Source: Nitrosospira sp. (GTDB lineage Bacteria > Pseudomonadota > Gammaproteobacteria > Burkholderiales > Nitrosomonadaceae). Taken from it: a DNA stretch of 43,913 nucleotides. The notes beneath the pieces are model-generated. The model ran no database searches. It was given only the letters and a program-made list of their open reading frames with translations, and was not told where the DNA came from. The stretch lies in assembly GCA_043752345.1 (NCBI GenBank), contig JAYUYT010000112.1, positions 1 to 43,913 on the forward strand, written 5' to 3'. Numbering within the stretch: the first letter of the stretch is position 1; each line of letters opens with the position of its first letter. A program made the position numbers and the translations under genes. Of the stretch, positions 1 through 43,913 are shown piece by piece.

Positions 1-1391
1 TGGCTGAAAGAATCGCCAAGCTGGCGGAAACGGATCTGCGTGCTGCATTCCAGTTGAAACAAAAACAGGCGCGATCTGAGACAATAGATAAAATCTGGCA
101 ACGGGTTTTTACCGAAGTGGGTGTCGGTGTGGAAAATGGTGCAGATGGGCAAGCCGTCAAGGAAACCTGTTTTGCGCTTGAATCGAAAATCGTGCGTTCC
201 CAGATTCTCGATGGTGAGCCGCGCATAGATGGGCGTGATACTCGCACCGTGCGCCCCATCACCATTCGCAATGGTGTGCTGCCGCGCACGCATGGTTCTG
301 CTCTGTTCACCCGTGGCGAAACCCAGGCATTGGTGATCGCTACCTTGGGCACGGGACGTGACGAACAAAGAATTGATGCACTGCAAGGAGATTACACAGA
401 TCGTTTCATGCTTCACTACAACATGCCACCTTACGCTACTGGTGAGACCGGCCGGGTAGGGACACCCAAGCGCCGCGAAATCGGTCATGGACGTTTAGCC
501 AAGCGCGCATTGATTGCGGTGCTGCCTTCTGCGGAAGAGTTCGGCTATTCACTGCGGGTTGTGTCTGAAGTCACCGAATCCAATGGCTCTAGTTCCATGG
601 CATCAGTTTGCGGCGGTTGCCTGGCATTAATGGATGCGGGTGTGCCGTTGAAGGCGCACGTGGCAGGTATTGCCATGGGACTGATCAAAGAAGGCAACCG
701 CTTTGCCGTACTGACTGATATCCTTGGTGACGAAGACCATCTGGGTGACATGGATTTCAAGGTTGCCGGGACTGACCGTGGCATTACCGCTTTGCAAATG
801 GATATAAAGATTCAGGGTATTACTAAAGAAATCATGCATGCCGCGCTGGTGCAGGCCAAAGAAGGCCGCATGCACATTCTTGGGATCATGAAACAAGCAT
901 TGCCCTCAACCCGTGAGGAAATTTCCGAACATGCGCCACGCATCATCAAAATAAAAATTAACCCCGAGAAGATACGTGATGTTATTGGCAAGGGTGGCGC
1001 AGTGATTCGTGCGCTGACCGAGGAAACCGGCACTACCATTGATATTACCGACGACGGTACCGTCATGATAGCCTGTATTAGCGCCGAGGGAGGTGAGTTG
1101 GCAAGAAAGCGTATCGAAGATATTACTGCCGAAGTAGAGGTGGGCAGAATATACGATGGCACTGTATTGAAACTTCTGGATTTTGGCGCAATTGTCAGCG
1201 TCCTGCCGGGTAAGGATGGCCTGTTGCATATCTCCCAGATCGCCAATGAGCGCGTCAACAATGTCGCCGATCACCTCAAGGAAGGTCAGGCGGTGCGGGT
1301 CAAAGTGCTGGAAGCTGATGAAAAGGGGCGGTTACGTCTCAGCATGAAAGCGGTTGCTATCGAAGTCACCGGCAATGATGCTGCTTCGTAG
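1..1391 (+). CDS. pnp: Polynucleotide phosphorylase (PNPase), 5' end truncated by the window edge
   Basis: The frame is open from the window edge (frame 3) to TAG at 1389-1391. The listed start at 54 is only a TTG inside the gene. The translation shows the second RNase PH domain ([41 protein letters not shown]), a KH domain ([21 protein letters not shown]) and an S1 domain ([33 protein letters not shown]). Confidence 0.95.
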
Positions 1392-1421
1392 TAAATAGCT
1401 GCCATTTGAGTATGTTTTTGT

Positions 1422-1461
1422 AAAAAAGCCCCGCATCTTGCGACACGGGGCTTTTTGTTTT
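1422..1461. terminator. Bidirectional rho-independent terminator between convergent pnp and dksA
   Basis: A 7-bp GC-rich stem (agccccg 1427-1433 / cggggct 1446-1452) is flanked by an A-run on the left and a T-run on the right, so it can terminate both strands. Confidence 0.7.
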
Positions 1462-1504
1462 GTAAGGCAGGCGCGGCTCATCTATGGGAAATGAGCAGCC
1501 AGCT

Positions 1505-1930
1505 TTATTTGGCTATTTGCTTCTCTCTTATTTCGTCGAGAGTCTTGCAGTCTATGCAAAGGGTGGCGGTGGGACGAGCTTCCAAGCGCTTCAGTCCGAT
1601 TTCAATACCGCAGCTATCGCAGTAACCGTAATCCCCGGTTTCTATTTTAGCGATGGTCTCATCAATTTTTTTGATGAGCTTACGTTCGCGATCGCGATTA
1701 CGCAGTTCCAGCGCCATATCAGACTCCTGACTGGCGCGGTCGTTGGGGTCGGCAAAAATTGTTGCTTCATCCTGCATGGTGTGGACCGTGCGGTCTATAT
1801 CCTGACCCAGCTCAATTTTCATGCTTTCCAAGATCTTACGGAAATGCATAAGCTGCTTAGAACTCATGTAGCTCTCCCCTTTTTTCGGCTTATAGGGAGC
1901 GGCTTGCTTATGTAGTAGTTCTTGCGGCAT
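1505..1930 (-). CDS. dksA: RNA polymerase-binding transcription factor DksA
   Basis: Has the C4 zinc finger [27 protein letters not shown] plus the coiled-coil motifs [29 protein letters not shown]. The ATG at 1930 ([22 protein letters not shown]) has an AAGGA 9-10 nt upstream. The ORF track's longer version starts at a TTG at 1999, so the start is uncertain. Confidence 0.85.
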
Positions 1931-2427
1931 CTTGGGATCCTTTTTAATTTCTGCTGTGCGTGGAGACGCTTTAATATCAGAAAAGACATTGTACAGCAAG
2001 TAGGAACCTCTTCAAACGGCACATGTGTCCGTTCGTATAAGTAAAGTCATTTGAACTTATAGTGGCTTATGCCCTCTGGCGGGTTGCCATCTAAGGTAAG
2101 TAAAAATAATTTGTTATTTCTCAAGCTCCAAATCTGCCTCGAGTTGGCGATATTCCCGGGCACTCAGCTTCCTATTCTCGGATAATTTGTTATACAATCT
2201 CCTATGTTGGATGCCCCATGAATAGGTACGCGCCCTCACTCCCTTTGGTTGTATAAAGGTTTTGTCCGGTCGGGCGTATGAATGCTACGTCACTCCTGCT
2301 CAAAATTTTCATATTGATCGAGGTTCTGCGCGAATCGCCATACGGTTCCATGGGATATCAGGCAAGCAATCTGCCTAGGCAAGACTATCGAGCATATGAT
2401 TAATTTGGTATTAAATACGGAGATGTT

Positions 2428-3027
2428 ATGAACAAAGTGTCTGGATGGGTTAAGCGGTTGAGTTGGGCTGTACTGATAATGCTGGTAACGATGCCAGCCC
2501 ATGCGCAACTGATGCTTGCCCATGAAGGTCATCATGCGGGTGACTGTGTCATCAATGGAGGAGTCTTCTCTGTGAATTTCAGTGCTTACGAGAAACCAAA
2601 GGGGGACATTCCACCGATGCACGCATTCTGCCAGCAGATACCGGCCGCTGGAATAATACTTATGTCTGTGGATCTGAACGACCCTGAGTCTCGCAAGATA
2701 CCGCTCGCTGTGCGCGTGGTGATGGAAGGGCATGGTCCGGCTGGGCATGAAATACTGTCCCTGCCACCCAAGGTATATCCATCCGGGAGTATTTCACTCG
2801 GCGAGGTGAACATGGCAGACTTGGGCAAATATACCGTGCTGCTGGAGACAGAGGAGGCTGGTGCGATGAAGGTAGTGGCCCGCATCCCATTAACAGTAGG
2901 AGAAGGAGGCGGGCACGGCAGTCATGGTTCCGGTCCTGGGGTAATGGAGATTGCGCTATTGCTGGGTGCGGCTGGTGTCGGGGTTTTCTTCTGGTTACGC
3001 CGCCGCAAGGCGGGCGCGGCAACGTAG
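2428..3027 (+). CDS. Hypothetical exported, C-terminally membrane-anchored His-rich protein
   Basis: ATG preceded by ACGGAG. Has an N-terminal signal peptide (…LVTMPAHA|QL) and His clusters (HEGHHAGD, GGGHGSHGSGPG). A C-terminal TM helix is followed by RRRK. I do not recognise a family. It is followed by a strong terminator. Confidence 0.6.
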   Translation: MNKVSGWVKRLSWAVLIMLVTMPAHAQLMLAHEGHHAGDCVINGGVFSVNFSAYEKPKGDIPPMHAFCQQIPAAGIILMSVDLNDPESRKIPLAVRVVMEGHGPAGHEILSLPPKVYPSGSISLGEVNMADLGKYTVLLETEEAGAMKVVARIPLTVGEGGGHGSHGSGPGVMEIALLLGAAGVGVFFWLRRRKAGAAT

Positions 3028-3072
3028 GACTCAAAGGTTCCGAAGTTAATTATTCCTGAAACGCCCGTTCCC

Positions 3073-3108
3073 AAAAAATGGCCATCGACAATCGATGGCC
3101 ATTTTTTT
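3073..3108 (+). terminator. Rho-independent terminator
   Basis: An 11-bp perfect stem (atggccatcga 3078-3088 / tcgatggccat 3092-3102) with a 3-nt loop, followed by a T7 run. Confidence 0.75.
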
Positions 3109-3308
3109 GTCTAGCAGGCTGTCTGAATTTTGCCGCGGATAAATAAATGCGCCTTCCCAACATTTCTGCTCCCCATCATTCTGCAGCAATAGGCTACGTT
3201 TTGAGCAAGGGCAAGTTACAGCATAACCCTATTGTATTTATGGCCACCGAGGTTCACACTCTGCGCTGGGGTGGGTCGAACAATTACCGAAAATGGGGGG
3301 AGAAGCAA

Positions 3309-4508
3309 ATGAAAAAAGGCCTCTGCTTGACGCTAGCTGGTATAGCGAATCTGTTTCTGCTGTGTTTCAGTGCTTGGGCGAGTGAAGGTGGGGCTGTTTC
3401 CGAGCTCAGCGAAGCACGACAAGTGGCTCAGTACAACTACGTCATCCACATTCTGGCTATGTTGCTGGTAGGCTTCGGTTTCCTCATGGTGTTCGTCCGC
3501 AGATACGGATTCGGCGCCACGACTGGCACCTATCTGGTGGTCGCGGTAGGTCTCCCTCTCTACATATTGTTGCGTGCAAACGGAATAATGGGCCACGCAA
3601 TTTCTCCAAATACGGTCGAAGCCTTGATGTTCGCCGAATTTGCAGTGGCTTCGGCATTGATTGCCATGGGCGCCGTGCTTGGACGCCTGCGGGTTTTTCA
3701 ATATGCGTTGCTGGCACTCTTCCTGATTCCGGCATATTTGCTGAATGAGTATCTGGTGCTGGATGGTGCGTTAGGTTTCACGAAAGGATTCCAGGATACC
3801 GCCGGATCGGTCATCATTCACGCTTTTGGTGCTTATTTTGGCCTGGGCCTATCCATCGCTCTGACTACTGAGTTGCAACGCAGTCAGCCGATAGAATCGG
3901 ATGCCACTTCTGATCGTTTTGCGATGCTCGGTTCAATGGTGTTGTGGCTTTTCTGGCCCAGTTTCGCCACGGCTATCGTTCCTTTTGAAGAAATGCCGCA
4001 GACCGTGGTCAATACCGTGCTCGCGCTGTGCGGAGCCACTATCAGCACTTATTTCCTGAGCTCATATTTTCATAAGGGCAAAACATCAATGGTTGACATG
4101 GCAAACGCAGCTCTCGCTGGCGGTGTTGCCATCGGGTCAACCTGCAATATCGTGTCACCGGCAGGTGCTTTCGGAATTGGTTTGCTGGCCGGAGCAGTCT
4201 GTGTCATCGGCTATGTCTTTATTCAACCAGCATTGGAAGCACGCTTCAAAATAGTTGACACTTGTGGAGTTCATAATCTGCATGGGATGCCGGGGATTCT
4301 AGGCGCATTGATTGCCATCATGGTAGTGCCAGGCATAGCAGGGATCCAATTCATTGGCATCGTTGTCAGCGTGACGTTGGCCCTAGTGTGCGGCCTCCTT
4401 GCCGGCAAGCTAATCAAGGCCACGGGTACGACGCAGCTAGCTTACGAAGACAGCGAAGAATTCACTCATGTCGCCCCCCCGGAAACTGAAACTAAAGCGC
4501 ATACCTGA
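3309..4508 (+). CDS. rh50: Rh50-type (Rhesus family) ammonia/CO2 channel protein
   Basis: A multi-TM protein with Rh-type signatures (IIHAFGAYFGLGLS, DTCGVHNLHGMPGILGA). The ATG at 3309 (MKKGLCLTLAG…, signal-like) lies 6 nt after GGGGGGAGAAG. The 54 upstream codons of the tracked ORF (from 3147) look non-coding. Confidence 0.9.
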   Translation: MKKGLCLTLAGIANLFLLCFSAWASEGGAVSELSEARQVAQYNYVIHILAMLLVGFGFLMVFVRRYGFGATTGTYLVVAVGLPLYILLRANGIMGHAISPNTVEALMFAEFAVASALIAMGAVLGRLRVFQYALLALFLIPAYLLNEYLVLDGALGFTKGFQDTAGSVIIHAFGAYFGLGLSIALTTELQRSQPIESDATSDRFAMLGSMVLWLFWPSFATAIVPFEEMPQTVVNTVLALCGATISTYFLSSYFHKGKTSMVDMANAALAGGVAIGSTCNIVSPAGAFGIGLLAGAVCVIGYVFIQPALEARFKIVDTCGVHNLHGMPGILGALIAIMVVPGIAGIQFIGIVVSVTLALVCGLLAGKLIKATGTTQLAYEDSEEFTHVAPPETETKAHT

Positions 4509-4649
4509 ACTTAAGAAGTGTTTCCTGCAGGTGCGGCAACGCGCTTGGCAGGGGCTTATTCGGGAGCTCCCAAACTATTGAACAGTGGAAGGCGGGCGCT
4601 GAGCGGAAGCAGGTGGGTTCCTGCTTGCGACTGACACATCGGCGAGTCG

Positions 4650-6101
4650 CTACATCAAAATCACATCATACTGTTCCTGCGTATAAGCCACTTCCACCTG
4701 TAGACTAATGGGCTTGGCAATGAAGTCGCCTAGTTGCGCCAGGCTCTGGGACTCTTCGTCGAGGAACAGATCAATTACTTGTTGCGAAGCAAGAATACGA
4801 AATTCGCGGGCATCGAATTGACGGGATTCACGCAGCAACTCACGCAGGATCTCATAACACATCGTTTGTGCAGTTCTGACCTCGCCGCGTCCCTGGCAGG
4901 TGGGACAAGGTTCGCACAGGATATGAGCAAGGCTCTCGCGAGTACGCTTGCGCGTCATTTCCACCAGTCCCAACGCAGTAAATCCACTTACAGTCATGCG
5001 CGTCCGGTCTTTGATTAATGCTTTTTTGAATTCAGTGAGCACGGCATTCTTGTGCCCCTCATTTTCCATGTCGATAAAGTCGATAATGATGATGCCGCCC
5101 AAATTTCTCAGGCGCAACTGGCGCGCGATTACTTGTGCTGCTTCCAGATTGGTTTTGAAAATAGTATCGTCGAAGCTGCGTATGCCAATGAATCCACCGG
5201 TATTGACATCCACGGTGGTGAGCGCTTCGGTCTGGTCGATGATGAGGTAGCCACCGGATTTTAAATTTACCCGTCTGGCTAGGGACTTTTCTATTTCATC
5301 TTCCACCCCATACAGATCAAACAATGGCCGCTCTCCGGCATAATGATTTACCCGCTCCACCATATTGACCATATAGTCTTGAGCAAAAGCGATCATCTTC
5401 TGAAAGGTCTCACGTGAGTCCACCAGAATGCGCACCGTGTCATCGTCCACGAAATCGCGCAGCACGCGGTGACTGAGAGTCAGGTCTTGATAGAGCAGCA
5501 TGGGGGTGGTGACTGAGGATTTCTCCTGGATGTTGCGCCATAGCTTATGCAGATAAGCTATATCTGTTTGCAAATCATGTTCGCTGGCAGCTTCCGCCAT
5601 GGTGCGAATGATGTATCCGCCCTTTCTGTCAGGGGGTAACAATTGCTGCAGCTTCCCCCGCAGCAACTCGCGCTCTGCCTCATTTTCAATACGTTGAGAG
5701 ACCCCGATATTTGATTCCTGTGGCAGATAAACCAGCAGTCGGCCAGCAATGCTGATCTGGGTGGAAAGCCGTGCGCCCTTGGTGCCGATGGAGTCTTTGA
5801 TGACCTGGACCAGGATACTTTCGCCGTCGTGTAGCAGCCTTTCGATAGGTTTGTCGGCATCCCCGCTCTGGCGCACCTCCCAAATATCAGCGACGTGCAG
5901 GAACGCGGCACGATCGAGACCGATATCAACGAAGGCCGATTGCATCCCGGGAAGCACCCGAATGACGCGGCCACTGTAGATATTGCCAACAATGCCGCAG
6001 CTGCTGGTGCGTTCTATGTGCAGTTCTTGCACCACTCCTTGTTCCATTACCGCAACACGGGTTTCTTGCGGAGTGATATTGACAAGAATTTCACTGCTCA
6101 T
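4650..6101 (-). CDS. rng: Ribonuclease G (RNase E/G family)
   Basis: Has an N-terminal S1 region (EILVNITPQETRVAVMEQG…GNIYSGRVIRVLPGMQSAFVDIG), the RNase E/G catalytic core (IIDQTEALTTVDVNTG, GGIIIIDFIDM) and a CPxC zinc link (CEPCPTCQGRG). The start at M28 of the tracked ORF (6101) avoids overlap with maf. Confidence 0.9.
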   Translation of the reverse strand: MSSEILVNITPQETRVAVMEQGVVQELHIERTSSCGIVGNIYSGRVIRVLPGMQSAFVDIGLDRAAFLHVADIWEVRQSGDADKPIERLLHDGESILVQVIKDSIGTKGARLSTQISIAGRLLVYLPQESNIGVSQRIENEAERELLRGKLQQLLPPDRKGGYIIRTMAEAASEHDLQTDIAYLHKLWRNIQEKSSVTTPMLLYQDLTLSHRVLRDFVDDDTVRILVDSRETFQKMIAFAQDYMVNMVERVNHYAGERPLFDLYGVEDEIEKSLARRVNLKSGGYLIIDQTEALTTVDVNTGGFIGIRSFDDTIFKTNLEAAQVIARQLRLRNLGGIIIIDFIDMENEGHKNAVLTEFKKALIKDRTRMTVSGFTALGLVEMTRKRTRESLAHILCEPCPTCQGRGEVRTAQTMCYEILRELLRESRQFDAREFRILASQQVIDLFLDEESQSLAQLGDFIAKPISLQVEVAYTQEQYDVILM

Positions 6102-6132
6102 AAATAAAGGCTCACTGCAGTTTTCTGTCGGG

Positions 6133-6756
6133 TCAGGCCAGTACTTCCACGCCGAATTCTTCCAGCAGTCGTGCTGTTTCAAACAGCGGCAGGCCCATCA
6201 CGCCACTGTAACTGCCGGAAATCTTCGCTATGAAAACTGCCGCCAACCCCTGGATTGCGTAGGCGCCTGCCTTGTCGTACGCTTCGTTACTGGCGAGGTA
6301 GGTACGAATTTCACGCTTACTGATGTCACGAAACTGCACCGTGGTGGTGGAGAGATGCACTCGTACGCGATCCAGTTCAATCATCGCTACCGCAGTTAGC
6401 ACCTCATGAGTTTGGCCGGAAAATGTGGCTAGCATTTCTTCTGCATGGGCGGAGTTTTCAGGCTTGCTAAAAATCTGTCCTTTTAGTGATACAACGGTAT
6501 CCGCTGCGAGTACTGGCAGGAATGGCACTCTGCGCTGCATCAGCTGTATCCATCCCGCCTCGGCCTTTGCCTTGGCGATGCGACAAGCGTAGTCTGTCGG
6601 TGTTTCATCTGGCAGCGGAGCTTCATCTATATCCGCTCCGCGGGGTGGAGTTTCGCGCAGTAACAGCAATTCAAAGTTTACTCCGATCTGTTTTAATAGC
6701 TCCCGTCGGCGAAGGCTGCGGGATGCTAGGTATATGCGATTTTTTAGTTGGATCAT
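6133..6756 (-). CDS. maf: Maf-like nucleoside triphosphate pyrophosphatase (septum formation protein)
   Basis: Maf signatures are present: IYLASRSLRRRELLKQIG, VLAADTVV, AYDKAGAYAIQG. Start chosen at ATG 6756 (MIQLKNRIYLAS). The longer start at 6804 is possible. Confidence 0.85.
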   Translation of the reverse strand: MIQLKNRIYLASRSLRRRELLKQIGVNFELLLLRETPPRGADIDEAPLPDETPTDYACRIAKAKAEAGWIQLMQRRVPFLPVLAADTVVSLKGQIFSKPENSAHAEEMLATFSGQTHEVLTAVAMIELDRVRVHLSTTTVQFRDISKREIRTYLASNEAYDKAGAYAIQGLAAVFIAKISGSYSGVMGLPLFETARLLEEFGVEVLA

Positions 6757-6847
6757 AATGTGGTTACCCCTCTGTGCATTCATTACGCAAATTTCATGAA
6801 ACACCCATGCTGGAATTCTGAACTTATAGAGTATTTATGTGCAGAAC

Positions 6848-6871
6848 GCGGATTCAATTTCGAAGTGCAAC
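6848..6871. repeat. IS30 terminal inverted repeat (transposase-distal end)
   Basis: Pairs with 7918-7941 as an inverted repeat, 21 of 24 nt. Confidence 0.75.
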
Positions 6872-7844
6872 GCTCAATGGTGGCTTGGTGTAGCGCACCG
6901 TCTTTCCGAAGAATACCTCAAACGGAGTTCTGAATCCCAGCACTTTGCGCGGCCTGTGGTTGAGGTTATCTACCGCACGCTGGACGTCTTCCACGGTTAC
7001 ATGGGTCAACACCATCACCTTAAGGAAGAACTGCCGCAACAGCCCGTTGCTGTTCTCGTTTAATCCACGCTCCCAAGAATGGTAGGGATGCGCAAAGTAG
7101 ATGCCAATCTCCAACGCGACCGCAATTTTCTCATGTCCTGCAAACTCTTTGCCGTTGTCGAGCGTCAAGGTGTGACACTGTCGCCGGTGAGGAGATAGCA
7201 GGCGCGTAATAGTTGCCGTGACACCGTCGGCGTGTTTACTCGGCACCGGGCTTGCCAGGACATAGCGGGATTTCCTTTCCGCCAACGGTACCAATGCCCC
7301 GCGATGGTTCTTGCCGATCACCGTATCCCCTTCCCAATCCCCGAGGCGGCTACGTTCCTCCACAATCGTCGGGCGTTTGTTCGATGCCAATCCGGTTCGG
7401 GATGACGCCGCGCAGTTCCTGGCCGCTGCCGTAACGCTTGCGGTATGGCTTCTGACAGCGCAATTGCTGCCACAGGTCACCGCCTTGGCGCTTGTTTGCG
7501 TACACCCGCCGGTAGATGGTCTCTGGATCCGCAAATTCCCTTCCAGCGCCAGCCGCTCGGCGGCCTGCTCCGGACTGAACTTGCGCTGGATCAGATCTTC
7601 CACGCATGCCCAGTCTTCCAACGTAAATCGTTGCGCATTGATGCAGCTACGCCGTCGTTCATCACGCATGGCTTGCGCCTGCTTGGGACGCCAGCCACGA
7701 TGGCCTCTGTTGCGCTTCAGTTCCCGAGAAATCGTCGACTTGTTCACACCAATCTCGGTCACTATTGCCACCGGTTTGTAGCCCGCTTTCAACAACCCAG
7801 AAAGCTGGTATCTGCTCACTGGTGAGCTGATTGTAGTGCTTCAT
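6854..7844 (-). pseudogene. IS30-family transposase carrying three frame switches; the 321-aa open ORF is partly out of frame
   Basis: The conserved IS30 sequence is spread over two frames. MKHYNQLTSEQ (ATG 7844) switches near 7811-7813 into RYQLSGLLKAGYK…LALEGNLRI. Near 7522-7528 the conserved ETIYRRVYANKRQGGDLWQQLRCQKPYRKRYGSGQELRGVIPNRIGIEQ continues in the other frame (tracked ORF 7350-7607). Near 7376-7379 it returns to RPTIVEERSRLGDWEGDTVIGK…DNGKEF…HPYHSWERGLNEN. Confidence 0.75.
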
Positions 7845-7917
7845 CTGTGCCCCTTTTACTTGGTCGTTTAAGAGGCTCCGATACTACCGCAGCTCGCCTC
7901 CAAATTCCCTTACAAAA

Positions 7918-7941
7918 GTTGCACTTCAAAGTTGAATCTGC
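7918..7941. repeat. IS30 terminal inverted repeat (transposase-proximal end)
   Basis: Pairs with 6848-6871 as an inverted repeat, 21 of 24 nt. Confidence 0.75.
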
Positions 7942-8009
7942 CGAATATTTAAAGATCTATATTTATGTAAAGGGATGATCAATTCATACGCCGGACATTT
8001 TGGTTACAG

Positions 8010-8480
8010 TCATTTCCGGTGGTAAGGGTGTCGTTTGATGAATGACACCGCACGGTACAATTGTTCTGCCAGCAGTACTCGTGCTAGGCCGTGCGGCAGC
8101 GTCAGAGCAGACAACGCCAATATTTCATCCGCTGAATTCTTGATGTTGGCGGCAAGCCCATCCGCGCCACCGATGATGAATGCGGTATCTCCACCATTTC
8201 TCATCCATCCGCTGATGGACTCAGCCAGTTTGGCCGTAGTCCACTGCCGGCCTGTTTCATCCATCGCCACGGTACGGCATCTTGGGGGTAGTGCCGCCAG
8301 AATACGCGCACCCTCAGCAGTCAGCAGTTGTGCTACTTTTTTGCCCCCCCCACGTTTTTCTGGTTTGATTTCCAGTAACTCAATGCTGGCTTCATGTGGC
8401 ATGCGCTTGGCGTATTCGATAAAACCGGTTTCTACCCATCCCGGCATTTTGTTGCCAACCGCTAAGATGAGGAATCGCAT
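8010..8480 (-). CDS. rlmH: 23S rRNA (pseudouridine1915-N3)-methyltransferase RlmH
   Basis: A 156-aa SPOUT protein: [27 protein letters not shown]…FIIGGADGL…[22 protein letters not shown]. Confidence 0.95.
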
Positions 8481-8488
8481 GGTTAAAA

Positions 8489-8929
8489 TTACTTGGGCTG
8501 TTTGGATCTGGTTATTTTGGTGGTGGCAGCCGGTTTAAGTGGGACTTTGCGTGGTCTAGCGGTCACCTTGCTCTTGCTTGCGCCGACAGTAACCTTGTGC
8601 GCTTTCACCGCTTCCGCCCACAATTCTTCCAGATTATAATGGATACGCACCTTGGTTTGCATGATGTGTACCAGCACATCACCCAGATCCACCAGCACCC
8701 ACTCGCCGGTCTCCCCGCCTTCTATGCCGAATACCGCGCCACCGCTAGCTCTGACCTTTTCCTGCACGTTGTTTGCCAATGCTCTGGTTTGGCGGGTGGA
8801 ATCCGCGCTGGCAATGATCATGCGATCAAACAAAGTAGTGACGCCGGTCACTTCCAGCACCGTGATATCGTGTGCTTTGATTTCTTCCAGTGCAGCAATA
8901 ACTATGTTTACCAGCTTATCAAGTTTCAT
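8489..8929 (-). CDS. rsfS: Ribosomal silencing factor RsfS (iojap family) with a Lys-rich C-terminal tail
   Basis: RsfS core: [17 protein letters not shown]…[23 protein letters not shown]…[16 protein letters not shown]…YNLEELW. It overlaps the nadD stop by 4 nt. Confidence 0.9.
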
Positions 8930-9600
8930 TCTTCTCCTGAATACAAGTGATTCGTTTCAATATAATCGAGAACTGCGTCCGGAAGCAAATAGCGCACGCT
9001 ACTTTTGGCGCTAATGCGGGTGCGAATGGCGGTTGCGGAAATGTCCAGCAGAGTTGTCGGCGCGACATAAATCAATCCGCTGGATGTACCTGCGAGACTG
9101 TCTGTGCTGGATACCCAGCGTTGTGCACATTCTTCTTTTAATACCTGTGGCAAGACGTCATGACTGGTTGTCAGCGCATGACCAGGACGGGCAGCAATAA
9201 TGATATGGCATAGCTGGAACAGTTCCCGCCAGCTATGCCATTCAGCAAGTTTCATGAAAGCGTCTGTGCCCATGACGAAGCATAAAGTGACGTTTTCCCC
9301 CATTTCCTGCCGGAGTTCGCGCAGCGACTCTACGCTGTAGCTCGTTCCAGGACGACGGGCCTCGCGTTCGTCCAGCACGAATCTGGGATTGCTCTGGATG
9401 GCTGCCTGTACCATCGCTGCACGGTGCCGCGGCGATGCGATGGGAGCAGAGCGCAAACGCGGCATCCCGGCAGGAACAAAGCGCATCTCGCGCAGGCCGA
9501 TCGACTCGACGACTTCCTCAGCGATGCGCAAGTGACCATAATGAATGGGATCGAAGGTGCCGCCGAAAATGCCGATGAAAGGAGACTCGAACCTAGGCAT
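8926..9600 (-). CDS. nadD: Nicotinate-nucleotide adenylyltransferase
   Basis: Has GIFGGTFDPIHYGHL (the HxGH nucleotidyltransferase motif) and ISATAIRTRI (the ISSTxxR motif). Confidence 0.9.
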   Translation of the reverse strand: MPRFESPFIGIFGGTFDPIHYGHLRIAEEVVESIGLREMRFVPAGMPRLRSAPIASPRHRAAMVQAAIQSNPRFVLDEREARRPGTSYSVESLRELRQEMGENVTLCFVMGTDAFMKLAEWHSWRELFQLCHIIIAARPGHALTTSHDVLPQVLKEECAQRWVSSTDSLAGTSSGLIYVAPTTLLDISATAIRTRISAKSSVRYLLPDAVLDYIETNHLYSGEE

Positions 9601-9687
9601 CGTCTATTGGAACACGGCAATACGCTAACACGCAGGAAACTTCCGACAATTTTCCCATCTTCGCATCTTTGTGATGATACCTGTTTC

Positions 9688-10995
9688 TCACAACAATACC
9701 CGCTGCGTATCGGCTAACACCGCGGCCAGGTATGCGGTGAAACGTGCAGCGGATGCACCGTCGATTACGCGGTGATCATAGGACAAAGATAACGGCAGCA
9801 TCAGACGCGGGATAAATTGTCCCTCGCGATAGACCGGTTTTATGCTGGCGCGGGAAATGCCCAGAATGGCGACTTCCGGTGCGTTGATGATGGGGGTAAA
9901 GGCCGTACCGCCGATACCACCCAGGCTGGAAATGGTGAAGCTGGCGCCCTGCATTTCGGCAGGTTTCAGTTTGCCATCGCGGGCACGCGCAGACAGATGA
10001 CTCAACTCTCCGGCGATGGCAATCACGCCTTTCTGCTCCACGTCACGGATCACCGGCACCATCAAGCCATGCGGCGTATCTGCAGCAAAGCCAAGGTGGT
10101 AGTAGTTCTTGATCACCAGATTCATTTCATCGCCGCTGCTGTCGAGCGAAGCGTTGAATTCCGGGAATTTTTTCAGTGCTGCTATCGCTGCCTGCATCAG
10201 GAAAGCCAGCAGCGTGATCTTGATCCCGTCTTTCTTTGCAGTCTCATTGGACTGCTTGCGCAGAGCTTCCAGGTCAGTGATGTCGGCCTCGTCGAATTGG
10301 GTGACATGCGGAATCATCACCCAGTTGCGGTGCAAGTTCGCACCCGCCATTTTCTGGATACGCGACAATGGACGCAATTCCACCGGACCGAATTTGGCGA
10401 AATTCACCTGCGGCCACGGCGGCAGATTGAGCTTCATGCCGCTGCCACGCGGCTTTGCTAATTCAGTTTTGACATAAGACTGGACATCTTCCTTGAGGAT
10501 GCGTTGTTTTGGCCCACTGCCTTTGACTAAGCCAAGGTTCACACCCAATTCCCGCGCGAAGCGCCGCACTGAGGGGCCGGCATGCGCCTTGGCGAAAGCA
10601 GCTTCATCCATCGGCGCGGGGATGGTAGGTGGGGGTCGGTGAGTCGACTGCGAAATGCGGATCGGGGTTGATTCGGGAGCAGCCAGTACAGGAGCGGCAG
10701 TAGGTGTGCGGGGAGCTACAGCCGTTTTGCTGGCTGCGGAGACTTCCATTACCAGAATAAGCGAGCCCTCGGAAACCTTGTCGCCCACCTTGATCCCCAC
10801 TTCTTTGATTATTCCGTCAAAAGGGGAAGGTACTTCTATCGTTGCCTTGTCCGATTCCAGGGAAATCAGCGGGTCTTCCATCTTGATCGTGTCACCGGTT
10901 TTTACCAGCACTTCGATCACGGGAACATCTTTGAAGTCACCAATGTCTGGGACCAATACCTGTTTAGTCTCTGCCACGCTTTTTCCTTCACTCAT
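9688..10995 (-). CDS. aceF: Pyruvate dehydrogenase E2, dihydrolipoamide acetyltransferase (single lipoyl domain)
   Basis: Has a lipoyl domain (SLESDKATIEVPSPFDG), an E3-binding domain (HAGPSVRRFARELGVNL) and a catalytic domain ending in LSLSYDHRVIDGA. It lies directly downstream of aceE. Confidence 0.9.
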   Translation of the reverse strand: MSEGKSVAETKQVLVPDIGDFKDVPVIEVLVKTGDTIKMEDPLISLESDKATIEVPSPFDGIIKEVGIKVGDKVSEGSLILVMEVSAASKTAVAPRTPTAAPVLAAPESTPIRISQSTHRPPPTIPAPMDEAAFAKAHAGPSVRRFARELGVNLGLVKGSGPKQRILKEDVQSYVKTELAKPRGSGMKLNLPPWPQVNFAKFGPVELRPLSRIQKMAGANLHRNWVMIPHVTQFDEADITDLEALRKQSNETAKKDGIKITLLAFLMQAAIAALKKFPEFNASLDSSGDEMNLVIKNYYHLGFAADTPHGLMVPVIRDVEQKGVIAIAGELSHLSARARDGKLKPAEMQGASFTISSLGGIGGTAFTPIINAPEVAILGISRASIKPVYREGQFIPRLMLPLSLSYDHRVIDGASAARFTAYLAAVLADTQRVLL

Positions 10996-11054
10996 GTTCA
11001 GCCCAGGGATGGTGCGCGCAATCCGCTGGTTTCACGGTTCGCACTCCTTGCTCT

Positions 11055-13724
11055 TTATACCTTCACCGGATTCGGTTTGTTCGGATCGATGCCGAACTTG
11101 TTGATCGCCTGCGCTACTTTTTCCGCTGATATTTTGCCTTCTTCAGCTAGTGCTTGGAGTGTGGCGATGGTGACGTAATGGCGATCCACCTCGAAGAATT
11201 GACGCAGTTTTTCGCGTGTGTCGGAGCGTCCAAAACCATCGGTACCCAATACCTTGTAGCGCCCCGGTACAAATTCGCGTATCTGGTCGGCAAATATTTT
11301 CATATAGTCTGTTGCTGCCACCACAGGTCCTGCGCAGTCTTTGAGGCAGGTTGTCACATAGGATAATCTTGCCGGTTCGGCGGGGTGCAGCATGTTCCAG
11401 CGTGTCACGTCTAATGCCTCACGCCTCAATTCATTAAAGCTGGTGACACTCCAGATATCGGCGGTAACACCAAATTCCTGCTCCAGTATTTCCGCTGCTG
11501 CGATTACCTCGCGCAGGATGGTGCCGGAACCGAGCAGTTGTACTCGCAGCGCTGAACTTCCTGCGCTTGCTTTGTTACCTTCGCGCAACAGATACATGCC
11601 CTGCAATATGCCTTGCTCCACATTTTGGGGTATTTCCGGCTGCGGGTAATTTTCGTTCATTACGGTGATGTAATAATATACATCTTCCTGTTCCTGATAC
11701 ATGCGGCGCAGGCCATCCTGGATAATGACTGCAAGCTCGTAAGCAAACGTGGGGTCGTAGGATATGCAGTTGGGAATGGTGGAGGCTGCTAGGTGGCTGT
11801 GGCCGTCTTCGTGCTGCAAACCCTCGCCGTTCAGGGTGGTGCGTCCAGCAGTGCCGCCTAGCAAAAAACCGCGGCAACGCATGTCGCCTGCTGCCCAGGC
11901 AAGATCACCGATGCGCTGGAACCCGAACATGGAGTAGAAAATAAAGAACGGGATCATCTGCACACCATGGGTGCTGTAAGCAGTTGCCGCCGCCATCCAT
12001 GATGACATGGCCCCTGCTTCATTGATGCCCTCCTGCAGGATCTGGCCGTTCTTGTCTTCCTTGTAGTACATCAGCTGATCCGCATCCTGCGGTGTGTAGA
12101 GCTGTCCTACCGAAGACCAGATGCCAAGCTGGCGGAACATTCCTTCCATGCCGAAAGTGCGCGATTCGTCCGCGACAATTGGCACTACACGTTTCCCAAT
12201 GTTCTTGTCTTTTACCAGAATGTTGAGTATGCGCACGAATGCCATGGTGGTGGAGGACTCGCGCCCCTCGCCGCCCGCCTTGAGCAACGTTTCAAACGAC
12301 GCTAACGGCGGGATCTGTAGCGGTTCTGCCTTGCGCTGACGACGGTGCAGAAAGCCCCCCAGCGCCTTGCGTTGGGCTCGCATGTAAGTGAGTTCTGGCG
12401 AATCTTGATCGAACATGAGATATGGGATTTCATCGATCTTGTCATCCGCAACCGGTAAACCAAAGCGATCGCGGAATGCCTTCAGCGAAGTGGTCCCCAT
12501 TTTTTTCTGTTGATGCGTGATGTTCTGCGCCTCACCTGCTTCGCCCATACCATAGCCTTTAATGGTTTTGGCAAGTATCACGGTAGGTTGCCCCGTATGT
12601 TTTTCCGCCGCGGCGTAAGCAGCATAGACTTTATGCGGGTCATGGCCGCCACGATTCAAGCGCCAGATGTCGTCGTCAGACATGCTGGCGACCATTTCCA
12701 GCAGTTCCGGATATTTGCCGAAAAAGTGCTTGCGTACATAAGCGCCGTCTCTGGACTTGAAGGTTTGGTATTCACCGTCAACGCATTCCATCATGCGTTG
12801 TTGCAGCAGGCCTTTGGTATCCCGGGCCAGCAAGGGATCCCAGTAGGACCCCCAGATTACCTTGACGACATTCCAGCCAGCGCCGCGGAAATCACCTTCC
12901 AGTTCCTGGATGATCTTGCCGTTGCCGCGCACCGGTCCGTCGAGACGCTGAAGATTGCAGTTGATGACAAAGATCAGATTGTCCAGGTTTTCACGCGAGG
13001 CCAGCGAAATCGCCCCCAGCGATTCCGGCTCATCCATTTCACCGTCACCCATGAAAGCCCACACTTTACGTCCCTGGGTCTTGATCAGGCCACGGCTGTC
13101 CAGATATTTCATGAAGCGTGCCTGGTAGATCGCCATTAACGGACCCAATCCCATCGATACCGTCGGGAATTGCCAGAAGTCGGGCATTAGCCATGGATGC
13201 GGATAGGAGGACAAGCCTTTGCCCCCCACTTCCTGGCGAAAGTTATCGAGCTGTTCCTGTGTCAGTTCTCCTAACAGGAAAGCATAAGCGTAAAGGCCGG
13301 GGGAGGAGTGCCCTTGTGCGAATACCAGATCGCCACCATGATCCGGGTTGGTAGCGTGCCAGAAATGGTTATAACCGACATCATAGAGTGTCGCAGCAGA
13401 CGCAAAGCTGGCAATATGACCGCCGACATTGGTGTTTTTGTTGGCGCGCAATACCATTGCCATGGAGTTCCAGCGCACGTAAGAGCGGATACGGTGTTCC
13501 AGCTCATAATTGCCGGGTGAACGCTCTTCCTTGCCGGGTGGTATGGTATTGATGTAGGCGGTAGTGGCGCTGTAAGGGAGATAAGCCCCGGAGCGGCGGG
13601 CTTTTTCCACCAGTCTTTCCAGCAGGTAATGTGCCCGCTCCGTTCCCTCGTGCACCAGCACGGATTCCATTGCCTCCAGCCATTCCTGTGTTTCCTGCGG
13701 GTCGATGTCGGGTAGGGGTTCCAT
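11055..13724 (-). CDS. aceE: Pyruvate dehydrogenase E1 component (homodimeric type)
   Basis: An 889-aa protein starting DPQETQEWLEAMESV, with GGHIASFASAATLYDVGYNHFW, the ThDP motif GDGEMDEPES…NLIFVINCNLQRLDG, and HEDGHSH. Confidence 0.95.
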   Translation of the reverse strand: MEPLPDIDPQETQEWLEAMESVLVHEGTERAHYLLERLVEKARRSGAYLPYSATTAYINTIPPGKEERSPGNYELEHRIRSYVRWNSMAMVLRANKNTNVGGHIASFASAATLYDVGYNHFWHATNPDHGGDLVFAQGHSSPGLYAYAFLLGELTQEQLDNFRQEVGGKGLSSYPHPWLMPDFWQFPTVSMGLGPLMAIYQARFMKYLDSRGLIKTQGRKVWAFMGDGEMDEPESLGAISLASRENLDNLIFVINCNLQRLDGPVRGNGKIIQELEGDFRGAGWNVVKVIWGSYWDPLLARDTKGLLQQRMMECVDGEYQTFKSRDGAYVRKHFFGKYPELLEMVASMSDDDIWRLNRGGHDPHKVYAAYAAAEKHTGQPTVILAKTIKGYGMGEAGEAQNITHQQKKMGTTSLKAFRDRFGLPVADDKIDEIPYLMFDQDSPELTYMRAQRKALGGFLHRRQRKAEPLQIPPLASFETLLKAGGEGRESSTTMAFVRILNILVKDKNIGKRVVPIVADESRTFGMEGMFRQLGIWSSVGQLYTPQDADQLMYYKEDKNGQILQEGINEAGAMSSWMAAATAYSTHGVQMIPFFIFYSMFGFQRIGDLAWAAGDMRCRGFLLGGTAGRTTLNGEGLQHEDGHSHLAASTIPNCISYDPTFAYELAVIIQDGLRRMYQEQEDVYYYITVMNENYPQPEIPQNVEQGILQGMYLLREGNKASAGSSALRVQLLGSGTILREVIAAAEILEQEFGVTADIWSVTSFNELRREALDVTRWNMLHPAEPARLSYVTTCLKDCAGPVVAATDYMKIFADQIREFVPGRYKVLGTDGFGRSDTREKLRQFFEVDRHYVTIATLQALAEEGKISAEKVAQAINKFGIDPNKPNPVKV

Positions 13725-13762
13725 GTTTTGTCTCGAAGTTGTTTGCCCAGGTTAGTCTGCGG

Positions 13763-14620
13763 CTAAACCCTTGCTTGAGCACGCTCTGCAGCCGCGATGG
13801 TATTGCACAGCAGCATGGTGATGGTCATCGGCCCCACTCCGCCCGGCACCGGTGTGAGGTAGCCCGCTTTTTCCTTGACCGATTCGAAATCCACGTCGCC
13901 CGTGAGTCTGCCGTCAGGCATGCGGTTAATGCCTACGTCTATCACGGTTGCGCCGGGTTTCACCATGTCGGCAGTAATTATGCGCGGTTTGCCAGCAGCC
14001 ACCACCAGAATATCGGCGCGGCGTGTGTGTTCGGCCAGATTATGCGTCTTCGAGGTACAGATAGTAATGGTGGCCCCCTTTTCCAGCAGCATCAGCGCCA
14101 TCGGTTTGCCGACGATATTACTGCGCCCTACCACTACCGCATGCTGCCCTTCGATTGTGACATTGCTCTTTTCCAGCATTTTCATCACGCCAAAGGGCGT
14201 GCAAGGCGGGAATACACTATTGCCAGTGACCAGCGCGCCAACGTTATAGAGATGAAAACCATCCACGTCTTTTTCCACCGCGATGGCTGCAATTACCTTG
14301 CGGCTTTCGAAATGATGCGGCAACGGCAACTGCACCAGAATACCGTGGATTCTGGGAGCCTTATTCAACTCCTGAATGCGCTGTATCACTTCATCCTGGC
14401 TCGCGCTTTCCGGGAAATCGTGAATTTCTGAATAGATGCCGGTTTCATCGCAAGCTCTGGCCTTGTTGCGCACATAGATGCTGGAGGCTGGGTTGCTGCC
14501 GACAATGATCACTGCCAGTCCCGGCTGCAGGCCTTGTTCTATCAGGCGTTCTGCGCGGGCCTTCCATTCTGCACGTACTTCCCGGGCAATCGCATTGCCG
14601 TCCATGATTTTGGCGCTCAT
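13763..14620 (-). CDS. folD: Bifunctional methylenetetrahydrofolate dehydrogenase/cyclohydrolase
   Basis: FolD motifs are present: [54 protein letters not shown]. Confidence 0.95.
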
Positions 14621-14687
14621 TATTTCGAATCGGCCCTATCGTTGCGTGTTTGTGCGGGTAACCCCGTTTCCCAGGTGCCGTCCGTAG

Positions 14688-15344
14688 TTACTGTGAGGAT
14701 AGAGTCGGTGGCTGTGATTTTTTGATCTTCTTCCGGTAAATCAATATCCCGATTAAGAACGTCGGGATGACGACCAGAGCGGCGGCAACAAGTCCCACTG
14801 CCAGGATGGCAACCCCGCTGCTTGACGGCATGAAGATCGTAACAAACCAGATTGCAAGAACGGCCGCGACTAAGCCACCGATAAGCATAATTTTTTTGCC
14901 GCGGTCATAGAGCCGCCAGAGCGCGCCGGAAACCCTTACCTCATCAAGGTACTCATCAAGAACCGTGGTCAGGCCAACATCACCAGATACTGCTTGATAG
15001 CCGGCAGTTATGGCAAGTGTATCGCTACCGTCTTCCAGGCGAGACATATTGCGCAGTAACGCAATTTGTCGCTCGACTTCCTTTTTTCTCATGCCGCGAC
15101 TAATCAGCATCGAGTGTAACGCTGTAAAAGCATGGTCACGGGCATCCGTTGCCAAGCCAAGATGCTCTCCATGGCGCCACATAACGCCTACCAGATAGAG
15201 ATGAATCGTCATCTGCTTGAACTCTGGCGCAAAGTCGTATCCTTTTTCTTTAATCAGCAGGAGCTGAGAGGCCAGTGTCTCCTCGCCATGCTGAGTACAG
15301 GCATCGAGCGTCGATGTTTCCGGGTCTGTTTTTGTGTCATTCAT
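14688..15344 (-). CDS. Hypothetical membrane protein (soluble N-domain plus two C-terminal TM helices)
   Basis: A clean 218-aa ORF with an ATG start. The C-terminal hydrophobic stretches (IMLIGGLVAAVLAIWFVTIF, VAILAVGLVAAALVVIPTFLIGILIY) are followed by RKKIKK. No family recognised. Confidence 0.55.
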   Translation of the reverse strand: MNDTKTDPETSTLDACTQHGEETLASQLLLIKEKGYDFAPEFKQMTIHLYLVGVMWRHGEHLGLATDARDHAFTALHSMLISRGMRKKEVERQIALLRNMSRLEDGSDTLAITAGYQAVSGDVGLTTVLDEYLDEVRVSGALWRLYDRGKKIMLIGGLVAAVLAIWFVTIFMPSSSGVAILAVGLVAAALVVIPTFLIGILIYRKKIKKSQPPTLSSQ

Positions 15345-15520
15345 TGCTGTAATTATGGGCCATATTCAGCCTAACTTTGAATTTGTAAAAGGAGCCATTA
15401 TATACTGGCATATGACTTGTTGAAGAAGGATGAATCGCTCTAGCTGGATAAGAGTTGCAGTCATTGTTGCTGCGCTAAAAGGATTCAGTGGTTCCTTAAC
15501 GGCAAAACAGGATAGGGAAA

Positions 15521-16474
15521 ATGAATTTTCCAAGCTATGTGAAAATAGTCGAAGTCGGGCCGCGTGATGGTTTGCAGAATGAATCTGCCATTATCCCTAC
15601 CGCAGTCAAAATAGAGCTGATTGAGCGGCTGGTGCAGACAGGGTTATCCGTGGTGGAAGCCGCCGCGTTTGTGTCGCCTAAGTGGGTGTCGCAAATGGCG
15701 GATCATGTAGCGGTCATGACAGGCATACACCAGCAGCCTGGCGTAAGCTATACCGCACTGGTTCCCAACATGAAAGGTTTTGCTGCGGCATTGGCCACCG
15801 GGGTCAGGGAGATTGCAGTGTTTTCCAGCGCCAGTGACACCTTTTCCAGAAAAAACACTAACTGTTTCATCACCGAAGGGCTGATACGCTTTGCCGCAGT
15901 ATGCGCGGCAGCACAGGCAAACGGTGTGCGTGTGTGCGGCTATATTTCCTGTGTCCTTGGCTGCCCGTACGAAGGCAAAGTACAGGCAGGCAGGGTGGCA
16001 GACGTCGCGGCAGAATTACTGAATATGGGCTGCTATGAGGTCTCACTGGGAGATACCATCGACAGGGGCACGCCGGGAAAGACCAGAAAACTGGTCGAAG
16101 TGGTGACGGAAAAAGTGCCGCTGGAGAATCTCGCTGGACATTTTCACGACACCTACGGTCAGGCGCTTGTCAACGCTTATGCCGCACTGGAATGCGGTAT
16201 AAGTGTGCTTGATTCTTCGGTGGCAGGTCTGGGTGGTTGTCCCTATGCGCCCGGCGCCTCCGGCAACGTGGCGAGTGAAGACCTGCTCTATATGTTGGAC
16301 GGCCTAGGGATCGAGACTGGCGTGGGCATGGACAAGCTGATCGCTGCCGGTAAAACTTCATTTGCGACTTTCTGGGGCGGCTTTCTGGATCAAAAGCAGC
16401 GCGGACGGCTACGGCGAAACGCGGTTGACCTAGGTTGGGACGCAATCGATAGTATATACATACCCTGCCATTAA
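15521..16474 (+). CDS. Hydroxymethylglutaryl-CoA lyase (HMGL-like); the C-terminal tail is probably frameshifted
   Basis: HMGL motifs are present: VKIVEVGPRDGLQNE, LGDTI, HFHDTYGQALVNAYAALECGISVLDSSVAGLGGCPYAPGASGNVA(S/T)EDL. After the AAAA run at 16352-16355 the family-typical tail NFICDFLGRLSGSKAARTATAKRG* lies in frame 1 (16354-16428), not in the frame that runs to 16474. Confidence 0.8.
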   Translation: MNFPSYVKIVEVGPRDGLQNESAIIPTAVKIELIERLVQTGLSVVEAAAFVSPKWVSQMADHVAVMTGIHQQPGVSYTALVPNMKGFAAALATGVREIAVFSSASDTFSRKNTNCFITEGLIRFAAVCAAAQANGVRVCGYISCVLGCPYEGKVQAGRVADVAAELLNMGCYEVSLGDTIDRGTPGKTRKLVEVVTEKVPLENLAGHFHDTYGQALVNAYAALECGISVLDSSVAGLGGCPYAPGASGNVASEDLLYMLDGLGIETGVGMDKLIAAGKTSFATFWGGFLDQKQRGRLRRNAVDLGWDAIDSIYIPCH

Positions 16475-16748
16475 ATGAATGCATCGTACCGTGGCGACCC
16501 CCGTGACTGCTTTATGAACCGCTTTCCCGACAGGACTTGTGCTATGCTTTTTCGGTGGGGATTGTCCACAGATTAATGTTAATCCCCAGTTCGCCATGGC
16601 ACGTGCCCCCCAGCTTGCGAGAGGCCCGGTAATGCATCAGAATTGAATTGCAAAAGGAGTTCGATTCGTGAGCTTTGTGCAACAAGCAGGCACCGGATTT
16701 TCCGGTAAACTGTGACGTAATATTCTTTCATACCCATAGGAGAGCATC

Positions 16749-17123
16749 ATGTCCCGCAAAAAATCCCTAATATCCATCGCTGTTGGTTCAGCCTTTGCCA
16801 CCACCCTTGGTATTGCGCCACTGGCTTCCGCTGCTGAGAATCCCTTCGTCCTTCAACCTTTGGATAGCGGCTACATGGCAACCCAAGGACATGGGGCAAT
16901 GAAAATTGCGCAAGCAAAATGCGGTCAGGGCAAATGTGGCGCAATGAAATCCAGCGAAGGCATGTGTGGTGTGACCATGGCCGATAGCAACAAGGACGGC
17001 AAGGTCAGCAAGGAAGAGTGGAGCAAGCATCATGACACCATGTTTGAGCACATGGATGCCAACAAAGACGGTTTTATTGACAAAGCCGAATTGGGAAAAG
17101 GCGAAATAGCCAAGAAGAAATAG
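16749..17123 (+). CDS. Exported Cys-motif precursor protein (HvfA/bufferin-like N-part) fused to a pair of EF-hand loops
   Basis: The RBS AGGAGAG lies 6 nt before the ATG. A Sec signal peptide (…IAPLASA|AENPF) is followed by three GxCG motifs (AKCG, GKCG, GMCG; Cys58, Cys63, Cys73). Two canonical 12-residue EF-hand loops follow (DSNKDGKVSKEE, DANKDGFIDKAE). It sits immediately upstream of DUF692 and DUF2063 genes. Confidence 0.75.
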   Translation: MSRKKSLISIAVGSAFATTLGIAPLASAAENPFVLQPLDSGYMATQGHGAMKIAQAKCGQGKCGAMKSSEGMCGVTMADSNKDGKVSKEEWSKHHDTMFEHMDANKDGFIDKAELGKGEIAKKK

Positions 17124-17197
17124 ATGAAAGACGGCAAGTGCGGTTTATGGTGAGAGTGGGCGCGGCAGTATGAAAGGATAGCCGCCCGGAAGATGTC

Positions 17198-18046
17198 ATG
17201 AATCCTCTACACTTTGCTGGCGCGGGACTGGGATTTCGGCGCGAATTGATTCCTGCGCTAAAAGCTCGCGTCCCCAGCGCCATTGATTTCTTTGAAATCG
17301 CACCAGAGAACTGGATCGATCTCGGTGGCCTGCCGGGGCGTGACTTGCGTAGTTTCACTGAGCGCTACCCCTTTGTCTGCCACGGCCTGTCGCTGTCGAT
17401 TGGTAGTCCGGCGCCCTTGGATGAGGTGTTGCTGCATAAAATCAGGCAGTTCCTCGATCAGCATCAAATCCCGCTTTACACCGAGCACCTTTCATACTGT
17501 TCTGATGACGGCCACTTGTACGACCTGCTTCCGATACCTTTTACCGAGGATGCAGTGAAGTACGTCGCCGCACGCATACACCGTGCCCAGGATATTCTGC
17601 AGCGCCGCATCGCCATGGAGAATGCTTCATTTTATTTGCGTGCACCCATTGCAGAAATGAGTGAAATCGACTTTATCCGTGCCGTACTGACCGAAGCGGA
17701 TTGCGATCTGCATCTTGACGTGAATAACGTGTATGTAAACAGTATCAACCATGCCTACGACCCGATTGAATTTATTCGCGCCATGCCAACCGAGCGCATT
17801 GTCTATATGCACATGGCCGGGCACTATAGGGAAGCGGAGGACTTGATCATCGATAGCCATGGTGCGGACGTAATCGATCCGGTGTGGGCGCTGCTGGATG
17901 AGGCCTACCGCATTCATGGTGTGACGCCGACGCTGCTGGAACGCGACTTTAATATTCCGCCCCTCAATGAGTTGGTCTGCGAGGTTGAACGTATCGCCCT
18001 GATTCAGACCAGACATACTCATGCAAGCCATGTCTGCACTCCTTGA
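17198..18046 (+). CDS. DUF692 / MNIO family (MbnB-like multinuclear non-haem iron oxidative) peptide-modifying enzyme
   Basis: A 282-aa protein with the typical UPF0276/DUF692 sequence: GAGLGFRRE…[11 protein letters not shown]…[11 protein letters not shown]…YTEHLSY…IAMENASFY…[15 protein letters not shown]…YMHMAGH…IDSHG…PTLLERD. Confidence 0.9.
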
Positions 18047-18782
18047 GTTTCAGCGCTTTCAATACGCCTTCACCGCGCATATCCGCGAGCCGAAGGCACA
18101 TCCCCGTCCGCACGGTACTGAAGCGCGGCGCATGCAGGTATACAGTGGGCTGGTTTACAACAATATCGAGAGTTTTCTTCTGGCTTGCTTTCCCGTGTTG
18201 CGGCAAGTGCTGGGGGTGCGTCGCTGGACACGATTGGTGCGCGCCTTTCTTGCCACGCACCGCAGCCACTCGCCTTTTTTCCGCCAGATACCCGATGAAT
18301 TCATCCGTTTCCTGCAGACCGAGTGGACAGCATCTGCGCATTACCCCGCATATATGCTGGAACTTGCCCACTATGAATGGATAGAGCTAGTGCTGTCCAT
18401 TTCGACTCGTGTGCCGGATTGGGATCGGATCGACCCGGGAGACGACTTGCTCGAGCAGCGCCCGGTGCTGAATCCGGTGCTTGCCAGCCTGCATTATCAC
18501 TGGCCCGTACAGCGTATCGGTCCGCGTGTCCGGACTGCGCCGATAGAGACGTATTTGCTGGTATTCCGCGATGCGGATGATCGAGTTCAATTCATGGAAA
18601 TCAATACGTTCACCGCACGTTTGCTGGATTTGCTTGAAACCGCCAAACTCACCGGTCGGCACGCGCTTGAGATCGTCGCGACAGAAAGCCGCCATCCTGT
18701 GCCCGAAACCGTGATTCAGGGTGGGCTGGTAGTCATGGAGGATTTGCATGCCCGCGGTGCACTACTGGGAGTTTCATGTTAG
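18021..18782 (+). CDS. DUF2063 family protein (MbnC/HvfC/BufC-like partner of the MNIO enzyme)
   Basis: N-terminal DUF2063 pattern: [18 protein letters not shown]…[25 protein letters not shown]…[12 protein letters not shown]. It overlaps the DUF692 stop by 26 nt (17 nt if Met4 is used), which implies translational coupling. Confidence 0.85.
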
Positions 18783-19079
18783 CAATACTTGCAACAGCCA
18801 TCGATTCCATTGCAATAATTCTGATCTGAGTTTTCTTGTGTGTGCTTCGAGGCGGATGTCTAGGTAATGCAACGGTGCTGTTGACTGCTGCAGAAGCACT
18901 GGCGCGAGTGACACAGTACATCTGTGCTTAACCAGCGGAAAATGTTTTCCCCAGTTTATTCCCGGATTTCCTTATTTTCTTCTATGACTAGTTATACCGC
19001 CATGCCCTCTTTTGAAAAATATTTGCAAAAAACACTTGCATTATTTTTTCAATTGCACAAAACTACGCTCCATGTATTC

Positions 19080-19128
19080 ATACTATGACTAGCAGGATAG
19101 GATTTGACCAACTACTAGATGTAGTAGT
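19080..19128. promoter_or_regulatory. Candidate tandem NrdR boxes upstream of nrdA
   Basis: There are two sites resembling the NrdR consensus acaCwAtATaTwGtgt. They are ACTATGACTAG (core 19083-19092) and the palindrome actactaGATGtagtagt (19111-19128). Their centres are 32 bp apart, about 90-130 nt before the nrdA ATG. Each 16-mer matches the consensus at only about 10 of 16 positions. Confidence 0.35.
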
Positions 19129-19214
19129 TAAGTGATATACGCAGTATCTGGTCTGGTTAACGGAAAAAGTTTCCCATCTTGAGTAGAAGAAAAGATAGAT
19201 AAGGAGAGTTCGAC

Positions 19215-22079
19215 ATGCAGCTTGCAACAGATAATACCAATCTAGTACTAGCGCCTAGTCATGATCTTTCTCCAGCTACTTTTTCCCAAGATTCACGCTA
19301 TTCCCAGCACAAAATAATTCGCCGTAATGGCTCAGTGGTTTCTTTCGAGCCGGGCAAGATTTCTATTGCCATGACCAAGGCGTTTATTGCTGTAAATGGC
19401 GGCCAGGGTGCGGTTTCCACTAGGGTGCGCGAAGTGGTTGGGCGCTTAACCAATGATGTGGTAAGTGCATTGTTACGCCATCAGCCGGAAGGCGGGACTT
19501 TCCATATTGAGGATATTCAGGATCAGGTAGAGCTTGCGCTGATGCGCTCTGGTGAGCACGATGTGGCGCGCGCCTACGTGCTTTATCGTGAGGAGCGGAC
19601 GCGGGAGCGGGCGAAACAAAAGGCAGAAGTTGCGGCAGAAGCCCCGGCCAGCATTCTGCACGTGCTGGAGAATGGCCGTAGAGTTCCGTTGGACACGGTA
19701 CGATTGCTGGCGCTGATCGAGTCCTCCTGTGCGGGCTTGGGTGAGACGGTTAACAGCACGCTGATACTTAAGGCCACATTGAAAGATCTGTACGATGGGG
19801 TGCCAGCAGAAGAGGTAAGAAAATCGGTCATTCTTTCTGCGCGTGCACTGATCGAGAAAGAGCCCGCCTACAGCTATGTGACCGCGCGGTTGCTGCTGCA
19901 TACCATCCGCTTCGAAGTGCTGGGTGAAGAAGTCGTACAGCAGGAGATGGTGTCACGCTACGCAGATTACTTCCCCAGCTTCATCAAGCGCGGTATCGAC
20001 GCTGAGCTGCTAGATGCACGCATGGCGCAGTTCGATCTGCCCCGTTTGGCGAAAATACTGGATGCTACCCGCGACCTTAAGTTTGGCTATCTTGGTCTGC
20101 AAACTTTGTATGACCGTTATTTCCTGCATGTGCAAGACCAGCGGATTGAGTTGCCACAGGCATTCTTTATGCGAGTGGCGATGGGACTTGCACTGAATGA
20201 GGTGGATCGCGAGGCACGCGCGATCGAGTTCTATCATGTGCTGTCAAACTTCGATTTCATGAGTTCTACCCCGACTCTGTTTAACTCCGGCACTTGTCGT
20301 TCGCAGCTGTCATCGTGTTATCTCACCACGGTGGCAGATAACCTTGACGGCATTTACGAGGCGATCAAGGAGAATGCGCTGCTCGCCAAGTATGCTGGTG
20401 GATTGGGCAATGACTGGACGCCAGTGCGGGCGATGGGTTCGCATATCAAGGGTACCAATGGCAAATCGCAAGGTGTGGTGCCATTCCTCAAGGTGGTGTC
20501 CGATACTGCGGTAGCAGTGAATCAGGGAGGCAAACGCAAGGGTGCGGTTTGTTCCTATCTGGAAACATGGCATCTGGATATCGAAGAATTCCTGGAACTG
20601 CGCAAAAATACCGGTGATGATCGTCGGCGCACCCACGACATGAACACTGCCAACTGGGTCCCCGACTTATTCATGAAACGAGTAATGGAAGGAGGGGAGT
20701 GGACGCTATTTTCGCCCTCAGATGTGCCTGACCTGCATGAAAAATTCGGCAAGCCGTTTGAACAAGCTTATCTTGCCTACGAGGAAAAGGCTGCATGCGG
20801 CGAACTGGGTTTATACAAAAAGATTCCTGCGCAGCAGCTGTGGCGCAAGATGCTTAGCATGTTATTCGAAACCGGGCACCCATGGATCACTTTCAAGGAC
20901 CCCTGCAACATCCGTTCACCCCAAAATCACGTTGGAGTGGTGCACAGTTCTAATCTTTGTACTGAGATTACCCTGAACACCAATGAGGACGAAATCGCAG
21001 TGTGCAATCTGGGTTCGGTCAATCTGGCAGCACACATCACCGACGGCAAGCTTGATGCCGACAAGCTCAAGCGCACTGTCAGCACCGCCATGCGTATGCT
21101 GGACAACGTAGTCGATATCAACTTCTATGCCGTTGCCAAAGCGCGCAACGCCAACCTCAAGCATCGTCCGGTGGGGTTAGGCATCATGGGTTTCCAAGAC
21201 TGTCTGCATATGTTGCGTATCCCCTATGCCTCCGAACAGGCGGTGGAGTTCGCTGACCGCTCAATGGAAGCGGTAGCATATCAGGCCTACTGGGCTTCCA
21301 CCGAATTGGCCGAGGAGCGCGGTTGCTACACCTCCTATCGCGGCAGTTTGTGGGATCGTGGGATTCTGCCTCAAGATACCCTTGATCTGCTGCGGGAAGA
21401 GCGCGGCGGCTATGTTGAAGTGGACACATCGGTTACGCTGGAATGGGATGCGCTGCGTAGCCGCATCAAGAAGCACGGCATGCGCAATTCGAATTGTCTG
21501 GCGATTGCACCAACCGCGACCATTTCCAACATTATCGGTGTGTCCGCCAGTATCGAGCCGACTTACCAAAATCTCTACGTTAAATCCAATCTGTCGGGGG
21601 AATTCACCATTGCCAACGAACGCTTGGTAAAAGATCTGAGAGAGCTTGGTCTCTGGGATGAAGTAATGATCTCTGATCTCAAGTATTTCGACGGCGCCCT
21701 GAGTAAGATAGACCGGGCACCAGCCGATATTCGCAGACTCTATGCCACCGCATTTGAGATCGAGCCACAGTGGCTGATCGAGGCGGCATCGCGGCGGCAA
21801 AAATGGATTGATCAGGCGCAGTCACTGAATATTTATATGGCAGGCGTTTCCGGCAGAAAGCTGGATGAAACCTACAAGCTGGCGTGGTTGCGTGGCCTGA
21901 AAACCACCTATTATCTGCGCACATTAGGTGCGACCTCAGCAGAAAAATCCACGGTTAAAACAGGCGTCTTGAACGCGGTACCCGCAGATGGCGGCATGAC
22001 TGCAACAAATGTGGTGTCGACAATGACCGAATTGAAATATTGTTCCATCGATACCCCCGAGTGCGAATCGTGCCAGTAA
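19215..22079 (+). CDS. nrdA: Class Ia ribonucleoside-diphosphate reductase alpha subunit
   Basis: A 954-aa protein with an N-terminal ATP-cone ([25 protein letters not shown]). It has the catalytic motifs [13 protein letters not shown] and [11 protein letters not shown], and a C-terminal tail ending CESCQ. The RBS is AAGGAGAG. Confidence 0.95.
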
Positions 22080-22114
22080 TTCGCGCAGCATCAGGAATAA
22101 AAGGAGAAGAAAAT

Positions 22115-23317
22115 ATGCTGACATTCGAGAACGAACCGGTGCAATCGGGAATTTCGTTATTGCAGGGGACATCGGGTAGTGCGCAGATGTTGCCCATTTC
22201 CGGGCGAAGACTGCAAGTCGCTAGTGGTGTGACGGTTGTTGGAGGTACTGAAATAAGAAGCAGTAAAGGCAGCGAACGTTCTGCTGTTGGGAGCTCTAAT
22301 CGCCGCATATCGGTGGAAGATAAGCAGATTATAAATTGCAAGGCGGATGTCAACCAGCTGGTGCCATTCAAGTACAAGTGGGCATGGGAAAAATATCTTT
22401 CCGCCTGCGCCAACCACTGGATGCCGCAGGAAATTAATATGAGCCGCGACATTGCTACCTGGAAAGATCCCAACGGACTGACTGAGGATGAGCGCCGCCT
22501 GATCAAACGCAACCTGGGATTTTTTGTCACAGCCGATTCGCTGGCCGCTAACAATATTGTGCTCGGCACCTACCGTCACATTACCAATCCGGAATGCCGC
22601 CAATACCTTCTGCGCCAGGCATTCGAGGAGGCAATTCATACCCATGCCTATCAGTACATCGTCGAGTCGCTGGGCCTGGACGAGGGCGAGATTTTCAATG
22701 CCTATCACGAGGTGGCGTCAATCCGTGACAAGGACGAATTCCTGATCCCATTCATTGACATACTTACCGACCCGCACTTTGAGACCGGTACGCTGGAGAC
22801 TGACCAGAAGTTATTGAGAAGCCTGATCGTGTTCGCTTGCATCATGGAAGGGCTGTTTTTTTACGTCGGTTTTACGCAAATCCTGGCACTGGGGAGGCAG
22901 AACAAAATGACTGGTGCGGCAGAGCAGTATCAGTACATTCTGCGGGACGAGTCCATGCACTGCAATTTTGGTATTGATGTTATCAACCAGATCAAGATGG
23001 AAAACCCACATCTCTGGACTAGAGAGTTTCGCGATGAAATCAATGGGCTGATGCAAAAAGCGGTGGAACTGGAATATCGCTATGCCGAAGACACCATGCC
23101 ACGTGGGGTATTGGGGATGAATGCGCCGATGTTCAAAGAGTATCTGCGCTACATTGCCAATCGTCGCTGCCAGCAGATCGGATTGGATACTCTTTATCCG
23201 GGTGCCAATAATCCGTTTCCATGGATGTCAGAAATGATAGACCTCAAAAAAGAGAAGAACTTTTTTGAAACCCGTGTTACCGAATATCAGACCGGTGGTG
23301 CGCTTAGCTGGGACTGA
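22115..23317 (+). CDS. nrdB: Class Ia ribonucleoside-diphosphate reductase beta subunit
   Basis: Shows [17 protein letters not shown] and the di-iron/tyrosyl motifs ([32 protein letters not shown]). The ATG at 22115 follows AAAGGAGAAG. The tracked start at 22040 overlaps the nrdA end and is rejected. Confidence 0.9.
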
Positions 23318-23720
23318 AATGGAGAAAGGGCATTGCATTAATATGCTGATGACAATGTGGTGTGTACCAACATTTCGTTAATGGTATGAAATATGTGATG
23401 TACTCGCGTGAGGTTGCGGCTGCTGGTATTTTTTATAGCATGAATAGATTAAAGAAATTAAAGAAAATCAATATTGATCCGATAGAGAAAAAGGTGTTGT
23501 GAATAGATGGGATTAATCTGGATGTGAATGTGCTGTCCGAGAATATTGTAAGCAGAGCTAGGAAAGAGAGTCCTGCTGCATTAAAGGAACTACGGTTAGG
23601 TTTTGGTGAACGCGGCTTCTGCTGTTTGTCTGCGGTTCCAAAATTTGCCAGTAGTAGTAGGTGTAGTCGTAGTAAATGTAGAAAGTTGTAACCCTGTGTA
23701 ACTTTAATCTGGAGGTTGAA

Positions 23721-24104
23721 ATGGCAACTACCAAGAAACCCGCAGCAAAGAAACCTGCCGCTAAGAAGGCGGCTGTGAAGTCAGCGGCTAAGAAAAAAGC
23801 CCCGGCCAAGAAAGCTGCTCCGGCCAAAAAGGCTGCTCCAAAGAAAAAAGCTGCTCCGGCCAAGAAAGCTGCTCCACAGAAAAAAGCTGCTCCGGCCAAG
23901 AAAGCTGCTCCGGCCAAGAAAGCTGCTCCAAAGAAAAAAGCTGCTCCGGCCAAGAAAGTTGCTCCAAAGAAAAAAGCTGCTCCAGCCAAGAAAGCTGCAC
24001 CAGCGAAAAAGGCTGCAGCAAGACCGACGGCGAGCACATCTACTCTGGACATCAGCAGTCCTACTTCCAGCTGGCCGTTTCCGCTTTCGGGTTCACGCCC
24101 CTAA
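23721..24104 (+). CDS. Histone H1-like / AlgP-like Lys-Ala-Pro repeat DNA-binding protein
   Basis: RBS GGAGG. Almost all of the 127 aa are (K)KAAPAKK repeats, followed by a non-repeat tail (…PTSSWPFPLSGSRP). The opposite-strand ORF 23558-24052 is a low-complexity shadow. Confidence 0.8.
   Translation: MATTKKPAAKKPAAKKAAVKSAAKKKAPAKKAAPAKKAAPKKKAAPAKKAAPQKKAAPAKKAAPAKKAAPKKKAAPAKKVAPKKKAAPAKKAAPAKKAAARPTASTSTLDISSPTSSWPFPLSGSRP
23790..24015 (+). repeat. In-frame tandem repeats (18-bp KKAAPA units within an 84-bp higher-order unit)
   Basis: The unit aagaaagctgctccggcc is iterated. Blocks starting near 23804 and 23888 are near-identical over about 84 bp. Confidence 0.8.
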
Positions 24105-24529
24105 GCCGGACGGTTACTGCTGTGGATCGGCTCACTATCTGGGAAGGTAATGGGTTGATCCACAGATTTTAGTCTGCTGTTTGAGCGCTTTGTTTTCATT
24201 AACAAGCAGCGCGCTGGTTTTCTATCTTCTGTCGCAACTTGTGCTTTGCTGTGCAAGCGCGCTGTCACCTATTTTCCTTGTCAAATGGAAATCAAGGCTG
24301 CCGCCTTAAATCCGCGCTCACCCCTATCGGACATACCTCATCGAATTTAAGTCACCTATTTGACTGCTATTTGGCGTTACAAATGGCCTATAGACAAGCA
24401 TGTCCTGAAGATGTATAGTTCATTTGCCATTACTCTCTGAAACAGAGGAGTAAACGTTAGGGTAGCACGCGTACTGGCAGGATTGGCGCATTTGCTCTAT
24501 GCGCAATAATTAACTTTATGGAGGGAGAC

Positions 24530-25609
24530 ATGAGTAAAGTTGTTCAAGCAGTCGTCGGCTTAGGACTGTTATGTTTTGGCGCTGCATCGGTGTCGTGGGC
24601 AGATCCTGCCGATAAGCTACCGAGAGTGAAGCAGGAATTGGTGAAGCCACCCTTCTTGCCAAAGCATGACCAGGTTTCTAAAGGCCCCAGGGTCGTGGAA
24701 GTGCGCATGACCATGGAAGAAAAACTCATACAAATTGATGCCGCTGGCACAAAGGTATGGGCCTTGACTTTCAACGGTACCGTACCTGGTCCGCTAATCG
24801 TAGTAAGCGAAGGTGATTACGTTGAAGTCACCCTGGTCAATCCCAAAACCAGCACGATGGCGCATAACGCTGACTTTCATGCGGCGACTGGTGCATTGGG
24901 CGGGGCAGGCTTGAACTTGGTGCAACCTGGTGAAGAAGTCACAATACGTTGGAAAGCGATCAAGACCGGCGTATTTGTCTATCACTGCGCTCCTGGCGGA
25001 ACCATGATCCCGTTTCACGTCATTTCCGGCATGAGCGGTGCCGTTATGGTGCTGCCCAAGAATGGTCTGACAGACAACAAGGGCAAGTCATGGAAGTATG
25101 ACCGGGCTTATTACATCGGCGAGCAGGATTTTTACATCCCCAAGGATGCGGATGGAAAATACAAAACCTACGCTCAACCGCTCGAAGGCATGGCCGATAT
25201 GCTGGAACTGTCGAAAGGGCTTATCCCGACTCATGTAGTGTTCAACGGTGCAGCAGGCGCGTTGACCGGCCCGAATGCACTCACCGCAAAAGTGGGTGAG
25301 AAAGTTCTGTTCATTCACTCCCAGGCCAATCGTGATTCCCGTCCGCATCTGATCGGTGGTCATGGCGACCTGGTGTGGCAAGGCGGTTCGTTCAATGACC
25401 CCCCCATCACCAATCAGGAAACCTGGTGGGTCCCGGGTGGCTCTGCGGTAGCTGCTGGGTATGAGTTCATTCAGCCTGGCTTGTATGTGTACCTGAGCCA
25501 TAACCTGATCGAAGCAGTATTGCTGGGAGCTGCAGCGCATATGATGGTCGAAGGCAAGTGGGACGACGACATGATGAAACAAATCAAGAAGCCGGCACCG
25601 TCGAAGTAA
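24530..25609 (+). CDS. nirK: Copper-containing nitrite reductase NirK
   Basis: Has a signal peptide and the type 1/type 2 Cu ligand motifs ([27 protein letters not shown]-like [25 protein letters not shown]). The ATG at 24530 lies directly after GGAGGGAGAC. Confidence 0.9.
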
Positions 25610-25636
25610 AAGACTTATCAGGGTCGCAATAAACCC

Positions 25637-25676
25637 AACGCGGCTTCAACCACATGGTTGAAGCCGCGTTTTTTTG
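25637..25676 (+). terminator. Rho-independent terminator after nirK
   Basis: A 15-bp perfect stem (aacgcggcttcaacc / ggttgaagccgcgtt) with a 4-nt loop and a T-run. Confidence 0.8.
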
Positions 25677-25909
25677 TGCAGTGCGTTCGTTACGCAGGAC
25701 TCTGCAGGAACATGGTATGCGGAAGCAGATCATTTCGGGCGGGCACTCTCGAGATTGGAACTGCAGCATTATTCTTGTCCGCTAGCTGCGGACAAGGGAT
25801 AATGGCGAGCTAGGAATGTTCCTTACTGTCAGGTTTTTCATGCGAGGGAGGGTGCGTATCGATAGACGCTACGCGGCCTGAATTCCTGGAATCATGTCTT
25901 GGGTCAACT

Positions 25910-26473
25910 ATGCTGCTGATGATCGACAACTACGATTCCTTCACCTACAACCTGGTGCAATATTTTGGCGAACTGGGTGAGGAGGTGGTGGTGTTCCGCA
26001 ACGACGAGATCACGCCGGCTGAAGTCGCACGTCTTAAACCTGCGCATATCGTTATTTCTCCGGGTCCGTGCACACCCACTGAAGCCGGCGTGTCGGTGCC
26101 GGTGATCGAATGCTACAGTGGCCAGATTCCCATCCTGGGCGTATGTCTTGGTCATCAGAGTATAGGCCAGGCTTTTGGTGGCAAGATCGTCCATGCCAAG
26201 CAGCTCATGCACGGCAAGACTTCGCCGATTTTTCACAGCAACACCGGGGTGTTCCGCGACCTGCCAAATCCGTTCACGGCAACCCGTTACCATTCACTGG
26301 CCATCGAGCGTGACAGCTTGCCGGATTGCCTGGAAATCACCGCTTGGACGGAAGATGGAGAAATCATGGGTGTCCGCCACAAGACTCTGGCGATTGAAGG
26401 CGTACAGTTTCATCCCGAATCTATTTTAACCGAGCATGGACACAAGTTGCTGGAGAATTTTCTTGAGCAGTAA
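25910..26473 (+). CDS. trpG: Anthranilate synthase component II (glutamine amidotransferase; TrpG/PabA type)
   Basis: Shows [18 protein letters not shown], the catalytic motif [10 protein letters not shown], and GVQFHPES. Confidence 0.9.
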
Positions 26474-26512
26474 ACCATGGTGGCAGTGCGCGTACCACAA
26501 GGACAGCCAATC

Positions 26513-27547
26513 ATGAAACCGCAAGAAGCGCTGACCCGTATCATCGAGCACCGCGAAATTCAGCATGACGAGATGCTGTCGCTGATGCGTCAGATTATGC
26601 GTGGGGAGATGTCGCCGGTGCTGATTGCGGCCATCATCATCGGGTTGCGGGTAAAACAAGAAACTGTCGGTGAAATTAGCGCTGCTGCGCAGGTGATGCG
26701 TGAATTTTCCACCAAGGTGGAAGTGGCAAACCGCCAACATCTGGTGGACACTTGCGGCACCGGCGGTGACGCTGCGCATACTTTCAATATTTCCACCGCA
26801 GCGGCTTTTGTCGCTGCGGCTGCCGGGGCGCGGGTCGCCAAGCACGGCGGACGATCGGTTTCGAGCAAGTCGGGCAGTGCCGATGTGCTCGAAGCTCTCG
26901 GTGTCAACCTCAATCAAACACCGCAGCAGGTGGCGCAAGACATCAGCGGAATCGGTGTAGGTTTCATGTTTGCCCCCAATTTTCACAGCGCCATGAAACA
27001 TGCAGCGCCGGTACGGCGTGAATTGGGAGTGCGCACCCTGTTCAATATTCTGGGGCCGTTGACCAATCCTGCCGGGGCAGAGAATCAGGTACTGGGTGTG
27101 TTTCACCCCGATCTAGTCGGGGTGTTGACGCGAGTGCTGCAGTGCCTCGGCAGCCAGCACGTACTGGTGGTGCATGGTAAAGATGGACTGGATGAAATCA
27201 CCATCGCCGGCGAAACCCGGGTGGGCGAACTCAGGCACGGTGTAGTGTCCGAGTACATCATCAAACCGGAAGATTTCGGCATGCAGACCAGCGCCATCGA
27301 AAGCATACAAGTGCAAGATGGCAGCCAGTCCAGAGACATGCTGCTGTCGGTGCTGGATAACCAGCCCGGTCCGGCTCTGGATATCGTGCTACTCAATGCA
27401 GGCGCAGCAATTTATGTTGCCGGCGTGGCAGAGTCGCTGCAGCAGGGTATAAATAAAGCTCGTGCGGCAGTGGAGAGTGGCGCGGCTAGAGCGAAGCTGC
27501 GGCAACTGGTAGAGTTTTCTAACCGGGGCAAAGCTTCGGCAGATTAA
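26513..27547 (+). CDS. trpD: Anthranilate phosphoribosyltransferase
   Basis: Shows [49 protein letters not shown] and [14 protein letters not shown]. The ATG at 26513 follows AAGGA. The tracked start at 26477 lacks an RBS. Confidence 0.9.
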
Positions 27548-27550
27548 ATA

Positions 27551-28375
27551 ATGTCTGACATTCTGCAAAAAATCCTTGCTGTTAAAGTGCAAGAAATTGC
27601 TGCCGCAAAAGCTGTCAAGCCTCTCGCCATATTGCGCACCGCTGCGGAAACTGCCGCGCCGCCACGGGATTTCACCGGCGCGATCCGCAAAAAAATTGCT
27701 GCCGGACTGCCCGCAGTAATTGCGGAAATCAAGCAGGCCAGTCCCAGCAGAGGCGTCCTTTGCGAGAATTTCGTTCCGGCCAGTATCGCCGCCAGCTATG
27801 CGCGGCACGGTGCCGCCTGCCTGTCGGTGCTAACCGACCGGCAGTTTTTCCAGGGCAGTGCGCAATATCTGCAGCAGGCGCGCGCCGCCTGCGATCTGCC
27901 GGTGTTGCGCAAGGATTTCATGTTGGATGAGTATCAGGTGGTGGAAGCCCGCGCCATGGGCGCGGACTGCATTCTGCTGATCGTTGCGGTTTTCCACACG
28001 CTTGTTGGCGCAAACGAGGGGGGGGGTGCGGCAGTCGGTCAAATGCGCCAGCTCGAATCGCTTGCGCATTCACTTGGTATGGCAGTGCTAATCGAAGTCC
28101 ACGATGCGCTGGAACTGGAACTGGCACTGCAGTTAAACACTCCGCTGATCGGCATCAACAACCGCAATTTGCGCACCTTCGAAACCCGGCTGGAGACCAC
28201 GCTGCAACTGCTTGACCGTATCCCGCCAGAGCGCATCGTGGTTACCGAAAGCGGCATAAGTGCGCCCGCTGATGTTACTCGGCTACGCGCCCATCAGGTC
28301 CACGCTTTCTTGGTGGGTGAAGCCTTCATGCGAGCCGCCGATCCAGGGCTGGAACTGGCGCATTTGTTCGGGTAA
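27551..28375 (+). CDS. trpC: Indole-3-glycerol phosphate synthase (with an atypical internal insertion)
   Basis: Shows [11 protein letters not shown](R/K)G, LSVLTD, LRKDF, GINNRNL and ESGI. It follows trpD by 3 nt. Confidence 0.9.
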
Positions 28376-28654
28376 AATGATATTTATACGGCATTGTGAT
28401 TGCCGTATTTGATAGTGTAATCAGGGCAGGAATGGCGGCAAAAAGATTTTGTTACAGTTTTGTTGCATAAAAGCAACACATGCTCTAGTTACCTTCCAAA
28501 AAATACTTGATTTCCTTGCTACTCACTTCCGCCTTAGGCACAATTCATCCAACCTTCTCAACTTGAGGGGTCCAAGCTGCGGGACGCACTCCACCGCGAA
28601 TCTGACGGTGAGAAGATGTAGCTCGTTGTTTCAACTTTAAAGGAGATTTTCCGC

Positions 28655-29899
28655 ATGAAAAAGAAACTGATTGCACTAGCAGTCGCTGGTGCGCTCGCGG
28701 TCCCGGTAGTTGCATCTGCGCAGGGAACGAACGTCACGATTTTTGGTCGGGTCCAGGCTGAATACAGCGGTGTTGATAACGGCAATACTCCCTATCAATC
28801 AGGTATCTCGGACAATTCCCGGTCGTCGCGCTGGGGTTTGCAGATCACTGAAGATCTGGGCCGTGGCCTGAAAGCCAACGCCCGCATGGAAATGGGCCTG
28901 AACACTGGCGCCGGTGCGGCCTCCACCCCGCGCGAGCAGTGGGTTGGTCTGTCCAGCAATAATTGGGGCGATGTAAAATTTGGTCGCGTCCAGTCGCCAT
29001 TCAAGGATTTTGCCGGTGGTATGACGATAGATCCATTTGCCTACACCACCCTGCAAGCCAACGGTGCCGGTGGTACCATGACCGGCAGCGCCAACGGTAT
29101 GGGTTCTGGCGCAAACAGTTTTGTCAACAGCGCGATCCGTTTTGACTCCGTCAACGTGACAGGTTTCTCTTTTGCCGGTATGTTGATGCCAGGCGATGCC
29201 AACAGTCTTGACCCTGGTCAGAATACTGCCGCTGGTCTTGGTGGCCTGCAGCCTGCTGGTCTGGGAGCTTTCGGCAATACTGGCGGCAAGGACGGCGAGT
29301 TTGATGGCCAAGCAGCAGGCAAATACGTCTTTAATTACGCGGGCTTTGACGCGAGCCTATTCGGCGGCTATTCGCGCGACAACGCTAGCGCTGCCCAGAA
29401 GGCTCTGGGTCTCAGGGCCGAGGAAAACTGGCGTGTCGGCACGACCTTGAAGTATGAAAACTTCCAAGTTGTCGGTCAGTACGAAAGGGTAGTCAACGCC
29501 ATCGGTGCCGCCACTTGTTCCAGCGGCGCTGCATTGGCCGCCAATCCACTGGATGTAAATAGCAGCGGGCAGTGCAATTCCGCGATGAATCTGGGCGCTG
29601 ATGGCGATATCTGGCACGTCGGTACCAACTACAAGTGGGGCAATACCCTGCTGGTGGCGCAAGGCGGTATGACCAAAGCTGAGGCGGGCGGAATTGGCGC
29701 ATCAACAGCAGCTCGCGAGAACAGAAGCTTCACCGTAGGCGCGATCCATAGCTTGAGCAAGCGTACCAGCCTGTTCGGCGGCTTCCAGCGCGTATCCCTC
29801 GGTATGCCAGGGAGTGGTCACGAGGATCAGGGTACACAAGATTCTACCCGGTCAGGTGTGCGCAACACTTGGACGATCGGTATGCGTCACAATTTCTAA
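28655..29899 (+). CDS. Outer-membrane general porin (Gram-negative porin family)
   Basis: Has a signal peptide (MKKKLIALAVAGALAVPVVASA|QG). The start VTIFGRVQAEY and terminal …WTIGMRHNF match the trimeric porin pattern, and the sequence shows alternating beta-strand periodicity. Confidence 0.85.
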   Translation: MKKKLIALAVAGALAVPVVASAQGTNVTIFGRVQAEYSGVDNGNTPYQSGISDNSRSSRWGLQITEDLGRGLKANARMEMGLNTGAGAASTPREQWVGLSSNNWGDVKFGRVQSPFKDFAGGMTIDPFAYTTLQANGAGGTMTGSANGMGSGANSFVNSAIRFDSVNVTGFSFAGMLMPGDANSLDPGQNTAAGLGGLQPAGLGAFGNTGGKDGEFDGQAAGKYVFNYAGFDASLFGGYSRDNASAAQKALGLRAEENWRVGTTLKYENFQVVGQYERVVNAIGAATCSSGAALAANPLDVNSSGQCNSAMNLGADGDIWHVGTNYKWGNTLLVAQGGMTKAEAGGIGASTAARENRSFTVGAIHSLSKRTSLFGGFQRVSLGMPGSGHEDQGTQDSTRSGVRNTWTIGMRHNF

Positions 29900-29917
29900 T
29901 CGAGTCTTGATTAGTTG

Positions 29918-29948
29918 AAAATGGAGCGCTGCGGCGCTCCATTTTTTT
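29918..29948 (+). terminator. Rho-independent terminator after the porin gene
   Basis: Stem atggagcgc / gcgctccat with loop tgcg, followed by T7. Confidence 0.8.
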
Positions 29949-30120
29949 ACCTGTTTCCCCCTTATCCGTACAACATACTAAGACTTTCGGCATGGGCTGT
30001 ACCGCCTTGGAGTTGCAGCTATAACCCTGTCGCAGCCGCGTGTTTAATTTGTGCGGCATACATGCTAATATTTCGATTTAGCATGCGGACAATGCAGCAG
30101 AGCAAATAATAACGAGGGGG

Positions 30121-31064
30121 GTTGACATACAAGCGGTACTCGCCAATCCCAGAGGATTCTGCGCCGGGGTAGTGCGCGCCATTGAGATCGTCGAACAGGC
30201 GCTGGTGCTTTATGGCGCGCCGATCTACGTGTTGCACCAGATCGTACATAATCAATCAACGGGTGATCCACGACCTGAAAGTACGCGGAGTAGTATTTAC
30301 TGAACAGATGGAGAGTATTCCATGCGGCGCGGTGACCGTGCTCAGTGCCCACGGGGTATCTGATGCCGTCATGGAAGCTGCTCACCGAAGGCTTGGAGGT
30401 GCGCAACTTGTCCGCTGGTTACCAAGGTGCATTTGCAGGCGCAGCGCTACAGCAAAGAAGAGTATGAAGTTGTAATCAATCGGCCATCGCGGTCATGTCG
30501 AGGTGGAAGGCACTTATGGACGGGTGCGCGAGGCGGTGCAAGTAGTGGGTTCGGTTGAAGATGTGGCAACCTTGCAAGTGGCCGATCCACGGCGGGTGGC
30601 CTATGTTACCCAGACCACGCTCAGTCTGGATGATACGCGTGCCATCGTGGAAGCGATGAAACAGCGCTTTCCGGATGTGCGCGGCCCCGAGTTGTCGGAC
30701 ATCTGCTATGCGACCCAGAACCGCCAGAATGCAGTACGTACTTTGGCCGCCAAGGTGGATGTCATTCTGGTGGTAGGCGCGCGCAACAGTTCCAATTCCG
30801 CGCGCTTGCGGGAAGTAGGCGAGATGAGCGGGGTAAGTGCTTATCTGATCCAGGATGCTGGTGAGATTTCTCCCGACTGGTTTGGCTCCAGACTCGCGCA
30901 TTGGCGTGACGGCCGGGGCCTCCACTCCCGAGGTGCTGGTGCAGGGTGTGCTGGATCGTTTGCAGGAGCTTGGAGTAAGCCAGATCGACGAGATAGAGGG
31001 GGTTGCCGAGGCCATCACATTCAGGCTGCCGGCGGCGCTGCTGCGACGGCAGCAGTCGGTATAA
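30121..31064 (+). pseudogene. ispH: Decayed ispH (lytB) paralogue, 4-hydroxy-3-methylbut-2-enyl diphosphate reductase
   Basis: IspH sequence is recognisable but scattered over all three frames. The pieces are [43 protein letters not shown] (frame 1) and [38 protein letters not shown] (frame 2). These are followed by GLEV (frame 3) and ATCPLVTKVHLQAQRYSKEEYEVVI (frame 1). The last two are IGHRGHVEVEGT…YVTQTTLSLDDT…ICYATQNRQ…VVGARNSSNS (frame 2) and RIGVTAGASTPEVLVQ… (frame 3, stop at 31062-31064). There is no in-frame canonical start codon. Confidence 0.85.
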
Positions 31065-31141
31065 ACACCAAAGAGAAATTGAAAACAATCATTGTGCGAA
31101 ACTAGCATGGTTTAGTGTAGTTTTTTTTGGAGGGGATGCAC

Positions 31142-32311
31142 GTGGGAGTTCCTTTACGTCAACAAATAGCAGTCGGCAGTTACTTGCTCAAGCAAAAATT
31201 GAAGGGGATCAAGAAGTATCCACTGGTTCTAATGCTGGAGCCTTTGTTTAAATGCAATCTGGCTTGTGCAGGCTGCGGTAAAATTGACTATCCGGATGAT
31301 ATTCTGGACAAGCGTCTTACGTTTGAAGAATGCATGCAGGCAGTCGACGAATGCGATGCGCCGATGGTATCGATTCCGGGCGGTGAGCCGTTGATCCACA
31401 AGGAGATGCCGCAAATCGTGGCAGGCATCATTGCCCGCAAGAAATATGTTTATCTGTGCACCAATGCACTGTTGTTGAAAAAGAGGATAGACGATTATAC
31501 GCCGTCGCCTTATTTGACTTTCTCCATCCACCTCGACGGCATGAAAGAACGGCATGATGCCTCGGTGTGTCAGGAAGGTGTTTTTGAGCGCGCGGTTGAG
31601 GCAATAAAACTGGCGCTGGGAAAGGGTTTCAGGGTCACGATCAACTGCACCCTGTTTCAGGGTGAAACCCCGAAAGACGTTGCCGAATTTTTGGATTATG
31701 CCATGGAGCTAGGAGTTGAAGGCGCCACCATCGCACCCGGATTCAGCTATGAACGTGCTCCGCAGCAGGGCATTTTTATCAAGGGTGAAGATACCAAGAA
31801 ACTATTCCGGGGTATTTTTGAAATCGGCAAGACGCGCAAGTGGAAACTGAATCACTCGTCGCTTTATCTTGATTTTCTGGCGGGCAATCAAAATTATCAG
31901 TGCACGCCTTGGGGCAACCCAACGCGTAATGTGTTCGGTTGGCAAAAACCTTGTTATTTGTTGCCGGACGAAGGCTATGCAGCCAGTTTCCAGGAGCTGC
32001 TGGATGACACGCCCTGGGCCAAGTATGGCAACAGCAGCAATCCCAAATGCGCACAGTGCATGGCGCATTGCGGTTATGAAGCCACCGCGGTTGAAGACAT
32101 GCTGCAGAACCCGCTCAAAGCGTTCGGAGTATCGCTACGCGGTCCCCGCACGGATGGACCGATGGCACCGGAACTGCCGCGAGTGTATGACGTCGCCCAG
32201 CCGCATGGTGCCGGCAGAAAAGAATTCCCCGTAGCAGTAGTGGTCGAACGCAAAGCAGGTACGACTGGTTCTGCGTCCGGCGGATCGGTTGGCACAGGCA
32301 CTGATGGATAA
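31142..32311 (+). CDS. hpnH: Adenosyl-hopene transferase HpnH (radical SAM)
   Basis: Shows VPLRQQIAVGSYLLKQKLKGIKKYPLVLMLEPLFKCNLACAGCGKIDYP (the CxxxCxxC radical SAM motif in HpnH-typical context). The GTG at 31142 lies 8 nt after GGAGG. The in-frame ATG at 31136 and TTG at 31127 abut or overlap the RBS. Confidence 0.9.
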   Translation: MGVPLRQQIAVGSYLLKQKLKGIKKYPLVLMLEPLFKCNLACAGCGKIDYPDDILDKRLTFEECMQAVDECDAPMVSIPGGEPLIHKEMPQIVAGIIARKKYVYLCTNALLLKKRIDDYTPSPYLTFSIHLDGMKERHDASVCQEGVFERAVEAIKLALGKGFRVTINCTLFQGETPKDVAEFLDYAMELGVEGATIAPGFSYERAPQQGIFIKGEDTKKLFRGIFEIGKTRKWKLNHSSLYLDFLAGNQNYQCTPWGNPTRNVFGWQKPCYLLPDEGYAASFQELLDDTPWAKYGNSSNPKCAQCMAHCGYEATAVEDMLQNPLKAFGVSLRGPRTDGPMAPELPRVYDVAQPHGAGRKEFPVAVVVERKAGTTGSASGGSVGTGTDG

Positions 32312-32369
32312 CGATCTGCTATTCTGAACTAAAAATGTGTTGAGTGTGTTTGCTGGAAAGGTTGTCAAT

Positions 32370-32999
32370 ATGAGAATCTTGCCCGGAATCAAGGCAGTTT
32401 CACACTTCTGGGTGATGGCAGTGGTGCTGCTGGTCACGTCCCTATCCTGGGCGCAGAAGCCGGAGTCAGGTAGCCCAGAACAAGTTGTACACCGTTTCCA
32501 TGAAACACTGCTCGAGGCGATGCGCGAGGGTGGCAGACTGGGCTATCGAGGCCGACTCGAACTCTTGGCGCCCGCTGTTGACCGCTCGCATGACCTTGAT
32601 TTTATCGCGCGCACCGCCTTGGGAAGTCACTGGGCCAAGCTGGAACCAGAACAGCAACGCGTATTTACCGATACCTTTCGGCAACTCAGTATCAGCAGCT
32701 ACGCAGGCTGGTTCAAAAGCCACGAAGGCGAGCGTTTTGAATTCGTGGAGCAGCAGCCCATGCCGCGGGAACAGGTGTTGGTGCGGAGCCAGTTGATCCA
32801 GGCAAAAGGCGAGGTTGTGCGATTCGACTACGTCCTGCGGCAGACAAAAGACGGCTGGCGCATCATCAACATTCTGGCTGATGGTGTCAGTGACCTTGCG
32901 CTGAAACGTGTCGAATACCGTGCCGTCCTTGAGCGGGATGGCTTTCCGGCGCTCATCGACATGCTCAAGAAAAAGATCGTTCTGAGCGAGCAAAATTAA
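32370..32999 (+). CDS. hpnM: Hopanoid-associated periplasmic MlaC/Ttg2D-family lipid-binding protein (HpnM-like)
   Basis: Has a signal peptide (…LVTSLSWA|QKP). The body resembles toluene-tolerance Ttg2D/MlaC proteins (FIARTALGSHWAKL…QQRVFTDTFRQLSISSYA…WRIINILADGVSDL). It sits between hpnH and hpnN. Confidence 0.7.
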   Translation: MRILPGIKAVSHFWVMAVVLLVTSLSWAQKPESGSPEQVVHRFHETLLEAMREGGRLGYRGRLELLAPAVDRSHDLDFIARTALGSHWAKLEPEQQRVFTDTFRQLSISSYAGWFKSHEGERFEFVEQQPMPREQVLVRSQLIQAKGEVVRFDYVLRQTKDGWRIINILADGVSDLALKRVEYRAVLERDGFPALIDMLKKKIVLSEQN

Positions 33000-33030
33000 T
33001 TATTGATCGTTCCGATTTGCTTCCTGAAGG

Positions 33031-35697
33031 GTGACCACAATAGTGGAAGCTTCGCATAGCCGTAGCTACCGCGCTTTCGCGCGCTGGGTCGCTGCATCCT
33101 ATCATTATGCTGCATGGGTCCTGTTCGCATCGCTGCTGATTGCGGTGGCATGCGCCGTCTACACCTCGCGTAATCTGGGTATGAATAGCGATACCACAGA
33201 TATGCTCTCGGAGCACCTGCCGTTTCGCGTCAATTACAAGCACTACAAGAAAACGTTTCCTCAGGATCAGGAAATGGATACCTTGGTGCTGGTGCTGGAT
33301 GCCTCTACACCCGAGCAGGCACACACTGCCAGCAAACGCTTGGCAGAGCGCCTGCAACAAGACCCCACGCATATTAATGATGTCTATCTTCCAAGCGGAG
33401 ATGTTTTTTTTGAGCGCAATGGCCTGCTTTACGAAAGCATACCGGAACTGGGGCATATCACTGATCGCCTGGCAGCGGCACAGCCGCTGATCGCAAGGAT
33501 TGCCGGGGATCCCACTTTGCATACCTTCGCCTCAGTACTTACGGAAGCGGTGGAAGAGTTACGTGGCGGGCGCAATCTTGAACTGGGGCCAGTGCTGGGT
33601 GGGATGAGCGCAACGCTGGATGCGAGACTTGCCGGTGTACCGCGGGCACTATCATGGCAGGTGCTGTTTCGCGGCGAGGCACAGAAGACTACTTACCGGG
33701 AATTGATGACGGTGCAGCCGAAGCTGGACTATACCCAGTTATCCGCAGCGGAACAGTCGATTGCGGCACTGCGCGCCACTGCACGGGATCTTGGTCTGAC
33801 GGAGAATGGGATGCGTTTGCGCATCACTGGCGATGTGGCGCTGGCTGACGAGGAGCTCAAGAGCGCGATGCATGGTACAGAATACGCCGGACTGCTCGCA
33901 CTCGTGCTGGTGACGGTGGTGCTTTATATCGCGCTGCATACGGCTGGCTCAATCCTTACCGTGCTGCTTAGCCTGGTACTGGGTTTGTTGCTGACGGCGG
34001 CTTTCGCCACCGCGGCAGTCGGTCATCTGAACGTCATCTCAATTGCATTTGCGGTGCTATATGTAGGTCTCGGGGTAGATTATGCGATCCATTTTCTGCT
34101 GCGATACCGCGAGTTGCTGGAAAGCGGTCAGTCAGTGGCGAAGGCTCTGCAGGCAACTGGCGGCGACACCGGGCACTCACTATTTTTATGCGCTGTCACC
34201 ACCACTATCGGCTTCTACGCATTTATGCCAACTGCCTACCGTGGGGTTGCAGAGCTGGGATTGATCGCGGGCACTGGTATGCTGATCAGTCTGGTGGTTA
34301 CCCTCACTTTGGCACCTGCCTTACAACGCTACTTGCCGACACGACCTAGAGCAGCATCTACTGGTGCAGGGGGTTCGCTGGGCAAGCTGCTCGAGTTGCC
34401 TTTGCGGTGGCGCAAAGTGGTGTATGCCGGCACTTTCGCCGCATTACTTGTTGCCGTGGCGGTATTACCAAAGATTGAGTTTGACTACAACCTGTTGAAT
34501 CTGCAGGATCAGCGTGGAGAAGCCGTACAGACTTTTCGCGAGTTGCTGGCAGAAACCGAGCATTCACCCTGGCATGCGGTTGCGCTAGCCGACAATGAGG
34601 TGGAGCTGGATCAGCTGGCACAGCGTTTAATGGGGCTGCCTGAAGTCGGCAGAGTGGTCACGATCCTAGATTTCATACCCACAGCGCAGGAGGAGAAGCT
34701 CGCCCTCATTGAAGAGATGGCACTTACGTTGGGGCCACTCACATTTGCGGCAGCACCGCCGGTGGCAAACCAGTACACGCTGGCACAGCAGCGCACCGCA
34801 CTGGATAGGCTGAGCGCCGCACTGGACCGATTCATTGCCGAACGGCCTGATCACCCTGCGTTGGTGCCCGCCCGCAGCCTCAGAGCATCGCTGGGTGTAT
34901 TGTTCACTCACTTTGACGCGGCCGCCAGCATCGACGACAAGAACCAGTTGTTGCATGCAGTTGGCAAAGATTTGCTTGCCCTGTTGCCCGATGCCATGCA
35001 GCGGCTGCATACTTCGCTCGAAGCCACCCCGTTTGCTCAGCAGCAGTTGCCAGAATCATTGCGCACGCGCTGGCACAGCCAGACGGGGCAATATCGGGTC
35101 GCGATCTACCCGGCAGAGAATATCAATGATAATCAGGCGCTGCGACGTTTCGTGCGGGCGGTGCAGCAGGAGGCGCCGCAGGCCACTGGTGCGCCGGTGA
35201 TAAGTCTGGAGGCAGGCGAGGCGGTGGTGCAGGCATTCATCCTGGCTTTTTCGCTGGCGCTGGTGGGGATTAGCATAATACTTTTGGTGATGTTGCGCAG
35301 TGTGGTATTTACCTTGCTGGTGTTGATTCCTCTTTTACTGGCTGCGCTATTCACAGGTGCTGCTACCGTGTTGTTGGGAGTCCAGTTCAATTTTGCCAAT
35401 ATCATAGCGTTGCCGCTGCTGCTGGGTATCGGTATCGACAGCGGCCTCCATCTGGTGCACCGAAGCCGCAGTGACGAAACGACTCATGAAGATTTGATGC
35501 ATACTAGCACCACGCGCGCCATTTTTTACAGTGCGTTGACCACCTTGGTCGGTTTTGGCAGTCTGGCATTCTCTTCGCATCAGGGCACTGCCAGTATGGG
35601 GGTGCTGCTCACCATAGGGTTGGCGCTTACACTGATCTGCGTCCTGGTGATACTGCCAGTGCTGTTGGCGACTTCGATCCGGGGTGCAAGCTCATGA
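33031..35697 (+). CDS. hpnN: Hopanoid-associated RND-superfamily transporter HpnN
   Basis: An 888-aa protein with two 6-TM bundles (GVDYAIHFLLRY…, GIGIDSGLHLVHR…) separated by large periplasmic domains, in a hopanoid gene context. GTG start. Confidence 0.85.
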   Translation: MTTIVEASHSRSYRAFARWVAASYHYAAWVLFASLLIAVACAVYTSRNLGMNSDTTDMLSEHLPFRVNYKHYKKTFPQDQEMDTLVLVLDASTPEQAHTASKRLAERLQQDPTHINDVYLPSGDVFFERNGLLYESIPELGHITDRLAAAQPLIARIAGDPTLHTFASVLTEAVEELRGGRNLELGPVLGGMSATLDARLAGVPRALSWQVLFRGEAQKTTYRELMTVQPKLDYTQLSAAEQSIAALRATARDLGLTENGMRLRITGDVALADEELKSAMHGTEYAGLLALVLVTVVLYIALHTAGSILTVLLSLVLGLLLTAAFATAAVGHLNVISIAFAVLYVGLGVDYAIHFLLRYRELLESGQSVAKALQATGGDTGHSLFLCAVTTTIGFYAFMPTAYRGVAELGLIAGTGMLISLVVTLTLAPALQRYLPTRPRAASTGAGGSLGKLLELPLRWRKVVYAGTFAALLVAVAVLPKIEFDYNLLNLQDQRGEAVQTFRELLAETEHSPWHAVALADNEVELDQLAQRLMGLPEVGRVVTILDFIPTAQEEKLALIEEMALTLGPLTFAAAPPVANQYTLAQQRTALDRLSAALDRFIAERPDHPALVPARSLRASLGVLFTHFDAAASIDDKNQLLHAVGKDLLALLPDAMQRLHTSLEATPFAQQQLPESLRTRWHSQTGQYRVAIYPAENINDNQALRRFVRAVQQEAPQATGAPVISLEAGEAVVQAFILAFSLALVGISIILLVMLRSVVFTLLVLIPLLLAALFTGAATVLLGVQFNFANIIALPLLLGIGIDSGLHLVHRSRSDETTHEDLMHTSTTRAIFYSALTTLVGFGSLAFSSHQGTASMGVLLTIGLALTLICVLVILPVLLATSIRGASS

Positions 35698-35804
35698 GAA
35701 AGTTGTGCACCACTTCAATAGTTTTTGTTTATACTTCGCACCCTGAGCAGTCGATATATTACAGAACAGGATCTACGGGAGAACAATCTACCTGATATCT
35801 GATT

Positions 35805-36758
35805 ATGAAACTTAATCACCGGACTCTAACTACGTTACTGCTATTTGCTGTGTTATTGGCAGGCTGCGCTACCGTACCCCAGAATGACCAGAGCGACCAG
35901 ACTGCCCGGAGTGTCGCCCCAGTCGATCCCTACGAGAATACCAACCGCACATTTTACAAGATCACCGATGCTGTTGACCGGCACGTTCTGGAGCCGGTCG
36001 CCCATGCCTACATAGTACATGTACCCAACCCCTTGCGGCGCTCGATCGGAAATTTCTATGATAATGTCGCTTATCCAAACGTAGCCCTGAACGCCTTTCT
36101 GCAAGGCAAGGTACAGCAGGGACTCGAGGATACTTTGCGCTTTGCCATCAATTCAACCATAGGCCTGTTTGGATTGTTTGACATGGCGACACCCATGGGG
36201 CTGAAGCAGAACGACGAGGATTTTGGGCAGACACTGGGGGTGTGGGGTGTTGATACCGGCTCTTATTTATTTCTTCCTTTTCTTGGCCCCAGCAGCAGTC
36301 GCGATGTATCCAGCATCCCCGTCAGCGTATTCACTAATGCTCTTTTTTATATAAGTAGCGCCGCAATTTTTGCGCCCATAGGCGTTCTGGGTATCATCGA
36401 CAAACGCGCGCGATTATCGGGCTCCATGCTTATTCGTGATCAGGCGGCGCTGGACGCCTATCTGTTCGTGCGTGAGGCTTCTTTGCAGCAGCGCAAGCAT
36501 CAAGTTTATGATGGCAACCCGCCACCTGAAAGCTATGACGATTTTTCGCAGGATGACTCTTTGGAAGGTACTTCAGTGCAGGCTAATTCCTTACAGAACA
36601 ATCCAGCAAGGGATCGCCGTACCGACAGGGTGTCGCATTCACAGGATGATCCAATAAAAATGACGCTGGACCTCCCACGGGCTAATCTTCAGCAGATTGA
36701 TCTTGAGAGCAATCCCGCAAGGGATCGGCGTACGGACAGAATGCCGCTGCTGCATTAA
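35805..36758 (+). CDS. MlaA/VacJ-family outer-membrane lipoprotein with a repeat-bearing C-terminal extension
   Basis: Has a lipobox (LLAGC|A). The VacJ core is DPYENTNRTFYKITDAVDRHVLEPVAHAY…IGNFYDNVAYPNVALNAFLQGK…INSTIGLFGLFD…DFGQTLGVWG…YLFLPFLGPSS. About 70 extra C-terminal residues follow. Confidence 0.85.
   Translation: MKLNHRTLTTLLLFAVLLAGCATVPQNDQSDQTARSVAPVDPYENTNRTFYKITDAVDRHVLEPVAHAYIVHVPNPLRRSIGNFYDNVAYPNVALNAFLQGKVQQGLEDTLRFAINSTIGLFGLFDMATPMGLKQNDEDFGQTLGVWGVDTGSYLFLPFLGPSSSRDVSSIPVSVFTNALFYISSAAIFAPIGVLGIIDKRARLSGSMLIRDQAALDAYLFVREASLQQRKHQVYDGNPPPESYDDFSQDDSLEGTSVQANSLQNNPARDRRTDRVSHSQDDPIKMTLDLPRANLQQIDLESNPARDRRTDRMPLLH
36600..36740 (+). repeat. 30-bp imperfect direct repeat pair encoding NPARDRRTDR twice in the MlaA-like tail
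   Basis: 36600-36629 and 36711-36740 match at 26 of 30 nt. They are in frame and 111 nt apart. Confidence 0.7.
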
Positions 36759-36961
36759 CGGAACGCGAATTACCAGACCAGGGCCACCGCTGACGACAAT
36801 GAAGCGAGTTGTTTCACACCGCATGCATGGAACCAAGGCGCACGACTCCAGTCTGATGTAATCATCCCGGCACCTACTATCGGGAGCATATCAATGGGTT
36901 ATAATGCGGAGTTATGTAACAAAGCATTTAGTACGCGAATGATTAAAGAGACCTCGATCGT

Positions 36962-38941
36962 ATGACCAAAGCATCTCTACGGGATAACGGCGGTAATTCC
37001 GCAGGCAAGGTTGCCGCTACGCGCCAATGGCAAAATGCAGAGCAAGGTGTAACAGATGCTGCGGCACTGGAAAATGGGTTTGCCGCAGCACGTAAGGCTC
37101 TGCTGTCCCTACAGAAACAGGATGGGCACTGGTGTTTCCCGCTGGAAGCAGACTGCACGATCCCATCTGAGTATGTGCTGATGATGCACTTCATGGATGA
37201 TGTGGACACTGGCCTGGAAGTCAGGTTGGCCCGATTTATCCGTGAGCAGCAAGATACGGAACATGGTGGTTGGGCGCTGTACTATGGCGGCCATTTCGAT
37301 CTGAGCTGCACGATCAAGGCTTACTATGCTTTGAAGATCGTCGGTGATTTGCCCGACGCGCCGCATATGGTGCGCGCCCGCACAGCCATTCTGGCGCACG
37401 GCGGCGCAGCACGGGCCAACTCATTCACCCGGATACTGCTCGCCATGTGGGGTCAGCTTCCCTGGCGCGGGGTGCCATTCATGCCGGTGGAAATTATATT
37501 ATTGCCGAGCTGGTTTCCGTTTCACCTGAGCAAGATTGCCTACTGGTCGCGCACCGTGACCGTGCCGCTGACCATTCTATACTCTCTGAAGGTGCAGTCT
37601 GCCAACCCGCGTAAGGTCAATATTCCCGAGCTGTTCACCGTACCTGCGGAAGATGAACGCGACTACTTTCCAGTGCGTTCAACGCTCAACCGGATCTTCC
37701 TGATAGTCGAGCGCACGGCTCGACTATTCGAACCACTCATCCCAAATGCCTTGCGTCGCGTTGCGCTACGTCGTGCAGAAAGCTGGGTAGTGGAACGGCT
37801 TAACGGTGAGTGTGGTCTGGGAGCGATTTTCCCCGCCATGGTGAATGCCAATGAAGCGCTGGCGTTGCTGGGATATGCTTACGAACATCCTTATCGAGAG
37901 CAGTGCCGCCGGGCTTTGCATGGATTGCTGGTGGAAGAGGGTGAGCGTGCCTGGTGTCAGCCATGCACCTCGCCGGTGTGGGACACCGTCCTTGCAACCC
38001 TTGCTTTGCAGGAGGATGTAGGCGCAGACCAGAAATCGATCCGGAGAGCCCTTGATTGGCTGGTGCCTCTGCAGATACTCGATGCGCCCGCAGACTGGCA
38101 GGAAGATCATCCCGGGCTGGCTGGTGGCGGTTGGGCCTTCCAATATGCCAATCCTCATTATCCCGATTTGGATGACACTGCTGCAGTGGCTTGGGCAATG
38201 TATCAGGCGGATCCACAAGTTTATCGTGTAAGTCTGGAGCGAGCGGCAGACTGGCTTGTCGGGATGCAATCCAATAACGGAGGTTTTGCAGCATTTGATG
38301 CCGACAACACTTGTTACTATCTCAATGAGATTCCGTTTGCTGACCACGGCGCGTTGCTTGACCCGCCGACCAGCGACGTCAGTGCCCGGTGTACAGGTTT
38401 TCTGGCCCTGTATGGCAAGCCTGAACAGCAGGATCGTATGAAACGGGGGCTGAGTTATCTGTTTAGCGAACAGGAGTCCAGTGGCGCCTGGTTCGGGCGC
38501 TGGGGAAGCAATTATATTTACGGCACCTGGTCAGTATTGGAGGCTTTGCGGCTGGCACGTGTGGATACCGATCACATCGCCATCCGCCGTGCAGTGCAAT
38601 GGCTTAAATCCGTGCAGCGTGATGACGGCGGTTGGGGTGAAGGCAACGATACTTACTTCAAGCCGCAACAGGCCGGACATTTTTTCACGAGCACTTCATT
38701 TCAGACCGCGTGGGCATTGCTTGGTCTGATGGCGGCGGGAGAAGTGCACAGCTCGGCGGTGCGCCGTGGCATCGAATATCTGTTGCGTGAACAGGATGAC
38801 AACGGTCTGTGGGACGATCCATGGTTTACTGCGCCAGGCTTTCCACGGGTTTTTTATTTGCGATATCACGGTTATTCGAAGTACTTTCCGGTGTGGGCTT
38901 TGGCGAGGTTTCATGCGCTGACTCGGAAGACTTCCGTGTGA
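36962..38941 (+). CDS. shc: Squalene-hopene cyclase
   Basis: A 659-aa protein with multiple QW repeats (QxxDGGWG: QKQDGHWCF, QQDTEHGGWALYYG, MQSNNGGFAAFD, QESSGAWFGRWG, QRDDGGWGE, QDDNGLWDD). The catalytic DxDDTA motif is present (PDLDDTAAV). Confidence 0.95.
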   Translation: MTKASLRDNGGNSAGKVAATRQWQNAEQGVTDAAALENGFAAARKALLSLQKQDGHWCFPLEADCTIPSEYVLMMHFMDDVDTGLEVRLARFIREQQDTEHGGWALYYGGHFDLSCTIKAYYALKIVGDLPDAPHMVRARTAILAHGGAARANSFTRILLAMWGQLPWRGVPFMPVEIILLPSWFPFHLSKIAYWSRTVTVPLTILYSLKVQSANPRKVNIPELFTVPAEDERDYFPVRSTLNRIFLIVERTARLFEPLIPNALRRVALRRAESWVVERLNGECGLGAIFPAMVNANEALALLGYAYEHPYREQCRRALHGLLVEEGERAWCQPCTSPVWDTVLATLALQEDVGADQKSIRRALDWLVPLQILDAPADWQEDHPGLAGGGWAFQYANPHYPDLDDTAAVAWAMYQADPQVYRVSLERAADWLVGMQSNNGGFAAFDADNTCYYLNEIPFADHGALLDPPTSDVSARCTGFLALYGKPEQQDRMKRGLSYLFSEQESSGAWFGRWGSNYIYGTWSVLEALRLARVDTDHIAIRRAVQWLKSVQRDDGGWGEGNDTYFKPQQAGHFFTSTSFQTAWALLGLMAAGEVHSSAVRRGIEYLLREQDDNGLWDDPWFTAPGFPRVFYLRYHGYSKYFPVWALARFHALTRKTSV

Positions 38942-39660
38942 GGGTGGTAGGTATCGTCGCGGCCATGCGGGTGGAAGCGAGTTGTCTTACCTCATCGCGC
39001 TTGCCTTTCAATGCAAGGGTTGGCTTGGGAGGGGGTGCGGCAATATGGCTCTGCGGGATGGGTGAGAAAGCGGCGCGGGAAGCAGCGGTAGGGTTGCGGG
39101 CAAGTGGTGCGACCACTCTGGTGAGTTTCGGGCTTGCGGGTGCGTTGGACTCAAGCTTGCGTCCGGGAGACCTGGTGCTGCCTGAGTCGATTCACGCTGG
39201 AGGCATATTGCCGGTTGATCTGGATTGGCGTAATCGCCTGCAACAATGTTTGCCCGCGCACTTGAGTATTGCGAGCGGCATATTAGCCACGAGCTCGCGA
39301 GTGCTGACTTCGGCGAATGCCAAACGTGAGTTGGCAGAATCCACTGGGGCCTGTGCAGTGGACATGGAGAGCGGTGCAGTGGCTGAGGTGGCTGCGAATG
39401 CCGGTGTGCCATTCCTTGCGGTGCGGGTGATTGCAGATCCAGTTGAATTTTCACCGCCCCAAGTGTTACTTAAGGCGGTACGCCCTGATGGCAGCGCGGA
39501 TCCGGCCCGCCTGCTGGCCTTGCTGTTGCGACGATCCGTGACGCTGGGTACGTTGCTACGCCTCGCGGCACAGCTCCGCGCCGCGCGTTCCACTCTACGG
39601 ATAGTGGTGCAGTATGCAGGCATGGAACTGGGAGTTACTGCCGATCAAGCCCGTAGTTGA
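38938..39660 (+). CDS. hpnG: Hopanoid-associated phosphorylase/nucleosidase HpnG (PNP_UDP family)
   Basis: Shows VGIVAAMRVEA…LVSFGLAGAL…AVDMESGAVAEVA…PFLAVRVIAD. A GTG at 38938 overlaps the shc stop (GTGA); alternative starts are GTG 38944 and ATG 38965. The tracked start at 38809 lies inside shc and is rejected. Confidence 0.75.
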   Translation: MRVVGIVAAMRVEASCLTSSRLPFNARVGLGGGAAIWLCGMGEKAAREAAVGLRASGATTLVSFGLAGALDSSLRPGDLVLPESIHAGGILPVDLDWRNRLQQCLPAHLSIASGILATSSRVLTSANAKRELAESTGACAVDMESGAVAEVAANAGVPFLAVRVIADPVEFSPPQVLLKAVRPDGSADPARLLALLLRRSVTLGTLLRLAAQLRAARSTLRIVVQYAGMELGVTADQARS

Positions 39661-39693
39661 GGGGTAGCACGGGTTAAACGGGTTTATTCATGA

Positions 39694-39742
39694 TGGGGTG
39701 GCTGATGGGGTTCGAACCCACGACAATCGGAATCACAATCCG
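39694..39742 (-). pseudogene. 3' 49 nt of a tRNA-His(GUG) gene (anticodon stem to encoded CCA); probable island attachment-site remnant
   Basis: The reverse complement reads CGGA-TTGTGAT-TCCGA-TTGTC-GTGGG-TTCGAAC-CCCAT-CAGCCAC-C-CCA. That gives anticodon loop U-U-GUG-A-U, variable loop, T arm, acceptor 3' strand, discriminator C and CCA, close to the canonical bacterial tRNA-His. No D arm or matching 5' acceptor strand follows upstream of 39742. Confidence 0.7.
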
Positions 39743-39870
39743 CTTAAAATAGTGTTTTTCTCTGTTGATTGCCACCTCATTCCCCCACCAGTTTCCTTGT
39801 TTTTCAATTAGTTAATCGTTTAACCCCTATTCCTTGTGTTGATAAGTATTCCGCTATATACTGCAAAAGC

Positions 39871-39890
39871 GGTTACATTCTGGTTACATT
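39871..39890 (+). repeat. Tandem 9-bp direct repeat GGTTACATT (11-bp period) just upstream of the integrase start
   Basis: ggttacatt occurs at 39871-39879 and 39882-39890, ending 14 nt before the integrase ATG. Confidence 0.5.
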
Positions 39891-39903
39891 TTAGGGGAAT
39901 ACC

Positions 39904-41232
39904 ATGGCAAAGGTAAAATTAACAGCCGGACGGATTGCAAATTTCCAGTGTGATGAAGGTAAAAAGCAAGCCTTCCTATGGTGCGCCGAAGTGCCGGGTT
40001 TGGGTGTGCGTGCAATAGCCAGTACAGGCATGAAGAGTTACATATTCCAAGCCAAGGTTAAGGGGCAATCCATGCGTGTCACGATTGGCAAGGTTAGCGT
40101 GTGGGGCATCGATGCTGCGCAAGCCGAAGCCCGCCGCCTGCAAATCCTGATAGACCAGGGCAACGACCCGCGCCAAGTGGAAGCCGATAAGGAAGCCGCC
40201 AAGGAAGCCGTAAGACTGGCCAAGGAAGTCGAAGCCACCGCGCTGGTGATGCAGGAAGCCCGCGAAGCCGTGACGCTGGGCATGGCATGGGACGAGTATC
40301 TAACCGCCCGCAAACCTTTTTGGGGTGCGCGTCACTATGATGACCATGTTGATGCTATGCAGGCCGGTGGCGTGCAAAGAACCCGAAGCCATAAACTGAC
40401 CGAACCCGGCACCCTTGCATCACTGGCAACGGTTCGCCTTATTGACCTGACGCCTGAGCGAGTGGCGGAATGGGCAACAGTGGAAGGCAAAAAACGACCT
40501 GGACGCGCCCGCCTAGCAAGCCGCCTGCTGACTGTCTTTCTGACATGGTGCGCAGAATATCCAGCTTATCGGGAAATAGTGAAAAGTAACCCCGCCAAAA
40601 GCAAAGCCGCCCGCGAAATACTAGGCAAGCCCCAAAAGAAAAATGACGCATTACAGCGTGAGCAATTGCCCGCATGGTTCGCCGCCGTGAAGCAAATCAG
40701 CAACTCTGTAGTCAGTGCCTACTTGCAAGCCTTGCTATTGACCGGCGCACGCACGAACGAATTGACCGCCGTTCGCTGGGAAGATGTGGATTTTCAGTGG
40801 AACAGCCTAACCATAAAGGACAAGATGCAGGGGTTGAGAGTTATTCCCCTGCCGCCCTACATGGCGCACCTGCTGGCCACCTTACCGCGCCGCAATGAGT
40901 TTGTATTCTCAAGCCCCGGCGCCGCATCCGGTCATATTGAAGACCCGCACCCTGCACATTATAGGGTTTGCGCTGTTACCGGTTTGGATGTGACCCTGCA
41001 CGGGTTGCGCCGTAGCTTTGCCAGTCTGTGCGAATGGATAGAGATGCCCGCTGGAATCGCTGCGCAGATACAGGGGCACGCGCCGCAAGGGGTGAGAGAA
41101 CAACACTATATCCGCCGCCCGCTCGACCTGCTGCGCATGTGGCACGTCAAGATTGAAGCGTGGATTCTGGAGCAAGCCGGGATTAAGTTTGTGCCGGTAA
41201 CAGCGGGTTTGCGGGTAGTACCCGCTGCCTGA
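39904..41232 (+). CDS. P4-type tyrosine recombinase / phage integrase
   Basis: Has the N-terminal arm-binding (DUF4102-like) pattern KLTAGRIANF…FLWCAEVPGLGVRAIASTGMKSYIFQAK…MRVTIGK. The catalytic residues are present: LLLTGARTNEL (Arg), HGLRRSF (His-x-x-Arg) and REQHYIRR (Tyr). It lies next to a tRNA fragment. Confidence 0.9.
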   Translation: MAKVKLTAGRIANFQCDEGKKQAFLWCAEVPGLGVRAIASTGMKSYIFQAKVKGQSMRVTIGKVSVWGIDAAQAEARRLQILIDQGNDPRQVEADKEAAKEAVRLAKEVEATALVMQEAREAVTLGMAWDEYLTARKPFWGARHYDDHVDAMQAGGVQRTRSHKLTEPGTLASLATVRLIDLTPERVAEWATVEGKKRPGRARLASRLLTVFLTWCAEYPAYREIVKSNPAKSKAAREILGKPQKKNDALQREQLPAWFAAVKQISNSVVSAYLQALLLTGARTNELTAVRWEDVDFQWNSLTIKDKMQGLRVIPLPPYMAHLLATLPRRNEFVFSSPGAASGHIEDPHPAHYRVCAVTGLDVTLHGLRRSFASLCEWIEMPAGIAAQIQGHAPQGVREQHYIRRPLDLLRMWHVKIEAWILEQAGIKFVPVTAGLRVVPAA

Positions 41233-41344
41233 TGATATAAGAAGGGATTGGTAGGGAAAGTACACCAGCCAACCCCGGCCACAGCGAAAAGGGAGTAAAC
41301 GCCATAGCAATAATAAGACGGTCGATTCTGTCGAAAGTTCCTGA

Positions 41345-41446
41345 AAAGCTGGAATTGAGTTTGTGCCAGTGCAAGCTAATTGGCGGGTGGTTTTCAAGTT
41401 TGACGGCATAGACGCGGAGCTAGTGGATTATCTTGATTATCACTGA
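41345..41446 (+). pseudogene. higB: N-terminally truncated higB (RelE/ParE-superfamily toxin) remnant
   Basis: A 33-codon open stretch ends …FVPVQANWRVVFKFDGIDAELVDYLDYH*. This matches the conserved HigB C-terminus (WRxxFxF…VDYxDYH). About 60 N-terminal codons and any start codon are missing. The stop lies 9 nt before higA. Confidence 0.55.
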
Positions 41447-41455
41447 GGAAGAATT

Positions 41456-41740
41456 ATGGACATGCACAACCCCGCACACCCCGGCGAAGTTTTGACGGGT
41501 TGGTTAGACGACCTGGAGCTGAGTGTTACCGCTTTTGCCAAACACTTGGGAATTTCCAGAGTGATGCTGTCGCGCATCCTTCACTGTCACGCTGCCATTA
41601 GCGCGGATATGGACTTGCGCCTAAGCGAAGCACTGGGGACCTCCCCCGGCTTCTGGCTTAGGATGCAGGTGCAGCGCGACTTATGGGAAGCACGGCAACG
41701 AGCTGAGGAACGCCAGCCGGTGGCAAGGCTGGCCGCCTGA
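41456..41740 (+). CDS. higA: HigA-family antitoxin (Xre-type HTH), copy 1
   Basis: Shows MHNPAHPGEVL…LELSVTAFAKHLGISRVMLSRILHCHAAISADMDLRLSEALGTSPGFWLRMQ, the typical HigA/VapI pattern. RBS GAGGAAG. Confidence 0.85.
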   Translation: MDMHNPAHPGEVLTGWLDDLELSVTAFAKHLGISRVMLSRILHCHAAISADMDLRLSEALGTSPGFWLRMQVQRDLWEARQRAEERQPVARLAA

Positions 41741-41780
41741 CAGAGTAAGTTCCACAGACTATTATCACTGAGGAAAAATT

Positions 41781-42083
41781 ATGGACATGCACAATCCCCC
41801 CCACCCCGGCGGAACATTGAGAGAAGACGTGTTACCCGCGCTGGGGCTAACCGTTACCGAGGCCGCCAAGCAACTGGGCGTCACCCGTGCCGCCTTATCG
41901 CGCGTACTGAATGAGCGCGCCGCAATATCCCCAGAAATGGCGTTGCGTTTGGAGGGTTGGCTAGGGGTTGAGAACGGCGGGCGGGCTGATTTATGGATTG
42001 CAGAGCAGGCAGCATATGACTTGTGGCAAGTACGCAAGGCAGGTGCACCCAAGGTTCAACGCGCCCAACTGATAGCCGCATAG
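41781..42083 (+). CDS. higA: HigA-family antitoxin (Xre-type HTH), copy 2
   Basis: Shows MHNPPHPGGTLRE…LGLTVTEAAKQLGVTRAALSRVLNERAAISPEMALRLE. It shares a 51-bp near-identical leader and start region with copy 1. Confidence 0.85.
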   Translation: MDMHNPPHPGGTLREDVLPALGLTVTEAAKQLGVTRAALSRVLNERAAISPEMALRLEGWLGVENGGRADLWIAEQAAYDLWQVRKAGAPKVQRAQLIAA

Positions 42084-42192
42084 CGAGTTTACTCCCGCCT
42101 ACCCTGCGAGTAATTGCCAAAGGGGAATAGCCGGTTCCTTCACCGGCGTGACGGGGGTTCCTATTTGAAGGCTGACACCGGAAGGGGTGAGC

Positions 42193-43521
42193 ATGGACTA
42201 CCGCACATACCAACAAATCCGTACTTACTGTTGCCACGACCTGCGCGCTTATCTCGACTTGCCGGGTTATGAAAATGTGCGCAAGGTACATTTAGCGTTG
42301 CATGGGCAAATCGGCTTAATCAAGCGTGAGAAAGACCTCGCAGAATCGCTACACCAATGCAGCGACCTGACCCCGCGAGAGAGAGCTGCCGCTGAGCTAC
42401 TTTCTGTCATATCGAACCATTGGGCTATCACATGGCAAAGGTTGCCGGAACCGCCCAATGGTAAAGAACCCGCGCCGCCGCTTGAAAAGTGGCAAGCTGA
42501 TGCGCTGGTGAAACAGACCTGCGATGCGGTAAAAAGGTATGCAGCCTTTCTGCCAGAATCAGAACGCGCTGTACTGATGGAAGATTGCGAGGCCGCACTG
42601 GAAGCCACCTCCATCAAGAAGGGTAAAGCCGTGTCAGTGATACAGACAAGAGCACCATTGCCCGATGCCAGTACAAGAGCGATAGTGATGGGCGAGACCT
42701 ACATGCCCCTTGTCGATTTAATCCAGCCTTACCTTAAAATCAAGTCGCACGACATTCTTATGTCCAATATTCTGGTTACCGAAGATGAGATTAAAAAATG
42801 GGAGGCGTATAGCGACTGCGGTAAGCCAAGCGAGGCCAAGATAAGGAAAGACAAATTAGCCGAATTGAAAAACAAGTTGGCTGAACTCAATGAACAATGG
42901 GCATTATTGATACCAAGTGAAGCCGAACAAGCAAAATGGAAGGCAGAGGGTCAGGTATTGTCTGAGAAAGAAATCAAAGAAAGGCACGATAAAGAAGGGC
43001 GCTATACGTTGGAGGAAGCCGCCAATCTGATAGAGCAGAAAACTAGTGAGCGTGCCAAGGATATGCTGAAAAAGCTAATGCAGGCTGTGGGAGATGAAGT
43101 ATTGCTTGTGTGTGAACCCCGCAAGAAAGCACCTTACAAATCCAAGGTGGTGCGGGAATTCTACGAGGAGGCATACTGGGACGACTTAAATGCTTGGTTA
43201 AAAACCAACTGTCCACGTGTGAGCTACGAATTCCCGAAGCCTGACACCACCACCGGGAAGGGTGAAGCCGTGCCAGGCACAAGCTCGAACGGTGATGAAG
43301 GGTTGAATAAAAAGCCGCTACAACAGCAGTTATTTCAAGAGCAGGAAATCTTGCGAGTTATCGGCGAGCTTTCGTATGACCCTAAAAAGCTGCCAAAACG
43401 AAAGCAGGGAAAGCCTGGCGCAAAGGCCGAGGTTCGAAAGATGCTTTCATTTTCGGTGAAAGTTTTCGACAAGGCGTGGGAGCGCCTGAGGGCAAACCAA
43501 GATATTCAAGACGCCGAATAA
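42193..43521 (+). CDS. Hypothetical island-borne protein (about 442 aa, Lys/Glu-rich coiled-coil-like centre)
   Basis: A long clean ORF. The ATG at 42193 lies 7 nt after GGAAGGGG; the tracked GTG at 42187 abuts the RBS. I cannot assign a family. Confidence 0.55.
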   Translation: MDYRTYQQIRTYCCHDLRAYLDLPGYENVRKVHLALHGQIGLIKREKDLAESLHQCSDLTPRERAAAELLSVISNHWAITWQRLPEPPNGKEPAPPLEKWQADALVKQTCDAVKRYAAFLPESERAVLMEDCEAALEATSIKKGKAVSVIQTRAPLPDASTRAIVMGETYMPLVDLIQPYLKIKSHDILMSNILVTEDEIKKWEAYSDCGKPSEAKIRKDKLAELKNKLAELNEQWALLIPSEAEQAKWKAEGQVLSEKEIKERHDKEGRYTLEEAANLIEQKTSERAKDMLKKLMQAVGDEVLLVCEPRKKAPYKSKVVREFYEEAYWDDLNAWLKTNCPRVSYEFPKPDTTTGKGEAVPGTSSNGDEGLNKKPLQQQLFQEQEILRVIGELSYDPKKLPKRKQGKPGAKAEVRKMLSFSVKVFDKAWERLRANQDIQDAE

Positions 43522-43640
43522 CCCTACCCCAAAGCACCTTCCCCCAAATTGGGGCATAGGGGGACTCTTGCGGGGGAGGATAGACCATATTTTTTAATGA
43601 ACCATCTTCAACAGTGCCGAAAGGCTAAAGGTGGTTCAAA

Positions 43641-43913
43641 ATGGAAACAGCCGTAAATCAAACCGCAATATCCGTCGCACAATTCCCCCCGCTTGACCAG
43701 GAAATTCGTAGCCACATCCCAACCGCGCCCGCCGCATTCTATCTTCTGCGAAAGCCGCAGACCATGAGAATTTATGCGTCCTTAGAAAATGGCCCCATCC
43801 GTCCAATTCGCATCAACCTAAAAAACGCAGTTGGGATTTATGGGAAAAACAGCTGCAACCCAATACTGGCATATGTTTTCGACAAGAAATTCCAACTGCT
43901 CCGAACTTGCCAT
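43641..43913 (+). CDS. Partial ORF running off the window (unknown island protein)
   Basis: An ATG at 43641 opens a frame with no stop to the window end (91 codons: METAVNQTAISVAQFPPLDQEIRSH…). It is not in the ORF track because no stop is seen. Function unknown. Confidence 0.3.
   Translation, partial: METAVNQTAISVAQFPPLDQEIRSHIPTAPAAFYLLRKPQTMRIYASLENGPIRPIRINLKNAVGIYGKNSCNPILAYVFDKKFQLLRTCH

Follow-up and report, generated by a model that had tools for sequence, protein, structure and literature searches.

A candidate captophorin-type operon in Nitrosospira whose exported precursor carries an EF-hand pair

What does a bacterial operon make when its first gene joins exported cysteine motifs to a pair of EF hands, and when the two genes behind it encode an MNIO enzyme and a DUF2063 partner? 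Roughly every second Pseudomonadota reference genome has an MNIO/DUF2063 operon (Gadgil et al., 2026), and what these operons make is increasingly seen as one of the main means of handling copper in the periplasm. Least is understood about the branch with EF-hand-fused precursors, predicted to be folded proteins and not peptides, in which hard-metal (Ca2+) and soft-metal (Cu+) sites would be joined. We addressed the question in a 43,913-nucleotide stretch of DNA from a Nitrosospira sp. (GCA_043752345.1, contig JAYUYT010000112.1), the whole of which is referred to here as the window. The core enzymes of an ammonia oxidiser need copper, and a system of this kind bears on how periplasmic copper is kept available yet harmless; the window version, with its small size, three cysteines and no accessory genes, makes a convenient minimal model. 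By analogy with characterised systems, we consider it likely that the operon makes an exported small protein whose cysteines are converted to Cu-binding thiooxazoles beside a Ca-binding EF-hand pair.

The operon and its maturation enzymes

The three co-oriented genes reported in a preliminary description of this DNA were recovered in place, all on the forward strand (16749-18782). The first is the precursor gene, an hvfA-type EF-hand chimaera (ORF A; 16749-17123; 124 aa, with a predicted mature form of 96 aa and ~10.3 kDa). The second, hvfB (ORF B; 17198-18046; 282 aa), encodes an MNIO (DUF692) maturase of the 'Lys-Cys' substrate type and starts 74 nt past the precursor stop; the third, hvfC (ORF C; 18021-18782; 253 aa), encodes a DUF2063 and RRE-type partner (PME type 1) and overlaps hvfB by 26 nt, both distances being as first reported.

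The operon is preceded by a gene for an HMGL-like lyase (15521-16474) and followed by nrdA and nrdB; in keeping with the earlier account, no DoxX, protease or transporter gene was seen flanking the trio. Homologue searches returned no PCuAC, ECF sigma or anti-sigma homologue in the window or in any Nitrosomonadaceae locus, and DoxX, which was seen only beside the P. aeruginosa operon, was absent from the inspected Nitrosomonadaceae and Thiobacillus-like loci. Elsewhere, related operons are found with DoxX, the ECF sigma/anti-sigma pair and PCuAC, and the absence of all three from the window is counted against a copper function. A NirK gene had been noted some 6 kb away and is confirmed: the ORF at 24518-25609, 5.7 kb off, reaches 462 bits with the copper-containing nitrite reductase model TIGR02376 (cut-off 296). 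Beyond this unlinked gene no copper-related gene was found in the window's own neighbourhood. The organism is Nitrosospira/Nitrosovibrio-like, its closest loci coming from Nitrosospira MAGs in which the precursor is 90% and HvfB 94-96% identical, and horizontal transfer of the operon was rejected, as GC over the operon showed no anomaly.

Profile HMM searches upheld the MNIO and DUF2063 assignments of the preliminary description, placing both enzymes above curated cut-offs. HvfB scored 433.3 bits against the HvfB model NF003818 (cut-off 360; covering 8-270 of 282 aa) and matched Pfam MbnB_TglH_ChrH (PF05114) at E = 8.2e-105, while HvfC scored 279.6 bits against the HvfC model NF050145 (cut-off 142) and matched Pfam DUF2063 (PF09836, 3.6e-26) and NGO1945_C (PF22106, 7.9e-25). 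Their closest solved structures are PDB 3BWW (7.7e-78) and PDB 3DEE (1.6e-16), respectively, both of which have been assigned to genuine RiPP loci (Gadgil et al., 2026). HvfB carries the motifs HGLS, EHLS, MENAS, HLDVNN, HMAGH, IDSHG and ERDF, and its alignment with 3BWW keeps HGLS, EHLS, ENAS/ENTS, HLDVNN, H(M/I)AGH, D(S/T)HG and LLERDF. Residues R14-R15 and D250-F251 of the window enzyme correspond to Arg15/Arg16 and Asp249/Phe250 of FonB, which provide the catalytic base and determine the Lys-Cys substrate class; in a sequence-level comparison, N176/N177, D219, H221 and D250 are the equivalents of HvfB N175/D242/H244 and FonB D249. Substitution of the HvfB site-3 ligands abolishes activity, and the window enzyme keeps the matching Asn/Asp/His motifs. 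With an MNIO plus PME1, AKCG/GKCG pentads, and the Arg-Arg and Asp-Phe residues, the locus has the sequence hallmarks of the captophorin Lys-Cys group.

HvfBC, FonBC and NgoBC install 5-thiooxazoles on EGKCG motifs to give products that bind Cu, and the heterocycle/thioamide groups named in the preliminary description need correcting: the oxazolone/thioamide assignment stands for MbnBC only and gave way in 2026 to 5-thiooxazole for the HvfBC and BufBC types (PMC13097082; bioRxiv 10.64898/2026.06.05.730506). Oxazolin (H. influenzae HvfA/HvfBC), fontiphorin and gonophorin resemble the window system in their Sec signal, (E)GKCG pentads, HvfB-type MNIO with HvfC, and A-B-C gene order, and their enzymes turn each Cys into a Cu-binding 5-thiooxazole. 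The precursors of these three, however, lack an EF hand and hold 6-7 modified Cys in regular AEGKCGEGKCG repeats, and their operons include a DoxX gene (HvfX), which the window operon does not. Orthology to H. influenzae HvfA was rejected: the window precursor gave no match to the HvfA equivalog NF050188 at E <= 1, and its relatives reached at most 43 bits (cut-off 95). Bufferins (BufA1/DUF2282, BufA2 + BufBC) likewise pair a signal-peptide precursor with a related MNIO and a DUF2063-RRE partner, and their products are periplasmic thiooxazole Cu chelators, but the bufferin precursor differs in fold and motifs (DUF2282, Cys-Lys type); a bufferin system was rejected because HvfB scored 263.5 bits against the BufB model NF050167 (cut-off 310) and the precursor had no DUF2282 match. 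In methanobactin (MbnA/MbnBC), as in the system proposed here, an MNIO and its partner oxidise Cys of a ribosomal precursor into copper ligands. Methanobactin differs, however, in its oxazolone/thioamide product, its leader peptide in place of a signal peptide, its dedicated exporter and its role in copper acquisition, and it was rejected for the window at 33.3 bits against the MbnB model TIGR04159 (cut-off 325).

The precursor and its EF-hand cassette

The signal peptide, the three cysteines and the two EF-hand loops described earlier were all present in the precursor, whose features are given below on the forward strand. A Sec-type signal peptide spans aa 1-28 (16749-16832), with cleavage predicted from sequence features at ASA|AE: the N-terminus MSRKKSLISIAVGSAFATTLGIAPLASA|AE has a basic n-region, a hydrophobic core, Pro at -5 and A-x-A at -3/-1, and K5, V12, G13, A15, F16, P24, A28 and A29 are invariant or at least 90% conserved in the family. 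For HvfA, removal of the signal peptide has been demonstrated experimentally (PMC11252979). There follows the motif AENPFVLQPLDSGYMAT (aa 29-45; 16833-16883), in which P32, F33 and G41 are invariant and Q36, Y42 and A45 at least 90% conserved; it is common to the EF-less HvfA-family proteins P0291-P0315, and we infer that it is a candidate HvfC contact region.

The Cys-motif core AQAKCGQGKCGAMKSSEGMCG (aa 55-74; 16911-16970) holds the only cysteines of the precursor, Cys58, Cys63 and Cys73, arranged as AKCG-Q-GKCG ... GMCG and predicted to be the 5-thiooxazole sites; Cys73 and Gly74 are at least 90% conserved in the family alignment. FonBC accepts K/A/R/T at position 3 and requires both a small residue at position 5 and two adjacent pentads (PMC13097082). 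The precursor motifs fit these rules, the double pentad AQAKCGQGKCG being nearly identical to the minimal FonBC substrate EAKCGEGKCG, while the third motif places Met at pentad position 3, a residue not included among those tested with FonBC. The HvfA-family domain model NF050137 (KCGExKCG_twice) matched aa 56-74 at 17.6 bits, 1.9 under its 19.5 cut-off, because the window precursor has one double pentad and one single motif. The same model matched 48/63 homologues at E <= 0.01, and 8/8 diverse family members tested exceeded its cut-off (20.9-53.1 bits).

Pfam identified the EF hands clearly (EF-hand_5, E = 2.6e-12 over two stretches; EF-hand_1, 8.2e-11). Loop 1, the Pfam EF-hand DSNKDGKVSKEE (aa 79-90; 16983-17018), has D79, D83 and E90 invariant, and loop 2, DANKDGFIDKAE (aa 103-114; 17055-17090; best EF-hand_5 stretch aa 97-116), has D103, N105, G108 and E114 invariant in the family alignment. 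Between them lies WSKHHDTMFEHM (17019-17054), a 12-residue helix in the AF2 model that carries a His/Met signature (H94, H95, M98 and M102). Loop 1 starts exactly 6 residues past Cys73, and this distance from the last Cys to D1 of loop 1 is kept in 112/118 family members, as is the loop-to-loop spacing of 12 residues in 117/118. The result is a near-invariant unit, C-G-x-x-M-A-[EF loop 1]-x-x-K-H-H-D-x-M-F-x-x-M-[EF loop 2], in which M77 is also conserved. Compared with generic short-spaced EF pairs, the family is enriched in His and Met at these inter-loop positions; a profile search of 1.84 billion representatives (31,775 matches at E <= 0.001, mostly generic multi-EF-hand proteins) was used for ~17 diverse full-length family members and for a generic EF-pair control set. 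An AF2 model of the precursor, built from a 63-sequence alignment, had a low mean pLDDT of 52.8 (~70 for the EF region alone), with a helix at 88-102 (pLDDT about 70) and a Cys region predicted to be disordered. A Foldseek search of this model against the PDB returned nothing at E < 0.1 and scattered EF-hand proteins alone, and the structural conclusion is confined to the predicted shared inter-loop helix.

We found 311 precursor homologues at E <= 1e-3, with EF-hand Pfam domains in 120/120 among the matches listed. Over residues 1-67 the window precursor shares 58% identity with P0292, a relative that lacks the EF pair and is likewise encoded directly upstream of an MNIO-HvfC pair, and one of the syntenic loci L046 and L044 has an EF-plus precursor in the slot where the other has an EF-minus one; the EF pair is a cassette, gained or lost, within what is probably an HvfA-family precursor. 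A neighbourhood survey, which the preliminary description had proposed, found the small ORF conserved directly upstream of the enzyme pair: the order precursor-MNIO-HvfC was kept in 19/23 Nitrosomonadaceae loci (9 with tandem precursor genes) and in 7/7 other loci (four Thiobacillus-like/metagenome loci, the EF-plus/EF-minus pair, and P. aeruginosa). Since the trio recurs in related and distant genomes, the locus arrangement goes far beyond chance. It is scarcely credible that the adjacency is incidental, with the enzymes acting on another, unannotated peptide and not on the EF-hand protein beside them. Such a view could draw on the precursor falling just under the HvfA-family cut-off and on four orphan precursor copies without enzymes alongside, but at least 3/4 of these orphans come from MAGs in which a complete locus is found as well, the gene order holds across bacterial families, EF-plus and EF-minus precursors share one slot, no cysteine of the family is better conserved than the one closest to the EF pair, and upstream of hvfB the precursor gene is the only small ORF with cysteines. 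The best-supported reading is a metal-binding protein that is exported, modified at Cys and provided with a Ca-binding EF pair, because HvfB and HvfC score above their cut-offs, the small ORF is conserved, and its N-terminal half is homologous to EF-less HvfA-family precursors.

Copper, calcium and the role of the product

By homology with the characterised systems, the trio would be a RiPP operon of the captophorin (HvfABC-like) type that acts on a small protein and not on a short peptide. In the cytoplasm, iron- and O2-dependent HvfB, together with HvfC, would oxidise Cys58, Cys63 and Cys73, each within an x-(K/M)-C-G pentad, to 5-thiooxazoles (-4 Da per conversion). At low cytoplasmic Ca2+ the EF-hand half would be unfolded, and for this reason the modified chain could be exported by Sec, with the signal peptide cut at ASA|AE. 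Once in the Ca2+-rich periplasm, both loops would bind Ca2+ and fold around one shared 12-residue helix, and the thiooxazole N,S donors would bind Cu(I), so that periplasmic copper would be buffered or handled; the EF pair would thereby act as a folded, soluble, Ca-dependent scaffold for an otherwise disordered Cu-binding arm. Weighing against copper, only three Cys are present, an uneven number of bidentate donors should every Cu(I) require two thiooxazoles. We regard as doubtful the further proposal of a calcium-gated copper-binding protein, in which the EF pair is itself part of the copper site and Ca2+-driven folding creates the Cu(I) site. Here the Cys73 thiooxazole would stand six residues ahead of the first Ca ligand, H94, H95, M98 and M102 would line one face of the single inter-loop helix, and, if the single-helix EF pair dimerises, the three thiooxazoles per chain could be completed in trans.

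Conceivably, though the odds are clearly against it, the modified protein serves in copper supply or trafficking and not as a detoxifying buffer, keeping Cu(I) in the periplasm for copper enzymes such as AMO, NirK or cytochrome oxidase. Cu(I) trafficking proteins carry His and Met residues like those specific to the precursor family. A PCu(A)C copper chaperone gene adjoins hvfC in 4/4 Thiobacillus-like/metagenome loci and is followed by a TonB-dependent receptor gene in one of them, recovered on two contigs (L038/L039), and the host is a Nitrosospira-like ammonia oxidiser with NirK near the operon. However, nrdAB separates NirK from the operon, with which it is not co-transcribed, and a literature search for expression or proteomics of this locus in ammonia oxidisers found nothing, which we counted against a supply role.

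The preliminary description had called the EF-hand pair an unusual addition, which proved not to be the case: the fusion is the 'second type' of Buf_EGKCG/oxazolin precursor of Leprevost et al., 2025 (PMC12452194), whose supplementary accession lists hold at least 150 entries for the EF-hand type. Judged by its sequence, the window precursor is a further member of this type catalogued in 2025. The class is defined in silico only, and the window is placed there by the described architecture: both have an N-terminal signal peptide or hydrophobic helix, a short EGKCG-type Cys domain that lacks 17-residue repeats and is predicted to be disordered, two EF-hand_5 domains, and a precursor gene that precedes the MNIO and the DUF2063-RRE partner. 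Within this class the window precursor is a reduced version that has 3 Cys and lacks C-terminal repeats. The published description of the class does not include the fixed Cys-loop junction, 12-residue spacing, His/Met signature, post-EF Cys repeats or cassette gain and loss; new here are the subfamily geometry, the His/Met signature, EF cassette gain and loss, and a post-stop GKCG remnant.

The sole class member with experimental data is EfhP (PA4107) of P. aeruginosa, known only as a pathogen's Ca2+ sensor (Sarkisova 2014, PMC4053335; Kayastha 2022, PMC9132961; King 2024, PMC11559002) that is predicted to be periplasmic, binds Ca2+ selectively with a Kd of 13.7 uM, and undergoes a Ca-dependent conformational change (PMC9132961). 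Like the window precursor, EfhP is exported and has EGKCG motifs followed by two EF loops of the same pattern (DxxxDGKVSxxE, DxxxDGFIxxxE), and its gene lies directly upstream of DUF692 and DUF2063 genes. The two proteins share 32% identity over 101 residues (BLASTP) and differ in loop spacing (15 residues in EfhP vs. 12 in the window subfamily) and in the distance from the last Cys to loop 1 (9 vs. 6 residues); EfhP lacks the His/Met signature and has a long C-terminal tail, unlike the window precursor, and a DoxX gene adjoins its operon but not that of the window. Its published phenotypes concern Ca2+/Fe signalling and virulence, not copper.

EfhP raises the alternative, which we hold to be unlikely, that the window precursor is mainly an EfhP-type periplasmic Ca2+ sensor or transducer, in which Ca2+ exposes a surface for envelope signalling and the modified Cys arm tunes the response or adds a second input (redox or metal) with no storage of copper. 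Such a role would be consistent with EfhP being an EGKCG/EF-hand protein from the same operon type, with its Ca-dependent change of shape and the altered Ca-regulated virulence and iron uptake upon its loss, with the ECF sigma/anti-sigma pair directly ahead of the operon in several relatives, and with the Ca homeostasis or signalling suggested by Leprevost et al. (PMC12452194). Nevertheless, the window subfamily departs from EfhP in loop spacing, junction, C-terminal tail and overall identity, no sigma/anti-sigma or other signalling gene adjoins the window operon, the characterised EGKCG products all bind copper, and an upstream ECF pair would fit metal-stress induction equally well. If HvfBC does put thiooxazoles on an EF-hand protein, bacterial Ca2+ signalling would be linked to RiPP copper metallophores, and the EfhP phenotypes would have to be re-read.

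A different metal for the EF loops or the Cys arm, whether lanthanides (as for lanmodulin) or iron (as proposed by the EfhP authors), seems very improbable. Lanmodulin has four EF hands, Pro at loop position 2 and short loop spacing. The window precursor shares a short, 12-residue spacing and matches lanmodulin weakly (NF053806, 23.1 bits; PDB 6MI5 and 8FNS at E about 4e-4), but this score is far under the 135-bit cut-off, there are two loops and not four, and position 2 is Ser/Ala in the window (T/A/L/I/S/V across the family), never Pro, with Asn at position 3; lanmodulin identity and lanthanide binding were rejected on these grounds. The EGKCG Cys of EfhP may sense iron (King et al., 2024, PMC11559002), but EfhP binds Ca2+ selectively, and every characterised thiooxazole peptide binds copper.

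Non-coding elements around the precursor gene

Consensus scanning called no terminator or promoter inside the operon, an Rfam search of 16400-17250 (the operon 5' region and the A-B spacer) gave no family matches, and the A-B intergenic RNA fold was no better than that of shuffled sequences (z = -1.17); a regulatory RNA or attenuator was therefore rejected. A scan of the operon 5' region found a short inverted repeat, CACCGGATTTTCCGGTA (16691-16707), with a 7-bp stem, which is partly conserved in the alignment of the upstream region. The ribosome-binding site AGGAG (16738-16742, forward strand), 6 nt ahead of the precursor ATG, is invariant in 9/9 aligned loci. Upstream of 16690, most of the invariant columns of this 9-locus alignment fall in the block CAGGACTTGTGCTATGCTTTTT (16521-16547, forward strand), which the consensus promoter scan did not call; we tentatively suggest that it is possibly an extended -10 promoter element (TGcTATGCT).

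Directly 3' of the TAG stop of the precursor gene lies an in-frame C-terminal GKCG stretch (17124-17153, forward strand) that reads MKDGKCGLW*. The close relatives L001-L003 have it too; in L004-L009 and L012 it has decayed, its Cys being lost in L004, L007-L009 and L012. Stop-codon readthrough adding a fourth GKCG motif was rejected on this loss of the Cys, and we read the stretch as a probable decaying remnant; within the window's own clade, readthrough may occur. In many members of the family, (E)GKCG repeats are still found behind the EF pair.

The operon and its enzymes

We found that the layout put forward in the preliminary description, in which an EF-hand-fused Cys precursor gene leads an MNIO (DUF692) gene and a DUF2063 gene on the same strand, was exact in its coordinates, signal peptide, three cysteines, EF-hand loops and spacings. 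ORF A (16749-17123, + strand, 124 aa) has a strong ribosome-binding site (AGGAG) 6 nt ahead of its ATG, and its product begins with MSRKKSLISIAVGSAFATTLGIAPLASA and, after the putative cleavage point, AE (basic n-region, hydrophobic core, Pro at -5 and A-x-A at -3/-1). Cys58, Cys63 and Cys73, in the setting AKCG-Q-GKCG ... GMCG, are the only cysteines of this product and are followed by two canonical 12-residue EF-hand loops, DSNKDGKVSKEE (aa 79-90) and DANKDGFIDKAE (aa 103-114); the Pfam model EF-hand_5 matched the small ORF in two stretches at 2.6e-12, which confirms the EF-hand assignment. ORF B (hvfB, 17198-18046) begins after a gap of 74 nt and overlaps ORF C (hvfC, 18021-18782) by 26 nt. 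Upstream of the precursor gene, two non-coding blocks (16521-16547 and 16691-16748), which include a short inverted repeat, are conserved over nine loci; they gave no match to known RNA families, and no regulator site was identified in them.

The assignment of the second and third genes to DUF692 and DUF2063 likewise stood, as both scored over the cut-offs of the corresponding NCBIfam equivalogs (433 bits against 360 for the HvfB-family MNIO maturase, and 280 bits against 142 for HvfC). ORF B fell under the cut-off for BufB (263 vs. 310) and under those for ApyH, ChrH and MbnB. Its nearest solved structure is 3BWW, a DUF692 protein of Histophilus somni (7.7e-78), and in the alignment to it every His/Glu/Asp/Asn iron-site motif is kept, including the equivalents of HvfB N175, D242 and H244, residues whose substitution abolishes HvfBC activity. 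ORF B also retains R14-R15 and D250-F251, whose counterparts in FonB, the MNIO of the fontiphorin system, are Arg15/Arg16 and Asp249/Phe250, the catalytic base and determinants of the 'Lys-Cys' substrate class (PMC13097082). The ORF C product combines DUF2063 with the RRE-type domain NGO1945_C and matches PDB entry 3DEE.

An EF-hand cassette in an HvfA-family precursor

A search over 5.8 billion proteins returned 311 homologues of the ORF A product; among the matches listed, all 120 homologues carried EF-hand domains, and the sources were mostly Nitrosomonadaceae, Thiobacillus and unclassified metagenome contigs. The modules of the family run in the order signal peptide, conserved ENPFxxQxLxxGYMVA motif, one to five x-G-K-C-G pentads and EF pair, with extra GKCG pentads C-terminal to the EF pair in about 40% of members and two tandem Cys-EF-EF modules in a few. 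The window protein itself scored slightly below the cut-off of the HvfA-family domain model NF050137 (17.6 vs. 19.5 bits); the model was matched at E ≤ 0.01 by 48 of 63 relatives, and all eight diverse relatives tested scored over its cut-off. Over residues 1-67 the window protein shares 58% identity (pairwise E = 3e-25) with P0292, a related protein of 101 aa that has the same signal peptide, ENPF...GYM motif and GKCG pentads and is without EF-hands. P0292 aligns end to end with P0140, a relative with EF-hands, and the sole break is a 47-residue indel, the EF pair itself; the two genes lie in syntenic loci (HSP20, ECF sigma, anti-sigma, precursor, MNIO, HvfC, OEP/OmpA). Because these two precursors align throughout apart from the EF-pair indel and their loci are syntenic, we read the EF pair as a cassette gained or lost within an HvfA-family precursor. 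These two loci, on the metagenome contigs L044 and L046 (JGI samples 3300037307 and 3300037308), form a natural pair with and without the EF cassette.

Directly after the TAG of ORF A, the frame continues as MKDGKCGLW and then a stop (17124-17153). The same frame reads MRDAKCGSW or MKDAKCGSW, again with a stop, in close relatives, and is decayed to MRGGGFGLS or ...EGKRG... in more distant ones. This post-stop reading looks like what is left, in decay, of a C-terminal GKCG repeat still present in other members, and the window lineage has probably been shortened to its three-Cys form.

Geometry of the window subfamily and known systems

The arrangement of the cassette is nearly invariant. Inter-loop spacing is exactly 12 residues in 117 of the 118 members with two recognisable loops, which corresponds to one shared helix predicted by AF2 at residues 88-102, and the last N-side Cys stands exactly 6 residues ahead of the first Ca ligand (C-G-x-x-M-A-D) in 112 of the 118. 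Cys73, Gly74 and Met77 are conserved at ≥ 90%, Cys58 and Cys63 are variable, and the junction Cys persists in members that have YGEKRDG repeats in place of the other pentads. We set 120 family units against generic EF pairs of the same 12-residue spacing (205 pairs in 84 unrelated proteins), and found the family enriched in Met at -2 (96% vs. outside the five commonest residues, ≤ 8%), in His at helix positions 4 (79% vs. 5%) and 5 (91% vs. 12%), and in Met at helix positions 8 (95% vs. 14%) and 12 (90% vs. 15%); the structural Phe at helix position 9 was common to both sets (100% vs. 92%). The contrast persisted with 50%-identity representatives (His/Cys at helix position 5 in 9/11 vs. 20/200), and two divergent members have Cys in place of the position-5 His. 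This His/Met pattern is suggestive of a metal-ligand role, with the caveat that family members are related to one another.

In Haemophilus influenzae, HvfBC modifies six Cys within the AEGKCGEGKCG repeats of HvfA, a precursor with a signal peptide, to give a Cu(I)-binding product (PMC11252979). The modification was reassigned to 5-thiooxazole by two groups in 2026 (PMC13097082; bioRxiv 10.64898/2026.06.05.730506), one of which put forward 'captophorins' as a name for the whole class of MNIO-PME1 products. FonBC requires two adjacent pentads, accepts K/A/R/T at position 3, is restricted to small residues at position 5 and does not accept Pro (PMC13097082); its minimal substrate is near-identical to the window AQAKCGQGKCG, which has Gln for Glu. 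EF-hand-fused precursors were reported in silico by Leprevost et al. 2025 (PMC12452194), whose supplement gives at least 150 accessions, and within the literature library searched only that paper and its preprint mention both 'EF-hand' and 'MNIO'.

A 2014 study reported that the gene for one such protein, EfhP of P. aeruginosa (PA4107; our P0334), forms an operon with DUF692 and DUF2063 genes (PMC4053335). We found its loops identical to the published table, EGKCG motifs immediately before its EF pair, and the gene order efhP-MNIO-HvfC with a convergent DoxX gene; among the loci inspected, a DoxX gene adjoins the P. aeruginosa operon only. EfhP binds Ca2+ selectively with a Kd of 13.7 uM and changes conformation upon binding (PMC9132961), and its authors in 2024 noted the EGKCG repeats, termed them uncharacterised and proposed iron sensing (PMC11559002). 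EfhP and the window protein belong to separate subfamilies (32% identity): EfhP has a 15-residue loop spacing, a 9-residue junction and no His/Met signature, whereas the window subfamily has 12, 6 and the signature. The class is already catalogued and has one partly characterised relative; that the window locus is a genuine member of it is cleanly supported.

Conserved neighbourhood, proposed mechanism and possible roles

The small ORF lies directly before the enzyme pair, in the succession precursor-HvfB-HvfC, in 19 of 23 Nitrosomonadaceae loci of a species-level genome collection, which upholds the association first noticed in the window. Nine of the 19 (L015-L023, all Nitrosospira, with strain NpAV as L021) carry a tandem pair of EF-hand precursor genes ahead of hvfB. 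The other four of the 23 (L010, L011, L013, L014) are orphan precursor copies with no MNIO gene nearby, and for at least three of them the same MAG also contains a complete locus. One locus, L004, shares the window flanks (folD, hypothetical gene, HMGL-like lyase, A-B-C, nrdA), whereas L021 is sited elsewhere in its genome. Beyond the ammonia oxidisers, the order A-B-C recurs in four distinct Thiobacillus-like/metagenome loci (L036, L038/L039, L040/L041, L042). Because gene order is conserved and an EF-plus/EF-minus precursor pair exists, the reading that the window protein is a non-substrate of HvfBC is very unlikely.

We favour instead a mechanism of four stages, which we judge, taken jointly, to be probable. 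HvfBC would install up to three 5-thiooxazoles on the precursor in the cytoplasm, Sec would export the modified precursor, Ca2+ in the periplasm would cause the EF pair to fold, and the thiooxazole arm would then bind Cu(I). On sequence evidence such a product may serve as a detoxifying buffer, in copper supply or in Ca/metal signalling. In favour of a copper connection, all four Thiobacillus-like/metagenome loci have, convergent to hvfC on the opposite strand, a gene for a PCu(A)C copper chaperone (121 bits against Pfam PF04314). Three of the four also have ECF sigma and zf-HC2-type anti-sigma genes upstream of A; PCu(A)C, ECF sigma and anti-sigma genes were found neither in the window nor in the Nitrosomonadaceae loci. 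Signalling is favoured by the EfhP literature. The three-Cys version in the window is a minimal form in which HvfBC would act on a precursor with a folded domain and the binding of Ca2+ may be coupled to that of Cu+.

In L031 (6001-6105) and L032 (6001-6144), from Porticoccaceae and gammaproteobacterial MAGs, exported proteins have one EF-type loop, AHMDANKDGVIDASD, flanked by Met-rich repeats (MGMGMMGGG); neither locus showed a homologue of MNIO or HvfC, and a parallel design with soft-metal arms around a Ca loop is possible. Elsewhere in the window, a 218-aa ORF (14688-15344, - strand) with a C-terminal membrane segment and no match in Pfam or NCBIfam holds the same position in L004, between folD and the HMGL-like gene. 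A 321-aa ORF (6854-7819, - strand) between maf and rlmH scored 28.4 bits against the integrase-core (rve) model (cut-off 32.6) and may be a transposase remnant. An int-alpA RNA (Rfam RF02996; 42092-42171, + strand; 46.8 bits, gathering score 35.8) lies just 5' of an ORF of 444 aa and close to a gene of the phage-integrase family (ORFs 39904-41232 and 42187-43521), which suggests that an integrated element has its edge here; a search for tRNA genes in the window found none. A hopanoid-type cluster spans 31127-39660 (radical SAM/DUF3463, MlaC-like, MMPL transporter, MlaA-like lipoprotein, squalene-hopene cyclase and HpnG phosphorylase).
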